From assembly GCA_963722075.1 (NCBI GenBank), contig CAVRJM010000001.1, forward strand, positions 1,210,864-1,274,863: a DNA stretch of 64,000 nt, read 5' to 3'. Position 1 is the first letter of the stretch; each line of letters opens with the position of its first letter. A model generated the notes under the pieces. It had not been told where the DNA came from, ran no database searches, and worked only from the letters and a program-made list of their open reading frames with translations. The stretch is from Candidatus Babeliales bacterium (lineage in GTDB: Bacteria > Babelota > Babeliae > Babelales > JANWKD01). Below, piece by piece: positions 1-64,000 of the stretch. The position numbers were made by a program, and so were the translations under genes.

Positions 1-145
1 TATTGATTTTCATTGTTGACTTCTTTTTTATTCATTGTTTAGATTATAAAAAAGGAAGAAATAATCGTGGTGGGCTTAGTTAAAAATATTTTTTTGCCAT
101 AAGCACCTGTAGCCCAACAAATCTTGAACTATTCAGGAGAGATTA

Positions 146-325
146 ATGAAGTGCAAAAAATGTTCTGGGCTTATGGTATTGCAATCATTTTTTGATCATT
201 TTTTAAATTTTGAAGGCTGGAAATGCCTTAATTGTGGCAAGGTGATTGCAAAAAAAGAAAAAACAATAGAATATGATGCTTTTAGTATTTTTTATCAACA
301 GCAAAAATGTAAAAACAAAAATTAA
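146..325 (+). CDS. small zinc-ribbon protein (59 aa), hypothetical
   Basis: Below the ORF-track cutoff and read by eye. ATG is preceded by AGGAGA. Two CxxC pairs (CKKC...CLNC) are present. TAA lies just upstream of the tsaB-like gene. Confidence 0.4.
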   Translation: MKCKKCSGLMVLQSFFDHFLNFEGWKCLNCGKVIAKKEKTIEYDAFSIFYQQQKCKNKN

Positions 326-337
326 TTAAATGACAAA

Positions 338-1012
338 ATGCCTTATTTTTTAACGCTACAAGCACATTATACTAATTTTGAAGTGGGGATATTCTCCGAT
401 AATACCCTGCTAAGCTATTATACTGATGATAAAAAATATGCAAGTCGTGATTTAGTTCCTATCATTCAATCTATTCTTACAAAAAATAAAATCAATGTTA
501 CGGATCTTGATGGTATTATCGTTAATAAGGGTCCAGCGCCCTTTACGAGTTTGCGGGTGATTATTACCACTGCTAATGGTCTTTCATTTGCAGATAATGT
601 TCCCTTAATTGGTGTTAATGGGCTGGAAGCATTATTGCTAGAGCATAAAAACCTTGCATGGCCTATTACCGTGGCTTTATTAAATGCATTTAATAATGAT
701 GTTTATTATGGAATAGATGCTCACGATGCAATTGAAATAGGTTGTGAAAATGGCGAGCATTTTTTATTAGCGCTTAAAGAGCGCTATAAAAATAGGTCTA
801 TTCGATTTATTGGTAATGGTGCCCAATTATTTATCCAGCAAATAAAAGCGACATTTGGTACACAAGCCTTTATACAAGAACCATTCGTTGATGCGCCTTC
901 GCTTCAAATAATAACGCACAAAGGAATCGAGATGTTTGAACAAAAACAGTATATCCAATCTCCATTACTTCCACTTTATTTAAAAAATATCCGCTATACG
1001 CCCGCTATTTAA
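338..1012 (+). CDS. tsaB: tRNA threonylcarbamoyladenosine biosynthesis protein TsaB (YeaZ-like)
   Basis: 224 aa. The motif DLDGIIVNKGPAPFTSLRVIITTANGLSFADNVPLIGVNGLEAL matches the TsaB/YeaZ core (GPGSFTGLRIG...P..gV..Leal). Confidence 0.75.
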   Translation: MPYFLTLQAHYTNFEVGIFSDNTLLSYYTDDKKYASRDLVPIIQSILTKNKINVTDLDGIIVNKGPAPFTSLRVIITTANGLSFADNVPLIGVNGLEALLLEHKNLAWPITVALLNAFNNDVYYGIDAHDAIEIGCENGEHFLLALKERYKNRSIRFIGNGAQLFIQQIKATFGTQAFIQEPFVDAPSLQIITHKGIEMFEQKQYIQSPLLPLYLKNIRYTPAI

Positions 1013-1343
1013 GTTCAATATCCCCATAGATATCAGATGTTCCATACATATGTGAAAAACCAGCGATCTCTTTTTCACGTGCTGATAGCATGCTTTCATC
1101 TGTTTGATTAATTGGTTGCTGTGTTTGTTGTTCGGTATCTGATGGTTGAGTAATAGGTCGTATTCTCATGGAGCCAGGCGTTGTCACTAATGCATGTGCC
1201 GGTGCATGTTGCGTTGATACTGATGGATGATCATATGTTTTAAGAATTCTTATATAAGAAGGGTTTGCTGTTCGATCGCCTAAAATAGTGGCATCTACTG
1301 AAAAAAATAATGATAAGAATATTAGAAAATAACTATATTTCAT
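1005..1343 (-). CDS. secreted hypothetical protein
   Basis: 112 aa with a Sec-like N-terminus (MKYSYFLIFLSLFFSVDA). No domain recognised. Confidence 0.5.
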   Translation of the reverse strand: MKYSYFLIFLSLFFSVDATILGDRTANPSYIRILKTYDHPSVSTQHAPAHALVTTPGSMRIRPITQPSDTEQQTQQPINQTDESMLSAREKEIAGFSHMYGTSDIYGDIELK

Positions 1344-1460
1344 ACATAACCCCTTCTGTCTATAGTATGATTATATCAAATAGAATTAACGCATTTCAAT
1401 TATTTTTTAATTGATTTCTGGGTGTATATTTTTGTACACTGTAAAAGAAGGAGTTAGATC

Positions 1461-1733
1461 ATGAAAAAAATAGAAAAAAATAAAAGAAAAGCTAAAAAAG
1501 AAGTTCATAAAGAGCAAAAAATTACCCAAGCGCAAATGAAGGAAAAACTGGATAGTAAATGGGAAGAATTGATGCATTCTCCACAACAAAAAAAATTATC
1601 TGCAGGGGCAGAAGCTATTTTTGAAATAAAAAGAACAAGAAACCATTGGGGTAACAAGCAATTATGGGGCTATAAAGATAAAGGCCGGCACAAGCCAGGC
1701 CATGCAACACCTAAGGTAAAGAAAAAGAAATAA
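1461..1733 (+). CDS. small lysine-rich basic protein, hypothetical
   Basis: 90 aa. AAGGAG lies 8 nt upstream of the ATG. The stop abuts the start of the next gene (1735). The antisense ORF 1407..1589 is judged spurious. Confidence 0.5.
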   Translation: MKKIEKNKRKAKKEVHKEQKITQAQMKEKLDSKWEELMHSPQQKKLSAGAEAIFEIKRTRNHWGNKQLWGYKDKGRHKPGHATPKVKKKK

Positions 1734-1734
1734 T

Positions 1735-2763
1735 ATGAATTATGTTCGTATGGGTTTCCTGCTGATTGCCATAATGGTATGTGCGGGTACGTTCGCTGCT
1801 GATGTCACGATCGGCTTTATGGGCGATGTAATGGTTGGTCGTGCAGTAAATCAGTTATTGGTACAATCGAAAAATTATAATAAGATATGGGGCAATTTAT
1901 TGCCCCTATTGAAATCTACAGATTTCAATATTGCAAATCTTGAAACAACATTTTCAAAGAATGGGATAAAAGTACCTAAAGCATTTAATTTTCAATCTGA
2001 TCCAGCCAATGTAGAGACATTGCTTGCTGCAAATATAAAAATAGTAAATACCGCTAATAACCACATTCTTGATTATGGGGTAAAAGGATTAAAGGAAACG
2101 ATAAAAACGCTTGATAATGCTTATATAAAACATGTTGGTGTTGGACTTACTTTAAAGCAATCACAATATCCCGTTTACTTAAGTAAAAAAGGGTTAAATA
2201 TTGCAGTTCTTGGCTTTACCGATAATGAACCCGGTTGGGCTGCACAAGCTCATAAAGCTGGTATTAATTATATTTCAATTGACCCAAAAAAAATTGAAAC
2301 TATTAAATCTCTTCTAGAAAGCACCAAGAAAAAAGTTGATTTTCTTATCGTTTCTTTACATTGGGGCGGCAATTGGGAAGAGCGGCCCTCCAGGGATTTT
2401 CAAAAATTTGCGCATCTGCTTTTAGATAATGGTGTAGATCTTGTTCATGGGCATAGTGCACATATTTTTCAGGGTATAGAAATTTATAAAAATAAGCTCA
2501 TTATGTATAGTACTGGCGATTTTATAGATGATTATGCAGTAGATCTTATAGCAAAAAATAATCAGTCATTCTTTTTCTTGGTAACTATTGACGCTAAAGG
2601 CCTTAAAGAGCTTCGGTTGATCCCAACTACTATTACTAATATGCAGGTAAATGAAGCATCAACCGCTGATGGAAGAGCCAGTTTGCGGGCAATTAAGGAT
2701 CTTTCTGAGGAATTAGGAACGTTTATCCCTGCCAATGGGATTTGGCATCGAATGGAAGAATAA
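1735..2763 (+). CDS. CapA-family (PGA_cap) metallophosphoesterase-like protein
   Basis: 342 aa with a signal-like N-terminus. Motifs GFMGDVMVGR, IANLETTF, NTANNHILDYG, VSLHWGGNWE and HGHSAHIFQGIE...YSTGDFIDDY are typical of CapA/PGA_cap. Confidence 0.8.
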   Translation: MNYVRMGFLLIAIMVCAGTFAADVTIGFMGDVMVGRAVNQLLVQSKNYNKIWGNLLPLLKSTDFNIANLETTFSKNGIKVPKAFNFQSDPANVETLLAANIKIVNTANNHILDYGVKGLKETIKTLDNAYIKHVGVGLTLKQSQYPVYLSKKGLNIAVLGFTDNEPGWAAQAHKAGINYISIDPKKIETIKSLLESTKKKVDFLIVSLHWGGNWEERPSRDFQKFAHLLLDNGVDLVHGHSAHIFQGIEIYKNKLIMYSTGDFIDDYAVDLIAKNNQSFFFLVTIDAKGLKELRLIPTTITNMQVNEASTADGRASLRAIKDLSEELGTFIPANGIWHRMEE

Positions 2764-2852
2764 ATAATTGACAATTAATAATAAATATAATCATTATAGT
2801 AATAAGTAGTGATTTTCAACCGTTTTTATTAATTTATTTAAGGAGTGGCCAT

Positions 2853-3002
2853 ATGGCTTCTTACTATTCAGTCCCTTTGACAAGTATTACCAGTCTATCT
2901 GGTGGTAATACTGTATTTATTCTTTTTATTTCACTTTCAGTAATAATCATTTCTATCGTACTATTCAGTTCAGTAATCAATTCTTGGTGGCCTTGCGCCT
3001 AA
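2853..3002 (+). CDS. small (49 aa) single-pass membrane peptide, hypothetical
   Basis: Read by eye. AAGGAG lies 7 nt upstream of the ATG. It has a hydrophobic core (VFILFISLSVIIISIVLF). There is no homology evidence. Confidence 0.3.
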   Translation: MASYYSVPLTSITSLSGGNTVFILFISLSVIIISIVLFSSVINSWWPCA

Positions 3003-3137
3003 AATTTACCATTTATAACTAATTGCCTTTAAGCAATTTTTGCATTAATATATTCATGGATATATTTGTACGTTGCATTATTTAGGCTATGTAAAAAAAT
3101 GATACAGGTCTTAAAGAAGTTGCTTTTTCAATAACTC

Positions 3138-3575
3138 TTATTTTTTCAGTGCAAGCCAAGTGAAAAGAGCAATTAAGCTAGCGCCGCCGACTCCCAACCC
3201 GGTAGCAATTTGCACTTTTTTATTTTTATAAAATGGCAGTATCTGTCCGCTGTTGCCAGGAGCAACATTATTCGTGTGTGATGTAGGATTTTTTAAATAT
3301 TCTTGAGACTCGATTGATGGTGCTTCTTGATCTGCTGGTGGCGTTAACAGTTGTTGCAAGGTAGAATGATCAGCTGAATTGCTCATGGGAAATTGTGGCT
3401 GATTAATTTTTGGCGAAGGAAGTACCTCAGGTGCTGGTATATTAGTATCTACTTTGTGCCATTCAAGTGAGTCTGTTAATTTCTCGAGTTCTTTTTGTTT
3501 ATCTTGCTCCATTGCAAACATAGACAATGGTAAAAATAGAGCAAAACCGGTTAAAAATTTAGTAAGCATGTTCAT
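3138..3575 (-). CDS. secreted Pro/Gln-rich protein with C-terminal membrane anchor, hypothetical
   Basis: The ORF track gives 3138..3653. The internal ATG at 3575 (MNMLTKFLTGFALFLPLSMFA) has AAGGAG upstream and begins a signal peptide. The C-terminus GLGVGGASLIALFTWLALKK looks transmembrane. Confidence 0.55.
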   Translation of the reverse strand: MNMLTKFLTGFALFLPLSMFAMEQDKQKELEKLTDSLEWHKVDTNIPAPEVLPSPKINQPQFPMSNSADHSTLQQLLTPPADQEAPSIESQEYLKNPTSHTNNVAPGNSGQILPFYKNKKVQIATGLGVGGASLIALFTWLALKK

Positions 3576-3739
3576 AATTAATAACTCCTTTATCAAATAA
3601 TTATGATATTTTTTTCCAAGTATATGCACACAAAGCAATAAAAGGCAAGACAAGATATTATTGCTGGCTTGGATAGAGAAATGTTATACTGATTAAAAAG
3701 GGCTATTTATTGCTATTTTTATTATAAAATGGAGAGGTT

Positions 3740-4408
3740 ATGAAGTCTATTAAAATTATGTTTTTTCTTAGTTCGGTTTTTCTAATAATATCATTGCAAT
3801 CTAATGGTTTAAAAACTCCCGATGATTTCTTGTTTTTTGCCATTAAACAGTTTGGGCCAAGTTGGGATTCTTCTCCGGCTGTTAGAGAGCAATTAGAAAA
3901 AGGTGCCAACCCTAATGCTCAAAAGAAGGGCAAAACGGCGATTATGCAGGTAATTGAAGAAAAGTATGCCGGGAAAAACCGTATTAAACCATTGCTATTA
4001 TTATTAGAACGTACAAATAATGTTGACTTTGTTGCTGATAATGGGATGACTGCGCTTACCTTTGCGGCATCATTAGGTGACGATGATATGGTTAATGTAT
4101 TATTAGAAAATGGTGCTAATCGTTATAAGAAAGATGCCTACGGCATGGATTATCTCGATTATATTGTGGAAAATGAGATCTATGAAAATAAACCAAATGA
4201 GCTAAAAGCAATTAGAATAGAACGAGAAAAAAATCTTTTAAATAAAGAATTATCAGAGTTTGAGGTTATTCGTTTGCGCCATGAAATTGAAGAAGAAGAA
4301 TATGAGCGGCGCGAACAAAAAGAATGGGAAAAAGTTAGAGAGCTTGATAAAATTATACGAAAAGAATTAAGAGAACTTGAAGAAGGGTGGGAGTTGGTAG
4401 AGGAATAA
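3740..4408 (+). CDS. secreted ankyrin-repeat protein with Glu-rich coiled-coil tail (paralog 1)
   Basis: It has a signal-like N-terminus. ANK motifs include NGMTALTFAASLGDDDMVNVLLENGAN. The tail ends ...ELEEGWELVEE. The stop overlaps the photolyase ATG (TAATG). Confidence 0.8.
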   Translation: MKSIKIMFFLSSVFLIISLQSNGLKTPDDFLFFAIKQFGPSWDSSPAVREQLEKGANPNAQKKGKTAIMQVIEEKYAGKNRIKPLLLLLERTNNVDFVADNGMTALTFAASLGDDDMVNVLLENGANRYKKDAYGMDYLDYIVENEIYENKPNELKAIRIEREKNLLNKELSEFEVIRLRHEIEEEEYERREQKEWEKVRELDKIIRKELRELEEGWELVEE

Positions 4409-5766
4409 TGTATAAAAAAAGCTTATTTATCTTTCGTCGAGATTTGCGCTTAGAAGATAATATTGGCTTAAATGAAGCATTACGAAATTCAGCCCATGTT
4501 ATTCCTTGTTTCATTTTTGATCTACGCCAATTATCACCGGATAATGAATTCCGTTCATTACGTGCTATTACCTTTATGATAGAATCTTTGCTTGATTTAC
4601 AAAAACAACTTAAACACGTCAATGGAAAGCTTTATTTTTTTTCGGGTATTGCTGAAGAAGTAGTAAAGAAAATAATAAAACAAGAGTCAATAGAAGCGGT
4701 ATATTTTAATCGTGATTATACGCCATTCAGTATAAAGCGTGACGAAGCAATAAAAAAAGCGTGTATTCAAAATAATGTTGATTTTTTTATATGTGACGAT
4801 GCGCTTTTAAATCCACCTGAATCAATAAAAACGCAAAAAAATGAACCGTTTTCAAAATTTACTCCGTATTATAAAAAAGCACTACTGTATTCCGTTGATA
4901 AACCTGCTTTTTTAGCAGGTGCTCATTTCTATCACAAACCCATAAACGATACGCTTTCAGGTAATATAGACCCATTAATAGAAATTAAAAATGAGGTCAT
5001 TAAGGGCGGCTCTAAAGAAGCAGCAAAGATTTTACGATCATTAAAGAAATTTAAAAATTATGCGCATGAACATGATTTTCCTTCAATTGCTACCACCCAT
5101 CTTTCAGCGCATAATAAATTTGGCACCGTTTCAATTAGGACTGTTTATCATGCAATAAAAAAGCAACTAGGAGCAGGGCATCCGCTGCTACGTCAATTAT
5201 ATTGGCGCGACTTTTTTACCTATGTTGCCTATCATTCTCCCTTTGTTTTTGGTGAGTCATTTTATAAAAAATATGAAAAGTTGTGGTGGAGTGATAATAA
5301 AAAATTATTTACATTGTGGTGCGAAGGCAAAACAGGATTCCCTATTGTTGATGCAGGAATGAGAGAATTAAATCAAACAGGGTTTATGCATAATAGGGTG
5401 CGATTGCTAGTTGCATCATTCTTAGTAAAGGATTTGCATATAAACTGGCTCTGGGGAGAACGCTATTTTGCCCAACATTTAATTGATTATGATCCAGCCG
5501 TAAATAATGGTAATTGGCAATGGTGTGCTTCTACTGGGTGTGATGCGCAGCCCTATTTTAGAATATTTAATCCCTGGTTACAGCAAAAAAAATTTGATGC
5601 TGAATGTGTATATATTAAAAAATGGATACCTGAACTCAAAGATGTAGAGAACGCTACTATTCATACCTGGTATGCGCAAAAGCAATCGATCAACAATTAT
5701 CCATTACCAATTGTAGATCATGCTTATGAGAGCAAAATAGCTAAAAAACTCTTTAAAAACCTCTAA
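4408..5766 (+). CDS. phrB: deoxyribodipyrimidine photolyase (class I CPD photolyase/cryptochrome family)
   Basis: LFIFRRDLRLEDN at the N-terminus; the FAD-binding region reads WRDFF..., GFPIVDAGMRELNQTGFMHNRVRLLVASFLVKDL, DYDPAVNNGNWQW. The start is placed at the internal ATG 4408 rather than the track's GTG 4387. Confidence 0.9.
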   Translation: MYKKSLFIFRRDLRLEDNIGLNEALRNSAHVIPCFIFDLRQLSPDNEFRSLRAITFMIESLLDLQKQLKHVNGKLYFFSGIAEEVVKKIIKQESIEAVYFNRDYTPFSIKRDEAIKKACIQNNVDFFICDDALLNPPESIKTQKNEPFSKFTPYYKKALLYSVDKPAFLAGAHFYHKPINDTLSGNIDPLIEIKNEVIKGGSKEAAKILRSLKKFKNYAHEHDFPSIATTHLSAHNKFGTVSIRTVYHAIKKQLGAGHPLLRQLYWRDFFTYVAYHSPFVFGESFYKKYEKLWWSDNKKLFTLWCEGKTGFPIVDAGMRELNQTGFMHNRVRLLVASFLVKDLHINWLWGERYFAQHLIDYDPAVNNGNWQWCASTGCDAQPYFRIFNPWLQQKKFDAECVYIKKWIPELKDVENATIHTWYAQKQSINNYPLPIVDHAYESKIAKKLFKNL

Positions 5767-5830
5767 TATTGCAATTTGAAACTATAAAATAGTATAATTA
5801 TAGTAGCTATTTATCTGAAAAGGAGTTATT

Positions 5831-6448
5831 ATGAATAAAAAATCACCTATTATAACCTTTCTTTTATCAACTGTTTTATTTTCTTTAGAAGCAAATCATA
5901 ATATTGAAAAATATATTCCAAAGATTGCTGAGCAAATTAACGCTCTAGAGTTTTATCACCCAAAAGTTCAAGGATGGACGCCTTTTGAGCAGATAAGTTT
6001 ATTTTTACACCAAGCAGGTTTTAAACAAGAAAAACCAAACCCAAATATTCAAATTGATGGAAAAACTCTTTTGATGTATTTCATGGAAAAAGTAACAGGA
6101 AATCGTATCGAAGCGCTTAAACGTTTATTAAAAGTTTTAAATAATTATATGATGGATATAAATGTAATTGCTGATAATGGGATGACAGCACTTACATTTG
6201 CTGCCTCAAGAAATGATAATGAAATGGTAGAAGGATTAATCACGTATGGCAAAGCTGATGTTAATCAGCCTGATGCATTTGGCAAAACATATAGGGATTA
6301 TTTAATAGAAAATGAAATAAAAAGAAAAGAAAAAGTGGAAGAGGAATTGCGAAGGGAATTTGAGTTTATTCGTACCAAAGAAGAATTGGAAGAAGAGCGG
6401 GAAAAAGAATTAGAAAAAGAACTTGAAGAATGGGAAATAATTGGTTAA
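5831..6448 (+). CDS. secreted ankyrin-repeat protein with Glu-rich tail (paralog 2)
   Basis: It has a signal-like N-terminus. NGMTALTFAASRNDNEMVEGLITYGKADVN is nearly the same ANK as in 3740..4408. The tail ends ...ELEEWEIIG. Confidence 0.8.
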   Translation: MNKKSPIITFLLSTVLFSLEANHNIEKYIPKIAEQINALEFYHPKVQGWTPFEQISLFLHQAGFKQEKPNPNIQIDGKTLLMYFMEKVTGNRIEALKRLLKVLNNYMMDINVIADNGMTALTFAASRNDNEMVEGLITYGKADVNQPDAFGKTYRDYLIENEIKRKEKVEEELRREFEFIRTKEELEEEREKELEKELEEWEIIG

Positions 6449-6473
6449 CCAATTACTATAAATGGAGTGTTGT

Positions 6474-7031
6474 ATGAAAATTAATAAATTATTTTTATTG
6501 GTATCGATGAGTTTTATTGCAAATTTATTTTGTTCATATTCTTTACGCCAAGATATTCCAAACAAAGCATTATTTGATGCTATTGAAAATGCGAATGTTA
6601 ACGCGGTGAGAGTATTGTTAGCAGAAAAAAGAATTAATCCAAATATACCATATCAAGGGAAATCTGCGCTTATTAAAGCAATTACGTTATCAGATCCTAA
6701 TGCAAAAGCAATTGTGGAATTGCTCCTAAAGCATGATGCTAATCCCGATTACATTGATGATTCGGGAATGACTCCTTTAGTAGCTGCTAAATATGTTAAT
6801 AAGCCGGATATTGTTTTGCTGCTATTGCAATATGGGGCTCGGGTAACCACTGATAAAACATTACGTGAAGAGAAAAAGCCTAAAATTACCTGTCCGTATG
6901 AAAAAGGCCTTAAGAAATTAGAAAAAGAATTTTATATGGTGCCTGAAGAGCCTAAAAAAGAAGAAGAGGAATGGACGGTAATCGAAAGCCCTAAATCTGC
7001 ATGGGAGACATTAAAGCGCTGGCTCTATTAA
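6474..7031 (+). CDS. secreted ankyrin-repeat protein with acidic tail (paralog 3)
   Basis: ANK motifs include AVRVLLAEKRINPN, ELLLKHDANPD and SGMTPLVAAKYVNKPDIVLLLLQYGA. The tail reads KKEEEEWTVIESPKSAWETL. The start is moved to ATG 6474 (GGAG upstream; MKINKLFLLVSMSF looks like a signal). Confidence 0.8.
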   Translation: MKINKLFLLVSMSFIANLFCSYSLRQDIPNKALFDAIENANVNAVRVLLAEKRINPNIPYQGKSALIKAITLSDPNAKAIVELLLKHDANPDYIDDSGMTPLVAAKYVNKPDIVLLLLQYGARVTTDKTLREEKKPKITCPYEKGLKKLEKEFYMVPEEPKKEEEEWTVIESPKSAWETLKRWLY

Positions 7032-7034
7032 AAA

Positions 7035-7063
7035 TTGACAAATAAGATAAAAAATTATATGAT
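7035..7063 (+). promoter_or_regulatory. putative sigma70-like promoter of ssrA (TTGACA-N17-TATGAT)
   Basis: The hexamers were read from the sequence about 30 nt upstream of the tmRNA 5' end. AT-rich background makes chance matches likely. Confidence 0.3.
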
Positions 7064-7092
7064 TATTGTTACTAAGAATCTTTGAAATATTT

Positions 7093-7517
7093 GGGGGCGT
7101 ACTGGCTTCGACGTGGTATCGATAGGTTAAAGAGCATGCCAAGTTTTGACTGAAAACTTGTAAAAGAATTGGTCGAAATATAAATGCAAACACTGTTAAA
7201 AGTGATGTTCCTGCAGCTTTATTTGGTTCAATCCAAAATTCAGTATTTGGTGCTCAAGCAGCAGCTTGTGCTTAATTACTGAATAGTTCAGGACACTTGT
7301 TAGCATAACGTGCTTATCAGCGGTGCTAACACGTATTACAAGAGATAAGACTTTCTCGCGTAGATTACATAATTTTGTAGCGAGAAAAAACACTAAATTA
7401 TCCTTACTTTCTATCTGTGTTTTCGAGGTGAAGTAACGGTATATTCGAAAACTGAGCATGGAGTACTTTAAGCTTGACATATTGCGGACATGGGTTCGAT
7501 TCCCATCGCCTCCACCA
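7093..7517 (+). ncRNA. ssrA: tmRNA (SsrA), one-piece
   Basis: The 5' end GGGGGCGTACTGGCTTCGACG pairs with the 3' end ...GGTTCGATTCCCATCGCCTCCACCA (acceptor stem, T-arm and CCA). An internal frame from GCA 7186 to TAA 7273-7275 encodes ANTVKSDVPAALFGSIQNSVFGAQAAACA. The resume codon is uncertain. Confidence 0.85.
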
Positions 7518-7564
7518 GTCTTCGCCCTTCGGGCTACGCCTGGCACGGCCAGTTTCTTTAGCGG

Positions 7565-8671
7565 CTAATAATTATGATCCAATACATCAATATATGGCTT
7601 AAACTTAAATAAACGGCCTCTTTTTTGTTGCGTTTCTTCTACTAAGATCCCATTTGCCATAAAATCAGTAATAATTTTATGAGCCGTATTATACGAAGTA
7701 TTGAGCTGCTTACTGAGTTCTTGAATATTAATAATCGGTATCCTAAAAAAAATTGATAATGCTTTTAACCGTGTACGCATGGTTGCGGTTGACTGTTTTT
7801 CTTGCGTAATTTGATCCCGCAGTGAGTGTTCTAATGAAGCGATATCTTTTGCGCGTCGGTGAGCATCAATGCTTGTTTCTTTGATAGCGGTTAAATAAAA
7901 AAGCACCCATCCTTCAAAATCGCCTTTGGTACGTACTTGATCAAGTCGTTGATAATACTCAAGTTGATTCTTTTTAAAATAATAAGAAAGATACAAAATG
8001 GGTTCATCAAGTAATTTGTTATCAATGAGCATAAGTGCGATTAATAATCTACCAATACGGCCATTGCCATCTAAAAAAGGGTGTATGGTTTCAAATTGAA
8101 CATGGGCAAGACCTGCTTTAATAAGCGGCATAGGTTCTTCGCTGTTAATATACTTTTCTAAATCGGTCATTAAATCTGGAATTAATTGTGGTGGTGGTGG
8201 AATTAGAGCGCCCACGCGTACTGGTTGTTTTCGATAATGACCTGGATTGGCTTTTTCGCCTTCTCCTTTCTCCATCAATGTTTTATGCGCAGCAAGAATT
8301 ACGCGCGAAGAAATAGGCAATCCCTCTTTTTTGACCATATCAACTGCTTTATAAATAGCGGTACAGTAGTTCATCACTAGTTGTGTATCCTTACCTGCCT
8401 TGCCGCCGCTTAATGGTTGAGTAAAAACATCTAAAAGCGTAGTGTGAATTCCTTCAATTGAAGAGGATAAAAGCGCTTCTTTAATGACATATGATTTGAT
8501 AAATCGCTTTGGATCGGGTAAACTATTAGTCATCTCGTTTAGTTTGCCCAATTGAAGCATCGCTTCTCCGTATGCATCTATGATTTTTTCATTTAGTAAT
8601 AATGGCGGTTCGTGGGGCGGTAATGAATCAGGTATAAAATAGCTATCTTCGTAATGGCCCGTTATACGCAT
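7565..8671 (-). CDS. Fic-family protein (AMPylase-type) with N-terminal inhibitory helix and C-terminal wHTH
   Basis: The Fic active-site motif HPFLDGNGRIGR is present. An inhibitory-type motif S-x-x-x-E-G (SSSIEGI) lies upstream of it. The C-terminus IQELSKQLNTSYNTAHKIITDFMANGIL is HTH-like. Confidence 0.9.
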   Translation of the reverse strand: MRITGHYEDSYFIPDSLPPHEPPLLLNEKIIDAYGEAMLQLGKLNEMTNSLPDPKRFIKSYVIKEALLSSSIEGIHTTLLDVFTQPLSGGKAGKDTQLVMNYCTAIYKAVDMVKKEGLPISSRVILAAHKTLMEKGEGEKANPGHYRKQPVRVGALIPPPPQLIPDLMTDLEKYINSEEPMPLIKAGLAHVQFETIHPFLDGNGRIGRLLIALMLIDNKLLDEPILYLSYYFKKNQLEYYQRLDQVRTKGDFEGWVLFYLTAIKETSIDAHRRAKDIASLEHSLRDQITQEKQSTATMRTRLKALSIFFRIPIINIQELSKQLNTSYNTAHKIITDFMANGILVEETQQKRGRLFKFKPYIDVLDHNY

Positions 8672-8879
8672 TTTTATCCCTTTTTACGGCATTTTGTTTC
8701 AATAAATAGTTCTTAATTGAAATAATCATTCAAATTGCTCTCTTTTATTTAATAAAATAATTATACAATGAAATAAAGAATACAAGAAGGTTGATTTTAT
8801 GCGACCAGAATTTCGGATAAATAATTGACTTTTAGAATTGTATAATTTACAATTAGAATATAAAAATATATTGAAATTA

Positions 8880-8990
8880 GGGGGCGTACAGCTTCGACGC
8901 GCTCATGAAAACGGGAAGGGGATGCCGAGTTTCGACTGATTTCATTTTCAATATCACGAGCTTGTAAAAAGAAAAACTCTTGATTCAAAC
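8880..8990 (+). pseudogene. orphan 5' fragment of a second tmRNA gene
   Basis: GGGGGCGTACAGCTTCGACG...GGATGCCGAGTTTCGACTGA...CTTGTAAAAAGAA parallels ssrA positions 7093-7170 (GGGGGCGTACTGGCTTCGACG...GCATGCCAAGTTTTGACTGA...CTTGTAAAAGAA). No tag ORF or 3' tRNA-like half follows. Confidence 0.5.
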
Positions 8991-9038
8991 AAGCTGTTTT
9001 AGGTATACTTAAATTAGGTATGATAAAGGGAGGGTACC

Positions 9039-9425
9039 ATGAGATCACATTTTAATTTTACTTTTCTTTTTTTGCTTTTCATAAATTTCTTTTTTAATAG
9101 CTACTCATTTGATATTGGTGCTGATGATGAAGGGTTTGAAGATATTTTTAGTGAAGATATGGGTGGCAGAGTAAATTTTTCTGAGGATATTATTAATCCT
9201 GAAGTTGGTCCAGACCAAAAAAAGGAAGAAGCGCCACGTCCTATTGAATATCCTGAAGTTCGTTATAAAGTTATTAATCCGGAACAGGAAATTAGTGAGC
9301 CAGCAGTTGATACGTCTATAAAAATTCCTTTAGAAGATGTTCCTGTAGAAGATATTTCTTTAGAAAATGATGAAAGTGATGGAATTGTAACAATTCCTGA
9401 GCTTGAAATTATTGAAGATCAATAA
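9039..9425 (+). CDS. acidic secreted hypothetical protein
   Basis: 128 aa with GGGAGGG upstream. The N-terminus is hydrophobic (FTFLFLLFINFFFNSYSF) and the body is rich in E, D and P. Confidence 0.5.
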   Translation: MRSHFNFTFLFLLFINFFFNSYSFDIGADDEGFEDIFSEDMGGRVNFSEDIINPEVGPDQKKEEAPRPIEYPEVRYKVINPEQEISEPAVDTSIKIPLEDVPVEDISLENDESDGIVTIPELEIIEDQ

Positions 9426-9448
9426 TTGCATAGAGATAAAAATGAAAA

Positions 9449-9484
9449 GGGCCGATATCAGTAATGATATCGGCCCTTTTTTTT
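9449..9484 (+). terminator. rho-independent terminator
   Basis: An 11-bp perfect stem (GGGCCGATATC / GATATCGGCCC) with a 6-nt loop is followed by a T8 run. It lies immediately after ORF 9039..9425. Confidence 0.7.
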
Positions 9485-9491
9485 ATAATGA

Positions 9492-10617
9492 CAGGACTTA
9501 CGCATAAGTAGCACCAATATAACGATCTAATCGAGTGAACATACGATTTAGAGAAGAAGGATTTTTATTCTTAAAGGCTGTGATAGCGGCTTCTGGATTC
9601 TTATAAGAATCCAATTGAGCGATTGAATAAGCTAAGAAGACAGCGCAGATATGATCAAATTGCGTAACTATTTTTCTGGAAAAGCATTCTTGAAGGCCTA
9701 AGCTTTGCTTAGAAGTTCTGATTAATTTTTCTATTCCCCAACGATTTTTATAATTAGTAGCATGTTGCTTTGGAGTGGCTTTATACGTTGCAGCCTGGTA
9801 AACAATAGTTTCATTACCATGCTTATCAATGCGCCTTACGGCAGTAATGTAAAGGGAAAGACCATGCCAAACAATGGTTATAGTGCGAGCCATCTGCCGG
9901 CCCTTTGGGCGTATTTCTTTAATTTCATGCAACTTTCTTTTTTTCCCTTTATATTCAACTACACGGTTACTATGCATACGCACTTCGGTTGCAATATTAT
10001 TTTCTATAGCCCATTTTAAATATTCCACCGAAGCAAATGCACCATCCAAAACTGCAATAATTCTTGCATTGGGAAAAAGTTTTTGAGCTTCGATGATAAA
10101 TAGTTGTACCGTGATTATTAATGCTTGCTTGGGATTCTGATAAAACTCTTTTCCAAATGTAAAAACAGTATTGATTGGCACAGTAAATTTACCATCGGAA
10201 ATGGCACTAATAAGCAATTTATATGCGTTAATGGATCTACCAATTTTTGTGTCAAAAAACCAACACGTACCATCCATCATTTGGGAGTAAATTTTCTTAA
10301 TAGTTGTTTCATCTATGATTACTAATAGCTCTTTTTTATGAGCAAAAATTTGTTGGGCAATTCTTTTTGATTGTTCAAGGCTTTCACGTCCTGATCGCAA
10401 CATGCGATTAACAGTGTCACCACTTTTTTTGATGAGCTTACCCATATTTTCAAAACTTCTTTTTCCAATATTGGTAAGGATTGTAAGTAATGGATAAGTT
10501 GCTATATTATTAACAATGATCATTTAGGTTCTCCTTCGATTTAGTTGTTTTAGGAGAGCCTATTATTTTTTTAAAATACGTCTAGATCATATCTTTAAGT
10601 TATTTGCGCAAGTCCTG
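9492..10617 (-). mobile_element. insertion sequence (IS4 superfamily), copy IS-a
   Basis: Terminal inverted repeats are CAGGACTTACGCA (left) and TGCGCAAGTCCTG (right). They are flanked by the direct repeat TAATGA (9486-9491 and 10618-10623). A single transposase ORF lies inside. Confidence 0.75.
9498..10523 (-). CDS. DDE transposase, IS4 superfamily
   Basis: 341 aa. The signature Y-x2-R-x3-E-x6-K is present as YKNRWGIEKLIRTSK. Confidence 0.85.
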   Translation of the reverse strand: MIIVNNIATYPLLTILTNIGKRSFENMGKLIKKSGDTVNRMLRSGRESLEQSKRIAQQIFAHKKELLVIIDETTIKKIYSQMMDGTCWFFDTKIGRSINAYKLLISAISDGKFTVPINTVFTFGKEFYQNPKQALIITVQLFIIEAQKLFPNARIIAVLDGAFASVEYLKWAIENNIATEVRMHSNRVVEYKGKKRKLHEIKEIRPKGRQMARTITIVWHGLSLYITAVRRIDKHGNETIVYQAATYKATPKQHATNYKNRWGIEKLIRTSKQSLGLQECFSRKIVTQFDHICAVFLAYSIAQLDSYKNPEAAITAFKNKNPSSLNRMFTRLDRYIGATYA

Positions 10618-10688
10618 TAATGAAGCTGCTAGCGCGGATAAAAAACAGGCGAGAGATATAATTATTTCAATTAATTTGACTCATTTTA

Positions 10689-11921
10689 CTTAAGTTTGGA
10701 CAACTTCATTGTTAATAACTCCTAAAGGCATCAAACGCAATATACTTAGCCGAAATATTGTCGCGCAGGTAAAATTGAACTTGGCATATTGCTTTCCTAA
10801 GCTTGTGACGAGTATATGAATAAATCATATTAAGCAGAACATGCAATCCACTGAATTTGAGCCGCTCGCGCTTAGAAAGCACCTGATTACGTACTATTTC
10901 TCCAATCAAAATCAATAAGTTGTAAGCTATTAAGCCGATTAGAAGCAATTTATGAAGATTATTCACCGTTTTGTTCATAAGTTTTGTAAAGCCCAATTTA
11001 TCTTTTATGTCTTTGAAACTTTCTTCAATTTTCATACGTTTTTTATAGTATTTTAAACCTTCGCATGGTTCACAATTTGTAATTACATATAAAGCTTCAT
11101 GCATATTGGATTGCCATTCAGCAGCTATATTTACTTTGACATTTCCCTTATAATAAACTTCTTTCCAATTCTTCTTTGAACCTCGTGTAATAGAAATATC
11201 GATTTTACGGTACTTTTTATCAGTTATATTCACTGTATGCCTTCCAGAATTAACTTTTAAGCGTATTGCATAATGAATTTGACGTGTGGTAAAGAATTTA
11301 ATCATCTCTTCATTAGATAATTCTCGATCAGCAATAATTATCTTATTGCAAAGCAAGTCAAATAATGGCTGTAAGGCATTTTGTAGAAACTTCCATTTGC
11401 CAATATTAGTCTGATCGATTGTTGAAGAGGATATTATATCTGCGAATATCACTTTTGATCGTCCTTTGAATGGTACACTTAATGCCAAAATATTGTACCC
11501 ATGCGTTTTTCCATCTTTTAAATAACCAACATAATTAGTTTTATTAGCGCCTTTTCGAACCATCTCAGTAAAATCCAATAATATCATTTTGCTTGTTGAA
11601 TCAATAAATGTTAAAAGAGCTTCTGACAGCTGCGATACATCTAGCTTATTAAGCATCCTCGTAATCTTTTTATAATTCGTTTCATAATTGCCGGGCAACG
11701 CTGCAGAAATACTGGAAATTCTAAGTCTTCTTGTTTGCTGAAAGCTCCAAATCATTGATCCGATCAATTCTGCGAATTCTATTTTGAATATTTTTAGTGA
11801 ATTAATCATTTTTATGATACAATTTTTAGCAATCATGATTTCTCCTGATTTTGGCGTTTTTTCTTGTTTTTTAAAAAATACACCAGATCAGGAGTTTCTT
11901 CTATTTATGTCCGAACTTCAG
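10689..11921 (-). mobile_element. insertion sequence (IS4 superfamily, different family from IS-a), copy IS-b
   Basis: Imperfect 14-bp terminal inverted repeats are CTTAAGTTTGGACA and TGTCCGAACTTCAG. They are flanked by the direct repeat ATTTTA (10683-10688 and 11922-11927). Confidence 0.7.
10712..11836 (-). CDS. DDE transposase, IS4 superfamily
   Basis: 374 aa. The Y-x2-R-x3-E-x6-K signature is present as YKKRMKIEESFKDIK. Confidence 0.85.
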   Translation of the reverse strand: MIAKNCIIKMINSLKIFKIEFAELIGSMIWSFQQTRRLRISSISAALPGNYETNYKKITRMLNKLDVSQLSEALLTFIDSTSKMILLDFTEMVRKGANKTNYVGYLKDGKTHGYNILALSVPFKGRSKVIFADIISSSTIDQTNIGKWKFLQNALQPLFDLLCNKIIIADRELSNEEMIKFFTTRQIHYAIRLKVNSGRHTVNITDKKYRKIDISITRGSKKNWKEVYYKGNVKVNIAAEWQSNMHEALYVITNCEPCEGLKYYKKRMKIEESFKDIKDKLGFTKLMNKTVNNLHKLLLIGLIAYNLLILIGEIVRNQVLSKRERLKFSGLHVLLNMIYSYTRHKLRKAICQVQFYLRDNISAKYIAFDAFRSY

Positions 11922-11930
11922 ATTTTAATA

Positions 11931-11960
11931 TTGACATTTAAAATAAATTAATTTTAACCT
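11931..11960 (+). promoter_or_regulatory. putative promoter (TTGACA-N18-TAACCT) of fibre paralog 1
   Basis: The block TTGACATTTAAAATAAATTAATTTTAA(C/T)CTATCTTAAT is duplicated upstream of both paralogs (also at 15494). This conservation is the main evidence. Confidence 0.3.
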
Positions 11961-12023
11961 ATCTTAATTCCATTAAAATACAAAAAAGAGAGTATACTTT
12001 TTAAAAAAAGGAAAGAGGGTTAA

Positions 12024-15000
12024 ATGAAGAATAGAAGGCTTAAAGTCTTTATTGCCAGAATGGTGATGGTAGGTTTGCTTGTGCAACATGCTGTGCCGTT
12101 GATGGCTGCCTATGAACAAGATTCAGTAAGCGAACAACCAGCTGAAAACTTACCGATTAAGAATAAAAGAGTAAAATCAGAAGACTCTATAGATCCTCAT
12201 GCGCTCATACCAACTGCCGATACGAGTGAACAAATAGTAGTTATTGATGATGAGCAGTTAGAACATTTTATTGCATCTATAGTAAAAACCGTTGCTAGAA
12301 ATGGAACACAGGAAACATTGTCAGAAGAAATGATGATTTTTTGTGAACAATTACTAACCGGTAAAAAAGAATTTTCAGTTGGATTCTTGTGCAAAGTTGT
12401 TCCTCAATTATTAACGCTCGCAAATAAAAGCATGGAAGAAGAACGTGCCATGCGACCGAACGTTGGGTTTCAAGATGGGTCAATAGTTGGTCCATTACTT
12501 TCTTGCAACTTTGACCAAGTTCTTGCCTTGCTTCATCAAATTTTTAATTTTTTAATGCAATGTTGTGCTACCATAGAATTTGATTTAAATGGTGTGTTTA
12601 CCTTATTAAATACTGATTTTAATGGAACCTTTACCTTTCTTAATGAAATAGAAAATACCTTAACTACGTGCTGTGCTACCATAGAAAATGATTTAAATGG
12701 CGTATTTACCTTATTGAATACAGATTTTAATGGAACTTTTACTTTTCTTAATGAAATAGAGAACACCATAACTACATGCTGTGCAATTGTAGAAAATGAC
12801 TTGAATGGGGTATTTACGTTATTGAATACAGATTTTAATGGAACCTTTACCTTTCTTGATGAAATAGAAAATACCTTAACTACGTGTTGTGCAATTGTAG
12901 AAAATGATTTGAATGGAGTATTTACGGCACTTGCAGCTTTAACAGTAACGGTTACGGTTGATTTTACGGATGTATTCACCACGCTTGATGATATTAATAA
13001 TACACTAACTACCTGTTGCGCAATCGTAGAAAATGATTTAAATGGCGTATTTACCGTACTCAATACTGATTTTAATGGGGTTTTTACCGCATTAGCTGAT
13101 TTATCAGTAACGGTCACGGTTGATTTTACGGATGTATTTACCACACTTGATGAAATTAATAATACATTAACTACTTGCTGTGCGATCGTAGAAAATGATT
13201 TAAATGGTGTCTTTACCGCCCTCAATGATATAAGTACATCGTTTACTGTTGATATTACAAATATATTTACCACACTTGAGGATATTAATAATACATTAAC
13301 TACGTGTTGCGCGATTGTAGAGAATGATTTGAATGGCGTATTTACGGTATTAAATACCGACTTTAATGGTACCTTTACTATGTTAACAGATATATTTAAT
13401 ACCCTGACTACTGGTTGTGCATCAATTACACCTTGTAATCCTGTCTTTATTACTCAGGCAGATGTGGGAACGACTGGTTATACCATTACACAATCTGGAG
13501 TGTACTTTCTAAAAGAAAATATTGTATTTAGTCCAGCAACAATATCTGATGCCATTACTATAGAAGCTGATGATGTGCAATTAAATTTACAATGTTTTAT
13601 TTTATCACAAGGTAATGCGCAACCATCTGTGACTGGTATTGTTGTTGTGCCTGGGGTTAATAGCACTACTATCGAAAATGGTACCATCTCGGGATTTACT
13701 AATAATGGTATTAGTGTTGATCTGAGTGTATCGGATTTTACTCTCTTAAATACTGTTATACGTCGAAATGGCTCTGGTCTATTTTTAGATGGAGTAGTAG
13801 GATCCCCTGTTTCAAATTTTATTGTTAGAAATGTGGAATTTAATTCCAATCTTATTGGGTTGGTTATGACAAATGCTAATAATGGGATTATCCAAGGTTC
13901 AATTTTGTCACGTAACAAAACTGGTATAATGATGACTGATTGCTCTGGCAATGTTATTTCACAATGTGATATTAATCAAACGGTACAAACTGATCAGGAA
14001 AGCGCGTATGGTATAATTGCTCAAGGGGGATCTAATAATCGATTTGAAAGATGTATAATCGATGGCACTTCAACAATGGCAACCACATCAGCATTTGAGG
14101 CAACTGGTTTGTATATTGGGAGTGATGAGCAAGGCGATCTTATTGTGTGGAATCAAATAAGCAATTCAACGACATCTTCAAATGCTTTTGCCTATGGTAT
14201 CCATATGGATTACACCTTTATTGGGACTAGTACAGAAGGCATGCCGAGCATTGTAAGTACTAATACTATTATGAAGCTTGCTTGGTCACCAAGCGATAAA
14301 TACTTAGGAGTCAATTTTGGCTTTTCGGAAAAGATATACGAATTTGACCTTGCTAATGATCAATTTGTACAAGTAGCAAGCGTTACAACACCAAGTGCTA
14401 CTTCTGGATTAAGCTGGTCACCTGATGGATCATTTATAGCTTTTAGCGATCAATCGGGTGCGATAAATATCTATTCATTTGCCGGTACTACACTTAATTT
14501 TGTAACAAGTTTTGATGTTTCACCCAACATCCCACAAGCTGTCGCATGGTCACCTGATGGGCGATTTATAGCGGTAGGGACATCGGCAGGATCTTCTGGT
14601 GAAGAGATTATATTGGAATTTAATGGATCCTCATTAAGTCAAGTAGCAAGTTTTAGTTCGACCTTTGCACCATTATCAATAGCATGGGCTCCTGAGGGAG
14701 ATTTTCTTGCAGTTGGAACGACCGAAAATGTGATAGTGCTTAAATTTGTATCGGGTATTACTTTAACGCAGGTCGCTATTGCTACTCCTTTTGCACCAGT
14801 ACCTGCAGTTGATTGGGCAGTCGATGGAAGATCGATTGTTACTGCTCAAAATACAGGAACGCAAAAAGTGGTTGTATATTCATTTTCAGGAACATCGCTT
14901 ACTATCCAAGCCACGGTTAATAATTCTATAATCATTAATGATGTAAAATGGAGCCCTGACGGCAACTATGTAGTTATGGTTAGTGATACAGGGGGAGTAA

Positions 15001-15419
15001 ATGATACGCATATATTTAAATATACTGGAGTGTCCTTAGTAGATGTAGCTGATATAAATCATGGTGCTAACATAAATAGTGCTTCATGGTCACATGGCGG
15101 TGCCTACATAGCCATTGGGGGACAACCACCATCTAATGAAGCAGAACAAACGCTCAATCCATTTTTATTCCCCGTAAATATTATTCGTAATAATGAAATT
15201 TATAATATTCATGGACCAGCGCTTGCAGCAGGAATTCCAGGATATTCTACTGGCAGAGCGTTAAGTGCTTCATCTAATACCAGTTTAATTATACAAAATA
15301 CTGCATTTAATAATGATGTTAATTATGTTTTTGTTACTAATACATATCAACAATTTTTAGCAAATACACAAAGTATGTTCCCTAACTTATTATCCAACAT
15401 GTTCTTTCCACCGCTATAA
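12024..15419 (+). CDS. secreted repeat-stalk / parallel beta-helix / 7-blade beta-propeller protein (paralog 1)
   Basis: 1131 aa with a signal/anchor (FIARMVMVGLLVQHAVPLMAA). It has 7 vicinal-Cys repeats. Beta-helix-type repeats include NGTISGF..NGISV, VIRRNGSGLFL and ILSRNKTGIMM. Seven AWSPDGxxIA-type blades follow. The C-terminus is shared with paralog 2 (LIIQNTAFNNDVNYVFVTNT). Confidence 0.85.
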   Translation: MKNRRLKVFIARMVMVGLLVQHAVPLMAAYEQDSVSEQPAENLPIKNKRVKSEDSIDPHALIPTADTSEQIVVIDDEQLEHFIASIVKTVARNGTQETLSEEMMIFCEQLLTGKKEFSVGFLCKVVPQLLTLANKSMEEERAMRPNVGFQDGSIVGPLLSCNFDQVLALLHQIFNFLMQCCATIEFDLNGVFTLLNTDFNGTFTFLNEIENTLTTCCATIENDLNGVFTLLNTDFNGTFTFLNEIENTITTCCAIVENDLNGVFTLLNTDFNGTFTFLDEIENTLTTCCAIVENDLNGVFTALAALTVTVTVDFTDVFTTLDDINNTLTTCCAIVENDLNGVFTVLNTDFNGVFTALADLSVTVTVDFTDVFTTLDEINNTLTTCCAIVENDLNGVFTALNDISTSFTVDITNIFTTLEDINNTLTTCCAIVENDLNGVFTVLNTDFNGTFTMLTDIFNTLTTGCASITPCNPVFITQADVGTTGYTITQSGVYFLKENIVFSPATISDAITIEADDVQLNLQCFILSQGNAQPSVTGIVVVPGVNSTTIENGTISGFTNNGISVDLSVSDFTLLNTVIRRNGSGLFLDGVVGSPVSNFIVRNVEFNSNLIGLVMTNANNGIIQGSILSRNKTGIMMTDCSGNVISQCDINQTVQTDQESAYGIIAQGGSNNRFERCIIDGTSTMATTSAFEATGLYIGSDEQGDLIVWNQISNSTTSSNAFAYGIHMDYTFIGTSTEGMPSIVSTNTIMKLAWSPSDKYLGVNFGFSEKIYEFDLANDQFVQVASVTTPSATSGLSWSPDGSFIAFSDQSGAINIYSFAGTTLNFVTSFDVSPNIPQAVAWSPDGRFIAVGTSAGSSGEEIILEFNGSSLSQVASFSSTFAPLSIAWAPEGDFLAVGTTENVIVLKFVSGITLTQVAIATPFAPVPAVDWAVDGRSIVTAQNTGTQKVVVYSFSGTSLTIQATVNNSIIINDVKWSPDGNYVVMVSDTGGVNDTHIFKYTGVSLVDVADINHGANINSASWSHGGAYIAIGGQPPSNEAEQTLNPFLFPVNIIRNNEIYNIHGPALAAGIPGYSTGRALSASSNTSLIIQNTAFNNDVNYVFVTNTYQQFLANTQSMFPNLLSNMFFPPL
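12561..13412 (+). repeat. in-frame tandem repeat array: 7 units of 36/43/54 aa starting with Cys-Cys
   Basis: Units read CCA(T/I)(I/V)ExDLNGVFTxLNTDFNGTFTFLxEIENTLTT. Counted lengths are 36,36,36,43,54,43,36 aa (284 aa total), built from roughly 11-aa sub-repeats. Confidence 0.85.
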
Positions 15420-15438
15420 TATATGAGGTAGTTAGCAA

Positions 15439-15475
15439 GGGTCTCATCTATTAATGCATGAGACCCTTTTTATTT
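15439..15475 (+). terminator. rho-independent terminator
   Basis: The stem GGGTCTCAT/ATGAGACCC is followed by a T-rich tract directly after the stop of paralog 1. Confidence 0.65.
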
Positions 15476-15493
15476 TTATAAAAATTTAATGTA

Positions 15494-15523
15494 TTGACAT
15501 TTAAAATAAATTAATTTTAATCT
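15494..15523 (+). promoter_or_regulatory. putative promoter (TTGACA-N18-TAATCT) of fibre paralog 2
   Basis: This is a duplicate of the block at 11931. The downstream RBS AAAGGAGAGAGGG is also conserved. Confidence 0.3.
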
Positions 15524-15581
15524 ATCTTAATCCAACACAAAAAAGAGAGTATATTTTTTAAAAAAAAGGAGAGAGGGTTAA

Positions 15582-18500
15582 ATGAAGAATAGAAAGCTTA
15601 AAATCTTTATTGCCAGAATGGTAATGGTAGGTTTGCTTGTGCAACATGCTGTGCCGTTGATGGCTGCCTATGAACAAGATTCAGTAAGCGAACAACCAGC
15701 TGAAATAACCTTATCAGTTCAAGGTAAAAGAGTAAAATCAGAAGATTCTATAAATTCTAATGTACTCATACCAACTGCCGAGACGAGTGAACAAATAGTA
15801 GTTATTGATGATGAGCAGTTAGAACATTTTATTGCATCTATAGTAAAAACCGTTGCTAGAAATGGAACACAGGAAACATTGTCAGAAGAAATGATGATTT
15901 TTTGTGAACAATTACTAACCGGTAAAAAAGAATTTTCAGTTGGATTCTTGTGCAAAGTTGTTCCTCAATTATTAACGCTCGCAAATAAAAGCATGGAAGA
16001 AGAGCGTGCCATGCGACCGAACGTTGGGTTTCAAGATGGGTCAATAGTAGGCCCATTACTTTCTTGCAACTTTGACCAAGTTCTTGCCTTGCTTCATCAA
16101 ATTTTTAATTTTTTAATGCAATGTTGTGCTACCATAGAATTTGATTTAAATGGTGTGTTTACCTTATTAAATACTGATTTTAATGGAACTTTTACTTTTC
16201 TTAATGAAATAGAAAATACCTTAACTACATGCTGTGCAATTGTAGAAAATGACTTGAATGGGGTATTTACGTTATTGAATACAGATTTTAACGGAACCTT
16301 TACCTTTCTTGATGAAATAGAAAATACCTTAACTACGTGTTGTGCAATTGTAGAAAATGATTTGAATGGAGTATTTACGGCACTTGCAGCTTTAACAGTA
16401 ACGGTTACGGTTGATTTTACGGATGTATTCACCACGCTTGATGATATTAATAATACACTAACTACCTGTTGCGCAATCGTAGAAAATGATTTAAATGGCG
16501 TATTTACCGTACTCAATACTGATTTTAATGGGGTTTTTACCGCATTAGCTGATTTATCAGTAACGGTCACGGTTGATTTTACGGATGTATTTACCACACT
16601 TGATGAAATTAATAATACATTAACTACTTGTTGCGCGATTGTAGAGAATGATTTAAATGGTGTCTTTACCGCCCTCAAGGATATAGGTATAACGTTTACT
16701 GTTGATATAACAAATATATTTACCACACTTGAAGATATTAATAATACGTTAACTACGTGTTGTGCCAATATTGAATTCGATTTTAATGGCATATTTACCA
16801 CAGTTACCGATATAATTGCATCAGTATCGACTGATTTTACGCTAGCCCTTACAACGCTAATAGAAATTAATAATACCTTAACGGAATGCTGCGCAAATAT
16901 TACCAATGAATTTAATGGTACCTTTACCGTGCTCAATGATATTGAAAATACCCTTACAACATGCTGTGCAACCGTAGAAACTGATTTGAACGGGGTATTT
17001 ACGTTATTGAATACAGATTTTAACGGGACCTTTACCTTTCTTAATGAAATAGAGAATACCTTAACTACGTGCTGTGCAATTGTAGAAACTGATTTGAATG
17101 GGGTATTTACGCTATTAAATACCGATTTCAATGGTACCTTTACGGTACTTGCAAGTTTAATGCCTGCCTGCCCTAACACAGTAATTACACAATCGGCGGT
17201 AAATGCGAGTGGTGGCACCTATACCATTTCTAATCCTGGTAATTATTCTTTATCTTCAGATATTACCTCAACAGCAGCAACCATTATTGTTATTGATGCT
17301 GATCAAGTAACGTTAGATCTGTGTGGACGTTCAATTATTGGGGCCGGCGTAGATAGTGGTGATCAAATTGGAATTACCGTAGAAGCGGGCCTTTCAGATA
17401 TTGCAATCACGAATGGTGATATAACTAATATGAGTATGGACGGTATTTTTGTAAATAGCGGCGTTTCCGATTTAAGCATAAGCAATATTGCGGTAAATAA
17501 TACCGGAAGATCAGGTATTAATCTTGAAGGAAACAGTGAATCATTAATTACCGAAGTAGTTATTAATAACTGCACAATTTCTTTAACGGCAACGGGGGCT
17601 ACAGGAATTGCAGGGCTAGTTTTAAATAATTGTGATACGGTAGCGGTGCAAGGTGGAAATTTTGATCGTAATGGATCACTAACTAATGTTGCAGGAATAT
17701 TAGTTAATGCATGTAATGATTGTGTAATCGATGCAGCCACTATGAATCTTAATACCAGTACCGGGTTATTATTAGTAGATTCTCAAAATTCAGTAGTCAA
17801 TAATGTGGTAATATCAAGAAACACGGGAGCAGGTATCGATCTTTCAGGAAGCTCATTTAATACATTTAATAATTGCGCTATAACGCGTACTGTTGCAACT
17901 GCTAATAACAGTGCTTATGGTATTAGAGCATTAGGCGGTGGTAGCAATAGATTTGAAAATTGTATAATTGATGGTACCTCGACTGCCGCAACAAGTTCAG
18001 ATTTTGAAGCAACAGGTATCTTGATTGGTAGTGACGAACAAGCGGATATTATTATAAATAATCAGGTCTCTAATTCTACAGCTTCATCATCAGGATTACC
18101 ATTTGGCATTCATATGGATTATACCTTTACTGCATTAAGTAATTCAAGCCTTCCATCAATTACTATTGGCACTACTATTGATAAAGTAGCATGGTCTCCT
18201 AATGATAAATATTTGGCAGTAAGTTTTGGAACTTTGTCTACAACCATTGCAGTTTATGCATTTGATAGAGATATCTTAGATTTAGTACAAGTCGCTACAG
18301 TTGCTCTTACTAACGCATGTCAAGATTTAGCGTGGTCCCCTGATGGCACTTATTTAGCAACGGTTGAGCCAAATGGTGTTAATGGTTTATTGCGAGTGTT
18401 CTTATTTAATGGTGTAAGTCTAAATCAAATAGCAACAGCAGCAGTAGGAACCGATGGTGGGGTTCCTGAATCGGTAAGTTGGAATGCTAATGGTAGATTT

Positions 18501-19367
18501 ATAGCGGTTGTTGGAAATGCGACTTCATTAACGCGTGTAAATGCAGACCCTACCGTTTATGTTTTTGAGTTTACTGGTTCTTTACTTAATCAAGTTGCAA
18601 CTACTGGTGTAGCAGGTACCGTAAATGCTGTTGCATGGGGCCCGCAAAATAATTATCTTGCGGTGGGTGCAATAGGGCTTTTAGATGTATTTAAATTTAC
18701 TGGTGGAACCACCTTAACGCTTGCTGCATCATTGTCCCTTGGTACTGATTCAGCCAATTCTGTTGATTGGGCGGTTGATGGTCGAACCTTGGTAATAAGT
18801 AATACTACTGGAATCTCAGTTGTTGAATTTACTGGAGTTGCGTTAACGCCAATAACAAGCGTATCAACTGGTGTTCAAGTGAATGATGCCCACTGGAGTT
18901 CTGATGGGCAATATGTGGTTATTGGGCAAAATGAAATAGCGGGAGGCGATGTAAAAGCGTATCTATATAATGGTACTTCTTTAACGCTTGAAAGTTCATA
19001 TACGCATGGAGCTAATGTCAGTTCAGTTGCTTGGTCTCGTGGTGGTGAATTTATTGCTATCGGTGGAAATGTATCTGGTGGTAAAACGGAAGAAACACTT
19101 TTTGGGTTAGTGTTTCCTGCTAATACCATTATAAGAAATAATGAAGTTTCAGGAGTGAGCGGGCCAGCGCTTGCAAGTGGAACTCCTGGGTTTTCAACGG
19201 GTCGCGGGATTAGTGCATCTTCAAATTCGAATTTAATTATACAAAATACGGCATTTAATAATGATGTTAATTACGTATTTGTGACGAATACCTTTTCCCA
19301 ATTTATTGCAAATACAGCAAGTCAATTCCCAAGTAATTTAGCTAATTTATCATTCCCTCCATTGTAA
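15582..19367 (+). CDS. secreted repeat-stalk / parallel beta-helix / 7-blade beta-propeller protein (paralog 2)
   Basis: 1261 aa. After residue ~66 the N-terminus up to the repeat array is identical to paralog 1. It has 9 Cys-Cys repeats, a longer beta-helix, seven AWSPDG-like blades, and a conserved C-terminus. Confidence 0.85.
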   Translation: MKNRKLKIFIARMVMVGLLVQHAVPLMAAYEQDSVSEQPAEITLSVQGKRVKSEDSINSNVLIPTAETSEQIVVIDDEQLEHFIASIVKTVARNGTQETLSEEMMIFCEQLLTGKKEFSVGFLCKVVPQLLTLANKSMEEERAMRPNVGFQDGSIVGPLLSCNFDQVLALLHQIFNFLMQCCATIEFDLNGVFTLLNTDFNGTFTFLNEIENTLTTCCAIVENDLNGVFTLLNTDFNGTFTFLDEIENTLTTCCAIVENDLNGVFTALAALTVTVTVDFTDVFTTLDDINNTLTTCCAIVENDLNGVFTVLNTDFNGVFTALADLSVTVTVDFTDVFTTLDEINNTLTTCCAIVENDLNGVFTALKDIGITFTVDITNIFTTLEDINNTLTTCCANIEFDFNGIFTTVTDIIASVSTDFTLALTTLIEINNTLTECCANITNEFNGTFTVLNDIENTLTTCCATVETDLNGVFTLLNTDFNGTFTFLNEIENTLTTCCAIVETDLNGVFTLLNTDFNGTFTVLASLMPACPNTVITQSAVNASGGTYTISNPGNYSLSSDITSTAATIIVIDADQVTLDLCGRSIIGAGVDSGDQIGITVEAGLSDIAITNGDITNMSMDGIFVNSGVSDLSISNIAVNNTGRSGINLEGNSESLITEVVINNCTISLTATGATGIAGLVLNNCDTVAVQGGNFDRNGSLTNVAGILVNACNDCVIDAATMNLNTSTGLLLVDSQNSVVNNVVISRNTGAGIDLSGSSFNTFNNCAITRTVATANNSAYGIRALGGGSNRFENCIIDGTSTAATSSDFEATGILIGSDEQADIIINNQVSNSTASSSGLPFGIHMDYTFTALSNSSLPSITIGTTIDKVAWSPNDKYLAVSFGTLSTTIAVYAFDRDILDLVQVATVALTNACQDLAWSPDGTYLATVEPNGVNGLLRVFLFNGVSLNQIATAAVGTDGGVPESVSWNANGRFIAVVGNATSLTRVNADPTVYVFEFTGSLLNQVATTGVAGTVNAVAWGPQNNYLAVGAIGLLDVFKFTGGTTLTLAASLSLGTDSANSVDWAVDGRTLVISNTTGISVVEFTGVALTPITSVSTGVQVNDAHWSSDGQYVVIGQNEIAGGDVKAYLYNGTSLTLESSYTHGANVSSVAWSRGGEFIAIGGNVSGGKTEETLFGLVFPANTIIRNNEVSGVSGPALASGTPGFSTGRGISASSNSNLIIQNTAFNNDVNYVFVTNTFSQFIANTASQFPSNLANLSFPPL
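16123..17150 (+). repeat. in-frame tandem repeat array: 9 Cys-Cys units (25-54 aa)
   Basis: The unit family is the same as at 12561-13412. Some blocks are nearly identical at DNA level to paralog 1. Units 6-9 have no counterpart there. Confidence 0.85.
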
Positions 19368-19386
19368 TATAATAAGCTAAAATCAA

Positions 19387-19416
19387 AGCCGAGTAGTTTT
19401 CTACTCGGCTTTTTTA
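19387..19416 (+). terminator. rho-independent terminator
   Basis: A 10-bp stem (AGCCGAGTAG/CTACTCGGCT) with loop TTTT is followed by T5, after the stop of paralog 2. Confidence 0.7.
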
Positions 19417-19419
19417 TTG

Positions 19420-19550
19420 CCCATACCGCTTTCTATTTGTAATGCACCAACATTGATGAAAGAATTAGGGTATGGAGCGGGGACCAAAAGTATACCAGTA
19501 AGGATTTATTACTTGAAAAATTAAAAGGTAAAAAGTATCTTAACCTATAA
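19420..19550 (+). pseudogene. rarA: 3'-terminal remnant of rarA/mgsA (replication-associated recombination protein A), frameshifted
   Basis: Read by eye. PIPLSICNAPTLMKELGYGAG in one frame and DLLLEKLKGKKYLNL* in the next match the conserved RarA C-terminus (vP.hLrNAPT.LMK.lGYG.gY ... YLP..L.G..YY.P). No upstream part of the gene is present. Confidence 0.55.
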
Positions 19551-19657
19551 AATCTTGTTTTTATCCTTAAATAATTGCTATTATTAAATTAAATAATAAG
19601 TACGCGAATTCGATGAAAGAGTATGATGAAATAACTGATGATCAGACAAAAACCACT

Positions 19658-19752
19658 GTCATTCTGAGATCTTGCTTTGCAAGATCGTAAGAATCCAGTT
19701 ATAAAGATTTTTCATTTTATTCACTGGATCCTTACGCTGCGCTCAGGATGAC
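19658..19752. repeat. GC-rich palindromic intergenic element (copy A)
   Basis: GTCATTCTGAG...GAATCCAG, an AT-rich spacer, then CTGGATCCTTACGCTGCGCTCAGGATGAC. The two arms are inverted repeats of each other. Confidence 0.7.
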
Positions 19753-19831
19753 ATATGTAAAGTAGCATTGTTATTAGTTAAATAATTAATATTAAATTGT
19801 CGAAACTCACCTTATAAAAAAAGGAGAAAAA

Positions 19832-20236
19832 ATGGTTAATATAAGAAATTTTTTACTTTTAATAATGATAACTTTTATTGGTTTAATAAGCGCTGTTGCT
19901 AAATATAAGGTTCCGGTAATAACGGAAAAAGAAGTAATGGCTATTTTAGCACCGATTGAAGTACCAGTGGAAACAGCTCAGAAAGTTAAATGTTATTGTT
20001 CATTTAAATGTGGGCCACGAGATGTTAAGCCTGATGATACGCCATTTTATGATGAAGAAGTTGGTGTCTGTTTTTGCAAAAAACGTGACCAAGAAGCCTA
20101 TGCGCAACCAGTTCATGAATGTCATAAAAAAAAGAATGTTGATTTTCCTAATTCATGTGGTAGAAAGCAGTTCTTTAGAACGCCTAAAAATATTCCGGCT
20201 ACTACTTCTTCAACTACTGTTCCGGCAAATAAGTAA
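19832..20236 (+). CDS. small secreted Cys-rich protein, hypothetical
   Basis: 134 aa with AGGAGA upstream and a signal-like N-terminus. Eight Cys residues occur in KCYCSFKCG...GVCFCKK...HECH...NSCG. Confidence 0.6.
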   Translation: MVNIRNFLLLIMITFIGLISAVAKYKVPVITEKEVMAILAPIEVPVETAQKVKCYCSFKCGPRDVKPDDTPFYDEEVGVCFCKKRDQEAYAQPVHECHKKKNVDFPNSCGRKQFFRTPKNIPATTSSTTVPANK

Positions 20237-20249
20237 TAATTATCAAAAT

Positions 20250-20341
20250 GTCATCCCGAGCGAACGCGTGGGGATCCAGGTTCCATTAAAAATGTTTTGA
20301 TTTATTTATTCACTGGATCCTTACACTCCGTTCAGGATGAC
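20250..20341. repeat. GC-rich palindromic intergenic element (copy B)
   Basis: GTCATCCCGAGCGAACGCGTGGGGATCCAG, a spacer, then CTGGATCCTTACACTCCGTTCAGGATGAC. It has the same layout and orientation as copy A. Confidence 0.7.
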
Positions 20342-20572
20342 ATTCATAGGTTTCATTAGATTATAATTATTCTTATTAATTAATGAGCTAAAAAAGATTA
20401 ATTATTCTATTTCTTAGTCAAAACTTATCTTGATCGAATGTACGTCTAATTAGTTAAGAATCAAATATTTATTAATTCTTAAACACTTTTCAATGAAGTC
20501 TTGATTTTTTAAATTCCCATTTCTTAAGGTGGGCATAGAAAAATTTAAGATATCAATTGTTAAGGTGTTTAT

Positions 20573-23500
20573 ATGCAATTTTTTTTATTAATTCTATTAA
20601 CATTTTTTGTTTCGCTTTACAGTGAAGGTTCCCTTAAAGAATTATCGTCCCAGAACAGCTTCATAGAGATTGGCGTAGTGCGTGCACCACGACCATCAAC
20701 TACTGAGGGCGGATTTATTGGTTTAGCAGGCCTCTTTACAACAACTCCTTCTATTACTGAAATAGAAAATATTGTATTTAATAGCGGATTCATCCAGGGC
20801 CCGATAGCTTCTACTATAGATGCGGTACCTCGTTTTGCTAATACAACCGGAAACCTTTTAAAAAATTCATTAGTGTTGGTGGATGATGCAGGTAATATTA
20901 CGATTAATGGCATCACTAAAAATGGTAATACGGTATCATGGCCTTCTATTGTAGGAGCTGCAGGAACTTTTTTAGGAAGTGATGGTGTTGGGAATTTAAT
21001 TTATTCAACACCTGTTGGTAGTGGCAACGTATCAACAGCACTTCCTTTCACCACTAATGATGCTATTACTACCGTAGATATATTAAGCGGTTCACATGAT
21101 ATCAAGCAAACAAGCGTTACCATTGATAGTAGTGATAATATTAATGGCATTAATTCTCTCAATGCTAATGTAGTCAATGCTCCCGCCTTAAATGGAAATG
21201 CAACATCTGCAACAACTGCAGGAAGTTTTACTGGTGTACTTGCTGGTGACGTAACAGGGCCGCAAAGTGCGACGGTGGTAAATTTTGTCGGAGGCCAATC
21301 GGCAGCAAATGTAGCAGCGGCAACCGTGCTTGCCAATGCGGCAACAAGTAGTGACGTGCCAAATACATTGGTGTTACGTGATGGATCTGGCAACTTTGAA
21401 ACTAATATGATTACTATTGATGGTACGGTAACCAATCCAACTGATGTGGCCACCAAACAATATGTGGATGATGCGGTATTAACTGGTTTTGTTATTAAGG
21501 CGCCTGCTGTTGCATATGGTGCATCTAATATTACATTGTCTGGTCTTCAAACTATTGATGGGGTGGCACTTAATTCTAATGATCGCGTGTTGTTGAATGC
21601 TCAAACAAATCCGGTACAAAATGGCTTATGGTTAGCTCAAGTGGGTGCATGGACGCGGCCTGCTGATTTTGCTTCAGGGACTCAAGCGGAACGATCATAT
21701 GTACTTATTACTTTAGGCACTGTTTTTGAAGGATCAAGTTGGGTTTGTGCTACACCAAATGCGATTATTGATACCGATCCTATAACATTTATTGAATTTT
21801 CGTTACCCAATCAGACGACGGGGGCAAACGTTGGTGTGGGTCAAGGACAGATATTTCAAAGTAAAACCGGAAATACACTCAACTTTAGAACAATTCTTGC
21901 TGGTCCACATATAGTGGTGACTAATGATCCCAATGATGTCATGATTTCTACGGATGCTACGAATGCAGATACGCCCAATACAATAGTGCTCCGTGATGGC
22001 TCAGGCAATTTTTCTGCCAGTACTATTACGGCGGCCTTAACCGGTGCTGCATCATTAAACGTACTTAAAGCCGGTGATACGATGACGGGCAACCTCAATT
22101 TAGCGTTGCAATCACAGCTTCGTTTGCAAGATTCAACGGGTAGCGGCAGTTATGTTGGCTTGGATGCACCTGCTGTTGTTCCAGTAAGTTATACCGTAAA
22201 TTTACCAGCAAGCGCGCCGACAACGGGCCAAGTGTTACAAGCAACCTCACCAACGGCATTACAATGGGCGACTGTTGGTGGTTCGACTATTAGTGAGGCA
22301 TATTATGTGGAGCTTAGTGGTAGTGATGCAAATAACGGTTCTTTCTCAGCCCCATTTAGAACGGTAGCGCATGCCGTAAATGTGGCAAATGGCGTTGCGA
22401 GCCTAGCTAATCCGATAGTTATTCATGTAGGAGCGGGTATATTTGTAGAAAATAACAGCGGTGGCCCAATAACTATTAGTGCAGATGGCATTAGCATTGT
22501 AGGAAGCTCCAATTCTGGTACCACGATTGTGCCAACTTCATTAACCAATGATCTATTTAATATAGCCGCGGCAAATGTTGAATTTGATAATTTTACCATT
22601 TCAATATCTAATTCTACCTCAACCGGAAATGCAATTACATTATCAACGAGCAGCGCTGGGTTAGCAACTTTTAATACCATAACTATTATTGGTGCATTTA
22701 ATAATGGTTTTAATTTAAGTACCAGTGTGGGATCATCGTCAGTAGCCTTTAATAACATTTTAACAGGCGGATGCACTACCGCGATCTCATTAAATAATAT
22801 GCAATGCGTAATCAAAAATTCACTTTTTCAAGGATCATTAACAACAACGCCAGCTAATACCGGTTTTTCAATTACGGGAACCAATTCAATCATTTATGTA
22901 CTTGGGAGTTTATTACGCTTATGTAATACCGCATTATCAATTACGGGGGGTGCTAATATTCATGTTATTGGAACTACTATAGAATCTAGTATTAATGGCA
23001 TAGTGGCAAACGGTGGCAGTATTGTAGAAATGGTGGGCGATAACTTTTCGTTTAATAGTCCTAGCTCTATAAATGTATTTGCATCGGGTGCTAACACGAA
23101 CGTAACGGTTGATGGTTGCCAATTTGCCTGCGCTGATATGGCGGGAAATTCACAAGGCACTGCGGTGCAAGCAACTAATCAAGGGACCATATTGCTTGTT
23201 GGATCAAGTATTGAATATGCAGTATTAGGGATACAATGTGGCGCGGTGAGTGATACCAGTGCTACTTCTATCCGCGCAAATGCTACAACGCTTATAGGAT
23301 GTACTACCGATATACAACAATTAGGAAGTTCTACTTTTAGATTTGTAGGCGGGGTATTTGATGTTAATAAAATAAGCATAGCTAATGCAACAAATGTTAC
23401 CTTTGCTGCTTTTGATCGCACCAACAATGAAACATTAGCATTAGGTAGTAATGCTGACACTAATCAAACATTATTTGAGGTATTAAATGCACAACCGACG

Positions 23501-26500
23501 TTGCCTTATCTTCAATATATGTCAAATTATTATGGTGCAAAAGGACCGGTATATGTAAATCCAAATGCTGATCCTACCTTAAACGGTGTTCAGGCGCAAA
23601 GTAATAACGCTTCTTATTTTGTGGTGACGGGTGACAATACCAAACAAACAGGAATTAATTTATTTTCTGATACCGCAAATTTTGGCAATTCAGATAATAT
23701 ACGTGGTTGGGGAATCACCAAAGTAGGATCCTCTGCGGCATTAACATTTGTTTATACTAATAATGATTCTTCAGGCCAAGCATTACGTGGCTCAAATACG
23801 GTAATGCAACTTAACGGATTTGATAATCAAGTGGAATTCCCCCTTGCAACTAATGCACCGCTGCCAACTAATACGGTGGCAAAACTTGTGTGGGCAGGTG
23901 ATACCGATTTATATCGCTCTGCCGCTAATACTTTACAGACAGATGGTAATTTAGTTGTTGGTAGCTTAACACCAGCGGGAGTGGTCCATAATAATAATAC
24001 CGGTTTACTATCTACTTCACTCATAGTAAATGCCGATATAAGTAACAGCGCAGGAATTACTGATAATAAATTAGCAACCATTAGTACACCAGGAAAAGTA
24101 GCAAACTCAGCAACCACCGCAACGAGTGCGAATGTTCCAAATACCATTGTATTGCGTGACGGTTCAGGAAATTTTGCAGCAGGCACTATTACGGCATCAT
24201 TAATTGGTGCTGCGTCACTGAACGTGCTGAAGACCGGTGACACCATGACTGGCAACTTATTAATGGCAAACCAATCACAACTGCAATTCCAGGATAGCAC
24301 GAGTGGTAATTATGTAGCGATAGATGCACCAACAACCGTAGCTGCTACTTATACCGTTAGTTTACCCGCAACGGCACCACTGAGCGGTCAAGTATTGCAA
24401 GCAACATCGCCAACTACCCTCACCTGGGCATCGGTAGGTGGTTCCCCTGCGGTTGCTAAAACATATTATGTTGCTTTAAATGGTAATGATAGCAATGACG
24501 GATCATTTGATGCGCCATTTAGAACCGTTGCGCATGCAGTGAGCGTAGCAAATGGGGTTGCAAGTAGCGCAAATCCTATTGAAATTAGTATTATTGGAGC
24601 AGGAATATTTATTGAAAATAATTCAGGAGGTCCAATTACCGTAACTGCTGAAGGTATAAATATTATTGGTAGTTCAAATCAAGCAACTATTATAATGCCC
24701 ACAACGGCGGCAAATGACCTTTTTAGTATAGTAGTTCCCTCAGCAAAATTTGAGGCTTTTCAAGTAGCGTTATCGGGAGTTGGGTCGACCGGGAATGCGG
24801 TTACGTATAATGCAGGTCCTATCGGTGTTGTTACTATCGATAGAGTTGCGGTAAACGGGTCTTTTAATAATGCTTTTGCAATAAACGCAACTTCTGGTAC
24901 TCCAACAATAATATTAAATAATATTTTATGTGGCGGCTGTGTTAATGCCATTTCGATTACTAATGCGCAATGCGTTATTAAAAATTCTATTTTTCAAGGA
25001 TCATTGACAGCAAGCCCAGCAAATAATGGTATAAGCATTACCGGAACGAATGCTATTGTATTTTGTCTGAGTAACGTATTTAAATTATTTGCTAATGCTA
25101 TAAGTGTAACGGGTGGTGCAAGTGTTCGCATCTTGGGATCTAATTTTGAATCTACTACTAATGGATTAGCTGCATTAGGAGATAGTAACTTAACGATTGT
25201 TGGTTGCAACTTCATACTTAATAATCCAAGCTCAATAAATATTGCAGCTGCAGGGGCAAATACTGCTATTACGGTAGATGGATGTCAATTTCAATGCAAT
25301 GATGCAACGGGCAATCCACAAGGGACGGCACTTAAAGTAACAACAGGTGCATCAATACTTGCCGTTGGATCTTCTATTACAAATGCTGTAGTAGGTATTC
25401 AATGTGGTACAGCGGGAGACGCCAATACCACCGTAATGCGTGCGAATGCTACTACTTTAATTGGCTGTACTACTGATATTGTACAAACAAGTAGTTCAGC
25501 ATTATTTTTTATTGGTGGGGTATTTGACTCAAATAAGTTATCTTTTGCAAATCCAGCAAATGTTAGTTTTAGCGCATTTGATAGAACAAATAATGATGCA
25601 TTGACGCTCGGCAATGATGCTGATACTAATCAAATGTTAATACAAGTTTTAAACGGTGAGTCACTATTTCCAAATTGGGCATATCGATCGAATTATTACG
25701 GTACTAAAGGAGTTGTTTACGAAAATCAAAATAGTGACGCAACCTTTAATGGCGTGCAAGCGCAAAGTAATAATGCATCATATTTTGTAGTTACGGGAAA
25801 TAATGCCGCTCAAGCGAGCATAAATCTTTTATCCGATACAGCAAATTTTGGTAACCCTAACTCCGAGAATGTTCGTGGCTGGAGCATTGTTAAAACAGGT
25901 ACATCTGCCGACTTAGCATTTACCTATACTAATAACGATTCATCAGACCAAGCATTGCGCGGTTCTAATACCGTGATGCAACTTAATGGTTTTGATAATC
26001 AAGTAGAATTTCCTATTGCAACTAATGCACCGCTGCCAACTAATGCGGTAGCAAAATTAGTATGGGCTGGAGACACCGATTTATACCGTTCAACTACAGC
26101 AACGTTAGCAACTGATGGTAATTTAATTGTTGGCGCATTAACGCCTGCTGGTGTAGTGCATAATAGCAATACAGGATTACTTTCTACCTCGCTAATTGTA
26201 AATGCTGATATCAGCCCAGCCGCTGGGATTACTGATGATAAACTGGCAACCATTAGCACACCAGGAAAAGTTGCCAATTCTGCTACCACCGCAACGAGTG
26301 CTGATACGCCAAATACCATTGTACTGCGCGATGGTTCAGGAAATTTTGCAGCCGGCGCTATTACGGCATCATTAATCGGTGCTGCATCATTGAATGTGCT
26401 CAAGACTGGCGACACGATGACCGGTAATTTATTAATGGCAAACCAATCGCAAATACAATTCCAGGATAGTACCAGCGGTAATTATGTTGCAATAGATGCA

Positions 26501-29500
26501 CCAACAACGGTAGCTGCAACATATACCGTAAGCTTGCCTGCAAATGCGCCAACAACAGGCCAAGTATTGCAAGCAACATCACCAACAACACTCACCTGGG
26601 CATCGGTAGGCGGCTCACCAGCAATAGCAGAAACCTATTATGTTTCCCTTGCTGGTAGCGATAGTAATGATGGGTCTTTCTCGGCGCCATTTAGAACGGT
26701 AACTCATGCGGTGAACGTAGCTAATGGCGTAGCTAGTCTTGCTAATCCTATTGTTATTAATGTGGGTGCCGGTAATTTTGTTGAAAATAATACCGGTGGG
26801 CCAATTATTATTTCTGCTGATGGCATTAGTATTGTGGGGGCTACGCTTGTAGCTACTACCATTATACCAGCAAGTAGTACTGTCGATTTATTTCATATAA
26901 CAACAGGCAATGTTGAATTTCAAAATATATCATTGACGACACCGTTTCCTGGCTCTACAGCAAGTGCCGTTGTTATTACTATTTCGTCGGGGACGCCCCA
27001 ATTTAATACTATAACAGTGGGGCAATTCCAAATGGGATTTGACTTAAGCAGCTCAGTAATAACAAACATTCCTACTGTGGTATTTGAAAATATGCAATGT
27101 GCCGGTAATGGTACGAATATTATAGCTAATAATATCAATGCGGTGATTAAAAATTCTGTATTCCAAGGGCCATTATTCTTTGGGAGTGCAGCAAATAACG
27201 GCATTATATTAACAGGTGCAAACACACAAGCATTAATTTTAAGTTGCGCATTAAAATCATTTGACAATGCGCTACAAATTACCAACGCTGCACAAGCACG
27301 AATTCTCAGTGTTGATATTGAAAGCTCTACCACAGGCATTTTGTGCAATGGTGTATCAGATGCTTCAATTATTGGTTGTAATTTCTTTATCAATAATGCA
27401 AATTCGATCAACGTAAGTGTCTCAGGAGCAGGTACCAATATTACAGTAGAAGGTTCTCACTTTGAAGGATCTCTTGCGGGTGATACGCCATTGGGTACTG
27501 CACTTCAAGTAATTAATGGAGCAGTACTTTCAGTTGATTCTTGTGCTATCGAAAATGTTGCGGTAGGAATTCAATGTGGTAATCCGGGTGATACGGTTAC
27601 CACATTCTTAGAAGCAAGCGGTGTCGTTCTATCTGGCTGTACGGTAGATATTCAGCAAAATGGTGCTTCAAAACTTAATTTTTTTAGCGGCGTAGTTGAT
27701 ATCGATAAAACATTTATAAACGACCCAACCAATGTGAGTATTGCTGCATTTAATGATCAATCAGAATTAGTAATAGGGTCAGGAGCTAATACTGAACACC
27801 TGCTTTATGAGGTGCTTAATGGTCAAGTGCCAAGACCAAGTCTTACCTATGAGCCGGATTATTATGGAAAAATGGGTACGGTATTTGTAAATAGTAATAC
27901 GGGACAAACATTTAATGCAACGCAAGCACAAAGTGATAATGCTGCCTATTTTGTAATTACCGGCGATAACACTAAAGAAGCAGGACTTAATTTATTTTCA
28001 GATACTGCAAATTTTGGTGATCCAGATAATGTACGCGGGTGGGGAATCATAAAAACAGGGACATCTGCCGATTTAGCATTTACCTATACTAATAATGATT
28101 CGTCAGGACAAGCATTACGCGGTTCTAATACCGTGATGCAGCTCAATGGCTTTGATAATCAAGTAGAATTTCCTATTGCAACGAATGCACCATTGCCAAC
28201 TAATACGGTAGCAAAATTGATATGGGCTGGAGACACCGATTTATATCGCTCAACTACAGCAACGTTAGCAACGGATAGTAATTTTGTGGTTGCGCAGAAC
28301 GTAACCATTTCAAGTTTAACACCGGCTGGCGTAGTGCATAATGATAATACTGGTTTGCTTTCGACATCATTAATTGTAGACGCCGATATTAGCGCAAGTG
28401 CAAATATTGCTGATACAAAATTGGCAACGATTAGCACGCCCGGTAAAGTAGCAAATTCCGCTACTACAGCAACCAGTTCAGATGTGCCAAATACTATTGT
28501 GCTTCGCGATGGGTTAGGAAATTTTGAAACCAACATGATTACCATTGATGGAACTGTTAGTAATCCAACTGATGTTGCAACAAAGCAATATGTGGATAAT
28601 GCAGTAACAACCGGATTTGTGGTAAAGACAGCTGCTTTAGTGACCAGCACCGTTGATGTTGCCATTAGTGGGTTACAAACAGTTGATGGTGTGATGCTGA
28701 CCACCAGCGATCGAGTATTATTAGTTGGGCAAACAGATGGCGTAGAAAACGGATTATGGCTCGCTGAAGTAGGAAATTGGATGCGCCCAACTGATTTTTC
28801 TAGTGGTACTTCGGCTGGTAATTCATATGTACTTACCCTTTCAGGTACCGTAAATGGCGGGTCCAGTTGGATTTGTATTACGCCAACATCAATTATAGAT
28901 ACTAATACGATAGAATTTACTCAATTTGCATTAGCAAGCCAAACTACCGGCGCCAATGTGGGAGCAGGTACGGGGCAAGTGTTTCAAAGTAAAACCGGAA
29001 ATGTGTTGAATTTCAGAACACTTCTTGCCGGAACTCATATGGTAATAACAACTGACCCAAATGATGTAGCAATCGCAACTGATGCAACAAGCGCGAATAC
29101 ACCAAATACGCTTGTGGCGCGTGATGCCTCGGGAAATTTTGCTGCCGCGACTATTACGGCAAATTTATCGGGTAATGCTTCAACCGCAACATCCGCCACC
29201 AATTTTACCGGGGCGCTTGCTGGTGATGTTACTGGAACACAAGGAGCAACGGTGGTAAATTTTGTGGGTGGGCAAAGTGCAGCCAATGTTTCTTCAGCAA
29301 CGGTAGCAGCAAATGCAGCAACCAATTCTAATACACCAAATACGATCGTATTGCGCGATGGATCTGGTAATTTCTCAGCAGGCACGATTACGGCAAATCT
29401 CACCGGAAATGTTACCGGGAACTTAACTGGTAATGCCACAACTGCAACTAATGCAACGACGGCGGTAAATTTCAGCGGTTCGCTAAATGGAGATGTAACC

Positions 29501-31789
29501 GGAACGCAAGGCGCAACGGTAGTGAGCAACGTTGGTGGGCAAAGTGCTGCAAATGTAGCGGCAGCTACGGTGCTTGCAAGTGCATCCACAAGTGCAGATA
29601 CGCCAAGTACTATTGTGCGCAGAGATGCATCAGGAAATTTCTCAGCTGGTACAATCACCGCAAATTTAAATGGTAATGCAACCACCGCAACTACGGCAAC
29701 TACTGCAACAACTGCCGGATCGGCAATAAATTTTACGGGATCACTCAGTGGCGATGTAACGGGTACACAGGGAGCAACGGTGGTGAGTTTTGTTGGTGGG
29801 CAAAGCGCAGCAAGCGTAGCAGCAGCAACGACATTAGTTGGAACGGCAACGAGTAATAATATTCCAAGCACCTTAGTATTGCGTGATACATCAGGGAATT
29901 TTAGTGCCGGCACGATTACAGCGAATTTATCAGGGAATGCAACCACCGCAACAACTGCAACCAATTTTACCGGATCGTTATCGGGTGATGTAACGGGCAC
30001 GCAAAGTGCTACGGTGGTAAGTACCGTTGGTGGGCAAAGTGCAGCAAATGTTGCTTCAGCAACGGTGGCAGCAAATGCAGCAACCAATTCTAATACAGCA
30101 AACACCATTGTAAAACGTGATGCGTCAGGAAACTTTAGTGCTGACACAATAACGGCAAATTTAACAGGTAACGTGACGGGTAATTTAAGTGGTAATGCCA
30201 CCACGGCAACAACAGCCGGATCGGCAACAAACTTTACCGGATCACTTGAAGGAGATGTAACCGGAACCCAAGGTGCTACGGTAGTAAGTTCAGTTGGTGG
30301 GCAAACAGCAGCAAACGTGGCAGCAGCCACCGTGCTTGCCAATGCTGCAACCAACGCTGATACGCCAAGCACTATTGTACGCCGTGATGCATCAGGTAAT
30401 TTTAGTGCAGGTACAATTACTGCAAGTCTAAATGGTAATGCTACCACAGCAACCACAGCAACTAGTGCGACAACGGCAACTACCGCAACAAATTTCACTG
30501 GATCACTGAGCGGCGATGTAACGGGAACACAAGGTGCAACGGTGGTTAGTTTTGTGGGTGGGCAAAGCGCAGCAAGCGTAGCAGCAGCAACGTCACTGGT
30601 AAATACTGCTACCAGCAATAATGTAGCAAATACCATTGTAAAACGTGATGCATCAGGAAACTTTAGTGCTGGCACCATTACAGCAAATTTAACCGGTAAT
30701 GCAACCACTGCGACAACAGCAACCAATTTTAGCGGATCGCTATCAGGTGATGTAACGGGCACGCAAGGTGTAACGGTGGTAAGTACTGTTGGTGGGCAAA
30801 GTGCCGCCAATGTAGCATCAGCAACGGTGGCAGCAAACGCAGCAACGAATGCAGATACCGCAAGCACCATTGTAAAACGAGATGCATCAGGCAATTTTAG
30901 CGCTGGCACGATCACCGCAAATCTTACTGGTAACGTTACGGGGAATTTGAGCGGTAATGCAACCACGGCAACAACAGCCGGATCGGCAACAAACTTTACC
31001 GGCTCACTTTCAGGAGATGTAACCGGTACGCAAAGTGCAACGGTGGTCAGTTCAGTTGGCGGACAAAGTGCGGCAAATGTAGCAGCAGCTACCGTACTTG
31101 CCAATGCAGCAACAAGTGCTAATACGCCAAGTGCTATTGTGCGTCGTGATGCTTCGGGGAACTTCTCTGCGGGTGTTATTACGGCATCGCTTACGGGTGG
31201 TGTACTGACGGGGAATTTAACCTTGCCAGCAGGAACGGCAGCAGTGCCATCATTACAATTTTCAGGAAGTACTAATACCGGTATATCAGCACCGGCAGCA
31301 AATACGCTATCACTTGATACCAATGGCACCCAGCGGTTGAGTATTGATTCCACCGGAAGTGTTACGTACCATTCCAATTATAAAATGTATGCTTATTTAT
31401 CATCAAATCAAACTGTTAATGATACTACCGCAACGATTATTTTTAATACCGAATTATTTGATACCAATTCTAATTATAATAATACTACTGGTGTATATAC
31501 GGTACCAGTGACGGGAGTTTACCTAGTTGGCGTTACGGTGAATACCCAATCTTCTCATTCATCAGGTGCAACCCAAACGGTGAATATTGGACTAAACGGG
31601 ACAACTCCAATAACAGGAGCTTCTGTTTCACAAATTTCAAACTCAAGTGCTCAAAAATTGCCGATGACTTTATGCATATTGCTTTCATTAACGGCTGGCA
31701 ATACTATTCAAGTTCAATATACTACAAATCAGGACGATACGATTCAGTCGGGTGATACGCATTTGGCGATTCATTTTATGTCATTCTAA
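20573..31789 (+). CDS. giant secreted fibre-like protein (3,738 aa) with tail-fibre-like repeats, three beta-helix modules and a C1q/TNF-like C-terminal domain
   Basis: A single open frame of 11.2 kb with a Sec-like N-terminus. The PNTIVLRDGSGNF motif occurs 13 times. YYV..GSD.NDGSF.APFRTV.HAV...VGAGIF.ENN occurs three times. The C-terminal pattern IIFNTELFDTNSNYNNTTGVYTVPVTGVYLVGV...TAGNTIQVQY...HLAIHFMSF is C1q-like. Confidence 0.9.
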   Translation: MQFFLLILLTFFVSLYSEGSLKELSSQNSFIEIGVVRAPRPSTTEGGFIGLAGLFTTTPSITEIENIVFNSGFIQGPIASTIDAVPRFANTTGNLLKNSLVLVDDAGNITINGITKNGNTVSWPSIVGAAGTFLGSDGVGNLIYSTPVGSGNVSTALPFTTNDAITTVDILSGSHDIKQTSVTIDSSDNINGINSLNANVVNAPALNGNATSATTAGSFTGVLAGDVTGPQSATVVNFVGGQSAANVAAATVLANAATSSDVPNTLVLRDGSGNFETNMITIDGTVTNPTDVATKQYVDDAVLTGFVIKAPAVAYGASNITLSGLQTIDGVALNSNDRVLLNAQTNPVQNGLWLAQVGAWTRPADFASGTQAERSYVLITLGTVFEGSSWVCATPNAIIDTDPITFIEFSLPNQTTGANVGVGQGQIFQSKTGNTLNFRTILAGPHIVVTNDPNDVMISTDATNADTPNTIVLRDGSGNFSASTITAALTGAASLNVLKAGDTMTGNLNLALQSQLRLQDSTGSGSYVGLDAPAVVPVSYTVNLPASAPTTGQVLQATSPTALQWATVGGSTISEAYYVELSGSDANNGSFSAPFRTVAHAVNVANGVASLANPIVIHVGAGIFVENNSGGPITISADGISIVGSSNSGTTIVPTSLTNDLFNIAAANVEFDNFTISISNSTSTGNAITLSTSSAGLATFNTITIIGAFNNGFNLSTSVGSSSVAFNNILTGGCTTAISLNNMQCVIKNSLFQGSLTTTPANTGFSITGTNSIIYVLGSLLRLCNTALSITGGANIHVIGTTIESSINGIVANGGSIVEMVGDNFSFNSPSSINVFASGANTNVTVDGCQFACADMAGNSQGTAVQATNQGTILLVGSSIEYAVLGIQCGAVSDTSATSIRANATTLIGCTTDIQQLGSSTFRFVGGVFDVNKISIANATNVTFAAFDRTNNETLALGSNADTNQTLFEVLNAQPTLPYLQYMSNYYGAKGPVYVNPNADPTLNGVQAQSNNASYFVVTGDNTKQTGINLFSDTANFGNSDNIRGWGITKVGSSAALTFVYTNNDSSGQALRGSNTVMQLNGFDNQVEFPLATNAPLPTNTVAKLVWAGDTDLYRSAANTLQTDGNLVVGSLTPAGVVHNNNTGLLSTSLIVNADISNSAGITDNKLATISTPGKVANSATTATSANVPNTIVLRDGSGNFAAGTITASLIGAASLNVLKTGDTMTGNLLMANQSQLQFQDSTSGNYVAIDAPTTVAATYTVSLPATAPLSGQVLQATSPTTLTWASVGGSPAVAKTYYVALNGNDSNDGSFDAPFRTVAHAVSVANGVASSANPIEISIIGAGIFIENNSGGPITVTAEGINIIGSSNQATIIMPTTAANDLFSIVVPSAKFEAFQVALSGVGSTGNAVTYNAGPIGVVTIDRVAVNGSFNNAFAINATSGTPTIILNNILCGGCVNAISITNAQCVIKNSIFQGSLTASPANNGISITGTNAIVFCLSNVFKLFANAISVTGGASVRILGSNFESTTNGLAALGDSNLTIVGCNFILNNPSSINIAAAGANTAITVDGCQFQCNDATGNPQGTALKVTTGASILAVGSSITNAVVGIQCGTAGDANTTVMRANATTLIGCTTDIVQTSSSALFFIGGVFDSNKLSFANPANVSFSAFDRTNNDALTLGNDADTNQMLIQVLNGESLFPNWAYRSNYYGTKGVVYENQNSDATFNGVQAQSNNASYFVVTGNNAAQASINLLSDTANFGNPNSENVRGWSIVKTGTSADLAFTYTNNDSSDQALRGSNTVMQLNGFDNQVEFPIATNAPLPTNAVAKLVWAGDTDLYRSTTATLATDGNLIVGALTPAGVVHNSNTGLLSTSLIVNADISPAAGITDDKLATISTPGKVANSATTATSADTPNTIVLRDGSGNFAAGAITASLIGAASLNVLKTGDTMTGNLLMANQSQIQFQDSTSGNYVAIDAPTTVAATYTVSLPANAPTTGQVLQATSPTTLTWASVGGSPAIAETYYVSLAGSDSNDGSFSAPFRTVTHAVNVANGVASLANPIVINVGAGNFVENNTGGPIIISADGISIVGATLVATTIIPASSTVDLFHITTGNVEFQNISLTTPFPGSTASAVVITISSGTPQFNTITVGQFQMGFDLSSSVITNIPTVVFENMQCAGNGTNIIANNINAVIKNSVFQGPLFFGSAANNGIILTGANTQALILSCALKSFDNALQITNAAQARILSVDIESSTTGILCNGVSDASIIGCNFFINNANSINVSVSGAGTNITVEGSHFEGSLAGDTPLGTALQVINGAVLSVDSCAIENVAVGIQCGNPGDTVTTFLEASGVVLSGCTVDIQQNGASKLNFFSGVVDIDKTFINDPTNVSIAAFNDQSELVIGSGANTEHLLYEVLNGQVPRPSLTYEPDYYGKMGTVFVNSNTGQTFNATQAQSDNAAYFVITGDNTKEAGLNLFSDTANFGDPDNVRGWGIIKTGTSADLAFTYTNNDSSGQALRGSNTVMQLNGFDNQVEFPIATNAPLPTNTVAKLIWAGDTDLYRSTTATLATDSNFVVAQNVTISSLTPAGVVHNDNTGLLSTSLIVDADISASANIADTKLATISTPGKVANSATTATSSDVPNTIVLRDGLGNFETNMITIDGTVSNPTDVATKQYVDNAVTTGFVVKTAALVTSTVDVAISGLQTVDGVMLTTSDRVLLVGQTDGVENGLWLAEVGNWMRPTDFSSGTSAGNSYVLTLSGTVNGGSSWICITPTSIIDTNTIEFTQFALASQTTGANVGAGTGQVFQSKTGNVLNFRTLLAGTHMVITTDPNDVAIATDATSANTPNTLVARDASGNFAAATITANLSGNASTATSATNFTGALAGDVTGTQGATVVNFVGGQSAANVSSATVAANAATNSNTPNTIVLRDGSGNFSAGTITANLTGNVTGNLTGNATTATNATTAVNFSGSLNGDVTGTQGATVVSNVGGQSAANVAAATVLASASTSADTPSTIVRRDASGNFSAGTITANLNGNATTATTATTATTAGSAINFTGSLSGDVTGTQGATVVSFVGGQSAASVAAATTLVGTATSNNIPSTLVLRDTSGNFSAGTITANLSGNATTATTATNFTGSLSGDVTGTQSATVVSTVGGQSAANVASATVAANAATNSNTANTIVKRDASGNFSADTITANLTGNVTGNLSGNATTATTAGSATNFTGSLEGDVTGTQGATVVSSVGGQTAANVAAATVLANAATNADTPSTIVRRDASGNFSAGTITASLNGNATTATTATSATTATTATNFTGSLSGDVTGTQGATVVSFVGGQSAASVAAATSLVNTATSNNVANTIVKRDASGNFSAGTITANLTGNATTATTATNFSGSLSGDVTGTQGVTVVSTVGGQSAANVASATVAANAATNADTASTIVKRDASGNFSAGTITANLTGNVTGNLSGNATTATTAGSATNFTGSLSGDVTGTQSATVVSSVGGQSAANVAAATVLANAATSANTPSAIVRRDASGNFSAGVITASLTGGVLTGNLTLPAGTAAVPSLQFSGSTNTGISAPAANTLSLDTNGTQRLSIDSTGSVTYHSNYKMYAYLSSNQTVNDTTATIIFNTELFDTNSNYNNTTGVYTVPVTGVYLVGVTVNTQSSHSSGATQTVNIGLNGTTPITGASVSQISNSSAQKLPMTLCILLSLTAGNTIQVQYTTNQDDTIQSGDTHLAIHFMSF
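21359..21973 (+). repeat. module A, copy 1 (205 aa) of the giant gene
   Basis: PNTLVLRDGSGNFETNMITIDGTVTNPTDVATKQYVDDAV...DRVLLNAQTNPVQNGLWLAQVGAWTRPADF... It is repeated at 28487-29101 with the same length. Confidence 0.85.
21974..28486 (+). repeat. three tandem B units (721, 724 and 726 aa) of the giant gene
   Basis: Unit boundaries fall at 21974, 24137, 26309 and 28487. They were set by the in-frame PNTIVLRDGSGNF motif. The units are diverged but collinear. Confidence 0.85.
28487..29101 (+). repeat. module A, copy 2 (205 aa) of the giant gene
   Basis: PNTIVLRDGLGNFETNMITIDGTVSNPTDVATKQYVDNAV...DRVLLVGQTDGVENGLWLAEVGNWMRPTDF... Confidence 0.85.
29102..31126 (+). repeat. eight short tandem units (78/89/87 aa) with a 254-aa higher-order period
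   Basis: Counted unit lengths are 78,89,87,78,89,87,78,89 aa (675 aa, 2025 bp). The consensus is xxTIVxRDxSGNFSAGTITANLxGN..ATTAT..NFTGSLSGDVTGTQxATVVSxVGGQSAANVAxATV.ANAAT. Confidence 0.85.
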
Positions 31790-31843
31790 TTAAAAATCAA
31801 GAGAAAAGTTTCTATATCATTTCCCTTGATTTTAAGATAGATA

Positions 31844-32287
31844 TTACTTTTTGCGCGGTTTAATTTTCTTGCTAAAATACTCTTGACTAAATTCTTCACT
31901 GGTTTGGTATCCGTCTACTTCTCCTTCACCATCTTGATAGCGAATAGAATTGTTCTTCTTGCAGCATTGAGAAAATGTTTTTGCCATCTCACAACTGCGA
32001 AATATACAACATGATACTATCCCTACCGAAAGACCGAAGACGCTTCCCGTGAATAAAACCAGGGGATCTATATCCGTATATTTATAAAATACTAACGCTT
32101 CTAGCGTTACTGCTGCGGTAAGAGAAGTTCCTGCGCCGAATATTTTCCATAGCCACGCCACTTGAGCAGACCGTTGACTATTAGAGGCAGTTGAATCAAC
32201 CGTATAATCTTCATCTATATATGGTTCCATTCCATAGTTAAGAGTGCTATAAAAAAATAAACAAACAAGAAAAAAGTTTTTTTTCAT
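31844..32287 (-). CDS. membrane protein, hypothetical
   Basis: The track ORF extends to 32356. ATG 32287 (MKKNFFLVCLFFYSTLNYG) starts a signal peptide. Two further hydrophobic segments follow. Confidence 0.5.
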   Translation of the reverse strand: MKKNFFLVCLFFYSTLNYGMEPYIDEDYTVDSTASNSQRSAQVAWLWKIFGAGTSLTAAVTLEALVFYKYTDIDPLVLFTGSVFGLSVGIVSCCIFRSCEMAKTFSQCCKKNNSIRYQDGEGEVDGYQTSEEFSQEYFSKKIKPRKK

Positions 32288-32399
32288 TATGATCCCCTTT
32301 TTATTTGCCCTAAAATCTCTATTAGTATATTTCTTCTGATGAGATAAAATCAGCAATTTAAAAAGAAGAGGTATATTTTTCGTTTGTAGCTTTATTTTA

Positions 32400-33125
32400 T
32401 TATTTTAAAATTGTTTGTTTGATTTCAAAAATTTTCTTAAAAAGTTCAAGGTCTTCTTGATGAGTAAATACAAAATATACTTTTTTAATGAAATGGTGCT
32501 TTCGTTGTGTTTCATTGATAATCGTCTTTATAGCAATTTCAGCGGCTTCTTGTTTGGGGAATCCATAAATGCCACTTGAAATAAAGGGGAAGGCTATAGA
32601 TTCATTCTCTTTATATTCCCCGGCAGATCGAAAGGCTTCTTGGTAACAATTAATTAAAATCTGCTGTGCCTGTTTTTTATCTGAATAAGCCGAATAAATA
32701 GGCCCCACCGCATGTACAATGAACTTAATGCCGTAATTAGCTTCTAAATTAAAACTCGGTGTTATAACGGCTTCTCCTGGCTCTATGCCTTTAGGAAAAT
32801 GAGTTTTAATATATTCTTCTAGGGCGTGTGTTTTGCCTTGTGCAGCTTCAAAAATGGCGCCACAAACGCCGCCACCAGGTAATAGGTATTTATTGGCTGC
32901 ATTTACAATAGCATCAATTGGCAACGTAGTAATATCTTTTTTGATCAATACAAAAGTAACCTTATTGATAATGAATTCATACTGATTAGCTGGTTGCGCT
33001 GTTGAGGCAACGGATTGGTGTTGAATAAGATATTCAGGATCTTTATGATGAAGTGCAAAATCAGGAAGAATGGCATGAGCGGTTTTAAATAAATGCAAAA
33101 AGAAAATAAATGTTAAAGATTTCAT
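32400..33125 (-). CDS. macro domain protein (ADP-ribose binding/hydrolase family) with signal peptide
   Basis: The macro-domain signature AIVNAANKYLLPGGGVCGAIFEAAQG and the later FPFISSGIYGFP are present. The N-terminus MKSLTFIFFLHLFKTAHA is Sec-like. Confidence 0.8.
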   Translation of the reverse strand: MKSLTFIFFLHLFKTAHAILPDFALHHKDPEYLIQHQSVASTAQPANQYEFIINKVTFVLIKKDITTLPIDAIVNAANKYLLPGGGVCGAIFEAAQGKTHALEEYIKTHFPKGIEPGEAVITPSFNLEANYGIKFIVHAVGPIYSAYSDKKQAQQILINCYQEAFRSAGEYKENESIAFPFISSGIYGFPKQEAAEIAIKTIINETQRKHHFIKKVYFVFTHQEDLELFKKIFEIKQTILK

Positions 33126-33249
33126 GATATCACCATTAAAAAAAACTAATTATTATTTCAGTATAGTTTCTATAAGAAGAAAAGAAAAATGGGTGTACTA
33201 TTATGGATACAAAATAATTGTTTAAAAAAATAATAAAAAGGATTGAGAC

Positions 33250-34563
33250 TTGATTATTGATTATGCGAGCTCTTTAGTGCCAATAGCGGACTGCAAAAAA
33301 CGGTTTGATACGTTATTGCCTGAAATTAATATCTGTAAAAAGATTATACAAGATCTTGATTATTCTTCTGGATATTCGTTTCTTAACTTGCCGCAACAAA
33401 ACATAAAACCGATTATAGAAACAATTAATCAAAAAAAAGCATTAAAGCCGTCACTGCTCATTGTTATAGGTATTGGTGGGTCAAATTTGGGAACATTGGC
33501 GGTGCAGGAAGCATTATATGGAAAATTATATAATGATAGTAATCCAGAAATAAAAATATATTATGCCGATACGGTTGATACAGAATATATGACCGCTTTA
33601 CTAACGATAATGGAAAGCTACTTATCTCAACAAAAAGTAATCTTATTAAACGTGGTAACTAAATCAGGAACTACTACCGAGACGGTTGCCAATTTTGAGG
33701 TATTACTGGAGGTATTAATTAAATACTATCCAACTAATTATCGTGATCATGTAGTAGTAACAACTGATAAAGATTCATTATTGTGGAATAAAACAATGGA
33801 AGAAGGATATACGCTTCTAGAGATACCACGCTTTGTTGGTGGTCGTTATTCAGTATTAAGCGTCGTTGGTTTATTTCCATTGGGGATGATCGGATGCGAT
33901 ATACAACAATTGCTCGCTGGGGCTCAATCGATGCTTGATCGATGTACTTCTGCTACTTTTGAAGAAAATAAGGCGGCAACTACCGCAACTATTATGTATG
34001 AACAATATAAGCAATGCATTACAATACAAGACATGTTTTTATTTGTACTACAATTGGAAGGCTTGGGAAAATGGTATCGACAATTAATGGGTGAAAGTAT
34101 CGGCAAAGAATTTGATAAGCATGATAATAAGGTTGAAATCGGCATAACGCCTACGGTGTCAATTGGTTCAATTGATTTACATTCGGTGGGACAACTTTAT
34201 TTAGGTGGTCCACATGATAAAAATAGTACTTTTGTTTCAGTCGAAAAGCACAAGAATAATCTTCTGGTACCAGCTGATGCTTCATTTGATACCTTGGTTC
34301 CGGGCATTAATAATAAATCTTTTGCTGAAATTATGGATGCTATTTTGCAAGGCGTAAAAAAGGCATACCAAAAGCAACGAAGACCATTCATATCGATAAC
34401 ATTATCTGAATGCAATGAGTATTATATAGGTCAATTTTTACAATATAAAATGATAGAAATGGTGTATTTAGGTTACTTACTCAATATAAATCCTTTTGAT
34501 CAACCAAACGTAGAATTATATAAAAAAGAAACGCGTACCATTTTAAATAAAACAATTGTTTAA
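33250..34563 (+). CDS. pgi: glucose-6-phosphate isomerase (short bacterial/archaeal type)
   Basis: 437 aa. Motifs include IGIGGSNLGTLAV, VVTKSGTTTETVANF, GGRYSVLSVVGL and GQLYLGGP. The start is an apparent TTG. Confidence 0.85.
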   Translation: MIIDYASSLVPIADCKKRFDTLLPEINICKKIIQDLDYSSGYSFLNLPQQNIKPIIETINQKKALKPSLLIVIGIGGSNLGTLAVQEALYGKLYNDSNPEIKIYYADTVDTEYMTALLTIMESYLSQQKVILLNVVTKSGTTTETVANFEVLLEVLIKYYPTNYRDHVVVTTDKDSLLWNKTMEEGYTLLEIPRFVGGRYSVLSVVGLFPLGMIGCDIQQLLAGAQSMLDRCTSATFEENKAATTATIMYEQYKQCITIQDMFLFVLQLEGLGKWYRQLMGESIGKEFDKHDNKVEIGITPTVSIGSIDLHSVGQLYLGGPHDKNSTFVSVEKHKNNLLVPADASFDTLVPGINNKSFAEIMDAILQGVKKAYQKQRRPFISITLSECNEYYIGQFLQYKMIEMVYLGYLLNINPFDQPNVELYKKETRTILNKTIV

Positions 34564-34679
34564 GTGTTTAAATTATTGCATACCCTTTATCTAACGATAT
34601 ACTCTTTTAATATTAAACAGGGCAAATGCATTAATGTTAAATATTTAAGCTAAAAAAATTAAAAAGTTTAATTTTTAAT

Positions 34680-34757
34680 CTGGATCCCCACGCTGCGCTC
34701 GGGACGACGATAGTGGAAAACAAAAGACGTTGTTGCGAGCTTGTCGAAGCAATCCAG
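34680..34757. repeat. GC-rich palindromic intergenic element (copy C, permuted arm order)
   Basis: CTGGATCCCCACGCTGCGCTCGGGACGAC-N20-GTTGTTGCGAGCTTGTCGAAGCAATCCAG. It lies between pgi and zwf. Confidence 0.65.
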
Positions 34758-34845
34758 CATTCTATTTAAACCTTTTGAATTCGATACTTTAAATGCGTTT
34801 ACACCCTGGTACTAATCATTAATTATTTGCAAAAATGAGTTTTGT

Positions 34846-36264
34846 ATGGGTAATACGGGAATAACTAATAACGATGGTTTATTTATACTATTTGGTGCTA
34901 CGGGTGATTTATCAAAACGACGAATTCTTCCAGCATTGTATGCATTAAGTTTTCAACATAAAATAGGAAACATTTCTATAATCGGGGTAGGGTTAGAAGA
35001 CCGCTCTTCTTTAGAAGTAATAAATGCAAGTAAGCAGTATATTGAACATCTGGATTCGGCACATTGGGCAGCTTTTGAATCTAGATTTTTTTACTATCAA
35101 ATGGATATAACAAAATCAACTGAATTTCAACAATTTAAACAATTTATTGAGCATCATGAAAAAGAGCATTCTTTTTTGGGTAATCGGTTGATATATTTAG
35201 CAGTTCATCCCAAATTTTTTGCGCCCATAACGCAACAACTAGCGCAAATAAATCTTATCCAAAAAATGGCAAACTTGTCTGATACACCTTGGTGCCGCGT
35301 TGCATATGAAAAACCGTTTGGCCTTGATAAAAAATCTGCTCATGAAATAAATGAAACCATCGCGCATTATTTGCAAGAATTTCAGATATTTCGAGTTGAT
35401 CATTATCTAGCCAAGGATATTATTGGCACTTTAGCTTTGCTACGCTTTACCAATTGCATTTTTGAGCCATTGTGGAATCATGAGCATATTGATTGGATTG
35501 AAATTGCATTAAGTGAGACAGTTGCAATGGGTGGTAGAGGTACTTTTTATGACGCCTGTGGTGCGCTTAAAGATGTAGTGCAAAATCATATGTTGCAAAT
35601 TGTTGCCTTACTTGCGATGGAAGCTCCTGAATTCTTGAGTGGTGATTACATTCGTGAACAAAAATCACTCATTTTAAAAAAAATTGAGCCTGTGGATGGT
35701 TTTCTGGCGCAATATGATGGATATAGAGTTGAAGATGGGGTAAGGCCCAATTCAACTACCGAAACCTTTGCAGCACTTAAATTATTAATTCATACACCGC
35801 GATGGAAAGATGTTCCGTTTTATTTAAGAACGGGCAAAGCATTAAACAAAAAAGAAACTATTATTACTATTCAATTTAAACCAGTTACCTGCTTATTAAG
35901 TACCAATTGCCCCAGCAATGCTGATTACCTTTCTATAAGAGTAATGCCTGAACCAGGATTTTCTATTATGTTAAATGTTAAAAAACCGGGTATGAAAATT
36001 GAAGTGATGCCAGTTGAAATGGATTTTTGTTATGAATGTAAATTTGGCGAAATACCCGAAAATGTATATCAACTAGTACTACAAGAATTATTTATAGGCG
36101 AACAAGGGATATCGGTGCGCTTTGATGAAGTTGAGCGTGCTTGGGAGATCATTGATAAGGTAAAAAAATTATCATTACCATTGTATCATTATGAAAAAGG
36201 CACTCAAGGGCCACGAGAATTGTATGAATTTGCTCAAAAAAATAAAATGAAATGGCGATTATGA
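34846..36264 (+). CDS. zwf: glucose-6-phosphate 1-dehydrogenase
   Basis: Motifs FGATGDLSKRRILPALY (NADP site), EKPFG and RVDHYLAKD (active-site RIDHYLGKE equivalent). Confidence 0.9.
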   Translation: MGNTGITNNDGLFILFGATGDLSKRRILPALYALSFQHKIGNISIIGVGLEDRSSLEVINASKQYIEHLDSAHWAAFESRFFYYQMDITKSTEFQQFKQFIEHHEKEHSFLGNRLIYLAVHPKFFAPITQQLAQINLIQKMANLSDTPWCRVAYEKPFGLDKKSAHEINETIAHYLQEFQIFRVDHYLAKDIIGTLALLRFTNCIFEPLWNHEHIDWIEIALSETVAMGGRGTFYDACGALKDVVQNHMLQIVALLAMEAPEFLSGDYIREQKSLILKKIEPVDGFLAQYDGYRVEDGVRPNSTTETFAALKLLIHTPRWKDVPFYLRTGKALNKKETIITIQFKPVTCLLSTNCPSNADYLSIRVMPEPGFSIMLNVKKPGMKIEVMPVEMDFCYECKFGEIPENVYQLVLQELFIGEQGISVRFDEVERAWEIIDKVKKLSLPLYHYEKGTQGPRELYEFAQKNKMKWRL

Positions 36265-37162
36265 AAATTGGTATTATTGGGCTGGGTAAAATGGGCAATG
36301 TGCTGGTGTATCGCTTAAAAAAAGCACACTTTGAAGTGGTGGGATTTGACCCTCAATTAAAAGCCCGTACTGCTATTAATAAATATGGTGCAAGCACTGT
36401 TTCTTCGATCGAAATGATTTCTGCGCATGCGCGCATTATATGGTTGATGGTGCCAGCTGGGGCCGCGGTTGATGCTGTTTTAAAAGAATTAGAGCCGCAT
36501 TTAAAAAAGGGCGATATTATTATCGATGGTGGTAATAGTTACTTTAAAGATTCAATAAAACATGCGCAGCAATTAAAAAAAAGGGAATTCATTTTATTGA
36601 TTGCGGCACTTCTGGTGGTCTTGCAGGTAAGAAAAAGGGTTTTTCCTTAATGATAGGAGGAGATGAAAAAATTTTTAATTATCTAGAGCCACTCTTTAAA
36701 GCATTAGCTGCTCCTAAGGGATATGGGTATATGGGCGATTCAGGTGCAGGGCATTACGTTAAAATGGTACATAATGGTATTGAGTATGCATTATTACAAG
36801 CATACGCAGAAGGATTTCATTTATTAAAAAATGGTTCTTATAAGGATTTAGATTTAGAAAAAATAACCGGCGTATGGGACCATGGTTCCATTATTCGTTC
36901 GTGGATTTTGCATTTGGCTCATGATATTTTTAAAAAAGATCAGCAATTGAAAGATGTGGTAGGCATAATACAGGAGAGTGGTATGGGGCAGTGGACGGTG
37001 GATGAAGCGCATGAAAAAAAGATTCCCGTAAAGCTAATCGAAGATGCTTTAACAATTCGTGCATGGTCACGTGAAACTGGTGGTGATTATGCTACTAAAG
37101 TGGTTGCCTTACTGCGGCATGCTTTTGGCGGACATGCAATAACAAAAAGGAAAAAGAAATGA
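36261..37162 (+). CDS. gnd: 6-phosphogluconate dehydrogenase (short YqeC/Gnd-like), reading frame interrupted at an A8 run
   Basis: The track splits it into 36252..36650 and 36650..37162. The N-part reads MKIGIIGLGKMG...IIDGGNSYFKDS and the C-part reads MIGGDEK...GAGHYVKMVHNGIEYALLQAYAEG. Reading one extra A at 36575-36582 gives LKKKGIHFIDCGTSGGLAGKKKGFSLMIGGDE. Confidence 0.8.
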
Positions 37163-37788
37163 AAATTATAGATATTAGTTGGCCGCTTTCAGAAAACATG
37201 ACGCAATATAAAGATGTAGATTTATTTTCAGCTACTCATATTACAAAGCCGACTAGTGGTGCGATGGAAACGCACGTTTCTCTTTCCTCTCATACCGGTA
37301 CGCATGTTGATGCGCCAGCGCATTTTATAGCAGATGGTAAAACAATTGATCAAATTCCCTTGCAACAATTATTAGGTGAATGCCGGGTGCTTGATTTAAC
37401 GCATGTAACAGAAAAAATTACCCATAATGATCTTGCTGCTCATGCAATAAATGAACATGAAATCATACTTATTAAAACCACTAATAGTTTCATTAGCTCT
37501 GTTGATCGTTTTAATCCGGCATTTGTATATGTAACAGCAGACGCAGCCCATTTTTTGGTAGCAAAGAAAATTAAAGCACTGGGCTTTGATTATTTAGGTA
37601 TTGAACGCAATCAGCCCGATCACCCGAGCCATAAAGCACTAATGATGGCCAATATTCCTATTGTTGAAGGGTTGCGGTTAGTGGATGTGAATGCTGGGAT
37701 CTATTTTTTTTGCTGTATGCCGTTATTATTACCCGGTGCCGATGCAGCACCTGCACGTGCTATTTTAATTGAAGATATCATTAAGTAG
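37159..37788 (+). CDS. cyclase-family metal-dependent hydrolase (kynurenine formamidase-like fold)
   Basis: SSHTGTHVDAPAHF is the family motif. The ATGA start overlaps the gnd stop. Confidence 0.75.
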   Translation: MKIIDISWPLSENMTQYKDVDLFSATHITKPTSGAMETHVSLSSHTGTHVDAPAHFIADGKTIDQIPLQQLLGECRVLDLTHVTEKITHNDLAAHAINEHEIILIKTTNSFISSVDRFNPAFVYVTADAAHFLVAKKIKALGFDYLGIERNQPDHPSHKALMMANIPIVEGLRLVDVNAGIYFFCCMPLLLPGADAAPARAILIEDIIK

Positions 37789-37795
37789 CATTAAT

Positions 37796-38974
37796 TTATT
37801 GTTGATTGGGCAAATGCAAGGTGGAGCAATACCCGCATTCTTTAAATACGGTTAGGAGTGGCTCAAAGGTCTTTCGTTTAGACGGAGTAAGCAAATATGG
37901 TTTATCATGGAACTCATTTATATCTTTTTGGAGATTTTGAATTGCCGAATGCTCATTTTGTTCTTCATCTTCGGGATCAATATTCTTGTATAATTTATTA
38001 GGATTAGCCTCATTTGATAATAAGAATTTAATAAATCCTAACCAGTTATTGCGCCTTGTTTTACAATTGTCAGTACAAAAATATTCAATAGCGGCCATTA
38101 GCAATGGTAATCTGCGGAATGTATATTTTTTTCTACACTGATAATAGATTCCAGGTCCAATAAATAAATTATTTGGATTTACGCCATATTGTAATAATTT
38201 CTGGACAAATAAATTCAATTCTTGAAATGTTTTATTCAAAGCTATTGTTTTACAGCACTTACATTCATAAAAATTAAAAACATTCCTTTTCTTGCAGTTA
38301 TCACAAAAAATGCCGACAGGATAGTTTGAATCCCAAAACAACGTATAGATGGTTTTTGGATCAATAGTGGCTTTTCTGTTCATTAAATCAGTACTAAGTT
38401 CAAAATCACCAATCAAAAGCGAGAAAAATAATATCGATTTTCCTTGAATTAAAAAATTACTTTGCATATTGTTCTTTAGAAGAATAGTAATTGCATCGAG
38501 CACCGGTAAAATATGCATCTGTGCACATTCTCGCTCATCTCTATTTTTAAGATTAGGAAACTTCTTTAAAGTTTCTACTATATAATTTGCATTAATACAA
38601 AAACTATTTTTTGTAGTGTCACTTTTTTTATTAAGTTGTTCCATAATTTCAGTCAATACACAATCAGAAGCGATATTCCATGGGAAGTTTTTGTGGATGA
38701 GCGGGTCTTGTGCTATCGAGTGATTATGATGTGAGCATAAACTGAAACTTAAAAGAGACTTATATGAATTAAGTGCACGTTCAAATTGCTTATAATTTTC
38801 AATGGTCGCGGGCATTCCGCAAACAAAGCCTGCTACATGATAGCTTAATTCATTAGGCAAGAAAGTGAAAAAATCAATTGCAATAGAAGTTTGATTAGTA
38901 TTACTTGCTTGCTCCATGAGTAAGCTTTTTGTGGGCAACATTAATACTATTAATAATATTATGCATTTTTTCAC
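37796..38974 (-). CDS. secreted protein with ankyrin-like segments and a Cys cluster; possible F-box-like N-terminal motif
   Basis: It has a signal-like N-terminus. LLQYGVNPNN and LLSNEANPNK look like ANK ends. The cluster CDNCKKRNVFNFYECKCCK is present. FLPNELSYHVAGFV weakly resembles an F-box LPxE core. Confidence 0.55.
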   Translation of the reverse strand: MKKCIILLIVLMLPTKSLLMEQASNTNQTSIAIDFFTFLPNELSYHVAGFVCGMPATIENYKQFERALNSYKSLLSFSLCSHHNHSIAQDPLIHKNFPWNIASDCVLTEIMEQLNKKSDTTKNSFCINANYIVETLKKFPNLKNRDERECAQMHILPVLDAITILLKNNMQSNFLIQGKSILFFSLLIGDFELSTDLMNRKATIDPKTIYTLFWDSNYPVGIFCDNCKKRNVFNFYECKCCKTIALNKTFQELNLFVQKLLQYGVNPNNLFIGPGIYYQCRKKYTFRRLPLLMAAIEYFCTDNCKTRRNNWLGFIKFLLSNEANPNKLYKNIDPEDEEQNEHSAIQNLQKDINEFHDKPYLLTPSKRKTFEPLLTVFKECGYCSTLHLPNQQ

Positions 38975-39103
38975 GTAAAATCCTTTATTAATGCTTTTAT
39001 TAAAAATATGATTGATAGTATTCTATCGAAAAGAAGTAATTATATCAAAATATTACAATATGGAAATTTCCATGAAGAAGGTATGAGTCCGAATCTAAAA
39101 GTT

Positions 39104-39155
39104 CCTTGTAAAATTAAAATCATAATTAAAATTTACAAGGAATTTTTGTTTTTTT
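39104..39155 (+). terminator. orphan hairpin plus T-tract (terminator-like) in a divergent intergenic region
   Basis: A 9-bp stem (CCTTGTAAA/TTTACAAGG) is followed by AATTTTTGTTTTTTT. No plus-strand gene lies upstream. Confidence 0.3.
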
Positions 39156-39168
39156 AAGTCAATAGGGC

Positions 39169-39208
39169 ATTATGATTATGGTCATAGATAATTGACCATA
39201 ATCATAAT
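39169..39208. promoter_or_regulatory. perfect 16-bp inverted repeat (candidate operator) upstream of the SOD gene
   Basis: ATTATGATTATGGTCA-tagataat-TGACCATAATCATAAT, ending 48 nt upstream of ATG 39256. The spacer contains a -10-like GATAAT. Confidence 0.45.
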
Positions 39209-39255
39209 AAAATGGTATTTTTTTGTACGAAATTATAGTTATAAAGGAATAAACA

Positions 39256-39993
39256 ATGAAAAAAATTGCTATTATTATTGGCTGCATATTAGTAATTACC
39301 ATACAGGCGAGCTTTCTTTCTGAATCTTTGATAGGTAAAAAAGAAAAAAATGAACTACAAAAGCTTCCTCTGCCCCATTATGAATCAAAAAAGTTTGATT
39401 TACAGGCAACATTGAAGGGTTTTAGCAAAAAACAAATTGACGAGCATAAAGAGCTGTATCAGGGATATGTTAATAAAAGAAATGAAATAACAGAGCGCTT
39501 ACAAGATGCTGATCGCTCACCTGCCAATAAAAGTTATTCATCATTCAGAGCTCTTAAGACCGCTGAAACGTTTGCTATGAATGGTGACATTTTACATCGT
39601 TTATATTTTCAAAATATGGGATCAACGGGCAAGAAAATAGGCCCAAAAACAGAAGAATATATTATAAAAAATTTTGGTTCTGTAGGTGCCTTCAAAGAGG
39701 ATTTGTTTGCTACTGCTAAAGCAGCACGCGGCTGGGCGGTAACTGCCTTTACTCCCGATGATGGACGCATTAATAATTTTCTTTTTGATACGCATAATCA
39801 AAAAGTTCCTGCACTTGCTATACCTATTTTAGTTCTTGATGTGTATGAACATGCATATATGATCGATTTTGGCATTAAAGTAGTCTCTTATCTAGATGTT
39901 TTTTGGGATAATATTAATTGGGACGTTATAGAACAACGCATGAATTTCATCGATAAGTACCATAATGTATGGAGCGAATATTTTATTGATTAG
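39256..39993 (+). CDS. Fe/Mn-family superoxide dismutase with signal peptide
   Basis: The metal-ligand context is conserved: IDEHKELYQGYV, NGDILHRLYF and LDVYEHAYMIDFG (the DVWEHAYY equivalent). The N-terminus MKKIAIIIGCILVITIQA is Sec-like. Confidence 0.8.
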   Translation: MKKIAIIIGCILVITIQASFLSESLIGKKEKNELQKLPLPHYESKKFDLQATLKGFSKKQIDEHKELYQGYVNKRNEITERLQDADRSPANKSYSSFRALKTAETFAMNGDILHRLYFQNMGSTGKKIGPKTEEYIIKNFGSVGAFKEDLFATAKAARGWAVTAFTPDDGRINNFLFDTHNQKVPALAIPILVLDVYEHAYMIDFGIKVVSYLDVFWDNINWDVIEQRMNFIDKYHNVWSEYFID

Positions 39994-40576
39994 TACCTGA
40001 ATCGTCTTTACAGCAAATCTTTAATAGTTGATGAGCCCATAACATTCTTTGGTCTCTAAAACTTTCATGACAATTAGGGCAGTTGAATATACTTTCATGC
40101 TTATGGTTAAAAATATGTTCATCGAATAGGGTCTGTTTGTAAAATTGTTTGGCACAGTAATGACAGACCTGTAATTTTCTTGTGGGCATAGTTTTTGTAG
40201 GTTTTTTGTATTTTCTTTTTGGCTTTGTTTGTGAAGCTACTTTCTTATTGGACGTTTTATTAATAATTAGTTTATTAACTGTTAGAATATGAGTCTTTTT
40301 TAGAATTGTGTCATTGAAACAGTTTGTTGATTGAGGTGATGGAGTTATAGTTTGATTTGATTTATTTTGTAACGGTCCAGTTGCAATGGGACTCAACATA
40401 GAATCATTTTGAATTGAAACCGGAGTTTGTGAGGGTACTGTAAAATCACTTAGAAATGGTAATAATGTAGCATCTTCTACCTTTTCTGCATCAGGAAATT
40501 CGTAAATCCAGGTTAAATTATCCATTGCTTCAAGATAACCGATAAAAAAGATTAGTATAAAAAAATTTTTTTTCAT
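39983..40576 (-). CDS. secreted protein with two eukaryote-type C2H2-like zinc fingers and a basic NLS-like patch
   Basis: It has a signal-like N-terminus. The basic patch is KPKRKYKKPTKTMPTRK. Finger 1 is C-x2-C-x12-H-x3-H (CHYCAKQFYKQTLFDEHIFNH). Finger 2 is CPNCHESFRDQRMLWAHQLLKIC. Confidence 0.7.
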   Translation of the reverse strand: MKKNFFILIFFIGYLEAMDNLTWIYEFPDAEKVEDATLLPFLSDFTVPSQTPVSIQNDSMLSPIATGPLQNKSNQTITPSPQSTNCFNDTILKKTHILTVNKLIINKTSNKKVASQTKPKRKYKKPTKTMPTRKLQVCHYCAKQFYKQTLFDEHIFNHKHESIFNCPNCHESFRDQRMLWAHQLLKICCKDDSGTNQ

Positions 40577-40715
40577 AATTACTTATTCCTTATTAAATTT
40601 AATTCTTAATAATGATACTGTTTTTTACAAAAAATTCCATTTGTTGTTTTTTATGAACGGTTTTTGCTAATATAATATATGTAAATTTATATTTGCAATT
40701 AAAGGAAAGAAGAAT

Positions 40716-41270
40716 ATGAAATTAATTAAGTATATTTTTTTTACATATATATTATTACTTAGCTTTTTTATTAAGGCATCAGAAGTCAATATTAATGGTT
40801 TAAAATCTAAAAATGCTAAAATTACCGAGAAAGTTGAATTAATTTCACGTAAAAATGTGACCGAAATATTGAAACTTGGATTTCCGAGATTTTATGAATT
40901 ATTAGGCAAAACGGGATATCTTCCAGCTTTAGAAGGTGCTAACGCTGTTACGATATTTGCCCCAACCGATGATGCGGTGAAAAAATTAAATGACATTTTT
41001 GGTGGAAAAGAGGCATTTAATAGGATTTTTGGTACTTCCGAAGGTATAGAAAAATTAAAAAAGATAGTGCGATTACATATTGCTCCTGATACTACGATGG
41101 CAGCAGATATTATGGAAATGAGTTCCATTCAGCCTTTTGGGGGTGGGAAATTGAATTTAAAAACCAAAAATGGTGTTATAACCATTAACGATAGCTCCGC
41201 AGTAATTCAAGCAGACATTTTAGGTAGTAATGGCGTAGTTCATGCAATTGATGCGGTAATTATGCCTTAA
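40716..41270 (+). CDS. fasciclin (FAS1) domain protein, secreted
   Basis: TIFAPTDDAVKKL, HIAPD and NGVVHAIDAVIMP are FAS1 hallmarks. It has a signal-like N-terminus. Confidence 0.8.
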   Translation: MKLIKYIFFTYILLLSFFIKASEVNINGLKSKNAKITEKVELISRKNVTEILKLGFPRFYELLGKTGYLPALEGANAVTIFAPTDDAVKKLNDIFGGKEAFNRIFGTSEGIEKLKKIVRLHIAPDTTMAADIMEMSSIQPFGGGKLNLKTKNGVITINDSSAVIQADILGSNGVVHAIDAVIMP

Positions 41271-42010
41271 AACCCAAAAAGACGAATAGTGCTTATAAAA
41301 TCATTATAATTTCCGGTGACGATCCATTGTACTTTTGAATCGGTAAGTGGATTGGCATGCAATTCAAATAATACGGTGCGTATGAGTAATTCAGGGGAGA
41401 CTAGGGAAATAGTGGCATGGTAATTGCTTACTATCAACTCTTTAATCAAAGCATAATGAGTACAACCAAGAAGTAACGTATCAATATTGGTATTAAGAAA
41501 TATCTTAAAATAAGATCGTAGTAAAGAAACGATTTTCTGTTGATTTGTATACTGCTTTTCTATAGCGCTTGCCAATTGAGGACATGCTTTATCCAAGATT
41601 GTTAAATTGGCATTATATTGTAACAACTTTTTCTTATGAAGTTGGGTAGCAATAGTTGCTTTTGTTCCTACAATACCAATGATGCCATTTTTAGTAGTAG
41701 TGAGCGCTTCTTGAATGATAAGTTCAACGATATCGATAAAATAGATAGTTGGAAATTGTTCTTTTAAGTAATTTAATGCATTAGTTGATGCAGTATGGCA
41801 GGCAATAATGATAATGGTACATCCTTGTTGTACTAAATGATTCACTGCAATATAGGTCAGATTTTGAATTTCTAGCGCACTTCGTTTACCGTAGGGCATA
41901 TGAAGGGTATCAGCAAAATAAATGAATTCAAAGCCTGGTAACGATATGATTTCCTTTAAAATTGATAAACCACCAATGCCTGAATCAAAAATGCCAATTT
42001 TTTTTAACAT
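41267..42010 (-). CDS. murI: glutamate racemase
   Basis: IGIFDSGIGGLSILKEI, IIIACHTAS and LLLGCTHY give both catalytic Cys contexts. Confidence 0.85.
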   Translation of the reverse strand: MLKKIGIFDSGIGGLSILKEIISLPGFEFIYFADTLHMPYGKRSALEIQNLTYIAVNHLVQQGCTIIIIACHTASTNALNYLKEQFPTIYFIDIVELIIQEALTTTKNGIIGIVGTKATIATQLHKKKLLQYNANLTILDKACPQLASAIEKQYTNQQKIVSLLRSYFKIFLNTNIDTLLLGCTHYALIKELIVSNYHATISLVSPELLIRTVLFELHANPLTDSKVQWIVTGNYNDFISTIRLFGF

Positions 42011-42058
42011 GACAACTTATTAAGTTTAATTCTTCTTTGACTCTTTATTTTTTATAAA

Positions 42059-42141
42059 TGGATCCAGCCTTCGTTAATCCAGCCGCCGCTAACGTATAGG
42101 ATATTATTAATTAATGGATCCCCACGCAAGCTCGGGATGAC
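42059..42141. repeat. GC-rich intergenic repeat (copy D, composite)
   Basis: TGGATCCAGCCTTCGTTAATCCAGCCGCCGCTAACGTATAGG resembles the left part of copy E. TGGATCCCCACGCAAGCTCGGGATGAC resembles the arms of copies A-C. Confidence 0.55.
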
Positions 42142-42216
42142 GATTGCCGGAATATTGACCATACCAAATGATAATGTCTAAAAACAAAGAAAGTCATTTT
42201 AAATGCATTTGCCTGG

Positions 42217-42741
42217 TTAATAAGAAAAGTCTGGGTAAAACACTTTTATTTCTTTTTTAGCATTTTCAATCGAATCAGAACCATGTATCGCATTGTGGGT
42301 GATATCAGTGCCAAAAAGTTTTCTAATGGTCCCTTCTTCTGCCTTAGCCGGATCAGTAGCTCCCATGAGCGTACGCCAATCTTTAATGGCATTTTCTTTT
42401 TGCAATACCATAATAACGCTTGGTCCTGAGGTAATGTAATTAATTAACTCCTTAAAGAAAGGGCGTTCTTTATGGATTGCGTAAAATTCTTCTGCTTGTT
42501 TTTTTGAAATTACCACTTTTTCTATTTTTAATAGTACAAAATCATGATGTTCAATACTATCAATAATTTTGCCGGTATTTTTTGCCGTTACGGCATCGGG
42601 TTTAATAATAGCAAATGTTTTTTCAAAGGGTTCACAACTTGTTTTAACGTCTAATAATTTTTTAAAATTACTCACATTTAACAGAATAAACAGCGCTAAT
42701 CCAGCAATAAAAACTGAAATTACCATCATTGTTTTATTCAT
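42217..42741 (-). CDS. nucleoside diphosphate kinase paralog with N-terminal signal/anchor
   Basis: The full NDK core is present (FAIIKPDAV...RTLMGATDP...NAIHGSDS). It is preceded by a 38-aa extension, MNKTMMVISVFIAGLALFILLNV... Confidence 0.8.
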   Translation of the reverse strand: MNKTMMVISVFIAGLALFILLNVSNFKKLLDVKTSCEPFEKTFAIIKPDAVTAKNTGKIIDSIEHHDFVLLKIEKVVISKKQAEEFYAIHKERPFFKELINYITSGPSVIMVLQKENAIKDWRTLMGATDPAKAEEGTIRKLFGTDITHNAIHGSDSIENAKKEIKVFYPDFSY

Positions 42742-42761
42742 AGTTATGCCCCGTTATAGAG

Positions 42762-42788
42762 AACGAGGCGGGATAAACCCGCCTCGTT
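42762..42788 (-). terminator. GC-rich hairpin between the two ndk genes (terminator/attenuator candidate)
   Basis: An 11-bp perfect stem (AACGAGGCGGG/CCCGCCTCGTT) with a 5-nt loop. The U-tract on the minus strand is weak. Confidence 0.4.
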
Positions 42789-42793
42789 TATTA

Positions 42794-43204
42794 TTACATT
42801 ACTGTTGGAAAAAATTGCTTAATTTCTATAAGTGCATTTTCTGAAGAATCAGATCCGTGCACCACATTAAAATCAATCGATTCACCAAAGAGCTTACGCA
42901 AAGTACCTGGTTCAGCTTTTAAGGGGTCAGTAGCTCCCATAAAATCACGCCATGCTTTAATAGCGTTATCCTTTTGCAATACCAAAATAATGGCAGGGCC
43001 CATGGTAACGTTAGAAACTAAGTTAGGAAAAAAAGGCTTTTCTTTATGAATTGCATAGAATTGCTCAGCTTGTTTTTTAGATAAATGGATCTTCTCCATT
43101 GCTAAAATTTCAAAGCCATTTTTTTCTATAAGATCAATAATAGCGCCTGTTTTTTTACCGGTAACGGCATGTGGCTTAATAATTGCTAAGGTTTTCTCTA
43201 TCAT
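42794..43204 (-). CDS. ndk: nucleoside diphosphate kinase (cytoplasmic)
   Basis: 136 aa. Motifs LAIIKPHAV, RDFMGATDP and NVVHGSDS. Confidence 0.9.
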   Translation of the reverse strand: MIEKTLAIIKPHAVTGKKTGAIIDLIEKNGFEILAMEKIHLSKKQAEQFYAIHKEKPFFPNLVSNVTMGPAIILVLQKDNAIKAWRDFMGATDPLKAEPGTLRKLFGESIDFNVVHGSDSSENALIEIKQFFPTVM

Positions 43205-43226
43205 GAAAAACTCCTGTTGTTATATA

Positions 43227-45035
43227 TTATTCTTCGGATTCATTATCACGGCGTGCGGCATGTTTTTCAAGCTCAATTTGAAGCATTGATTTTGGCTTAG
43301 TTGTTTGTTCAGATCTTTTATCTTTATTGCGTGATGGTTTTTCGCTGATGAAAGATTCTTTTTTTGCTTTCTTTTCTCTTGATTCATCTTCATCCGTTAA
43401 TTTTAAGCTTAAGCCAAGTTTATGTTCTTCTTTGCTTACCTTAATAACACGGAATGGATATTTTTGGCCAACTTTAAGAATGTCATTAACATTATCAACA
43501 TTATTCTTAGAAAGTTCAGAAACATGAACGAGGCCTTCGATACCGATCGGAAGCTTAATGAAGGCACCAAAATTGGTTATTTTAGAAACTTCACCTTCAA
43601 TAATAGTTCCTATTGGATATTGTTGTTCGATGAGTTCCCATGGATTAGGCTGTAACTGTTTGATTCCTAATGCGATGCGTTTATTTTCTTCATCAACACT
43701 GAGAACAACTGCTTCTACTTCTTGACCCTTTTTATAGATATCTGCTGGATGAGTAATGTGTTCGGTCCAAGAAAGATCTGAAATATGAACAAGGCCATCG
43801 ATACCAGGCAGTAATTGTACAAAAATACCAAAATCGGTAATGTTACTGATTTGGCCTTTTATTCGTTGCCCTACTTTAAATTGTTCACCAATTGCTTGCC
43901 ATGGATTTTTTTGAAGCTGCTTAATACTGAGCGACATGCGGCGATTGTCTTTATCTAAGGAAACAATTAACACCTCAATAGTGTCGCCAACTCTAAAATG
44001 TTTATGAAGATCATGAATACGATCGGTCCAAGAAATTTCTGAAATATGAACAAGGCCTTCAACGCCTTTTTGAATTTCTACAAAGAGACCGTAATCAGTA
44101 ATGCTTGAAATTCTTCCTTTAACCTGTGCGCCCACTTTAATATCTTCAGGAATGGTTGCCCATGGATTATCAGTAAGCTGCTTCATGCCAAGGGAGATCT
44201 TTTCAGTATCTTTATCAAAGGAAAGTACTTTAACGGTAACCTTATCCCCGATTTTTACTAGTTCACTTGGATGGGTTATTCTACCCCAGGTCATATCAGT
44301 AATATGAAGGAGGCCGTCAACGCCACCAATGTCTATAAAGACACCATAATTGGTAATGTTTTTAACGATTCCCTGAATAACGGAGCCTTCTTTAAGTCCT
44401 TCAAGGATCTTCTTACGTGATTCTTGTCGTTGGTCATTGAGGAATTTACGACGAGAAATAATAACATTTCCACGTTTTTGATTAATTTTTATAATGTACG
44501 CGGTAATAGATTGGCCTACGTATTGATCAAAATCAGCAACGCGCTGTACATCAACTTGCGATCCAGGCAAGAATGCTGGGATGCCAATATCGACGCTTAA
44601 GCCACCACGTACCTTGTGGGTTACAATACCTTCTACCGGTTTATTTTCTTCAAATAGTTTAGTGATATGATCCCACGCACGTAATGCTTTAGCTTTTTCA
44701 TAAGAGAGGCTTAAATTGCCTTCAATATTCTCAATCTCATCAAGAATTACTTCTATTTCTGATTGTGGGGCTAATTTTTTGAGCTCATGTTCAGAGAATT
44801 CATATAATGGAATTAAACCAAGGGATTTATAACCAATATCAACTAAAACACCATTTTGATCGATAGAAACAGCTCTTCCTATAACTATTTTACCTGGTTT
44901 GAATTTATCTACGATACCATTGTAAATAGCGTTTAATTCTTGCAGTTGTTCTTGATTAAAATCGACTAATGGTTCGTTACTCCAATCTTTTTTAATATGG
45001 GCAAATTGGGTACTTTTTATGACTTCTTTGGACAT
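43227..45035 (-). CDS. rpsA: 30S ribosomal protein S1
   Basis: 602 aa with six S1 domains, seen as a repeated G.V..i..fG.F..l..g..GL.H.S pattern. The C-terminal tail is charged. Confidence 0.9.
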   Translation of the reverse strand: MSKEVIKSTQFAHIKKDWSNEPLVDFNQEQLQELNAIYNGIVDKFKPGKIVIGRAVSIDQNGVLVDIGYKSLGLIPLYEFSEHELKKLAPQSEIEVILDEIENIEGNLSLSYEKAKALRAWDHITKLFEENKPVEGIVTHKVRGGLSVDIGIPAFLPGSQVDVQRVADFDQYVGQSITAYIIKINQKRGNVIISRRKFLNDQRQESRKKILEGLKEGSVIQGIVKNITNYGVFIDIGGVDGLLHITDMTWGRITHPSELVKIGDKVTVKVLSFDKDTEKISLGMKQLTDNPWATIPEDIKVGAQVKGRISSITDYGLFVEIQKGVEGLVHISEISWTDRIHDLHKHFRVGDTIEVLIVSLDKDNRRMSLSIKQLQKNPWQAIGEQFKVGQRIKGQISNITDFGIFVQLLPGIDGLVHISDLSWTEHITHPADIYKKGQEVEAVVLSVDEENKRIALGIKQLQPNPWELIEQQYPIGTIIEGEVSKITNFGAFIKLPIGIEGLVHVSELSKNNVDNVNDILKVGQKYPFRVIKVSKEEHKLGLSLKLTDEDESREKKAKKESFISEKPSRNKDKRSEQTTKPKSMLQIELEKHAARRDNESEE

Positions 45036-45149
45036 TCAGTGCTCGTAAAGGGTTTAAGGGTTAACAAAATACAAATATTGTAAAGTTTAACATCAAATTG
45101 AGAAATTGACAAATCTCATAAGTGCTTTATTGAATATTTGCAACGATTT

Positions 45150-46952
45150 TTATTCGGCTTGGGAATGGTCACTATTTTGGGTTGCTTGTTTTTTCCATAA
45201 GCGAGCATAAAGACCGTCCTTTTTAATGAGTTCTTCATGGGTACCTTGCTCCACAATAATACCGTGTTCCAGCACTATAATAGAATCAGCATGGGTTACC
45301 GTGGAAAGGCGATGGGCAATAATCACCGTGGTTGATCCAGCAGAAATTTCCTCTAGATTCTTTTGAATTTCCCGTTCCGTTTTAGTGTCTAAGGCAGAAG
45401 TAGCCTCATCAAACACATAAATAAGGGGCTTCTTTAATAATACACGAGCGATGGCTACGCGTTGCTTTTCACCGCCTGAGAGTTTAAGCCCCCGCTCACC
45501 AACAACTGTTTTTAAGCCTTCGGGTAACTGTTTAATAAACGTATCAAGATGTGCTAAATAAGCAGCATGTTCTATTTCTTGGGCAGTGGCGTCAGGGCGC
45601 CCGTAGGCGATATTGTAATAAAGCGTATTATTAAAAAGAACGGTATCTTGAGGGACAATACCAATCAATTTTTGTAATGATTGTTGGGTAATAGTGCGGA
45701 CATCATGCTTATTAATTAAAATAGAACCGCCCGTAACGTCATAAAATCGATATAATAACCGTGCAATGGTCGATTTGCCTGACCCACTGGGGCCTACAAT
45801 TGCTACTGAAGAACCAGCAGGAACATTAAAGGAAACATTTTTTAAAATGGGCCGTAAGGGATTATACCCAAAGCTTACTTTGTCAAAGATAATTTCAGCA
45901 TGATTTGTTTTAAGGGTAATCGAATTGGGTGCATCGACTATTTCGGGTTTAATATGGAGCATAGCAAAAATATTCTCCATATCAGTTAATCCTTTGCGAA
46001 TTTTACGTAAAAAATAGCCAAACCAACTTAATGGTTGAACAAATTGTAAAAGATATCCATTAACTAAAATAAAATCCCCAACATTCATGGTGCCATTTAT
46101 GACGCTATTTCCTGAAAACCAGGTTAAAATAATAAGTCCGGTGCCTATAACGACGCCTTGTATTAAATGAACCGATTCAGAAGCAACATATTTCTTTGTG
46201 GTGGCATCTTCAACTTCTTGTAATAGCTGATCCACTTGCTGACGTTCAAATTCTTGGTTGCCAAAATATTTTACGGTTTCAAAGTTTAAAAGGCTATCAA
46301 CGATACGTGCTTGCGCTGAAAAATGCTTTTCATTGCTTATGCGCTGTACATTTGCTGACCATTCAGAACCAATAATGCTAAAAGCGGTATAAATAACTAA
46401 AATAATTAATAAAATGAGTCCATAGAGGCTGCCATAAAATGACCATAAAATAGTAATGGCAACTAAAATTTCGATAATGGTTGGAATCAATGATAAAAAG
46501 AGACCCCAAAAAATATCAGGAAATGAATCTTGTGCTCGTTCAATAGCGCTGGTAATGGCGCCCGTACGGCGATCTAAATGGAAACGCAATGAAAGGTAAT
46601 GAAAATGCGCAAATATTTTAATACTAATTAAATGAATTGCATGTGACATTACCCTAAATAAAACTATTTCTCGTAATTGAAAGGTAATCTGGCTCAATAG
46701 CCATAAAAAGCCATATGACAATAATAATAGTTGTATATAAACGGGGGCAGCTTGAGCAGTAAAGAGGGTGATAATTTTTTTTAATATAAGCGGCACTGAA
46801 ATATTTAATACCATAGTGGTGATAATAAAAAATATGGAAATAAAAATACGTAATCGTAAATGCCAACTATGGGTCCATAAATAAGGGAATAATTGCACAA
46901 TTATTTTTAATGGGCTTCGCTGAGATTGTTTTTTAGAAAGTAATCGAGTCAT
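45150..46952 (-). CDS. ABC transporter permease/ATPase, ABCB/ATM1-like exporter
   Basis: 600 aa with an N-terminal 6-TM region. Walker A is GPSGSGKST, the signature is LSGGEKQRVAIARVLLKKP, and Walker B is IYVFDEATSALD. Confidence 0.85.
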   Translation of the reverse strand: MTRLLSKKQSQRSPLKIIVQLFPYLWTHSWHLRLRIFISIFFIITTMVLNISVPLILKKIITLFTAQAAPVYIQLLLLSYGFLWLLSQITFQLREIVLFRVMSHAIHLISIKIFAHFHYLSLRFHLDRRTGAITSAIERAQDSFPDIFWGLFLSLIPTIIEILVAITILWSFYGSLYGLILLIILVIYTAFSIIGSEWSANVQRISNEKHFSAQARIVDSLLNFETVKYFGNQEFERQQVDQLLQEVEDATTKKYVASESVHLIQGVVIGTGLIILTWFSGNSVINGTMNVGDFILVNGYLLQFVQPLSWFGYFLRKIRKGLTDMENIFAMLHIKPEIVDAPNSITLKTNHAEIIFDKVSFGYNPLRPILKNVSFNVPAGSSVAIVGPSGSGKSTIARLLYRFYDVTGGSILINKHDVRTITQQSLQKLIGIVPQDTVLFNNTLYYNIAYGRPDATAQEIEHAAYLAHLDTFIKQLPEGLKTVVGERGLKLSGGEKQRVAIARVLLKKPLIYVFDEATSALDTKTEREIQKNLEEISAGSTTVIIAHRLSTVTHADSIIVLEHGIIVEQGTHEELIKKDGLYARLWKKQATQNSDHSQAE

Positions 46953-47016
46953 ACGTTTTTCCTTAGTAGGTATTGTAATGAGTATAACTCGTAAGCAAGA
47001 GAAACAACAATGTTAT

Positions 47017-47316
47017 TTATTGATTAGAGTTTTGACCTGTATTTGGGGTAATAACATTTCTGACCGCTTCTTGATAAGGAACTCTTCCTTCTAATTCCGC
47101 GTCTTTGATTTTTTGAAAGTACTCCATTGCTTCAACCTGTTTATCGACGGGGATTAAATGATATTGATCTTCAAGTTCCGGGATTTTACTGAATCGTTTT
47201 GCTGATTCAGGACGATCGGGAGAACGAACCACGTATGATCTTTTTCTATTAATGATGGCGATGATGTATGAAAAGGTGAATGCTATCATCATTAAAAACA
47301 GTAGTTTTTTTGTCAT
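47017..47316 (-). CDS. membrane-anchored hypothetical protein
   Basis: The start is moved to ATG 47316 (MTKKLLFLMMIAFTFSYIIAII). No domain recognised. Confidence 0.45.
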   Translation of the reverse strand: MTKKLLFLMMIAFTFSYIIAIINRKRSYVVRSPDRPESAKRFSKIPELEDQYHLIPVDKQVEAMEYFQKIKDAELEGRVPYQEAVRNVITPNTGQNSNQ

Positions 47317-47448
47317 GATACAATCGCTTTGCTCGAATAGAAGTTGAAAATAAAACGTCGTTACGATCCGCCCCATACTAAGATTTGGCGAATATGTCTT
47401 TGCCAAAACAATCCAGCTTAATATTACATCAATAAAGTGAATATTATA

Positions 47449-47624
47449 GCCTGGAGCCGCCTTCGCTAAATCCAGCCGTCGCTAAAGCTATGGCGGAGTA
47501 AACAGCTTCGACGCCCAGGTCCCCACGACGCCTTGTTCGCCGAAACCTATAGGTGAAGACTGGATCGGGACGACGATGGTCGAAAACAAAAGAACGTCGT
47601 TGCGAGCTTGTCGAAGCAATCCAG
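47449..47624. repeat. GC-rich intergenic repeat cluster (copy E, composite)
   Basis: The left part resembles copy D. The right part, CTGGATCGGGACGAC-N21-GTCGTTGCGAGCTTGTCGAAGCAATCCAG, is nearly identical to copy C. The 72-aa ORF 47444..47662 is an artefact of this repeat. Confidence 0.6.
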
Positions 47625-47695
47625 GAATATTTTAAACATCGATGACTTATTACTAATAACAATAATAACTAAAAACAAACACCAAAAACAATGCT

Positions 47696-47866
47696 TTAAC
47701 TGATTAATTGAGGTAATTCTTGCAAGGCTTCTTGAAACGGCATCACGGTAATACCGTCATGGTATTCTTTATGAGAACCTAAAAGCAAACAATATAATTT
47801 TGCTTGTGGGTAATCTTGGGCAAATTCTTTAAGGCATTGGGCGTAATGCACAATAAACACCAGCAT
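47696..47866 (-). pseudogene. possible C-terminal gene remnant (57 codons)
   Basis: Read by eye: MLVFIVHYAQCLKEFAQDYPQAKLYCLLLGSHKEYHDGITVMPFQEALQELPQLIS*. It begins inside a perfect hairpin (AAACACCAGCATCAAAAA/TTTTTGATGCTGGTGTTT). The family is not identified. Confidence 0.25.
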
Positions 47867-47983
47867 CAAAAAAATAGAATTTTTGATGCTGGTGTTTATC
47901 GTTTGGCTCGATGAGTAAAAGGAAAAATTCTATTTGCTAGTAGTAAGTCAAATTTGTTGGATTGCCTATCAAAAATTTAAAAT

Positions 47984-48388
47984 TTAATTATCAAATGCTG
48001 ATTTGTGGCCATTATATTGGAATGGGCGGTAAATGCCATATGCCATATCATCCCATATTTCATGAGCTCTTTTTTCTATATGAGGGTAAATATGGTTATA
48101 ATAAAACCTATCAGGTGATTGGTTGGTTTCGCCTACATATCCTTCAATCATGAATCGAACTTCTCTTTGAATTGCGCGTGTTACATACTGATGTGATACC
48201 CAGGCATTGTTCTTAACAGCTGCTTTGGCAGTCATCCCTGCGTCCTTTACACACTGATCGATAATAGGTTTGAATTGGGTTACTCTGTTTTGTAAGATTT
48301 CTAATGAGCTACCATAGGGTAGGATAGTTGCAATAGTTGTGTTAATTAATAAACAGATAAAAAGAAGTCTTTTTAAAGATATAAACAT
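47984..48388 (-). CDS. secreted hypothetical protein
   Basis: The start is moved to ATG 48388 (MFISLKRLLFICLLINTTIA) with AAAGGAAC upstream. Confidence 0.5.
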   Translation of the reverse strand: MFISLKRLLFICLLINTTIATILPYGSSLEILQNRVTQFKPIIDQCVKDAGMTAKAAVKNNAWVSHQYVTRAIQREVRFMIEGYVGETNQSPDRFYYNHIYPHIEKRAHEIWDDMAYGIYRPFQYNGHKSAFDN

Positions 48389-48619
48389 TGGATTGTTCCT
48401 TTCATAGCTCCTTTTATAATAACAATATATCACAATATTAAAATTTGTGAAAAAGGCTATTGGAACAGTGTTCTCGCTAAAGTCATAATTTCCTAAACAA
48501 TTGCGATTTAATGCTTGTTATAATTGAATAATTGACATATTTTCTATTAATTGTATATTTGAATATATCTAGGTAATCAAATCGAAATCTTACAATAAAA
48601 ATGAAAATGAAGGTTACAT

Positions 48620-49147
48620 ATGGTTAAGTTCAAGGTTCGTATTAGCTTATTTTTGCTATTATTCATCTCTCTTTTTTCTAATACTTTTGCCATGTCGCGC
48701 TTAGGCGTGCTGAATATTTTCCAGCAAGGAATTAAGAAAATTATACCTTATAAATACACAATTTGTGCTGGAATAGGGTTAACTGGGGCAGGAATTATAG
48801 GTTATTTATTATATAACAAGTTTTATCAGTCCATAATGCTAAAACACATTACTTATACGTTAAATTTAAATATGCCTTATGAATATGGTAACGGTTATTT
48901 TTATACAAAAAGCACAGATCTCTTTAAAGGCAAACGTGAGGAAATTACCTTACAAAAATATATAAGTGAGTGTGACTATATTAACGTAGTTTTAAAAAAA
49001 CAACATGAACTGGATGAAATTGACTGGACATTTAGAAATCAATTTTATGGACGATATATAGACAATGATAAAGAGCCATCAGATGACTTTCATCTGCACT
49101 ATTTAACAGGACTTACGCATTGGTCGAAAGTTCTGATTGGGACTTGA
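48620..49147 (+). CDS. membrane hypothetical protein, 3' end fused to/truncated by an IS
   Basis: The last 14 codons (TGLTHWSKVLIGT*) are encoded by the left end of IS-c, beginning at its terminal inverted repeat. Confidence 0.5.
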   Translation: MVKFKVRISLFLLLFISLFSNTFAMSRLGVLNIFQQGIKKIIPYKYTICAGIGLTGAGIIGYLLYNKFYQSIMLKHITYTLNLNMPYEYGNGYFYTKSTDLFKGKREEITLQKYISECDYINVVLKKQHELDEIDWTFRNQFYGRYIDNDKEPSDDFHLHYLTGLTHWSKVLIGT

Positions 49148-50253
49148 AATAAATAAAAAAGGGTGCTTCAATTTTGTGAATTAAACAACAAAAGCAAAAA
49201 AGAAGGACACCCGAAATGAGAATAACAAATACAAATGAAGAATCAAGCACACCAAAATATGTAATGGGTTTATTAAAAACAACGGCACGAAAAGTTTGCA
49301 CAAATATTTCTGAAACACTGGGAATAATGCATGATGTGCTCAATAGGGAAGTTGAAAAAGCAGCCCAGAATGCAGCAGAAATAACAAGCTCATTACAAAA
49401 TGTTGCTCTAGAAAGTCTTAGCAATTGCGAAAGATATTTGATAATCGATGATACTCCCGTAAATAAGCAATATGCTAACGATATTGAAGGATTAGAAATT
49501 GTTTATGATAGTAGTGAGAAAAGATCAGCTTTGGGATTACGGTCTGTAATTGGCATGATCACTGATACCAGAGTAAGAATACCGATTGATGCGGAGATTA
49601 TGATAAGCAAAGTATTTGGAGAAACCAATTACAAGACAAAAAGTGAAATTGCTTACATTATTATAGAGCGTGTTCTAGGATCAATTCGGTTTAATTGGTT
49701 AATTGCAGATGCCCATTATGCGACTGAATACCTTCTGCCAAAGCTTTTTAACAGGTCAATAAAATTTCTGATGAAAATTCCCAGAAATCGCGTTGTTACT
49801 ATTAACAATAAAACAGGACAATTGCAAAAAATTTTACGTTTGAAAAAAAATAACAGATTTGCTTGTGGATACGGCACTATTTTTGGTCTTTCCTGTTATT
49901 TCTATGTGTTAAAAATTGATAAGGAAAAAATTATGTATCTTATCAGTAGCCATCAGCTCGGCAAAGAGAAGCTAATTTCTACATATAAGATTCGTTGGCA
50001 AATTGAATGCTTCAATAGAACTGCCAAACAACTTCTTGGATTCAGCGAATGCCAAATGCGTTCTTTTAACATGCAGCGTGCGCATTTACTTTTCGTGTTA
50101 TGGGCTTATGCTTTAGCCGACATAAGGCGGGTAAAAGATAATTTCGACAATACTGAACAAGCTGTCAGATCCTTTCGGGTCGCAAAACCCCCTACACCAT
50201 CTAGTTTATTTTATGCTTTTAAAGAGAACTCTTATGCTCTTGCGTAAGTCCTG
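49107..50253 (+). mobile_element. insertion sequence related to IS-a (copy IS-c)
   Basis: The terminal inverted repeats (CAGGACTTACGCA ... TGCGTAAGTCCTG) match those of IS-a. The flanking hexamers differ (ATTTAA vs TGAGGA), so there is no target-site duplication. Confidence 0.7.
49216..50247 (+). CDS. DDE transposase, IS4 superfamily (diverged paralog of 9498..10523)
   Basis: 343 aa. The Y-x2-R-x3-E-x6-K signature is present as YKIRWQIECFNRTAK. Confidence 0.85.
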   Translation: MRITNTNEESSTPKYVMGLLKTTARKVCTNISETLGIMHDVLNREVEKAAQNAAEITSSLQNVALESLSNCERYLIIDDTPVNKQYANDIEGLEIVYDSSEKRSALGLRSVIGMITDTRVRIPIDAEIMISKVFGETNYKTKSEIAYIIIERVLGSIRFNWLIADAHYATEYLLPKLFNRSIKFLMKIPRNRVVTINNKTGQLQKILRLKKNNRFACGYGTIFGLSCYFYVLKIDKEKIMYLISSHQLGKEKLISTYKIRWQIECFNRTAKQLLGFSECQMRSFNMQRAHLLFVLWAYALADIRRVKDNFDNTEQAVRSFRVAKPPTPSSLFYAFKENSYALA

Positions 50254-50377
50254 TGAGGAGTAGAATTGATCGAAAACAGGTAAAAAACATATTTGGCTCC
50301 TTTTTTAAAAATATATGAATATAATTAACATGATTGATGAGAAAAAAGATAGCATTGAATAACTGCTAAGGAAAGTT

Positions 50378-50629
50378 ATGGATTTTGAAAAACTAAAACC
50401 ATTTTCTATGCAAGCGCAATCGCTGCAAAAGGGAAAGTACCGACATTATAAAGGGGATGATTATGAAGTTCTTTTTGTGGGCCGCCATACTGAGACGTTG
50501 GAAGAGTTGGTGGTATACCGTGCTTTATATGGTTCATATGACGTGTGGATACGGCCAATAACGCTTTTCTTTGAAGATGTAGAATTTAAAGAGGCAATAG
50601 TGCCGCGGTTTGAGCGTATTGGTGAATAA
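50378..50629 (+). CDS. DUF1653-like small protein
   Basis: YRHYKGDDYEVLFVGRHTETLEELVVYRALYG...WIRPITLFFEDVE matches my recollection of the DUF1653 consensus. Confidence 0.7.
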   Translation: MDFEKLKPFSMQAQSLQKGKYRHYKGDDYEVLFVGRHTETLEELVVYRALYGSYDVWIRPITLFFEDVEFKEAIVPRFERIGE

Positions 50630-50637
50630 ATTATAAG

Positions 50638-50976
50638 TTATCTTCCTCGTTGCATTGCAGCGGCATAACCAAATTCATTAAAATACTTTTGCCAAAATTC
50701 GTCAGTAAAAGAATATTGATTATCGTACATGAAGTAATCAATGAGGCATTCACGAGTGCGCAGTATTTCTTTAAGTCGTTTTCTATTTTTAGGATCAGCA
50801 ATTGTTAAATCTAACAATTCAATTACTCGTTCAAATGCAGATTGGCTATATTGAAGATCCCCTTTTTTTCTCCATTGGATTGTTCGCTCAACATCGCTCC
50901 CAATATTTGCTAATTGTTCCATAAGAGAGAACTTAAACCATCTGCCGGCTGCTAAGGTAGGATGATATACTTTCAT
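50638..50976 (-). CDS. conserved-looking hypothetical protein (112 aa)
   Basis: The ATGA start overlaps the stop of the upstream DUF5674-like frame. The protein is helical and charged. The family is not recognised. Confidence 0.55.
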   Translation of the reverse strand: MKVYHPTLAAGRWFKFSLMEQLANIGSDVERTIQWRKKGDLQYSQSAFERVIELLDLTIADPKNRKRLKEILRTRECLIDYFMYDNQYSFTDEFWQKYFNEFGYAAAMQRGR

Positions 50977-51313
50977 TTAATCACCAATTTATTAACGATA
51001 GTAATTATTTTTTTTCGAATTATTGGATCATCAATGTAACGGCTTCTATTATTTTGCGAAGGCCGAATATTTATCATAGAATCAAATTCTATCCAATCTT
51101 CAGAGGTTTTGAGGGGATAAATATTTATCCCCCAGAGATTTTCTTGTTGAGAGCCCATTTCTAATAGGAGTTCTTCTTGATCTGCATGAAGTCTGCATCA
51201 ACAACCATGATTTCTTTTTCAATATCAACAACAGCCTTTACCAAGTTGTTAAACATTTTGGATGCCATTGGCTTTAATTCTTCTAAGGAAATAGGTTCCT
51301 TGACAATATGCAT
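50973..51313 (-). pseudogene. DUF5674-like gene with a 1-nt frameshift
   Basis: The N-part (read by eye) is MHIVKEPISLEELKPMASKMFNNLVKAVVDIEKEIMVVDAD. The alternate frame continues LHADQEELLLEMGSQQENLWGINIYP...FDSMINIRPSQNNRSRYIDDP, which is the track ORF 50973..51158. The shift lies near 51185 and is not in a homopolymer. Confidence 0.6.
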
Positions 51314-51875
51314 AGACCCTCAAAATATTAAATATTTTAAATGCTCTTTAATTATACTACCGTTTTTATAGATTGTCTTGAGTATGCAATAGGTGGGGTT
51401 CTATAAGATTTTTATTATAAAAAATCAATCACTAGCAAGTACTACAAAACAGCAATAGCATGCTAAACAGGGAGTCATTAAGCATTTAGTGAATTTTTAA
51501 CAAAAACAATAAGCGTCTTCATTTCTCCCAACAATTACTGCAATCTCGCTGGGAATCGAGTGGAACATCTACTAAATTCTGCTGGTCTTCATTTAATAAT
51601 TGTATTGTTACATGATTACTTTTATTATCCATCCCATACATTTATATATAGGAAAATAACATTACAAACCAGAAAAGTTTTTTTTGCATAAGCTTCCTTT
51701 CTTTAAATTTCTGACCAATCTAGTAATCGATTAATGGATTTGTCAGAAAAAATATCATAAAAACAGGTTAGGAGGCAAAAAATATAAATTATCGTTTTCC
51801 TTCATTTTTTATTTTTTTATACTTGCTTTTAGAATTTATGGTATAAAATTCTGCTATTTCTGATATTAATAAAGG

Positions 51876-53138
51876 TTAGTTGATTTGGCCCATAAATTGT
51901 AACAAGTTAAGCCACTGCGAATCTTGGGCAAAAGTCGTTTTATAATAAGAACTATCAATAACATTGTATGGAAGATATATCGAAAGCCCGTACGCATTGT
52001 TTCTTGATTTAAATCCGCCACAATGAGCCACTGCCATATGAGAAACGGTTTCGTAAAAATCGTTAAAAGCTTTTTTTAAATGATCATCGTAATATTCTAA
52101 TGGTAATTGTTCTTCTACTAATTTGATGAATGCAACCATATCGGTATACATTGGCCACATGCAAAAGCGAGGAGCTCTATTGCATGCCTGTTCTAGGATT
52201 GGTTTAATTTCAGGAATTTCAAGTAATAAAGTAAGTACCGCATCAAATTTTTCACGAACTTGATTTACTACTGAAAGATCTACGGCGGCATGGGTATAAA
52301 CTCCTGATACATCATTTTTTGTGTAATAAGAATCAAAAGCTTTTACCATCTGTGCAGCTAATTGAGCGGGTGAGGGATTAGAATTTATGAAACTAATGAT
52401 TGGTTCATAATTAAACCCATCGCGTAATGAACAACTTTGGTTGCCTACTAAATAGTGTGCATAGGGAGCACATTGATAGGCAATTTCAACCATGGCTCCC
52501 ATGCAGGTATCAAAAGCAAGGATATCGATTTTTTTGCCATTAAGAATGTTTTGAGTAATAAATGCTAAGCTTTTTATCAATTTTTTATTTGTAAGATATT
52601 GGTGAGCATTGTCGTTAAACATAAAGCCGCGATGATTTTTATGTTCTTCTAATTGCTGAACAAATGAACGCTTAATGCTGCAGGGGCCTTCAATAGGGCA
52701 TGAGTTATTGCTTGCATTATGTACCGATTCCCATTGTTCTGATTCAGTATTCCATATGGGATCTAAGATGCCCCAGCCATGATTAGATAAAATGAGCATG
52801 GTGTGTTCTGCGTCGTCATTTTTAAATGCCCATTGAGCTGCATTAATAAAATCATTAAAGGGATTACCGCTTAAATTAACTTCTTCAATAAAATGTAAAT
52901 TATTATTGCTGATGCGGTATCGTAGCCCTGCATTATAATAGGCATGTACCTGAATAAGAAGTTCTATGGAATCATTTGGGTTGCCGCGCATCATATCAGT
53001 GATATTTTTAATTGCCATGTCACTCAAATCATCACTTGAATCCATGTAAATAAAAATATTCCAGGAATGTGCTATTAATGGATTGTAAGTAAATGATGCG
53101 ATAATCAATGCAAGAAAGAAAATAGATGTGCGATTCAT
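51876..53138 (-). CDS. secreted clostripain-like cysteine peptidase (family C11)
   Basis: The start is moved to ATG 53138 (GGGAGA upstream; MNRTSIFFLALIIASF). WNIFIYMDSSDDL, LILSNHGWG (His-Gly) and ILAFDTCMGAMVE (catalytic Cys context) are present. Confidence 0.75.
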   Translation of the reverse strand: MNRTSIFFLALIIASFTYNPLIAHSWNIFIYMDSSDDLSDMAIKNITDMMRGNPNDSIELLIQVHAYYNAGLRYRISNNNLHFIEEVNLSGNPFNDFINAAQWAFKNDDAEHTMLILSNHGWGILDPIWNTESEQWESVHNASNNSCPIEGPCSIKRSFVQQLEEHKNHRGFMFNDNAHQYLTNKKLIKSLAFITQNILNGKKIDILAFDTCMGAMVEIAYQCAPYAHYLVGNQSCSLRDGFNYEPIISFINSNPSPAQLAAQMVKAFDSYYTKNDVSGVYTHAAVDLSVVNQVREKFDAVLTLLLEIPEIKPILEQACNRAPRFCMWPMYTDMVAFIKLVEEQLPLEYYDDHLKKAFNDFYETVSHMAVAHCGGFKSRNNAYGLSIYLPYNVIDSSYYKTTFAQDSQWLNLLQFMGQIN

Positions 53139-53314
53139 AATAATTCTCCCTAAAAATTTATCCCTATCCAAATAAATATAATTAATGATGTAAATTTTTC
53201 TCAATAAAATGTTATTTTCCACGGCATTCATACAGCTGTAAACGTTTGATCTTACCATATAAAAATGGTAAATCTTGAAAAGTTGAATTCAATTTTTGTT
53301 TAAAGGGAATAGTA

Positions 53315-54019
53315 ATGCACAAACACAAACATACAATTATATTTTTGTTTTCAATTTTTTGTATCTTTGAATCACTATATTCAATGAAATGTAATCGGAA
53401 AAAAGTTTTTGCGATGGTGTTTAATTCAGTGCAACAAAACCGGTCATCAGCCAATCTTTTTAGGCCATTATGTCATTATAATGCGATAGCAGAAAATGAT
53501 TTAAGTATAAGTCAACCATATAGAACATATTCAACTAATAATGAAGAAAATATACCTGAAGACCCTTATATTTCTTTTTGTACTGATCGAGAACTATTAA
53601 AAGAACTTATTGATGCTCGACTAAAAATGGTAAGAGAATTTAATAATGAACGTATCCAGGCTCATTCGGATGGGCTATTTGATTTATTCCTAGGAGGAGT
53701 GTTAGTTATACCAGCTTTTGGATTAGGTGATCTTCTAACAGAATTTTATAGCTGTTCTTTATCGTTAAGTTGCCCCCTAAAATCTATTTTGGCTCTTATA
53801 ATAAGTTCTCCGTTTGCTGCATTTGACGGAGCGCTTTTAGGCGGATCGGCATTTTGCATTTTGGCTGGGATATATTGGACAACCAAACCGTTTATTTCAA
53901 TTCCTGCGGAAATTAAAGCACGATCAATTGCGCGTCAAGCAGTTAAATCTCAAGAAAAAAAGCTAAAAGAAAAAGCAAAATTACTTGGTTTATCTGAAAA
54001 CGCAATAAAAACGAAATGA
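53315..54019 (+). CDS. membrane hypothetical protein
   Basis: 234 aa with a hydrophobic N-terminus and two central TM-like segments. No domain recognised. Confidence 0.45.
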   Translation: MHKHKHTIIFLFSIFCIFESLYSMKCNRKKVFAMVFNSVQQNRSSANLFRPLCHYNAIAENDLSISQPYRTYSTNNEENIPEDPYISFCTDRELLKELIDARLKMVREFNNERIQAHSDGLFDLFLGGVLVIPAFGLGDLLTEFYSCSLSLSCPLKSILALIISSPFAAFDGALLGGSAFCILAGIYWTTKPFISIPAEIKARSIARQAVKSQEKKLKEKAKLLGLSENAIKTK

Positions 54020-54051
54020 TGTAACATTATTTTCCCTAAAAATTTATTTCC

Positions 54052-54531
54052 CTATACAGCTCTTGGCCAATTCCCGTGACCAAGAGTAAGACTTTTTCTT
54101 TCATGAGATTGTTCTTCATTATTATTCTCTTGTATAGATTCGCTATCTGTTGATATATTTTTATAAATTATAAATTTTGCTGTTGCATAGGAAACACCGA
54201 TTGTTGATAACCCCCATAAAAAACCAAGTAAGCCCCTATAGGTCGTATAAAATGATTGGCTGTTTTGAGCTTCACGACATAAGCATAATTCTAGCTTTCT
54301 TATATCGTACGTATTATTAGAGTTATATGTTAATGTTTGTTCGATAGTTTCTTTGTATGGTGCAAGATTAAAATAAGAAGTTACAGAAGTTTCTTTTCCA
54401 CCAATAAAAAATTTATTCGTAAAAAAATCACCGGCCTTATCAGCTTTTACTGCTCTTTTAAAAATTCGATGCATGCCAAAATTAGTGCTGAAAGATATTA
54501 TAAGAAGCAATAGCAAAAATAGTTTATTCAT
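54052..54531 (-). CDS. secreted/membrane hypothetical protein
   Basis: 159 aa with signal MNKLFLLLLLIISFSTNFG and one internal TM-like segment. Confidence 0.45.
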   Translation of the reverse strand: MNKLFLLLLLIISFSTNFGMHRIFKRAVKADKAGDFFTNKFFIGGKETSVTSYFNLAPYKETIEQTLTYNSNNTYDIRKLELCLCREAQNSQSFYTTYRGLLGFLWGLSTIGVSYATAKFIIYKNISTDSESIQENNNEEQSHERKSLTLGHGNWPRAV

Positions 54532-54609
54532 GACCGTCCTTTTTAGTTAGATCTTAATGATATTGAAGATACTGTAGCAAATAATAATTTAAACTACAAC
54601 GCGACTTAT

Positions 54610-55038
54610 TTATTTCTGCCAACCATGTTCAGAATAGATGATATTTTGCTGAATCATCTCTAATGCATGTCGATGAGCAGGGACCATATTTTCAGGCAAT
54701 TTATCTAATGAAAACCATTGCATATCATCATGACGATCGGGTTCATTATTACATAAGTTGCCATTCCATTGCGATACGGTAAAAACACAAGCAAAAAATT
54801 CAGGCTCATTGCATTTGCGATACATTACATGAATAAATTCCAAATCATCGTGGTTAATAATTAAGCCAAGACTATTTTTTGCTTCGCGCACTAGAGTATC
54901 GCGTGCGGTTTGGCCTACTTCTATTTGCCCGCCAGGTAATGAATAACAATTGTTACAAAAAGGTGTGTTGATTCTTCTGAGTAAAAGAATTTCATGATTA
55001 AGATTAAATAAGAGTAAGAGTGCAAAATTTGGAAACAT
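54610..55038 (-). CDS. NUDIX-fold protein with a degenerate Nudix box
   Basis: LPGGQIEVGQTARDTLVREAKNSLGL aligns to GGx2ExGEx7REUxEExGU. Substitutions are GE to GQ and EE to NS. Confidence 0.75.
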   Translation of the reverse strand: MFPNFALLLLFNLNHEILLLRRINTPFCNNCYSLPGGQIEVGQTARDTLVREAKNSLGLIINHDDLEFIHVMYRKCNEPEFFACVFTVSQWNGNLCNNEPDRHDDMQWFSLDKLPENMVPAHRHALEMIQQNIIYSEHGWQK

Positions 55039-55192
55039 ATCTTTTCTTTAATTAATTATCGTTTAAGTAACACTATATATAAAATTCTTATTTAAAAATC
55101 AAAATAATTTTTTTAAAACTTCCTATACATTTCTATTGTTTCTATTAGACTCGAAACAATTGCGGTGATTTACTTTAACATAAGGGGTTTTT

Positions 55193-56626
55193 ATGAATTT
55201 ATTTATATTGGCATTTTATTTTGCGGTTTCTTTTGGCGGTGTTATTAATGCAATGGAAGACGCAAGCGATGTAAATAATGACCCACATTTTTTAGCACTG
55301 AAATCAATGCCACCTTTAGTTGATGGAATAATAAAGGCTAATGAATGTCCTTTTGTAACTGAGCGATCCATACAGCCTTTAACGAGATTATGTATTCCCG
55401 CGCTGAATGCGTATGTTCGAGCTCAAATTCAGCATAACCCTCAATTTAATGTAACGCAATTTGAAAATTTGCTTTTATTAATTGGTGAGCATAGTTCTTA
55501 TTTACAACAATCTCTTGCGCAAGAAATTGATACGGTGCCGCTTGAAATACAATATGAAGAAGACAAAAACGAAAAGGAAAACTATATATATGAAATAAAA
55601 CTTGCGGGTTCAAATATGATTATCAGTCAAAAGGAGAAAGCTTTATTTACAAGAGAAAATAAATTAAAAAAAATTGCGAGCAAAAAACGGTCTCATATAA
55701 CATCTATTAATGATAATACATTTGTTGATGGGAGAAAATATTTTTCTATTTCAAATAATGGCAGGGTAGCATATCTCGATAAGACTTCTTTATATTTACA
55801 ACTACCGTCGGATATAAATGATTGGTTACCAATAAGCTTTTTAAATGAATTATCACTATCTGAATCTTCTTCACCGGGATCTACTAAAGGACGTAATAGC
55901 TGTGCATGTGTTACATTTAGCCCCAATCAAGATTATTGCTTTGTAGGTACTACCGGTGGGGAAATTTTTAGGATTAATTTTCCTGCAGTGCTAGAATTAA
56001 CCAAGAAAATATCTAAACATAGCATTAAGGCACTTTATTGCGCAACTAATGGCTGTGTGTATGTTTCAGATGATAATGAGAAAAACTTCGTCTGGTATAA
56101 TGAGGATATATTTGAATTACCATTTAAACAGCATACTAAAGAGATAATAAGTTCTGCAGATAATAATCTTGTTGCATTTCAACATCAAAACAATGAAGAA
56201 GTTTCAATAGTTGATTGGCATGCTCGTTCTATCGTTACTCTCAAATTAGGTAAAATAGTAGCCATTACCCCCGATCATACAATTATAGCATCACGTGGTG
56301 AAGAGTTATTATTCTATAATATTCATGGCGAACTATTAAACAAAATCCAATTGTCTGCGGGGAGCACCGTATTTGGCAATACCGTTCCTTCATTTGATCC
56401 TCAAACCCCCTTATATGTGGTTGCAACAAAAGAAGAGCAAATTATCGTAGTTGATGATTATGAAACTTATGATGATACATGGATTCCAAGCATGAGTAGA
56501 GCTCCTAATTGCAAAAAAGTTGGTTCGCATACAGAAAAAAAATTAAAAAATTGCTTATGGTTTCCAAAGCAACTTTCAACTCAAGAATTATTTGATGAAC
56601 TTAGTAAATTGCGTAAAAAAGAGTGA
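55193..56626 (+). CDS. secreted hypothetical protein (possible beta-propeller-like C-terminal half)
   Basis: 477 aa with signal MNLFILAFYFAVSFGGVINA. The N-terminus resembles that of the next ORF (…FSGVINAMEA). Confidence 0.5.
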   Translation: MNLFILAFYFAVSFGGVINAMEDASDVNNDPHFLALKSMPPLVDGIIKANECPFVTERSIQPLTRLCIPALNAYVRAQIQHNPQFNVTQFENLLLLIGEHSSYLQQSLAQEIDTVPLEIQYEEDKNEKENYIYEIKLAGSNMIISQKEKALFTRENKLKKIASKKRSHITSINDNTFVDGRKYFSISNNGRVAYLDKTSLYLQLPSDINDWLPISFLNELSLSESSSPGSTKGRNSCACVTFSPNQDYCFVGTTGGEIFRINFPAVLELTKKISKHSIKALYCATNGCVYVSDDNEKNFVWYNEDIFELPFKQHTKEIISSADNNLVAFQHQNNEEVSIVDWHARSIVTLKLGKIVAITPDHTIIASRGEELLFYNIHGELLNKIQLSAGSTVFGNTVPSFDPQTPLYVVATKEEQIIVVDDYETYDDTWIPSMSRAPNCKKVGSHTEKKLKNCLWFPKQLSTQELFDELSKLRKKE

Positions 56627-56672
56627 TTTTAAGTTTATACTATTATTAAAGGCTTATTGAAAGGAATTTGAT

Positions 56673-57077
56673 ATGAAATCATTTATAGCATTATTTTATT
56701 TTTCTGTATTATTTTTTTCTGGAGTGATAAATGCAATGGAAGCTAGTGAAGCGAAAAAAGTTGCTGAAGCAGCAGAAATAAAGGTAACAAAGGAGGCGTC
56801 TCTTATTGCCATAGTTGCAGCACAAGAAAAACAAAAACATGATGCTTGTTATGATAAATGCCCCGGTATGAAGAAAATAGATACCAGTAAAAAAAAGAAT
56901 AACGATGATGATTTTGATTATACTAAGTGGTGTCCTGGTATGAGACCACCTACAAGAAATGCAACTGAATCAGCTAACAATAAATCAAACGATAATGATT
57001 TTGGTGAACGATGGTGGCCTTCATATGAATCTACTCATACAAAAAATGATAGTAAGCATTATGATTGGGTTCCGTAA
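56673..57077 (+). CDS. secreted hypothetical protein
   Basis: 134 aa. The signal MKSFIALFYFSVLFFSGVINA is paralogous to that of 55193. Confidence 0.45.
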   Translation: MKSFIALFYFSVLFFSGVINAMEASEAKKVAEAAEIKVTKEASLIAIVAAQEKQKHDACYDKCPGMKKIDTSKKKNNDDDFDYTKWCPGMRPPTRNATESANNKSNDNDFGERWWPSYESTHTKNDSKHYDWVP

Positions 57078-57104
57078 AAGATCTATAAATTAATGGAGGT
57101 TATT

Positions 57105-57347
57105 TTACACATTTGCTTTGCAATTCTTGCAATCCCTGCAGCCTCTACAATCTTTGCAATTACTATTAATAGCCAAATTTTTTGAATTAATATTTTTGCG
57201 TATTTCTGAAATTTTTTTATCAGAGCGTGCTAATCGTTCGGTTACCGTAGCATTTATACGAATGGTAACAATTATAGACAATAAAAATATTACTATTTTA
57301 TCTTTCATTTTTTTCTTCTTCGCAAAGTAGTTTTGTTTGTTATTCAT
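57105..57347 (-). CDS. small secreted peptide with CxxC-repeat C-terminus (paralog 1)
   Basis: The conserved core is TVTERLARSDKKISEIRKNINSKNLA. The tail is NCKDCRGCRDCKNCKANV. It lies directly downstream of ORF 57349. The true start may be the internal Met (MKDKIVIFLLSIIV). Confidence 0.5.
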   Translation of the reverse strand: MNNKQNYFAKKKKMKDKIVIFLLSIIVTIRINATVTERLARSDKKISEIRKNINSKNLAINSNCKDCRGCRDCKNCKANV

Positions 57348-57348
57348 T

Positions 57349-57843
57349 TTAACACATATCTAAAAGCCAAATAGAATTAATTTCTTCTTGAAAAGTTTCC
57401 TCATAGTTTTTGATAAATGCTTGAAAATCATTACGAATTTCTTCTAGTTTTTCCGGTGTTGTATTCTTATTTGTTTCAGGAATATGATGTATAAAATGGT
57501 TGCAAAATTTGCTACAAAAATCTGCATAATCCTTGGTAAATAAAATGAAAGAGTGCCATAAATTATCAACATCTTTACTATACATGCCAACACCTGATCC
57601 ATTGTTAGTAATAAGTGCTGAAAGTATTAGATATTTTTTTAATTCCTTTTCAAGAATAATCATATCTTCATTTGTATAATTATGATCTTTCTGACATCTT
57701 TTAATGATATCATCCATGGGGTAATCTAATATACCTTTGATAATCTGCTTTTTATTAACTTCTTTCGTTGAATAGCTATATAAACAAACAACAGTTACTA
57801 ATCCTATCGTAGCAAACAATAATATTTTATTGATTATTTTCAT
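57349..57843 (-). CDS. membrane-anchored protein with a D-x2-WH-x2-ILFT-x2-Y-x2-FC...HH motif
   Basis: The track starts at TTG 57861; ATG 57843 (MKIINKILLFATIGLVTVVCLY) is preferred. DNLWHSFILFTKDYADFCSKFCNHFIHHIP resembles a conserved bacterial/plant domain. My recollection is the glycine-rich-domain/DUF1399-like family, but this is uncertain. Confidence 0.55.
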   Translation of the reverse strand: MKIINKILLFATIGLVTVVCLYSYSTKEVNKKQIIKGILDYPMDDIIKRCQKDHNYTNEDMIILEKELKKYLILSALITNNGSGVGMYSKDVDNLWHSFILFTKDYADFCSKFCNHFIHHIPETNKNTTPEKLEEIRNDFQAFIKNYEETFQEEINSIWLLDMC

Positions 57844-57958
57844 GATTAAATTCTTATGCAAATGATGGTACAGTATGGTTTTGATTATGAATTATTAGAA
57901 TATAAAGATGATTGAGTTATTAGCAATTAAATAACTCAATTATCTTTATATAAACATG

Positions 57959-58156
57959 TTATATAGATTTTTTACAGCCAGAGCAGCTTTTACAACTTTG
58001 TCTACAATCAGAAGCTGCTGCTAAATTTTTTGAATTAATATTTTTGCGTATTTCTGAAATTTTTTTATCAGAATGTGCTAATCGTTCAGTTACTGAAGCG
58101 CGAATTTGCGCAGTGAAGATTAAAGTAATTGCTGTTAATAGTAATGTATTGTTCAT
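57959..58156 (-). CDS. small secreted peptide with Cys-rich C-terminus (paralog 2)
   Basis: It has a signal peptide, then SVTERLAHSDKKISEIRKNINSKNLA, then the tail SDCRQSCKSCSGCKKSI. The core DNA is nearly identical to 57178-57250. Confidence 0.5.
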   Translation of the reverse strand: MNNTLLLTAITLIFTAQIRASVTERLAHSDKKISEIRKNINSKNLAAASDCRQSCKSCSGCKKSI

Positions 58157-58416
58157 TAACGTCCTTTGTGTTTATGTTTATTTAACCATACGTTTAATAA
58201 CATTTTTTATTTGAGTGTGCAAGCAAAGATGAGGTTTTTATTGTACAATAAACAAAAAATTATAAGGAGTGGTAAGCTATTTGGTGGAAGTTGTTTTACT
58301 ATTATTTTTTTTGGTATTTTTACAATTTTAACAATTGCCGTCTGTTACCATTAAATTTTTTGAAACTGATTTTGCTAGTAGCATTTCAGTTGTTGAAATG
58401 AAGGGTTTAACAATTT

Positions 58417-58731
58417 TTATTCGTGCCAGCTACATAATTCATATATAAGCTTCTCATGCTCCTCGCTCTTTTGTATCTGAAGGCTTAGTGCATTGAGTTT
58501 GTTATTATATTCATTCTGTGCCTGATGCATATCCATCCCATGTTTTATATTTTCTGCTATTAATGCTTGTTCATTATCCAAAAAATATTGATGGTATTTT
58601 TTTAAGTCTGCACTTGCTGTTTGATTAGTTGTTTGGTTATTATCTACCCAATTAAACAAGCTTTCTTCCATTGAAAAAATAAAGTTACTATACGTTAGTA
58701 CGGATAAATAAAAAATTCTTACTGTTTTCAT
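58417..58731 (-). CDS. secreted hypothetical protein
   Basis: 104 aa with signal MKTVRIFYLSVLTYSNFIFS and a helical body. Confidence 0.45.
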   Translation of the reverse strand: MKTVRIFYLSVLTYSNFIFSMEESLFNWVDNNQTTNQTASADLKKYHQYFLDNEQALIAENIKHGMDMHQAQNEYNNKLNALSLQIQKSEEHEKLIYELCSWHE

Positions 58732-58778
58732 ATTAATAAATCGACTAATTTTGAGTAAAAAACTGGTGATTAAAACTT

Positions 58779-58934
58779 TTATTTTTTTGTAGTTCTACAA
58801 TCTTTGCAGTTATTCTTACCATGTTTACAGTGACCTGCTAGAACATTTTTTGTTGGATCGGTTTGTTTTTGGGTAGTTAGGGAATGGGCTGATATCATGA
58901 TGCATACTAGCGCTAGGAATAATGTCTTTTTCAT
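58779..58934 (-). CDS. small secreted Cys-containing basic peptide (51 aa)
   Basis: Below the track cutoff and read by eye: MKKTLFLALVCIMISAHS-LTTQKQTDPTKNVLAGHCKHGKNNCKDCRTTKK*. It shares the NCKDCR motif with 57105..57347. Confidence 0.35.
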   Translation of the reverse strand: MKKTLFLALVCIMISAHSLTTQKQTDPTKNVLAGHCKHGKNNCKDCRTTKK

Positions 58935-59006
58935 TTTTTGATTTCTTTCTGCTCGTTGAAGTTTATTTTAGTATTAATATTTTTTACTAAAATATGCCAT
59001 AGGTAA

Positions 59007-61453
59007 CTACTTGATTGCAATTTTTGCTTTATATACTTCCTGATCTTTAACTAATAGTGATTCAGAAAGATCTGAAATCTGATAATGTATCATTTCTGCT
59101 TGCGTTACCCCTTTAATAAGTTGTTCTAAGGGAGCTAAAGCATCCAATTTTTTTTGTTCAGCGCTGTAAATTTCGAGTGCTTTTAAAGGTGTTTTTAATG
59201 ATAGTTGCTGTGCAGTTTTTAATGTACGAACTTCACTAATTACTTGTAACGCAATGGTCATTGTTAGTGCGCTTGCTTCAAAGGTATATGCTCGTTGATC
59301 AAATTCAGTATTATGAATAGATGGATTTTTTATGGTTGATTTATATAGTTCTTGATAAATCGCTTCGGTAATATATGGTATGTACGGTGCAAATGGTTGC
59401 AATATATTCAATCCTACCGTATAAAGCGTCCATCGGGTACCAGCAATTTCTTGTGGTGAATACAATTCTGGTTTGAATAACTGTTCCTTAATTATTTCAA
59501 TATAATTATCACAAAAATCGTTCCAAAAAAACTGCTCAATAGCATCAAGCGCTAAGCTAAATTCATACTCATCAAAATAATGTCTGTAATTTTTAAAACA
59601 AAGCGTCTTTTGATGTAACAGCCATTCATTAGCTGCACCTAAATATGCCGGTTGCTCAGTAGGAATATCGCGCATATGTTCATGAATAAAACGAAATGCA
59701 TTCCATAATTTTGTAATAAGGCGTTGACCAATTTTGAGTTGATTTTCTGAAAATGCAACATCGCTGCCCAATCGTCCAGATGCTGTCCAATAACGGATAA
59801 CATCTGCTGGATATTGTTCTAGCAATTGTTCAGGAGCTAAGCGAGCATTTTCTTTTGATTTTGATAACTTTTCTTTTGCGTCACTTAATACGTGACCAGA
59901 AATAACAATCGTACGCCAAGGAATTTGTTCATAATGCATCCAAGATTTTACGACGGTGTAAAATGCCCAGGTGCGAATAATATCATGCGCTTGGGGCCGC
60001 ATACTCATGGGTATAAATTCTTTAGCCGCGTCTCCAAACGGGCTTTCTTGCGGATTATATAATGAAAAACAAAGTTGTGGTGTTAATGAAGAAGTGTTCC
60101 AGGTGTCCATTACATCAGTATCTGGTTCAATAATACTGCTTTGGCAGGTAGGGCAATTTGCAGTATATGCTGTTTCTTGCGGATCAATAGGCAGCTGTTT
60201 TTCATCTGCTAAAATGACATGCCCATTATTACAATGCCAAGCTGGAAATGGGATACCATAAAAGCGTTGACGCGATAAGCACCAATCCCAACTTAATGAT
60301 TCAACCCAATTAACATAACGTGACCTCATAAAATGTGGGAACCATTCTATTTGATCAGCAAGCTCAATAAAATTCTTTTTATAAGGAAGAAGCTCTAAAA
60401 ACCATTGTGTTAATGCTAAATATTCAATCTCTTTTTTGCAGCGTTCGTGTACATTTACGGTATGCATAATTGGTTTTTGATTGAGCAATTTACCGTGCTC
60501 TTTAAGCTCAGCTAATACCTTTTCTCGTGCTTGGTGTACTTTTAACCCAGCTAAAATACCGGTATCTTCATTCCACCGGCCATCTTTACCAATTGATGGT
60601 TTATACGGTAAGTTATACTTTTTAATCCACTGAATATCTGTTTTATCGCCAAAGGTACAACACATTACCAACCCAGTTCCTTTTTCAATAGACACTGCAT
60701 CATCGGCTAAAATAGGAACCGTATAATTATAGAGCGGGACAATTGCTTTTTGCCCAGCCAGGTGCTGGTAACGGGGATCATGAGGATTATAAAAAAGCGC
60801 TACACAGGAAGGTAGCAATTCAGGTCGGGTAGTTCCCACAATAAGCGGACTACCATCAGCAGCGCTGAATGCAATATCATTAAAAAAAGATGATTTCTCT
60901 ACATCGTCCAATTCTGCTTGCGCGACTGTGGTGCGGCAGGTGGTACAATATAGAGCTGGTTCATGTTTACGATAAATAAAGCCTTTTTTATATAAGGCGA
61001 TAAATGATTCTTGTGAGATTCTTCGCGATCTAGTATCAATGGTGGAATAGCTTAACTGCCAATCAACAGAAAGTCCCATCCGTTGCCACAAGCTTTTAAA
61101 TTGTTCTTCAACTTCATGCGTTTCGAGTAAGCACAGTTGAATAAACTCTGAGCGCTTCATAGCATGGGCGCTTATTTCTTTTTTTTCTCTACAAATCGTT
61201 CAGTCGGTAGACCGTTATCATCAAAACCAAAGGGATAAAAAACAGAAAAACCGGTCATTCGTTTATAACGAGCTATAATATCGGTTTGTGTATAAGAAAA
61301 AATATGCCCTATATGTAAAGATCCTGACACCGTTGGTGGTGGGGTATCAATGCTGTAGGGAGGCTTATCAGCGGATGCTTTGTAAATATGCTCCTTATCC
61401 CAAAGCTCATTTATTTTTATTTCATATTTTTTATTATCGTACTGTTTTTCCAT
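59007..61453 (-). CDS. valS: valine--tRNA ligase, reading frame interrupted at an A8 run
   Basis: The N-part (61172..61453) carries PPPTVSGSLHIGH (HIGH motif) and GFDDNGLPTERFVEKKKK*. The C-part (59007..61160) carries the class I core with KLSKSK (KMSKS). One extra A in the run at 61179-61186 gives ...ERFVEKKKEISAHAMKRSEF... Confidence 0.85.
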
Positions 61454-61670
61454 AAAATATCATTTTTTTATTGGAGAAGTTTTGTGCCGTTGTTCTTCTT
61501 GCATCTGTTTTACCAGCGGATTGTGTAAATCAGCATTGCATATGAAAGTAGTTAAGAAAATAGAAATGTTTAATAAAAGAATCTGTTTTGTAATCATGAA
61601 TGTTGCCTTATCTTTTTAAAAATACCTTGTATGTATTTTATCGCGTGCAGGCTATAAAGTAAAGTTGGCC

Positions 61671-63926
61671 TTAGGTGCGACCGGAACGAGCCATTGCTAA
61701 TTCATTGCGGGCAACTACTTTAAATTGCTCTGGTGTTGCATTGTCCTTTATAATATTTTCTAAAAGACGTTCCATTTGGGGAATCTGGTTAAGAAGCTTA
61801 TGGCAATATGCTATCCTCAACGGTAAATTAGGAATTGCGTGATTAAGCTCCTTAGCCTTATTAAAGGAATATAATGCCTTTTGCGGGTTATTTACTTTTA
61901 AGTAGACTTCGCCCAAATTATACCAAGCATTTTTTTCTGCGGGAAAATTCTTTAAAAGTTTTTCATATATTTGTATAGAGCCGGTAAAGTTTTCATTTAG
62001 AAAATGCGCATGTGCTAAATTAAATATATTGTCTTTGGTTGGCTGTAATTCTACCAATTTACTATAGGCAAAGGCAGCCTCGCTGTATTTTTTTAAGCGC
62101 ATGGACATATGCCCATATAATTGAAACCCTGATTCATTATCTAAATCAGCTTGAGTACAAGCGGCTTTAAAACATTCAAAGGCTTTTTCTGCATTATCTT
62201 TATACAGATATACTTTGCCTAGATTAAAAAATGCTTTCCCATAATAAGGGCGTAATTTAATTGCATATTCTAATGCTTTTTCTGCTTGGTCATATTCTTT
62301 TTTAGTTATTAAGAATGAAGCAAGGTTGTTATAGGCTTCAGGGTACATAGGTTGAATCATAATGCTTTGGCGTAATGCAGCGATTGCCTTATCAAGATCG
62401 CCTAAAAAAGAATAAGCTACCGCAATATTATTAAGAGGATCTGGATATGAATTATCCATAGCAATTGCTTTATGATAATAAGGAAGCGCTTCTTTATATT
62501 GTCCTTTTTCAGATAATGCTACGGCATAATTATTATATGCGCGTGCTTTTCCGGGAGCATTTCTGATAATATTGCCCCAAAAATCCTCTCCTGAGCGCCA
62601 GACTTTATTTCGTTCATTGGTGGACCACCCTAATGACAGGGCTATAAGAAATAAAAAAAGATAATGAAAGTGTTGTTTATATTGTAGAAATTGTTCATAT
62701 TTTATTTTTTCAATCAGATAAATAAGCCCTTTTATGATAAAAATTGCAAGGAAAAAAGCCATACCAATTGAACCAACATACGTTTTATAATCAGTGAGTA
62801 GTTCTGAAGAAGGAATAAATGAAGAACGTGGCGCAATGCTGATTAAAAACCATAATAATCCCATAACATATAAGTTAACGGGATCATATCGTAACTGTTT
62901 GAAAATTATATAAGCAAGAGCACATAAAAGTAAAAAGGGAAAAAAGCAATCTAAGGAAAAGAAGCTATGAACTAATTTCCAATCATATTCTACACAAATA
63001 TCAAAAGGCCAAATAAAAATATAAAGATAATGCAGTATTACTTTAAATTGTGAAATGAAAAAATGGAGCGGTAGAATTTTATCCGTTGCTTTTTCAGTCA
63101 AAATATTACCAATGTTATTACGAGCTTCCATTTTAAAACCAAAAAGATTTACAAAAAATGATGGTTTTAAATAATAGATATATAATCCTATGATTAAAGA
63201 AGAGAACATAAGATGTATTAACAGTCGTTGTTTAAGCGATTCTATTGATCCTTGGGCGATAAAAAACCAATCAAAGAGAATAAGTAGTATCGGTGATATG
63301 ATAGCTATTTCTTTGGTGCCGCATGAAAAAGCGCCAAAAATGAATACTAAAGTTCCTAATAGATATTTTATTCCTGTTGAGGATGTTTTTGAATATCCTA
63401 AAAAGCATAAAACAATGAGCGCTATAAAAAAAGCAGCAAAACCTTCTAGCTGCCCTTGAATAACATAAGATACCGTTTGTGTTTGTACCGGATGGAGTAA
63501 AAAGATTGTTGCTGAAATAAATGCTAAAGAGAATGCATTATGGGTAAAAAATGATTTTTTCTTCAATCCGGTAAGCGCATAGTAAAATATAAAGAAAATA
63601 GTAATGCTGGTTAAAGAATGTATCGCTACATTTAATAATCTATAACTAAAGGGATCAAATTTTCCAATGGAATAATGAACAGTATTTACCCAATAACTGA
63701 TCCAACGAGAATGCCCAAAAAAAAGATCTTTAAGTGAAGCATGCCGTATACTAAAAAGTTTGGTAATGTTAGCTAAATCATCAAATTGAAAATTATAATG
63801 GAGTGATGATTTATAAAAAATAAATGAAAGAAACGATAAAATGATGGGAGAAATGATTAAATATATAAAAGAAGTGGGATGTGCTTCTTCTATAATTACG
63901 GCCTTTTGTGCCTTAATTTTTTTCAT
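61671..63926 (-). CDS. polytopic membrane protein with C-terminal TPR array (TMTC/PMT_2-like GT-C architecture)
   Basis: 751 aa with about 11 TM segments. The early motif is YNFQFDDLANITK. The C-terminal half has at least 8 TPR-like repeats (AYNNYAVALSEKGQYKEALPYYHKAI..., AYNNLASFL...). Confidence 0.75.
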   Translation of the reverse strand: MKKIKAQKAVIIEEAHPTSFIYLIISPIILSFLSFIFYKSSLHYNFQFDDLANITKLFSIRHASLKDLFFGHSRWISYWVNTVHYSIGKFDPFSYRLLNVAIHSLTSITIFFIFYYALTGLKKKSFFTHNAFSLAFISATIFLLHPVQTQTVSYVIQGQLEGFAAFFIALIVLCFLGYSKTSSTGIKYLLGTLVFIFGAFSCGTKEIAIISPILLILFDWFFIAQGSIESLKQRLLIHLMFSSLIIGLYIYYLKPSFFVNLFGFKMEARNNIGNILTEKATDKILPLHFFISQFKVILHYLYIFIWPFDICVEYDWKLVHSFFSLDCFFPFLLLCALAYIIFKQLRYDPVNLYVMGLLWFLISIAPRSSFIPSSELLTDYKTYVGSIGMAFFLAIFIIKGLIYLIEKIKYEQFLQYKQHFHYLFLFLIALSLGWSTNERNKVWRSGEDFWGNIIRNAPGKARAYNNYAVALSEKGQYKEALPYYHKAIAMDNSYPDPLNNIAVAYSFLGDLDKAIAALRQSIMIQPMYPEAYNNLASFLITKKEYDQAEKALEYAIKLRPYYGKAFFNLGKVYLYKDNAEKAFECFKAACTQADLDNESGFQLYGHMSMRLKKYSEAAFAYSKLVELQPTKDNIFNLAHAHFLNENFTGSIQIYEKLLKNFPAEKNAWYNLGEVYLKVNNPQKALYSFNKAKELNHAIPNLPLRIAYCHKLLNQIPQMERLLENIIKDNATPEQFKVVARNELAMARSGRT

Positions 63927-64000
63927 ACAATCCTCTTTTTTTTGTAAATTTTTAATAATCTATATGATCTATAAAAAACCTAACCCTTTTTTTGAGTTCA

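Follow-up and report, generated by a model that had tools for sequence, protein, structure and literature searches.

BclA forms the hair-like nap of the Bacillus exosporium. Collagen-like proteins of Pasteuria have been implicated in attachment to the host (PMC10987987). The mosaic adhesive trimer (MAT) fibres of Bdellovibrio bacteriovorus, such as Bd2439 and Bd2734, are chromosomally encoded and phage-tail-fibre-like; according to the parts of the MAT report drawn on here, their signal peptide is followed by a conserved β-rich N-terminal domain of ~130 aa, and experiment has shown that such fibres with TNF/C1q-like tips bind glycans of the target cell (PMC10769870).

The window analysed here, a 64,000-nt stretch of DNA from a Candidatus Babeliales bacterium, carries a giant gene whose product is considered, at slightly better than an even chance, to be the subunit of a very long homotrimeric surface fibre of Dependentiae, built from parts of phage receptor-binding proteins and used for host attachment. 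The assignment of the window to Dependentiae, as DNA of an amoeba-associated bacterium, is based on homologues from Babeliales/TM6 MAGs. Dependentiae (TM6) is a widespread phylum of obligately protist-associated bacteria; the literature searched contains no description of an adhesin or host-range determinant of Dependentiae, and nothing relevant on the phylum in connection with C1q, tail fibres, adhesins, giant genes or surface proteins. The giant-fibre family offers a concrete, testable candidate for such an adhesin or host-range determinant.

Reading frame and repeat structure

The giant ORF (20573..31789, + strand) extends from an ATG start through 3738 aa plus stop with no interruption; direct reading of the sequence places a Shine-Dalgarno-like AAGGTG (20562..20567, +) 5 nt upstream of the ATG. 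A 13-residue motif, [PAS][NS][TA][LI]V.RD.[SL]GNF, occurs 14 times in the ORF, each time in frame, starting at aa 263, 468, 1189, 1913, 2639, 2844, 2922, 3011, 3098, 3176, 3265, 3352, 3430 and 3519 (nt 21359, 21974, 24137, 26309, 28487, 29102 and so on to 31127), and phasing on this motif gives the module order C0, A, B, B, B, A, C×8, tip, head. The preliminary description had set out a single unbroken frame of 11.2 kb with a short C-type unit at its front, A modules of 205/205 aa, B units of 721/724/726 aa and eight C units with a 254-aa super-period. The frame proved intact throughout, all module boundaries were regained from the 14 motif copies and the sizes of the A and B modules were recovered exactly; the C units measure 78/89/87/78/89/87/78/89 aa, and the front unit at aa 181-262 aligns with C1-C3.

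The giant gene is not an artefact, as its repeats have diverged and uninterrupted homologues of 3,049-4,436 aa, with one to three B units, are found in independent Babeliales/TM6 genomes. Collapse or expansion of repeats during assembly would be a natural concern for a gene this repetitive, and in a separate, highly fragmented assembly of near-identical sequence (GCA_052916205.1) the gene lies on a 1.7-kb contig and has a 2-nt indel; this independent contig is 99.8% identical to the window over 20535-22216, and a CC/CCCC difference is located at ~21044. Exact look-ups with the giant protein and with the neighbouring G6PD gave no record, the 1.7-kb contig being the sole match. The longest exact internal repeat of the gene, however, is 41 bp, the copies of A, B and C share 62-85% identity at the nucleotide level, and the frame is unbroken across the whole 11.2 kb; moreover, the same nested multi-B layout is present as single ORFs in independent assemblies, one of which is a complete chromosome. 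Because of the diverged copies, the intact frame and the independent assemblies with the same layout, an assembly artefact is rejected as hardly credible. An antisense ORF of 780 aa at 29035-31377 is regarded as a by-product, because the composition of the repeats is stop-poor.

Modules from base to tip

The protein begins with a hydrophobic, signal-peptide-like stretch (MQFFLLILLTFFVSLYSEGS; 20573..20632, +) with a top 12-residue Kyte-Doolittle mean of 2.88. Basic residues are lacking in the n-region of this Sec-like N-terminus; homologues start with classical leaders in which K/R precede the hydrophobic segment, and a hydrophobic N-terminus is found in 34 of the 65 family members that have a Met start and at least 1,500 aa, as well as in the window protein. 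Behind the leader lies an N-terminal 'basal' domain (aa ~60-180; 20750..21112, +), which is conserved in the giants, with 47-66% identity in those of loci L003-L008. A database search with this region returned only 7 matches, none of them a Bdellovibrio protein, and the sole match named by its source is from a TM6 genome; one match is a collagen-containing 'BclB domain' protein that has the motif ITKNGNTVSWPS..G..GTFL.SDG.GNLIYS.P in common with the giant protein. The basal domain is a candidate anchor, because it is conserved and common to a differently built TM6 fibre protein; Pfam and NCBIfam, in which only C1q scores, yielded no outer-membrane anchor or secretion domain of known type, and neither database matches the N-terminus or the A, B and C modules.

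The stalk opens with C0 (aa 181-262; 21113..21358, +), a degenerate C-type unit sharing 47-48 identities with C1-C3 over 80-87 columns, and continues near the other end of the protein with the eight C units (29102..31126, +), which follow the 78/89/87-aa pattern and are rich in Thr, Ala, Gly, Ser and Asn. Units of the same phase are 78-92% identical, against 64-73% for those of different phase; TRF assigns the region a period of 261 nt. The C units match phrog_697 (in 8 stretches), phrog_5342 and phrog_356; a profile search with them against PDB sequences gave no match. Module A is present as A1 (21359..21973, +) and A2 (28487..29101, +), with 68% identity between the copies. A1 is of the phage decoration/tail-fibre type and matches PHROG families 27782, 2647, 24595 and 11518 with E of 1e-15 to 1e-22, its relatives extending to 315 phage records at ~35% identity; A2 likewise has PHROG matches, and its residues 2674-2825 match PDB 9nx3_A, a 'Capsid decoration protein', with E of 4e-9 by phmmer. 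The likeness of module A to phage tail-fibre proteins noted in the preliminary description therefore reflects homology to both decoration and tail-fibre modules of phages.

The three B units are 62-66% identical at the amino acid level and 66-69% at the nucleotide level. B1 (21974..24136, +) comprises a fibre neck, a β-helix (~22304-23386, located by homology to B2), a conserved sub-domain termed Bc1 and a connector; B2 (24137..26308, +) is the unit chosen for structure prediction, and B3 (26309..28486, +) has its β-helix at ~26636-27718. In the AF2 model of B2, residues ~110-470 have pLDDT mostly of 80-95 and display a regular E-E-E pattern with three strands per turn; pLDDT exceeds 90 over about 370 residues, while about half of each B unit falls in the low-confidence part of the model. 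AF2 and Foldseek together place a right-handed parallel β-helix at aa ~1298-1658 (24464..25546, +). The top Foldseek matches are all β-helix lyases, glycosidases or tailspikes, with E down to 1.6e-5 in the PDB (GH87 glucanase, CBA120 TSP3, AlgE4 at TMt 0.50, inulin lyase at TMt 0.56) and 1.8e-9 in BFVD (phage pectate-lyase, DUF1565 and tailspike proteins). Each B unit is therefore confidently predicted to contain a right-handed β-helix resembling those of phage tailspikes and polysaccharide lyases. The Pfam models for DUF1565 (PF07602), Beta_helix (PF13229) and pectate lyases find nothing in the B units even when matches up to E<=10 are admitted, the nearest hints being below threshold (NosD, E 0.85; Adeno_E1B_55K, E 0.27). 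The relationship is treated as one of fold only, because these models fail; of the earlier assignment to DUF1565/pectate-lyase-type proteins the fold has stood and the named families have fallen away. The neck of the B unit, in a profile search against PDB sequences, gave only sub-significant matches to phage fibre 'KAGDTMTGNL' segments.

Since the nearest fold neighbours of the β-helix are enzymes and enzymatic tailspikes (GH87, AlgE4, chondroitinase B, inulin lyase, CBA120 TSP3 and K5 lyase), the giant protein could be a secreted or surface-tethered array of polysaccharide depolymerases. Its three β-helices would then be active lyases or hydrolases that break down the glycocalyx of the host, the cyst wall or polymers of the prey, with the fibre parts acting only as spacers. 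The invariance of the acidic residues D1306, E1348 and D1616 across 21 B units would suit such an array; however, these residues sit in the N-terminal cap motif and where the helix ends on its C-terminal side, not demonstrably in a groove, and none of the lyase or hydrolase families of Pfam gives a score. D1635 and D1684, inside the helix region or at its ends, are conserved in 19 of the 21 units, and no conserved catalytic constellation was established from the alignment of these 21. Conservation peaks instead outside the helix, in Bc1 (aa ~1675-1838 in B2; 25595..26086, +), where near-invariant residues are dense across the 21 units (YYG.KG, SD, RGW.I.K, NND..GQA and W); the pLDDT of Bc1 is low in the monomer model, and a profile search for sequence homologues of it in the PDB gave chance-level matches only. 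In addition, a C1q head on a phage-fibre shaft is characteristic of binding proteins and not of free enzymes, and a depolymerase array is considered fairly unlikely. The description of the B units as 'enzyme-like' accordingly applies to their fold only.

The last C unit is followed by a neck (aa 3519-3605; 31127..31387, +) for which resemblance to a tail-fibre tip had been proposed; it matches the PHROG tail-fibre families 18345, 28766 and 9942 and is 45-53% identical to cyanophage tail-fibre proteins, in agreement with that proposal. The C-terminal head (aa 3606-3738; 31388..31786, +) scores 31.3 bits against Pfam PF00386 when the complete protein is searched and 37.0 bits when the search is confined to its final 220 aa, the gathering score being 23.7, and a profile of 13 homologous heads matches C1q, adiponectin, cerebellin and C1QL with E of 2e-19 to 1e-5. 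The AF2 model of the head has pLDDT of 80-95, and in Foldseek it finds C1QL1-3, the C1q domain of Caprin-2, collagen X NC1, C1q and BclA at TMt 0.75-0.83 and rmsd of 2.3-3.0 Å. Judged by its sequence and predicted jelly-roll fold, the segment of ~130 aa that closes the protein is a genuine C1q domain, and the C1q/TNF jelly-roll suggested in the preliminary description is upheld by the Pfam score, the profile matches and the modelled fold alike. The head is expected to be a trimer because the C1q family behaves in this way.

The structural proximity of the head to BclA (TMt 0.79) also allows the giant protein to be seen as a structural coat or 'nap' of the extracellular stage, whose contribution would be protection, size or hydrophobicity and not specific recognition of the host, and the sharing of part of the N-terminal domain with the TM6 collagen/'BclB domain' protein points the same way. 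Nevertheless, the fibre includes β-helix domains of the receptor-binding type, and the head swapping and module shuffling observed between genomes are more characteristic of receptor-binding proteins under selection for host range; a BclA-like coat is considered quite unlikely.

Family, genomic context and proposed role

Homology searches were run with B2, the head and the N-terminus as separate queries. The family is a restricted one, with 181 representatives among 1.84 billion proteins, lengths of up to 7,500 aa and at most five B units per protein; one database source labels the relative P0011 a 'trimeric autotransporter adhesin'. Layouts vary across genomes and include N-C9-A-B-B-B-A-C9-tip-C1q, N-C-A-B-B-A-C-tip-C1q and N-B-B-C-A-B-...-other head; alternative heads occur, 26 being of a 'WYRxxRG' type against 5 of the C1q type. 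Several weaker matches, which resemble the B unit in its short fibre motif alone, carry PF13884 (S74), a domain that Pfam does not detect in the giant protein. Synteny with related loci is essentially nil, the exception being the giant of locus L004, which is adjoined by paralogues of two large proteins encoded upstream of the gene in the window.

With homology to phage structural proteins in the majority of its modules, the giant protein could in principle be the tail fibre of a prophage, a tailocin or another particle of phage origin, or what is left of such a fibre. The genomic surroundings argue otherwise: genes for capsid, terminase, portal, tape measure, baseplate or integrase were found neither in that part of the window which was scanned nor in the sequence flanking loci L001, L002 and L012-L014, and the scanned part and five related contigs hold only housekeeping or host-interaction genes. 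No relative of the B unit was found among the 2.9 million contigs of IMG/VR, the N-terminus carries an export-type leader, and one homologue lies on a complete chromosome of 1.34 Mb, where it adjoins other large non-phage proteins. With phage genes missing from these contexts, no relatives in IMG/VR and an export-type leader present, the prophage or tailocin reading is rejected as very improbable. The lack of a prophage context extends from the window to about ten related loci, and the homologues occupy chromosomal, housekeeping contexts without phage genes. Ankyrin, Fic and Macro genes near the giant gene are compatible with a host-associated lifestyle; a neighbouring gene in the window encodes G6PD.

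We infer a surface location, trimerisation and a role in host recognition for the giant protein, and the attachment fibre favoured here would work as follows. The hydrophobic N-terminus would direct Sec export, and the conserved domain of ~120 aa behind it would serve as the envelope anchor of the fibre. A trimeric, phage-fibre-like shaft would be formed by the C units, module A and the necks, which are homologous to phage fibre modules; along it the three tailspike-like right-handed β-helices are predicted to sit as beads, where they would bind glycans on the host surface and might also cleave them. The distal C1q head, presumably trimeric, would serve as the primary ligand-binding tip, and the assembled fibre would attach the extracellular stage to the protist host and promote uptake. 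Differences between related genomes in the number and order of modules and in head type would adjust how far the fibre reaches and what it recognises, much as happens in phage tail fibres and MAT adhesins.

A broader hypothesis, put forward tentatively and at clearly less than an even chance, is that Dependentiae have domesticated phage receptor-binding modules as a lineage-specific class of 'cellular tail fibres', trimeric filaments of ~0.2 micrometre with at most five tailspike-like β-helix beads in series and an exchangeable tip, C1q or another head, that set the range of protists to which the bacterium attaches and by which it is engulfed; duplication and loss of modules and swapping of heads would then drive the evolution of host range. 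If true, domestication of this kind would amount to a type of adhesin not described before, and the fibre would be the first candidate for a determinant of host range in the whole candidate phylum.

Comparison with described fibres and adhesins

Trimeric autotransporter adhesins such as YadA and BadA resemble the giant protein in being giant, repetitive and, in the present case presumably, trimeric surface fibres of host-associated bacteria. The giant protein differs in ending with a C1q head and lacking the YadA-type C-terminal membrane anchor, and no YadA head or stalk family of Pfam matches it; its polarity would be opposite, with the N-terminus as the base. BclA and BclB share with it the principle of a bacterial surface filament with a trimeric C1q-like head (BclA 1wck/2z5w, TMt 0.79), and the TM6 BclB-like protein has its N-terminal motif in common; however, the stalk of the giant protein shows no GXY repeats or periodicity and no Pfam Collagen match, and the protein is about ten times longer and carries β-helix and phage modules. 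To the C1q domains of bacteria the family would contribute one that is clear at the level of sequence.

Phage proteins supply the counterparts of most modules: the fold of the B units is that of tailspikes (CBA120 TSP3, phi29 gp12, Acinetobacter/Klebsiella depolymerases), module A is homologous to the phage decoration protein 9nx3 and to tail-fibre modules, the tip neck has its homologues in cyanophage tail fibres, and C1q/TNF-like knobs are also found on the phage spikes 9eul and 9k09. Unlike phage fibres and tailspikes, the giant protein has an export-type leader, lies outside any phage context and is absent from IMG/VR, and it places three β-helices in series on one polypeptide.

The differences from the MAT fibres begin with length, MATs having about 600-1,100 aa against the 3,738 aa of the giant protein and up to 7,500 aa in its family; MAT shafts are intertwined triple β-helices, and in the parts of the report considered here neither serial single-chain right-handed β-helices nor module A are described for MATs (PMC10769870). 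There is no detectable sequence similarity between the giant protein and the crystallised MAT fragments, the phylum is another one, and the target of the giant protein is presumably eukaryotic. MAT tips are of the S74 or other types, TNF-like ones included, whereas the giant protein has a C1q head and no S74; the supplements of the MAT paper make no mention of TM6 (PMC10769870). The MATs, as far as these parts of the report describe them, are nevertheless alike in plan, each being a chromosomally encoded, phage-like fibre in which a leader, a signal peptide in MATs and signal-peptide-like in the giant protein, precedes a conserved N-terminal domain, followed by a phage-fibre-like shaft, long and trimeric in MATs and predicted to be trimeric here, and by exchangeable C-terminal tips that include TNF/C1q-like ones; both evolve as mosaics, in bacteria obliged to recognise another cell and gain entry to it (PMC10769870). 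The claim that the layout is without a characterised bacterial precedent is therefore narrowed, since cell-encoded fibres with TNF/C1q-like tips exist in the form of MATs and BclA-type proteins (PMC10769870, in the same parts); what stands, within the literature searched, is the stringing of several tailspike-like β-helices on one chain. The family would extend the recently recognised principle embodied by the MATs, the reuse of phage receptor-binding proteins by cell-invading bacteria, by adding a second phylum, eukaryotic hosts and a far larger format with several β-helices.

The fibre gene and its repeats

The fibre gene is an uninterrupted ORF on the forward strand (20573-31789; 3738 codons plus stop), with a Shine-Dalgarno-like AAGGTG five bases 5' of its ATG; a strong bidirectional terminator (19385-19412) lies between it and the preceding large gene. 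Both the giant ORF and the motif-based phasing of the preliminary description hold at the positions first reported, as a regular-expression scan finds 14 copies of the recurring motif, all in frame. Module borders set by phasing on these copies give A1 (aa 263-467, 205 aa), B1 (aa 468-1188, 721 aa), B2 (aa 1189-1912, 724 aa), B3 (aa 1913-2638, 726 aa), A2 (aa 2639-2843, 205 aa), C1-C8 (aa 2844-3518; 78/89/87 twice, then 78/89) and a 220-aa tail (aa 3519-3738); residues 181-262 form a degenerate C unit. A1 and A2 are 68% identical, the B units 62-66% pairwise in protein and 66-69% in DNA, and C units of the same phase in the 254-aa super-period 78-92%. The longest exact DNA repeat within the gene is 41 bp, thus the copies are old and diverged; repeats of this kind are not ones that assembly software merges or creates. 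A 1,684-bp contig of GCA_052916205.1 (L011) is 99.8% identical to window 20535-22216, with a single indel in a short C run (CC at window ~21044 vs CCCC at L011 ~510). This two-base insertion disrupts the fibre frame in the GCA_052916205.1 assembly, and the frame agreeing with all homologues is that of the window, not of L011; the indel may reflect an error in sequencing, pseudogenisation at strain level or a site of slippage. An antisense ORF of 780 aa (29035-31377, reverse strand) lies wholly within the C-repeat region, where GC is 45% vs a background of ~33%; the likeliest explanation for it is the stop-poor, GC-richer composition of the repeats.

Modules from base to head

The protein opens with an N-terminal segment of strong hydrophobicity; classical leaders occur in many relatives. 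Residues ~60-180 are 47-66% identical in other giants and have only seven database matches; one of these, a TM6 protein of 275 aa that contains collagen repeats and bears the name 'BclB domain-containing', has the stretch ITKNGNTVSWPS..G..GTFL.SDG.GNLIYS.P in common with the fibre N-terminal region. As a conserved base common to fibres with different shafts, this domain is a candidate anchoring module.

The shaft modules are of phage ancestry. Several PHROG families, with head decoration, virion structural or tail fibre as their annotation, match module A at E 1e-15 to 1e-22; the module also matches a solved 'capsid decoration protein' (9nx3, E 4e-9) and 315 phage genomes at ~35% identity; the C units match PHROG 697, 5342 and 356, and the neck before the head matches tail-fibre PHROGs and cyanophage tail fibres (45-53% identity).

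The beta-helix proposed earlier for the B units is upheld at the level of fold by modelling and Foldseek, but no Pfam or NCBIfam model scores on these units in searches of the fibre protein. The AlphaFold2 model of B2, built as a monomer from a 13-sequence alignment, has pLDDT mostly 80-95 over ~360 residues, and this stretch has three strands per turn, the pattern of a right-handed parallel beta-helix. Every top Foldseek match of the model is a right-handed beta-helix; those from the PDB include GH87 glucanase, CBA120 TSP3, AlgE4, chondroitinase B, inulin lyase, phi29 gp12 and Acinetobacter or Klebsiella tailspikes, and those from BFVD include phage pectate-lyase-superfamily, DUF1565, endosialidase and tailspike proteins. 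As a monomer, each B unit models poorly over ~100 residues at its start and ~240 at its end; the first part has the phage-fibre motifs TIVLRDGSGNF and KAGDTMTGNL and is matched by PHROG 5342 'tail fiber', while the last part holds Bc1, the most conserved segment of the unit, for which no relative of known structure is detectable. As to possible catalysis by the beta-helices, few acidic residues of the B units are invariant, and no placement of them in a groove was obtained.

The Pfam C1q model (PF00386, gathering score 23.7) reaches 31.3 bits with the full-length protein and 37.0 bits with its C-terminal 220 aa. Among PDB sequences, a profile from 13 homologous heads matches complement C1q, adiponectin, cerebellin, C1QL1-3 and collagen VIII/X NC1. 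Over the head, an AlphaFold2 model of these C-terminal 220 residues reaches pLDDT 80-95; the model superposes at TM ~0.8 on C1QL1, Caprin-2 C1q, collagen X NC1, C1q and Bacillus BclA; knobs of phage spikes and fibres likewise match it. Based on the Pfam score, the profile matches and the model with its superpositions, the head is a bona fide C1q domain, and the C1q/TNF-like head of the preliminary description is borne out at family level.

Chromosomal surroundings and related loci

The context of the fibre gene is chromosomal and non-phage: as first claimed for its neighbourhood, phage structural genes are absent from the scanned part of the window; they are absent also from the related contigs examined, and IMG/VR has no B-unit relatives. 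Window genes include TsaB-like, photolyase, tmRNA, PGI, G6PD, 6PGD, SOD, NDK, S1, ABC transporter, ankyrin, Fic and Macro genes and two transposases; related contigs carry DsbD, DJ-1, GltX, FtsY, MutL, RNase HII, ankyrin and transporter genes. The transposase genes are an adjacent DDE pair on the reverse strand (9498-10523 and 10712-11836), ~9 kb upstream of the fibre gene and just before two tandem paralogous giants (12024-15419 and 15582-19367, forward; 1131 and 1261 aa, 54% identity overall). Both giants have a leader-like start, cysteine-pair ~30-aa repeats (CCAIVENDLNGVFT...; Pfam Baculo_PEP_C), a Pfam Beta_helix region and a WD40 propeller, and their N-terminal ~230 aa are nearly identical except for the first ~65 aa; paralogues (28-30% identity) adjoin the giant fibre gene in the related locus L004. 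Closer to the fibre gene are a small Cys-rich, leader-bearing ORF of 134 aa with no family match (19832-20236, forward) and, just after it, an intergenic inverted repeat of 16 nt with a 66-nt spacer (20247-20262/20329-20344). The tmRNA gene (7093-7517, forward) encodes an unusually long tag of 29 residues, ANTVKSDVPAALFGSIQNSVFGAQAAACA; 6-phosphogluconate dehydrogenase is either frameshifted or genuinely split, as NAD-binding (36252-36650) and C-terminal (36650-37162) ORFs on the forward strand overlap by one base (TAATG); and nucleoside diphosphate kinase genes are in tandem (42217-42741 and 42794-43204, reverse), one with a ~40-aa N-terminal extension. Genes of eukaryote-interaction type encode three ankyrin-repeat proteins and one each of Fic, Macro-domain, C2H2 zinc-finger and fasciclin-domain proteins (3740-4408, 5831-6448, 6462-7031 and 40716-41270, forward; 7565-8671, 32400-33125 and 39983-40576, reverse); this cluster fits an intracellular, host-dependent lifestyle.

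The fibre protein is a member of a lineage-restricted, uncharacterised family of giant mosaic fibres. Close relatives of B2 occur in metagenomes, and the few with a source name are Dependentiae, Babeliales or 'uncultured bacterium' MAGs. Scanning GTDB with a single genome for each species gave eight loci, six under the name Babeliales or TM6 and two named only 'bacterium' or 'uncultured bacterium'. Re-annotated with the window's own modules, these loci hold a giant single ORF of the same kind: L003 (4436 aa) reads N, ~nine C, A, B, B, B, A, ~nine C, tip, C1q; L004, on a complete 1.34-Mb chromosome (3225 aa), N, C, A, B, B, A, C, tip, C1q; L005 (3049 aa) N, C, A, B, B, then a different head; and L007 (3920 aa) N, B, B, C, A, B, then a different head, an order also seen in L010 (4374 aa). 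The family is therefore modularly variable, with the nested order of the preliminary description retained by some lineages and shuffled by others. Searched exhaustively with HMMER, 1.84 billion proteins gave only 181 cluster representatives of the helix-plus-Bc1 core (99 with E < 1e-30), many of which are giants that reach 7,500 aa and have as many as five B cores, with A modules between them; of the members 800 aa or longer, 26 have a '...WYRxxRG' head and 5 a C1q-type '...HFMSF' ending. A neighbour-joining tree of 21 B units contains both within-genome clusters and positional orthologues, which indicates that B units have been repeatedly duplicated or homogenised. In several metagenome assemblies, at L001/L006 (2578-16405), L002 (1280-7107) and L008/L009, the homologous giant gene is two to four consecutive ORFs broken at repeat junctions, and these frameshifts and stops may be assembly errors or real decay; a 543-aa leader-bearing ORF lies directly upstream of a broken giant gene on the same contig. 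Among distant B-core members (P0123, P0127, P0159 and P0164) some have GXY repeats of collagen type or a transmembrane segment at the N-terminus and others have no leader; because of these differing starts, the B-core family may not be confined to the giant fibres of Babeliales, and other taxa or viruses could also possess it.

Proposed function and comparison with known systems

The protein would be exported by Sec, anchored via its N-terminal domain and displayed on the cell surface, presumably as a homotrimer, since C1q heads, phage fibres and tailspikes all form trimers. The head may bind host-surface ligands and the beta-helices glycans, and the fibre could hence mediate attachment to and uptake by a protist host; such a role in host attachment is plausible. 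Scaling from the ~550 Å AlphaFold model of the 922-aa Bdellovibrio Bd3182, given in PMC10769870, the 3,738-aa chain might form a fibre of ~0.2 micrometre, as an order-of-magnitude guess.

No description of these Dependentiae fibre proteins was found in the literature searched, and for a phylum in which that literature yielded no host-attachment factor, the protein is a concrete candidate for one; to our knowledge the multi-tailspike layout is undescribed. A trimeric autotransporter is ruled out because the protein has no C-terminal anchor. The closest concept is the superfamily of Bdellovibrio mosaic adhesive trimer (MAT) fibres, which, according to PMC10769870, are cell-encoded with a signal peptide, a conserved N-domain, a trimeric shaft of phage type and exchangeable tips, some of them TNF/C1q-like; binding to prey glycans was demonstrated for one MAT. 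The available text of that paper does not describe module A or serial right-handed beta-helices, both present in the Dependentiae fibre, for MATs. Homology to MATs did not emerge: fibre-module searches gave no PDB matches to MAT fragments, and the N-domain gave no Bdellovibrio matches. BclA/BclB and the Pasteuria collagen-like proteins have the C1q-type head and surface-fibre logic in common with the Dependentiae fibre but, unlike it, have collagen stalks; phage tailspikes and fibres have parts in common with it, but not context or export leader. The Dependentiae fibre belongs with cell-encoded phage-fibre-like adhesins.

Follow-up and report, generated by a model that had tools for sequence, protein, structure and literature searches.

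Single-base frameshifts in A/T runs of bacterial genes are known both as genuine mutations that are rescued during expression and as errors of sequencing. Insertions made during transcription cluster in stretches of A or T, and their frequency grows exponentially as these become longer (PMC5574713). At long poly(A) runs, corrected transcripts account for 12-50% in Buchnera and Blochmannia (PMC5009743). On the sequencing side, homopolymer calling in individual Nanopore R10.4 reads drops at lengths of 8-9, and MAGs at <40x need polishing (Sereika et al. [quoted passage not shown] For R10-only assemblies of AT-rich genomes, residual deletion-biased indels are documented (PMC13063785, PMC9262707).

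The DNA analysed here, referred to as the window, is a stretch of 64 kb from an amoeba-associated member of the Dependentiae/Babeliales, in which gnd, a gene of the pentose-phosphate pathway, is split as assembled at a run of eight A's. The likely explanation is that an A9 was under-called as A8, so that gnd is intact in the organism and the interruption is not real. The true sequence at position 36575 would then consist of nine A's, of which the consensus of a long-read-only metagenome assembly gives eight. This under-count of one base would shift the frame and divide the 300-aa Gnd enzyme over two ORFs, and the same under-count would hit valS. A single cause, the reduction of A9 to A8, could thus account for the split in gnd, the split in valS, the in-frame A9 of the orthologues and the missing 9-runs.

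The apparent interruption of gnd and its repaired product

The A8 homopolymer occupies positions 36575-36582 of the forward strand in the context CAGCAATT-AAAAAAAA-GGGAATTC, as read directly from the sequence, and is the site of an apparent 1-nt deficit. It overlaps the slippery heptamer A_AAA_AAA in the 0 frame (36574-36580, forward strand), with AGG next. The gene is predicted to encode a short-form decarboxylating 6-phosphogluconate dehydrogenase (36261-37162, forward strand) and is present as two ORFs as sequenced. The first (36261-36650) starts with the ATG at 36261 and ends in HAQQLKKREFILLIAALLVVLQVRKRVFP before the stop at 36648-36650, and the second lies in the -1 frame from about 36583 to 37162, or from 36650 to 37162 when counted from its first ATG. 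The product as sequenced is split at residue 107. Addition of one A yields a single 300-aa ORF (36261-37162) that reads ...AQQLKKKGIHFIDCGTSGGLAGKKKGFSLMIGGDE... across the former break. A sequence-only reading of the window had placed the interruption at this run and had proposed that one additional A restores 6-phosphogluconate dehydrogenase, which is borne out by the family match of the repaired product.

Judged by its sequence, the repaired protein is a full member of the short-form 6-phosphogluconate dehydrogenase family. It matches NCBIfam NF007161 with 380.4 bits (cutoff 271), with residues 1-297 aligning to profile positions 1-301 of 302, and TIGR00872 (gnd_rel) with 353.7 bits (cutoff 297.2). 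The two families differ in the cofactor that they name (NAD vs NADP), and the Gnd activity is a predicted one. The alignment with the structurally characterized relatives 6vpb, 4e21 and 8ihe (PDB) runs through the junction, and that with 120 homologues is gap-free, with 0 insertions or deletions; one of these homologues (P0005) matches the junction LKKKGIHFIDCGTSGG exactly. Among the columns of this alignment that are at least 95% conserved, 75 of 76 are retained. The core motifs of the family are present with their spacing, namely the N-terminal GxGxxG, DGGNS, DCGTSGG, GFSLMxGG and HxVKMVHNGIEY. In the comparison with the closest relative (L001), the part of gnd upstream of the break has a dN/dS of 0.21 and the part downstream one of 0.069, the latter pointing to strong purifying selection. 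The full-length family match, the gap-free alignment, the retained columns and the low downstream dN/dS together show no decay on either side of the break, in agreement with the earlier statement that gnd carries no other damage.

The deletion of two A's had been put forward as an equivalent repair, but this has to be abandoned: it gives LKKGIH, which is one residue short, and 0 of the 120 homologues are gapped at that column. Since the two-A deletion drops a residue that is present in every homologue, the addition of one A is the right repair. The k-mers CAATTAAAAAAAAGGGAATTC and CAATTAAAAAAAAAGGGAATTC are strings at the gnd site that are suited to read counting.

Gene neighbourhood and the state of the run in relatives

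The gnd gene is tightly packed between its neighbours, with an ATGA overlap on both sides, as already described from the sequence. Upstream lies zwf, encoding glucose-6-phosphate dehydrogenase (34846-36264, forward strand; TIGR00871, 428 bits, cutoff 400.6), the stop of which (36262-36264) overlaps the gnd start at 36261. On the other side, the gnd stop (37160-37162) overlaps the start at 37159 of a cyclase/arylformamidase-like gene (37159-37788, forward strand), which matches TIGR03035 with 125.9 bits, below the cutoff of 223, and has syntenic genes in the relatives with the Cyclase domain PF04199. The upstream member of the conserved cluster is pgi, for glucose-6-phosphate isomerase (33250-34563, forward strand), with a match to NF010697 of 258.7 bits, below cutoff, and PF00342 in the syntenic genes of the relatives. 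The order pgi-zwf-gnd-cyclase is kept in L003, L091 and other relatives, where the wider conserved order is macro-pgi-zwf-gnd-cyclase and, further on, Fe-SOD.

The best Gnd homologues are found in metagenome genomes of Dependentiae/Babeliales, the group to which the source organism belongs, with the top match being 79% identical. At the orthologous site, the closest relative (L001, Logan SRR13203278; L002, ENA) reads TTA AAA AAA AAT and L003 (JGI) reads CTC AAA AAA AAA GGG, both with an in-frame A9, which is thus present in three independent assemblies (Logan, ENA and JGI). Three further relatives (L004-L006) read AAA AAA AAG AAA. The gene is in a single frame in all 120 homologues at the protein level and in the loci of six relatives at the DNA level. 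As assembled, the window gnd has exactly one A fewer than the 9-run of its closest relatives. This comparison of orthologous sites covers the DNA of gnd.

Truncated Gnd homologues with out-of-frame C-terminal tails do occur among the protein matches (P0134, P0140, P0159, P0178, P0217, P0233 and P0240). They are encoded on contigs of 77 kb to 1.56 Mb that come mostly from ENA assemblies, which suggests that a frameshift-split gnd is common in long-read metagenome assemblies.

The same defect in valS and the homopolymer runs of the window

The valS gene (59007-61453, reverse strand) is divided into a 93-aa and a 717-aa ORF by an A8 run, seen as T8 on the forward strand (61179-61186). The site reads GAG AAA AAA AAG AAA TAA and contains a 0-frame A_AAA_AAG heptamer, followed by AAA TAA. 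One additional A gives an 815-aa ValRS reading ...VEKKKEISAHAMKRSEF..., which matches NF009687 in a single stretch with 984.8 bits (cutoff 738; residues 1-793) and is gap-free through the junction in comparison with 39 relatives. The earlier observation that valS has the same defect as gnd is therefore upheld. As valS is a single essential gene, its true loss would be lethal, and the valS defect cannot be that of a pseudogene.

The 64-kb window contains 101 A6, 31 A7 and 15 A8 runs, and 83 T6, 36 T7 and 15 T8 runs, while runs of at least nine A or T number 0 against 30 runs of eight. In the relatives, runs of nine make up 5 of the 24 runs of at least eight in short-read-type contigs (L001, L003 and L004) and 6 of 46 in Flye-type contigs. 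With nines thus forming 13-21% of the relatives' runs of at least eight, the probability of finding none among 30 in the window is 0.0009 to 0.015. Coding 9-runs that are in frame are normal in the clade. When one or two bases were added at each of the 30 A8/T8 runs, a long frame was restored at two, those of gnd and valS, and these repairs exceed chance. Each of the two run-associated frameshifts falls in the longest class of runs that the window has, those of eight, and is repaired by one more base. Among the approximately 250 A/T runs of 6-7, 0 lie at a recognised split gene; the add-a-base test was applied to the 8-runs only.

Two further candidates were rejected. A third run-associated frameshift at 20126 does not hold, as a 134-aa ORF passes through that A8 in frame. 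A hard cap at eight in the assembly pipeline is contradicted by 9-runs in Flye-type contigs of the relatives, an A9 followed by GG included, and in a Logan contig of the source organism (L098), which has an in-frame T9 at 13562, in a part private to that contig and outside the window.

Sequencing platform and other copies of the organism

Contig naming, contig sizes and the ENA accession series point to the source assembly and run ERR10755947 both probably belonging to a Nanopore-only project based on Flye and Medaka, with no short-read polishing. The source contig exceeds 1 Mb, and relatives are found on contigs of 0.9-1.5 Mb that are named contig_N, in the ENA assemblies ERZ25039473 to ERZ25039540. 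These contig_N sequences agree at 100% identity with Logan contigs assembled from ERR runs, and the naming is the same as in the GTDB records of the Microflora Danica long-read MAGs. The long-read part of Microflora Danica employed Nanopore R10.4.1, Guppy sup, Flye and one round of Medaka without short-read polishing, with the long reads and assemblies deposited at ENA and the Illumina data at NCBI (PMC12313526, PMC12823411). According to the authors of that project, low-GC MAGs with many homopolymers >6 show a loss of coding density that is associated with Nanopore sequencing (PMC12313526). If the platform assignment is right, ERR10755947 is Nanopore as well, and its agreement with the window is a technical replicate, in which a systematic miscall would recur, instead of an independent check. 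Read technology is not a subject of the Logan paper, and a literature search returned no paper citing the run.

Exact-protein look-ups of the neighbouring genes recovered the source contig, contigs of ERR10755947 and a 1-kb NCBI contig (L008) only. The latter begins 290 nt downstream of the gnd site and so does not include the run. Over 20.7 kb, three Logan contigs from ERR10755947 (L007, L097 and L098) match the window with 100.000% identity and 0 SNPs, and the contigs of this run carry the same A8 at gnd and valS, as well as the frameshift in a DUF5674 gene that is described below. The window and L098 differ at one place. The window has a 1.15-kb IS-like segment (49107-50253) with a DDE transposase ORF (49216-50247), where L098 has 6.9 kb with about eight genes (6952-13832); the adjoining window ORF 48620-49147 (175 aa) corresponds to the 5' part of a 374-aa gene of L098. 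The difference has the appearance of a deletion variant, associated with an IS, between near-identical strains. Because of this structural difference, the ERR10755947 graph is taken to represent a slightly different population, probably from a different sample, and is probably a second read set.

Further searches for the same species returned no other allele. An exact pattern with A8-A10 at the gnd site gave 0 matches in GTDB genomes and JGI metagenomes, and a codon-degenerate pattern specific to the window Gnd likewise had no match. In a related-locus search of genome contigs, the universal HYVKMVHN motif dominated the matches, which were all distant Gnd genes. Exact look-up of the 129-aa N-terminal Gnd fragment gave no match, and junction-spanning peptides of Gnd and ValRS found no intact same-species allele in a collection of 5.8 billion protein clusters.

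Other features of the window

Outside the homopolymer runs, a scan for abutting open frames identified a DUF5674 gene (50973-51313, reverse strand) that is split by a 1-nt deficit near 51190, between GATGCAGA and CTTCATGCAGATC, which is not a long homopolymer. One additional base yields a product covering PF18924 positions 2-109 of 109 with 128 bits. The same split is present in L098; the gene may be a genuine pseudogene, or the consensus may contain an error linked to the motif. In L098, a DUF5122 beta-propeller gene (6915-8343) is split into ORFs of 277 and 197 aa at GGCAGCGGCTGCTGA, again not a homopolymer; here one base has to be removed (-1), and the gene lies within the segment that is deleted in the strain of the window.

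A short GC-rich intergenic repeat is dispersed over the window (19716-19754, 20266-20343, 34651-34769, approximately 42100-42140 and 47440-47636), with the sequence …TGGATCCCCACGC..GCTCGGGACGACG… and …GTTGCGAGCTTGTCGAAGCAATCCAG…. Its orientation is sometimes inverted, it is REP/MITE-like, and Logan contig ends fall within copies of it. A supposed multi-frameshift gene at 47400-47930 was rejected, as its open frames come from these repeats and a gene remnant. The 77-codon open frame at 47698-47929 (reverse strand), which has no Pfam match, is a putative C-terminal remnant of an AAA_14/DUF4143-type ATPase.

The window has several other ORFs of note. A giant ORF of 3738 aa (20573-31789, forward strand) has a GC content of 38-45% compared to about 33% around it, internal repeats of approximately 2.17 kb and 261 nt, and a C-terminal C1q domain (31 bits). 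The 780-aa antisense open frame inside it is presumably a by-product of composition. Two paralogous proteins of 1131 and 1261 aa (12024-15419 and 15582-19367, both forward strand) combine a right-handed beta-helix with a WD40 beta-propeller, and their 5' regions and upstream sequences are near-identical (95-97% over approximately 450 nt). A eukaryote-like C2H2 zinc-finger ORF of 197 aa is located at 39983-40576 (reverse strand). A tmRNA gene is found at 7093-7517 (forward strand; Rfam RF00023, 149.5 bits) with the tag peptide ANTVKSDVPAALFGSIQNSVFGAQAAACA, while no tRNA genes were found in the 64-kb window.

Explanations for the interrupted reading frames

The under-calling of an A9 is favoured because of the A9 in the relatives, the defect in valS, the absence of runs of at least nine from the window and the probably long-read-only assembly. 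The position of the run, the need for one base, the otherwise intact gnd, the in-frame A9 of the relatives and the lack of longer runs in the window are shown by the sequences, whereas the platform and the miscall at the level of the reads are inferred. Several observations count against this reading. The A8 is found at both sites in two assemblies, and it is real if ERR10755947 proves to be an Illumina or HiFi run. Runs of nine are present in contigs of the same type, among them an A9 directly before GG, and the R10.4 consensus is reported to resolve most runs <11 (PMC9262707). In addition, since the DUF5674 frameshift is not in a homopolymer and is common to the window and the Logan contig, the lineage may carry genuine frameshifts. 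Among the three options that the sequence-only reading had listed, under-calling by the platform is the one that gains. Transcriptional slippage is weakened by the small number of A's (eight), by the in-frame relatives and by the lack of a stimulatory structure, and recent inactivation fits gnd alone and not valS. That reading missed two points, namely -1 ribosomal frameshifting as a further route and the non-homopolymer frameshift in the DUF5674 gene near 51190.

A clearly less probable explanation, although one to be taken seriously, is that the A8 is real in the DNA of both gnd and valS, with full-length protein being produced by backward slippage of RNA polymerase, which would add an A to some of the transcripts, or by -1 ribosomal frameshifting on the slippery heptamer. 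The mutation would then have arisen recently by slippage and be rescued without programming, as described for the insect endosymbionts. Either route would give exactly ...LKKKGIHF... in Gnd and ...VEKKKEISAH... in ValRS. The two assemblies that share the A8 at both sites and the otherwise intact state of both genes fit with such a rescue, as does the fact that both sites are 0-frame heptamers of the X_XXY_YYZ type (A_AAA_AAA in gnd and A_AAA_AAG in valS), at which a -1 shift gives the protein of the A9 allele. The Dependentiae have AT-rich, reduced genomes and are host-associated, which is in favour of rescue. The same applies to other signs of decay in the lineage, which are the DUF5674 and DUF5122 frameshifts, the IS-linked 6.9-kb deletion and the unconfirmed DUF4143 remnant. 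However, eight A's are below the at least nine described for efficient bacterial slippage (PMC5009743), and a ValRS level of a few percent would strongly select for reversion, while mutation from A8 to A9 is frequent. Conservation of the frameshift is contradicted by the in-frame A9 of the relatives, and stimulatory elements are lacking. No significant RNA structure was found downstream of either site (fold z = -0.22 and -0.28 for gnd, -1.62 and -0.75 for valS), and on reading the sequence no Shine-Dalgarno-like element was seen upstream of either heptamer. Finally, rescue of two genes leaves the missing runs of at least nine in the window unexplained.

It is quite improbable that gnd is a genuine and very recent pseudogene, formed when an ancestral A9 truly lost one nucleotide, and is not rescued. 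Such an event would agree with long runs being the most mutable sites and with the further gene disruptions and the IS-mediated deletion seen in the lineage. Against these stand the 75 of 76 columns that are retained and the downstream dN/dS of 0.069, with no further decay, and the location of gnd in the pgi-zwf-gnd-cyclase cluster, which is translationally coupled and which the relatives have kept. Furthermore, the identical defect in the essential valS would need a separate cause.

Conserved programmed recoding, either a dnaX-like -1 shift or programmed transcriptional realignment that sets the level of Gnd or yields two products, is very hard to credit: the slippery heptamer is in the correct frame, but any deletion from A9 to A8 creates such a heptamer automatically, and the idea is unsupported because Gnd is single-frame in all relatives examined and there is no significant downstream structure.

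Implications

If the under-called A9 is indeed the cause, the gene calls of gnd and of valS should each be merged in the source genome, and the oxidative pentose-phosphate branch and ValRS should not be scored as missing. The 8-base A/T runs in the source assembly would then best be read as "8 or more". A different picture would emerge from real A8 alleles, a tentative scenario in which valS and gnd of one free-living-protist-associated lineage of the Dependentiae would be expressed only by slippage and/or -1 frameshifting. This would represent an expression-level rescue of frameshifts in essential genes outside the insect endosymbionts, and what is known from Buchnera and Blochmannia would then also hold for another phylum, at a shorter tract and in an aminoacyl-tRNA synthetase.

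Comparison with known systems

In -1 frameshifting of the dnaX type, as here, the slippery heptamer is in the 0 frame and the -1 shift leads to the full-length product; valS has exactly A_AAA_AAG and gnd A_AAA_AAA. The sites in the window differ in that they are not accompanied by a Shine-Dalgarno-like element, a significant stem-loop or conservation, and the heptamer is a by-product of the shortening of an A9.

The rescue described for Buchnera aphidicola and Blochmannia (Tamas et al. 2008, as reported in PMC5009743) resembles the present case in the AT-rich, reduced genome of a host-associated organism and in a frameshift that lies in an A run of an otherwise intact and needed gene, in which one additional A in the mRNA would restore the frame. 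In contrast, the tracts are long in those organisms and eight A's here, and the apparent frameshift in the window is not kept in related lineages.

Homopolymer indels in Nanopore-only assemblies (PMC9262707, PMC12313526) differ from the window in that the platform is known there and inferred here, and in that ERR10755947 gives the same A8. The likeness lies in a single-base deficit that falls in the longest class of runs of a low-GC genome, in otherwise perfect genes with several housekeeping genes affected, and in a Flye-style contig of >1 Mb.

Follow-up and report, generated by a model that had tools for sequence, protein, structure and literature searches.

Metallothioneins and the Cys/His-rich tails of metallochaperones contain about 25-30% Cys in CxC and CxxC runs, are rich in Lys, Ser and Gly and poor in aromatic residues, and are hypervariable in length. 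Among RiPPs, borosins are known both as fused, OphMA-type proteins that carry the core in cis and as split enzyme/precursor pairs, and the methanobactin precursor MbnA is a tiny peptide with a helix and a C-terminal Cys motif. Many RiPP operons have a terminator-like hairpin after the precursor gene. Bufferins and oxazolins are RiPP precursors with Sec signals that are modified by MNIO enzymes and chelate copper, and a periplasmic role under metal stress, including inside amoebae, has been proposed for them (PMC12452194). Plant GRDPs, which belong to the DUF1399 family (PF07173), have a Gly-rich tail of low complexity that follows the domain (PMC4299439). For UCP032817, PF27765, DUF1399 and GRDP-like proteins, our literature search returned only plant phenotype papers and no biochemical function for either family, and it returned no description of a system that pairs such a domain with a peptide.

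We analysed a 64,000-nucleotide stretch of a Babeliales genome (hereafter, the window) in which small Cys-rich peptides are encoded beside a domain protein of this kind. On the minus strand, the gene order is pep2 (57959..58156), a stem-loop (57900..57951), ORF164 (57349..57843) and pep1 (57105..57308), and a further ORF of 51 aa, the doubtful pep3, lies at 58779..58934 on the same strand. The ORFs listed in the initial annotation are all present where it had placed them. The precursors encoded by pep2 (65 aa) and pep1 (67 aa) match a purpose-built peptide-family HMM with E=2e-28 and E=1.5e-29, respectively, and pep2 additionally has an orthologue in the closest relative. Genes nearby in the window also encode proteins with signal peptides.

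The two peptides are built alike: a predicted signal peptide is followed by an amphipathic helix, which is conserved, and then by a tail that is variable, basic and rich in Cys. In pep2, the predicted Sec signal peptide covers approximately residues 1-20 (...AQIRA|SVTERL, with the cleavage site placed from the sequence only) and is followed by the helix SVTERLAHSDKKISEIRKNINSKN and the tail DCRQSCKSCSGCKKSI, which has 4 Cys in 16 residues. The same helix is found in pep1, followed by the tail NCKDCRGCRDCKNCKANV, in which 5 of the 18 residues are Cys, spaced by 3. The core of the two peptides had been described as nearly identical at the DNA level and their tails as different. The helix-coding region is indeed an 80-nt direct repeat (D1; 57172..57251 and 58020-58099) with 93% identity, and not only the tails but also the signal peptides have diverged. 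A lipoprotein reading of the ...QC|S signal ends was rejected, as residues -1 to -3 are, going by the sequence, unlike a lipobox. Assignment of pep2 to DUF6587 was also rejected; the match of 17.5 bits lies below the 27-bit cut-off and was put down to hydrophobic-plus-Cys composition.

An AAGGA Shine-Dalgarno-like motif precedes the ATG of pep2. For pep1, the longest ORF reaches 57347 (80 aa), and its start had been reported 2 nt after the ORF164 stop. The most likely start is instead the second ATG (57308, MKDKIVIF..., 67 aa), 40 nt after that stop: it is preceded by a purine-rich stretch, the source gene call (P0083) is also 67 aa long, and the gap agrees with the 27-39 nt that separate downstream peptides from the domain gene at three other loci (L046, L047 and L050). 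ORF164 starts at ATG 57843, in line with its homologues, and a longer ORF from a TTG at 57861 is unsupported.

Comparison of pep2 with its orthologue P0085 in the closest relative (L071) gives dN/dS of ~0.35/1.03, i.e. ~0.34, and the tail DCRQ[SG]CKSCSGCK[KT]SI is kept through synonymous changes. This purifying ratio, together with 35 family members beside domain genes elsewhere, shows that pep1 and pep2 are real genes under purifying selection and not chance ORFs. The closest relative lacks the downstream peptide, and pep1 is an extra, lineage-specific copy. The codon alignment of pep1 and pep2 is a mosaic with an identical core and diverged flanks. The position of pep2, upstream of the domain gene, is the commonest arrangement among relatives.

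The evidence for pep3 is of another kind. It has a signal-like N-terminus and the tail HCKHGKNNCKDCRTTKK and lacks the conserved helix. With E 0.4-3, it falls outside the peptide family as defined by the HMM, and the protein database contains neither a homologue nor pep3 itself. Its segment 58794-58818 matches the pep1 tail (57144-57168) at 22/25 nt, and a second match of this kind occurred in 0/100 shuffles. The tail likeness on which a third peptide had been proposed holds for this 25-nt segment; family membership is unsupported. We reject pep3 as a confirmed member and regard it as a doubtful relative, possibly degenerate or chimeric, and as a candidate gene only.

ORF164 belongs to Pfam PF27765 (UCP032817-like), an assignment precomputed for the window protein P0001 and all 81 homologues; in our own scans with NCBIfam and a Pfam copy that does not include PF27765, ORF164, the three peptides and the neighbouring genes gave no match above threshold. 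At its N-terminus, the protein carries a hydrophobic signal or anchor (residues ~2-25), followed by an all-helical domain, and it has no Cys-rich tail of its own. In a 33-sequence alignment (A3), D93, W96, H97, F99, L101, T103, Y106, F109, H119, H120 and P122 are invariant, and the signature D..WH.FIL.T..Y..F...F.HH.P spans positions 93-122 of ORF164. A conserved His/Cys motif had been reported here; its histidines (H97, H119 and H120) are invariant, whereas its Cys is not. The all-helical AF2 model (pLDDT 91, pTM 0.81) has no relative in the PDB by sequence or by fold, so the chemistry of ORF164 is not transferable from known proteins. Foldseek matches the model to a GRDP-like protein of the giant virus Harvfovirus (E=7.7e-6, TM 0.66/0.77, rmsd 2.1 Å). 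A direct match to PF07173 was found neither for ORF164 nor for the 33 aligned homologues, even at E<=10. However, a bridging eukaryote-type protein, P0171, matches both the A3 profile (2.3e-27) and PF07173 (7e-12). The structural match and this bridge indicate that ORF164 is related to the GRDP/DUF1399 fold, and both families show the signature D..WH.[HF].L.T..Y...HH.P.

Using the peptide-family HMM, we scanned all small ORFs of the fetched loci. Only four members of the peptide family are called as genes in a 5.8-billion-protein database, because gene callers miss such small ORFs. The scan recovered 35 distinct members beside homologous domain genes on other contigs, demonstrating conservation beyond the window. 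Of 30 Babeliales-type loci, ~27 encode one to three peptides close to the domain, on its strand and no more than 550 nt from its gene; at 25 loci, these peptide genes are detectable with the HMM and lie 27-550 nt away, and at two (L052 and L054) they are weaker look-alikes. The peptide core and the WH...HH protein thus clearly occur together in other genomes. Every HMM match in ~450 kb of loci and the 64-kb window adjoins a domain gene. The peptide is absent only from the L003/L009/L037 lineage, which keeps the domain, so the domain can act alone. No other conserved neighbour besides the domain gene was found in the Babeliales loci, and the pair is therefore self-contained; conserved metal-responsive regulators or transporters were not found near these loci either. 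The neighbour had been noted as a membrane protein coupled to one of the peptides. As the peptides correspond to a Cys-rich tail that most relatives carry on the domain itself (see below), we read it not as incidental but as an obligatory partner, possibly a maturase or a metal partner.

Across the 35 peptides, the conserved leader-like segment and the hypervariable Cys-rich core seen initially at this locus hold. The tails have a median of 4 Cys and a net charge of +3, with Cys interspersed with Lys, Ser and Gly in CxxC runs. The tails fall into sequence classes that recur in different genomes, such as HCKFCNKDC[KR]K and ECKV[RH].CKFRCK, and many of them have only 2-3 Cys. This is more specific than a simple metal sponge would require.

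The stem-loop between pep2 and ORF164 (inverted repeat I1) has 22-nt arms and an 8-nt loop. Its predicted RNA fold has -20.7 kcal/mol (z=-5.65), with 0/200 shuffles equally stable, and in the window it is without a clean U-run. A hairpin occurs at the equivalent position in most of 17 other loci, with z <= -2 in 14 and often a T-run after it. Its features are those of a terminator- or attenuator-like element, and in relatives such a terminator-like hairpin usually lies between the peptide gene and the domain gene. Since the element follows the upstream peptide gene, it suggests that the cell produces an excess of peptide relative to domain protein.

The wider domain family comprises 11,267 clusters at 50% identity (E<=1e-3). 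Among 120 representatives whose domain match extends to the profile end, 76 have at least 3 Cys in a short tail after the domain, whereas 0/75 Babeliales-type proteins carry a C-terminal Cys-rich tail in cis. Since most relatives carry the tail in cis, the Babeliales peptides are best regarded as its detached form. Other arrangements also occur. In L013/P0089, the peptide is fused naturally and in frame to the domain N-terminus (the single-sequence AF2 model of P0089, made without an alignment, has a pLDDT of 43, too low to judge docking of the helix). Cys-rich tails are fused at the C-terminus in L015, L016/L058 and P0080, and in L015 the two paralogues that have lost the WH/HH motif are without the tail as well. 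Independent split forms are found in Legionella (3 species), Sericytochromatia and other contigs, where tail-less cytoplasmic domain proteins have tiny upstream ORFs of 26-42 aa that join a short helix to an ending of the type ...K.CC or C..C..C. The fused and the split forms thus complement each other. Prenylation by the host at a C-terminal CC/CaaX-like ending was considered for the Legionella peptides and rejected as a general explanation, as the same type is found in lineages that are not intracellular. The domain-plus-Cys-tail module is mostly cytoplasmic and is also found in free-living Actinobacteria, Sericytochromatia, Bdellovibrionota and others; the domain itself also occurs in giant viruses of amoebae, and one tail-bearing relative, P0208, has transmembrane segments and a GGGCGG... 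tail. Occasional fusions or neighbours in the family include a cupin (with weak PCO_ADO similarity), an FAD-oxidase, a methyltransferase, GNAT, a 2OG oxygenase, ATP-grasp and AMP-binding proteins. Two fused relatives, P0131 and P0080, lie on short contigs, where a Cupin_2 neighbour is the one informative context gene.

On this evidence, we tentatively favour, at a little short of even confidence, the reading that the locus represents, in split and exported form, a widespread module made of a GRDP/UCP032817-like His-motif domain and a Cys-rich segment, which would serve in metal handling, possibly with oxidative Cys chemistry. In most bacteria the Cys-rich segment is the C-terminal tail of the domain protein, and in Babeliales it is encoded by a separate small gene with its own Sec signal and helix. 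As the domain protein likewise has an N-terminal export signal or anchor, the two parts would meet outside the cytoplasm. After cleavage of the signal peptide, the ~45-aa peptide may dock on the domain protein via the conserved helix, so that its basic CxxC/CxxxC tail, which is metallothionein-like, would come to lie at the Asp/His/His-His site, which is invariant. Domain and thiolates could then load, transfer or buffer Cu, Zn or Fe, possibly with oxidative Cys chemistry, and the products would be small periplasmic or secreted Cys-rich metallopeptides, with one domain gene serving one to three peptide genes with different tails. We infer direct binding, the role of the helix, the involvement of metal and the chemistry alike. 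The small number of Cys in many tails and their sequence classes, the lack of conserved metal-responsive regulators or transporters nearby and the lineage that keeps the domain without a peptide weigh against this reading.

This arrangement resembles several of the described systems and differs from each. Compared with GRDP/DUF1399 proteins, ORF164 appears to be exported and the tail to be handed over to separate peptide genes. The Cys-rich segments of the present family also have about 25-30% Cys in CxC/CxxC runs, with much Lys, Ser and Gly and variable length. The pep1 and pep2 tails are small, Cys-rich and aromatic-poor, as metallothioneins are, and have no match to a metallothionein family in Pfam or NCBIfam; they differ from metallothioneins in that tails of the present family are tied to one specific domain and fall into sequence-conserved classes. 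With bufferins and oxazolins, the locus shares small precursors with Sec signals, conserved Cys motifs and an operon of very few genes. Bufferins are recognized by their DUF2282 or Buf_6/12_Cys signature and by the MNIO and DUF2063 genes next to them (PMC12452194). Searches with Pfam and NCBIfam found neither the bufferin signatures (DUF2282, Buf) nor MNIO (DUF692) or DUF2063 in the peptides or their neighbours, and the partner at this locus is another, structurally novel domain that is itself predicted to be exported. Membrane proteins of the large and diverse TIGR04222 family are alike in that their N-terminal domain is structured and leads into a low-complexity tail, unstructured and rich in Cys; assuming that the model is present in the NCBIfam library, neither ORF164 nor the tail-bearing relatives, including P0208, match it. 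No association with MNIO genes was seen in the loci read.

A related possibility, which we consider real yet unlikely on balance, is that the system is RiPP-like and the domain is a (metallo)enzyme that has so far escaped recognition and makes covalent changes to the Cys-rich core, for example by oxidative Cys chemistry, heterocycles or crosslinks, with the helix as leader. In Babeliales the domain would act in trans, on one to three precursors, and in other lineages in cis, on the tail that it carries itself, much like split and fused borosins. The 35 peptides have what is expected of RiPP precursors, a conserved recognition region and a variable core, with several tandem precursors per domain gene, and the hairpin after the precursor gene and the invariant D/H/HH/Y residues are consistent with an enzyme and its substrates. 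The peptide excess implied by the terminator-like element and the several peptides per domain fit an enzyme-substrate relationship at least as well as metal handling. The tiny cytoplasmic precursors of 26-36 aa look like MbnA in size and layout, and the occasional fusions and neighbours could be tailoring enzymes, although the present system has neither a borosin-type methyltransferase nor MbnB/MbnC. The Cys/Gly/Ser tails of TIGR04222 proteins, which have been proposed as MNIO substrates, offer a further parallel (PMC12452194). On the other hand, no known maturase class (radical SAM, YcaO, Lan, MNIO, ATP-grasp etc.) was found by Pfam or NCBIfam among the proteins scanned (~54.6-63.9 kb of the window), in agreement with the initial annotation, and no leader protease or exporter is conserved nearby. 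Both partners are exported in Babeliales, so that ATP- or SAM-dependent chemistry is unavailable to them; most family members carry the tail in cis, a 1:1 ratio that few enzymes show; and the fold is unlike that of any known enzyme. The RiPP-or-toxin suggestion made initially is therefore borne out in the leader/core architecture, and is weakened by the lack of a known maturase and by the tail in cis in the wider family. In its broadest form, the claim that the GRDP/UCP032817-like domain is a metalloenzyme of new fold that matures Cys-rich ribosomal peptides, in cis where it bears a tail, as in thousands of bacterial lineages, and in trans in Babeliales, Legionella and others, is likewise possible yet unlikely on balance.

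Improbable, in our judgement, is that the peptides are host-directed effectors, i.e. basic Cys-rich peptides that the intracellular bacterium secretes into a protist host, for example to be targeted to membranes by polybasic/Cys lipidation-like tails or to act in an antimicrobial-like way, with the neighbour as a chaperone or an unrelated protein. The Babeliales lineage of the genome, the signal peptides and basic tails, the nearby genes for signal-peptide proteins and the presence of the domain in Legionella species and giant viruses of amoebae would suit such a role. However, a Sec signal leads only to the periplasm, the same module is mostly cytoplasmic and occurs in free-living lineages, and the strict coupling with the domain gene and the fusions would be left unexplained. 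More improbable still are Sec-dependent bacteriocin-like peptides with the helical neighbour as immunity protein. Small, cationic, Cys-containing secreted peptides with variable tails and tandem paralogues, followed by a gene for a small helical protein, recall such systems, whereas the family is dominated by fused cytoplasmic domain-tail proteins, with which the earlier idea of a defensin-like toxin also fits poorly. The His motif is moreover invariant over thousands of clusters, unlike fast-evolving immunity proteins, a bacteriocin would be of little use to obligate intracellular Babeliales, and Pfam and NCBIfam contain no matching bacteriocin or immunity family; PADLOC defence models (0 matches at E<=0.1) and PHROGs also gave no match. 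Finally, that the small ORFs are non-functional, a DNA/RNA-level repeat element or chance ORFs in an AT-rich intergenic region, is suggested by the four called genes and by pep3, which has no support beyond its ORF, and is effectively refuted for pep1 and pep2 by one architecture of three parts that keeps its position in genomes that are divergent and have little DNA identity, the dN/dS with synonymous changes in the tail, the natural in-frame fusions and the Shine-Dalgarno-like motifs before start codons.

The favoured reading of a split His-motif and Cys-rich module bears on a large group of proteins, as the partner domain spans more than 11,000 sequence clusters and has a fold link to DUF1399/GRDP proteins of plants, fungi and giant viruses. 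The complementarity of split and fused forms yields a testable hypothesis for the superfamily, namely that a Cys-rich segment is the substrate or the partner of the His-motif domain, and the Babeliales pair, the Legionella pair and single fused proteins offer minimal test systems, the pairs with two genes each. Binding or buffering of copper or zinc by the tails would make the system a new metal-defence device in amoeba-dwelling bacteria, whereas covalent modification would make it a new class of ribosomal natural products, produced by an enzyme of new fold. Should the domain be a peptide-maturing metalloenzyme, it would define a large unrecognised class of RiPP-like peptides or metallopeptides and provide the first biochemical function for the DUF1399/GRDP superfamily. 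Taken together, the pairing in related amoeba-associated bacteria and the fused proteins in many others point to a widespread, uncharacterised peptide or metal-handling system.

The window is bacterial (tmRNA at 7093-7517; G+C ~33%), and the locus of interest lies on its minus strand. In transcription order, the 65-aa Cys-rich peptide ORF pep2 (57959..58156) comes first, followed by a hairpin with a 22-bp stem (57900..57951), the 164-aa domain protein gene ORF164 (57349..57843), and a second Cys-rich peptide ORF, pep1 (57105..57347 as the longest ORF). RNA folding gives the hairpin -20.7 kcal/mol and z=-5.65; a clean U-tract is absent there. The initial annotation had pep1 starting 2 nt past the ORF164 stop. 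However, pep1 is best read from the second ATG (57308, MKDKIVIF..., 67 aa), which agrees with the source gene call (P0083) and is preceded on its 5' side by a purine-rich stretch.

The surroundings hold several further features. A clostripain-family (Peptidase_C11) protein is encoded at 51876-53258 (minus strand), ~4 kb from the locus; since it is not conserved beside the domain gene and its Cys-rich partner (hereafter the module, split or fused) elsewhere, it is not taken to be a maturation protease. ORFs of 477, 134, and 104 aa at 55193-57077 (plus) and 58417-58731 (minus) have signal-like starts ending ...GVINAME(D/A)S or ...FIFSMEES, which suggests a family of exported proteins specific to this lineage or a sorting signal that they have in common; in other genomes, these ORFs are not conserved beside the module. 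A valyl-tRNA synthetase-like gene (59007-61453, minus) is split into a 93-aa N-terminal ORF with the HIGH motif and a tRNA-synt_1 match (61172..61453) and a 717-aa remainder in a different frame (59007..61160). The two parts separate at a lysine/poly-A run (…FVEKKKK*), which points to a sequencing error in the homopolymer, decay to a pseudogene, or a programmed frameshift. A giant 3738-aa ORF (20573-31789, plus; G+C 0.40-0.45 against ~0.33) has as its sole Pfam match a C-terminal C1q domain, unusual for bacteria.

As initially described, pep1 and pep2 are paralogues with a common core and differing tails: an 80-nt stretch coding for [ST]VTERLA[HR]SDKKISEIRKNINSKNLA is 93% identical in DNA, whereas the hydrophobic N-terminal segments and Cys-rich tails are quite unlike. 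Within this mosaic of pep1 (57105-57308) and pep2 (57959-58156), ~22 central codons are almost identical in DNA, and signal peptides and tails have diverged to about the level seen between genomes, a pattern that suggests gene conversion or cassette-like exchange limited to the helix-coding core. An orthologue of pep2 (P0085) adjoins the closest ORF164 homologue (contig L071); the pair has dN ~0.35 and dS ~1.03, and the tail DCRQ[SG]CKSCSGCK[KT]SI is kept despite several synonymous codon changes. Judged by their sequences, pep1 and pep2 are real genes of one family.

Because only four members are called in the large protein database, we trained a peptide HMM on the first five peptides and ran it against all small ORFs of the window and of 74 loci on other contigs that carry homologous domain genes. 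The scan recovered 35 distinct peptides; the small ORFs are conserved well outside this locus. The finding as a whole is genuine and broader than could be seen in the initial annotation. All 35 are built in three parts: an N-terminus resembling a signal peptide, an amphipathic helix that is conserved (consensus ASLxEKLAxxxxKIxxxKxNIxSGK), and a hypervariable tail. Cys counts in the tail run from 0 to 7 (median 4), and its median net charge is +3. Tail types such as HCKFCNKDC[KR]K, ECKV[RH].CKFRCK, and [SG]CRTKGC.RC..KCNK recur in different genomes and are thus not random low-complexity sequence. One peptide (L008, 2618-2908) has an internally duplicated helix and Cys motif. The small ORF pep3 (58779..58934, minus), upstream past an unrelated 104-aa ORF and originally counted as a third peptide, is not a confirmed member: it has no match to the HMM (E 0.4-3) and no homologue in the protein database, and shares with pep1 only a 25-nt tail segment (22/25, never reproduced by shuffles). 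We regard it as a degenerate and doubtful relative.

ORF164 has 81 close homologues, the named ones from Babeliaceae, Babeliales, or Dependentiae. All carry a precomputed Pfam assignment, PF27765 ‘UCP032817-like’; a scan of ORF164 against local copies of Pfam and NCBIfam gave no match. In an alignment of 33 homologues, D93, W96, H97, F99, L101, T103, Y106, F109, H119, H120, and P122 (ORF164 numbering) are invariant. Of the conserved His/Cys motif proposed initially, the His part therefore stands (H97, H119, H120), but the Cys part is not invariant. A confident AlphaFold2 model from this alignment (pLDDT 91, pTM 0.81) is all-helical with a hydrophobic N-terminal helix. Neither sequence nor fold searches of the PDB yielded a relative (the best fold match had E 1.1 and TM under 0.3). 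The model does superpose well on a giant-virus ‘glycine-rich domain-containing protein-like’ protein (E 7.7e-6, TM 0.66/0.77, rmsd 2.1 A). Given this fold match and one protein from the family profile search that also matches Pfam GRDP-like/DUF1399, the domain is a member of the GRDP/DUF1399 superfamily, for which the searchable literature holds plant phenotypes only and no biochemistry. The BFVD matches include GRDP-like proteins of Harvfovirus, Gaeavirus, Terrestrivirus, and Orpheovirus, giant viruses of amoebae; some carry fused ubiquitin-like domains, and gene exchange among amoeba-associated organisms may lie behind them.

The co-occurrence of peptide and domain genes suspected from the window extends to other genomes. 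Of the Babeliales-type loci whose flanks are long enough, 25 have 1-3 peptide genes detected by the HMM, lying 27-550 nt from the domain gene and sharing its strand. They are mostly upstream (gap 40-150 nt); in three loci (L046, L047, L050) the peptide gene is downstream, as with pep1. Weaker look-alikes occur in two further loci (L052, L054), and in L013 (2806-3408; protein P0089) the peptide is fused in frame to the domain N-terminus. Only one Babeliales-type lineage (L003/L009/L037) has no peptide gene beside the domain gene. The HMM found no matches away from domain genes in the fetched loci or the 64-kb window, and the module has no other conserved neighbour in Babeliales-type loci. When the peptide gene is upstream, a stable hairpin nearly always lies between it and the domain gene (z <= -2 in 14/17 loci), in many cases with a T-run after it.

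An exhaustive search with the family profile returned 11,267 50%-identity clusters (E<=1e-3). Among the best 150, 120 have a domain match reaching the profile end; 76 of these 120 carry at least 3 Cys, and 87 at least 2, in a short low-complexity tail after the domain (for example, ...CTGCAKCKNGCGSNCSNNCASSCAALCSGK or ...DCNSCGSSCGCGSGSGCSGCSSGCGNG). Most Cys-tailed members lack an N-terminal hydrophobic segment and are thus presumably cytoplasmic. Babeliales-type domain proteins have no such tail (0/75), and these are the ones with a separate peptide gene, the L003/L009/L037 lineage excepted. Other tail-less cytoplasmic members have tiny ORFs of 26-42 aa directly upstream of or overlapping the domain gene; these ORFs combine a short helix with a Cys motif at the C-terminus (...K.CC[GA], CCRYHG, or C..C..C). 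They occur in Legionella wadsworthii, rowbothamii, and saoudiensis (L027-L029; M[ST]KEEMICRI.R...QK..AQK.CC[GA]), in a Sericytochromatia MAG (two copies of MKNELLALIIEKKMANGNFKPKCCRYHG), and on contigs L067, L068, and L070; L022 has two copies and L067 has three. They look like an unannotated peptide family. Of four tandem exported domain paralogues in L015 (225-2517), the two keeping the WH/HH motif have a Cys tail and the two that lost it do not. Fusion in one lineage and adjacency in another is classic evidence of joint function, and this distribution indicates that domain and Cys-rich segment work together. In Actinobacteria (Nocardia, Dermacoccus, Kocuria, and metagenome contigs; L017, L018, L020, L021, L060, L061, L063-L065), ...GIMDCK[AG]GV forms the conserved C-terminus of the domain protein. 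The gene there belongs to a conserved cluster that also encodes a 2OG-Fe(II) oxygenase, a RimK-like ATP-grasp, a SAM methyltransferase, and an AMP-binding enzyme; this cluster may be biosynthetic, with that C-terminus as its target.

Export signals are present on both partners in Babeliales and on neither in the cytoplasmic split forms, which should bring the two together in one compartment. There, the conserved peptide helix, missing from fused forms, would dock on the domain, and the invariant Asp/His/His-His together with the thiol-rich, metallothionein-like tails could form a metal centre or perform thiol chemistry. We tentatively prefer a reading in which domain and tail jointly bind, load, or buffer a metal; oxidative Cys chemistry would also be possible. 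A close rival, which we consider rather unlikely, is that the domain enzymatically modifies the peptide in a RiPP-like manner. Several precursors per domain gene, the peptide excess implied by a terminator-like hairpin, sporadic tailoring-type fusions or neighbours (a cupin with weak PCO_ADO similarity, FAD oxidase, methyltransferase, GNAT), and the actinobacterial cluster all suit such modification, whereas three features argue against it: most members carry the tail in cis at 1:1, no maturase, protease, or exporter of a known kind is present, and in Babeliales the partners are located outside the cytoplasm. Much less likely are host-effector peptides, a bacteriocin/immunity pair, or small ORFs that are not genes.

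The module is akin to leader-plus-core Cys peptides and metallopeptide modules. Bufferins and oxazolins are likewise Sec-signal Cys peptides, used for copper chelation, but depend on MNIO/DUF2063 genes, neither of which accompanies the module in the window. TIGR04222 proteins, putative MNIO substrates with a domain and a Cys/Gly/Ser tail (PMC12452194), resemble the fused forms, yet no module protein scanned matched that profile. Metallothioneins are similar to the peptide tails in composition without homology, borosins share the fused-versus-split logic, and methanobactin precursors are alike in layout to the tiny Legionella-type ORFs. Beyond generic features, the module has none of the defining features of bufferins/oxazolins, TIGR04222 proteins, metallothioneins, or borosins; we think it improbable that the module is a genuinely new class of enzyme and peptide. 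The domain family is already catalogued, without an assigned function, while the searchable literature seems to contain no description of the peptide family or of its link to the domain. Our analysis shows that a His-motif domain and a Cys-rich segment are functionally linked; in this window, the module is split and exported.

Follow-up and report, generated by a model that had tools for sequence, protein, structure and literature searches.

A one-base break at an A8 run splits valS in a Candidatus Babeliales assembly, probably through a homopolymer undercount

The gene of valyl-tRNA synthetase (ValRS), valS, is split in the deposited sequence of a Candidatus Babeliales bacterium at a run of eight adenines. 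We have analyzed 64,000 nucleotides around this gene (GCA_963722075.1, CAVRJM010000001.1:1210864-1274863; this whole stretch is called the window below), and we consider it probable that the split is a sequencing or assembly undercount of nine adenines (A9) as eight (A8) and not a biological event. A real deletion compensated during transcription or translation is the alternative that deserves the most detailed discussion, and we regard it as unlikely.

The break in valS

A first-pass annotation of the window had described valS as divided at an A8 run into a short piece carrying the HIGH motif and a large remainder carrying KLSKS, and both the sequence and the ORFs agree with that description. 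The features involved are the following.

61172-61453, minus strand: 5' piece of valS, 93 aa, with the HIGH motif (SLHIGHIF) and the C-terminal end ...ERFVEKKKK followed by a stop
61179-61186, minus strand: A8 run at which the valS frame breaks, T8 on the plus strand, exactly 8 A; one additional A restores the frame
61175-61195, minus strand: interval that must hold the single-base frame change, bounded by the stop codons of the two frames
59007-61160, minus strand: 3' piece of valS, 717 aa counted from the first ATG, with the KLSKS motif (KEKLSKSKE)

At the break the minus strand reads ...CGA TTT GTA GAG AAA AAA AAG AAA TAA GCG CCC ATG CTA TGA..., and the frame of the 717-aa piece is open upstream up to the A run. 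Within this 3' piece there is a second A8 run (59148-59155), which is in frame. Adding a single A yields an unbroken ValRS of 815 aa with the junction ...PTERFVEKKKEISAHAMKRSEFIQL... (in a longer stretch, ...PTERFVEKKKEISAHAMKRSEF...); the peptide across the junction of the full-length enzyme is FVEKKKEISAHAMK, and the C-terminus of the stub is FVEKKKK. When the restored 815-aa protein was compared with the window by tblastn, two HSPs in frames -1 and -3 were found abutting at residues 90-93, which bears out the earlier statement that A9 joins both pieces seamlessly. No second valS-like sequence was found in the 64-kb window by the same search, again as had been reported. The lesion is a one-base change of homopolymer length, whose correction gives a full-length conserved protein with no other defect. 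Placing the missing base in the A8 run is a choice by run length and not a proof, since an extra A in the AAA at 61175-61177 also restores the frame, giving EKKKKIS (compare VEKKKKVS in P0027). The A8 run is the most probable site of the missing base, but not the sole possible one.

Conservation of ValRS and of the junction in relatives

The restored ValRS matched the valine--tRNA ligases of Dependentiae/Babeliales (TM6), which are 815-830 aa long, with 60-75% identity over 100% of the length, indicating that the organism is a member of the Dependentiae; its genome is reduced (~1.4 Mb, ~35% GC). More than 100 ValRS matches were full length and the sole split entry was the 717-aa piece of the window itself, on a contig of 1,418,565 bp. 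The nearest homologue other than this one was 75% identical along its entire length. In an alignment of 16 sequences the junction was colinear, with V88, E89, K90 and K91 invariant, and the alignment of homologues showed no further lesions in valS and no substitutions at invariant positions. A match over the whole length with these four residues invariant indicates that the agreement of two reading frames with one protein is not due to chance. With one lesion in a gene that is otherwise intact and colinear with more than 100 homologues, the first-pass judgement that true inactivation is unlikely holds.

We have also examined the orthologous position in related Dependentiae loci, each of which has one intact valS. 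In about half of 30 orthologous loci the VEKK codons include GAA AAA AAA, an in-frame A8, and one locus (L010) has an in-frame A9 at the orthologous position (GAA AAA AAA AGA). This part of valS is a natural long A tract and would be a hot spot for base-calling error and for real slippage alike. The frameshift was found in no relative (all of the more than 100 homologues were full length and the 30 orthologous loci were in frame), the comparison being with other species and not with conspecific strains.

Other broken genes in the window

Every A8/T8 run of the window (n=30) was tested for restoration of a long ORF by a change of length. Only two of them restored one, those of valS and gnd, and both need a change from 8 to 9. 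Besides, a Pfam survey of ~55 ORFs of the window revealed a third frameshift correctable by +1, in a DUF5674 gene and away from any long homopolymer, which the first-pass annotation had not recorded.

36252-37162, plus strand: gnd (6PGDH-like), split at the A8 run 36575-36582; restored protein of 303 aa
50973-51313, minus strand: DUF5674 gene with the third single-base deletion, lesion at 51176-51199, GATGCAGAC^TTCATGCAGATC, halves in different frames

The two pieces of gnd match the Pfam domains NAD_binding_2 and 6PGD, and the restored protein covers positions 1-154 of the 161 of NAD_binding_2 plus 6PGD. Its frame is restored equally well by one more G in the adjacent GGG. This gene sits in a pgi-zwf-gnd cluster (33250-37162). 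In the case of the DUF5674 gene, one additional base yields a protein of 113 aa that matches positions 2-109 of the 109 of the Pfam model (E 1.9e-37), where the match had covered 53-109 before, and the lesion lies between two copies of ATGCAGA, beside a GATC. Each of the three lesions amounts to the loss of a single base from the intact frame, and the one in DUF5674 fits a consensus prone to deletions, although this gene could be a genuine pseudogene. Several other pairs of ORFs that were considered as split genes (1461/1735, 7011/7196, 42217/42794, 54052/54610, 57105/57349 and 58417/58779) turned out to be separate genes, tandem paralogues of nucleoside-diphosphate kinase (NDK), or spurious ORFs opposite the tmRNA gene.

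Lengths of A/T runs in the window and in relatives

The window contains 184 A/T runs of length 6, 67 of length 7, 30 of length 8 and none of 9 or more. In order to have a reference, we used 32 related Dependentiae loci (L001-L032; 597 kb), mostly from Illumina MAGs plus three nanopore MAGs. There we found 302 runs of length 8, 50 of length 9 and 2 of length 10, with none of 11 or more, so that runs of at least 9 represented 14.7% of the runs of at least 8 (52/354). Most of these longer runs (37 of the 52) were in frame inside ORFs of at least 100 codons. From these values 5.6 runs of at least 9 are expected per 64 kb, 4.0 of them coding, and the window has none. A binomial model gives a probability of 0.0085 for finding 0 of 30, and a beta-binomial one, which allows for variation between genomes, gives 0.021. 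With 4.0 coding A9 runs expected, two broken genes are nothing unusual (Poisson 0.15).

No housekeeping gene was broken at any of the 354 runs of at least 8 in the relatives. Compared with the 2 of 30 broken runs of the window, this gives a Fisher p = 0.006, which indicates that the breakage at runs of 8 is specific to this assembly. Five frameshift candidates at runs of at least 8 did appear among the relatives. Four of them were adjacent unrelated genes (ybeY with an ankyrin gene, an unknown gene with rsmE, EamA with NlpC/P60) or a strand mismatch (L007), and the fifth was not a housekeeping gene but an IS5-like transposase. The halves of this transposase (L023, 8817-8825) join via an A9 run (...ATLKKKDQALGRSRGG...), and this junction is probably where the IS element undergoes programmed frameshifting or slippage.

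The absence of runs beyond 8 is weakened as a stand-alone proof of artefact because the runs of Illumina and nanopore relatives also fall steeply after 8-9, and we have recast the argument as a quantitative deficit of runs of at least 9. Actually, a single relative locus of 22 kb may lack them altogether (L017, for example, has 14 runs of 8 but nothing beyond), so that the missing tail in the window is suggestive (P ~0.02) and not overwhelming. The steep fall in A/T runs after 8-9 is found across the phylum whatever the assembly method, a pattern that fits selection against slippage-prone tracts.

A homopolymer undercount as the probable cause

The first-pass annotation had pointed to the parallel between valS and gnd, with the same run length and the same sign of correction, as the mark of a shared mechanism or a shared artefact. 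The parallel is supported, and it is the second of these options that the evidence favours, since the window has no runs of 9 or more, both breaks go from 8 to 9, no housekeeping gene of the relatives is broken in this way and the frameshift is not conserved. We infer that the DNA has the base and that the consensus lacks it. The genomic site would be GAG AAA AAA AAA GAA (A9) within an intact valS, the deposited consensus being one base short; the same undercount would have struck an A9 of gnd, in an assembly that would carry at least one more single-base deletion (DUF5674). The split gene would be the product of sequencing, base-calling or polishing at the homopolymer length limit of the method, and the organism would make a normal ValRS of 815 aa. 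If A9 is written as A8, a single cause would explain why the A9 class is missing, why two genes are broken and why both corrections have the same sign.

The signature is systematic, with no runs of at least 9 in the window, several genes broken and corrections of the same sign. A single contig of 1.42 Mb spans paralogous genes that share 274 nt at 100% identity, together with long internal repeats, which suggests that long reads or finishing were used. In long-read consensus sequences the errors that remain are typically homopolymer indels that fragment genes, and even for R10.4 nanopore data the accuracy at the level of the reads falls at lengths 8-9, bins below ~40x needing polishing (PMC9262707). 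On the other hand, three relatives derived from nanopore data (L001, L002 and L006) do hold in-frame A9 runs, so that undercalling at 9 is not universal for nanopore. It also has to be considered that the phylum is host-dependent, with reduced genomes, and that tolerated real poly(A) frameshifts have precedent (PMC3017870).

Alternative explanations

The change from A9 to A8 might be real in the genome, with ValRS still produced through slippage of the RNA polymerase or through a -1 shift of the ribosome on A_AAA_AAG; as said above, we hold this to be unlikely. The wider version, in which the A8 alleles of both the essential valS and gnd are real and kept out of frame while full-length enzymes arise by polymerase and/or -1 ribosomal slippage, appears to us slightly more doubtful. 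The lesion does affect a poly(A) tract, the gene is essential and otherwise intact, and the lineage is AT-rich and host-associated, with a genome of ~1.4 Mb; single indels in poly(A/T) tracts are found in dnaX, dnaG and pth of Blochmannia (PMC3017870), where earlier work, as cited in that paper, gave ~30% of full-length (corrected) transcripts. Insertions during transcription cluster in A/T runs (PMC5574713). However, a tract of 8 is shorter than the 9-bp RNA:DNA hybrid and than the documented tracts (at least 9; 9-12; PMC3017870), the slippage described in bacteria takes place on 9 consecutive A or T (PMC5009743), and a transcriptome survey at genome scale found no restoring slippage in pseudogenes of Buchnera (PMC5574713). 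As for the ribosome, a point that the first-pass annotation did not make is that the phase of the 0 frame at valS (G AGA AAA AAA AAG) provides an in-phase A_AAA_AAG heptamer; the one at gnd is A_AAA_AAA. A -1 shift at the valS heptamer gives ...EKKKEIS..., a protein identical to that of an A9 transcript, and in E. coli few heptamers are as prone to shift as A_AAA_AAG, although when free of stimulators such heptamers shift there at only 2-10 times a background of 0.055% (PMC4066793). As stimulators we looked for an SD-like sequence upstream of the site, for a stable hairpin or pseudoknot 5-9 nt downstream of it, or for both. No SD-like element was found upstream of the valS heptamer, and downstream there is one small hairpin.

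61151-61172, minus strand: small hairpin AGCGC...GCGCU, beginning 6 nt after AAG; stability not significant

Compared with shuffled sequences, the stability of the downstream fold had z = -1.6 for valS (79 nt; 15 of 200 shuffles did as well) and z = +0.13 when the site was included (81 nt), with z 0.0 for gnd, and we do not take this hairpin as a frameshift stimulator, its stability not being significant. Besides, in 32 intact genes of the window we counted 6 in-phase A_AAA_AAG, 16 in-phase A_AAA_AAA and, on the sense strand, 11 A8 runs, including one in another part of valS, which implies that unstimulated shifting must be rare here. Rescue by slippage also has to accommodate a frameshift that is absent from all relatives, and it leaves the absence of runs of at least 9 in the window unexplained. 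An evolved, programmed recoding site that set the level of expression of valS and gnd would account for the presence, in one window, of two genes whose A8 sites are both in a slippery phase; we give this idea hardly any weight, as the two-frame layout is seen in 0 of more than 100 homologues and 0 of 30 orthologous loci and significant stimulatory elements were not found at either site. A true, recent pseudogene, with ValRS supplied by a second copy elsewhere in the 1.42-Mb genome or by the host, seems very improbable. Dependentiae are heavily host-dependent, our view is confined to 64 kb of the genome and the DUF5674 gene is broken too, but valS has a single lesion, keeps its invariant residues and is 75% identical throughout to its nearest full-length homologue; moreover the window has no second valS and the related loci have one intact copy each. 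We know of no bacterium that imports ValRS from its host. Fragment complementation is tolerated by class I synthetases such as IleRS, and some synthetases are split in nature, for example the LeuRS of Aquifex. A ValRS made of two polypeptides could be imagined along these lines, translation stopping at the TAA after 93 aa and re-initiating 11 nt downstream at the ATG 61160, with reassembly of the fragments. That the ATG lies directly downstream of the stop speaks for it, but no relative has the split, six residues of the conserved context (EISAHA) would be lost, no recognisable ribosome-binding site precedes this ATG, and an exact one-base fix in a homopolymer indicates a very recent or artefactual indel and not an evolved split. 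We judge this possibility to be extremely remote, slightly more so than the pseudogene.

Other features of the window

The window contains other features that we describe here for their own sake.

7093-7517, plus strand: tmRNA gene (Rfam 149.5 bits), with a predicted, unusually long tag of 29 aa, ANTVKSDVPAALFGSIQNSVFGAQAAACA
7011-7546: spurious ORFs opposite the tmRNA gene
12024-15419 and 15582-19367, plus strand: tandem paralogues of 1131 and 1261 aa with beta-helix and WD40 domains
20573-31789, plus strand: giant ORF of 3738 aa
42217-42741 and 42794-43204, minus strand: two tandem nucleoside-diphosphate kinase genes, one with an N-terminal extension of 39 aa
9498-10523, 10712-11836 and 49216-50247: three DDE transposase genes
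3740-7031, 7565-8671, 32400-33125 and 39983-41270: effector-type or eukaryote-like domains (three ankyrin-repeat proteins, Fic, macro, C2H2 zinc finger, fasciclin)
57959-58156 (65 aa) and 58779-58934 (51 aa), minus strand: small ORFs with signal-peptide-like N-termini and Cys-rich, basic C-termini

The beta-helix/WD40 paralogues share stretches of 95-100% DNA identity (12831-13104 is the same as 16284-16557), which suggests a recent duplication or gene conversion. Pfam recognised nothing in the giant ORF apart from a C1q domain at its C-terminus; repeats of ~2166 nt and ~261 nt occur within the ORF, whose GC content is 0.39-0.45, against 0.33 in its surroundings. The set of effector-type domains is typical of protist-associated bacteria, and the two small ORFs may represent a family of small secreted peptides.

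Implications

If the split of valS is an artefact, genes in this genome record are probably fragmented by some dozens of one-base deletions (from 3 in 64 kb one would extrapolate to roughly 60 in 1.42 Mb), which would be concentrated at runs truly 9 or more bases long. The valS, gnd and DUF5674 genes should then be annotated as intact, and inferences about metabolism or essential genes drawn from this assembly would need frameshift-aware correction. If, on the contrary, the deletion is real, an aminoacyl-tRNA synthetase could be maintained through decoding infidelity in a protist-associated bacterium, which would be of moderate interest for the fields of recoding and genome reduction, the rescue mechanism itself being already known. 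Rescue of the Buchnera and Blochmannia type would then be known from a new phylum and for an aminoacyl-tRNA synthetase, at a tract that does not reach the length of the RNA:DNA hybrid.

Comparison with known systems

Frameshifts in poly(A) tracts of Buchnera and Blochmannia are reportedly rescued by transcriptional slippage, a finding attributed to Tamas et al. in 2008. The present case resembles these endosymbionts (Williams and Wernegreen, 2010; PMC3017870) in having a frameshift at an A tract within an otherwise intact and essential information-processing gene, in a reduced, AT-rich and host-dependent genome. It differs in that their genomes have more than 100 coding tracts of at least 9, with frameshifted tracts of 9-12, whereas here the tract is of 8 and the window has none of 9 or more. 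Besides, some of their frameshifts are kept between populations or species, and the one in valS is shared with no relative. The -1 frameshifting of the dnaX/IS type on A_AAA_AAG uses the identical heptamer in the correct phase, and in valS the shift would likewise lead to a full-length conserved protein. However, in valS we found neither an upstream SD-like sequence nor a significant downstream structure, the overlap is not conserved, and while both products are functional in dnaX and IS elements, the 0-frame product of valS is a stub of 93 aa. As regards the homopolymer errors of long-read or flow-based sequencing (Sereika et al., 2022; PMC9262707; IDEEL-type tests), one of the three lesions found here, that of DUF5674, lies outside a long homopolymer, and in our case the error is a probable one. 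In everything else the pattern is alike, with a deletion of one base in the longest homopolymer class, a gene that is otherwise intact, several genes hit with corrections of the same sign and a run-length spectrum that is cut off.
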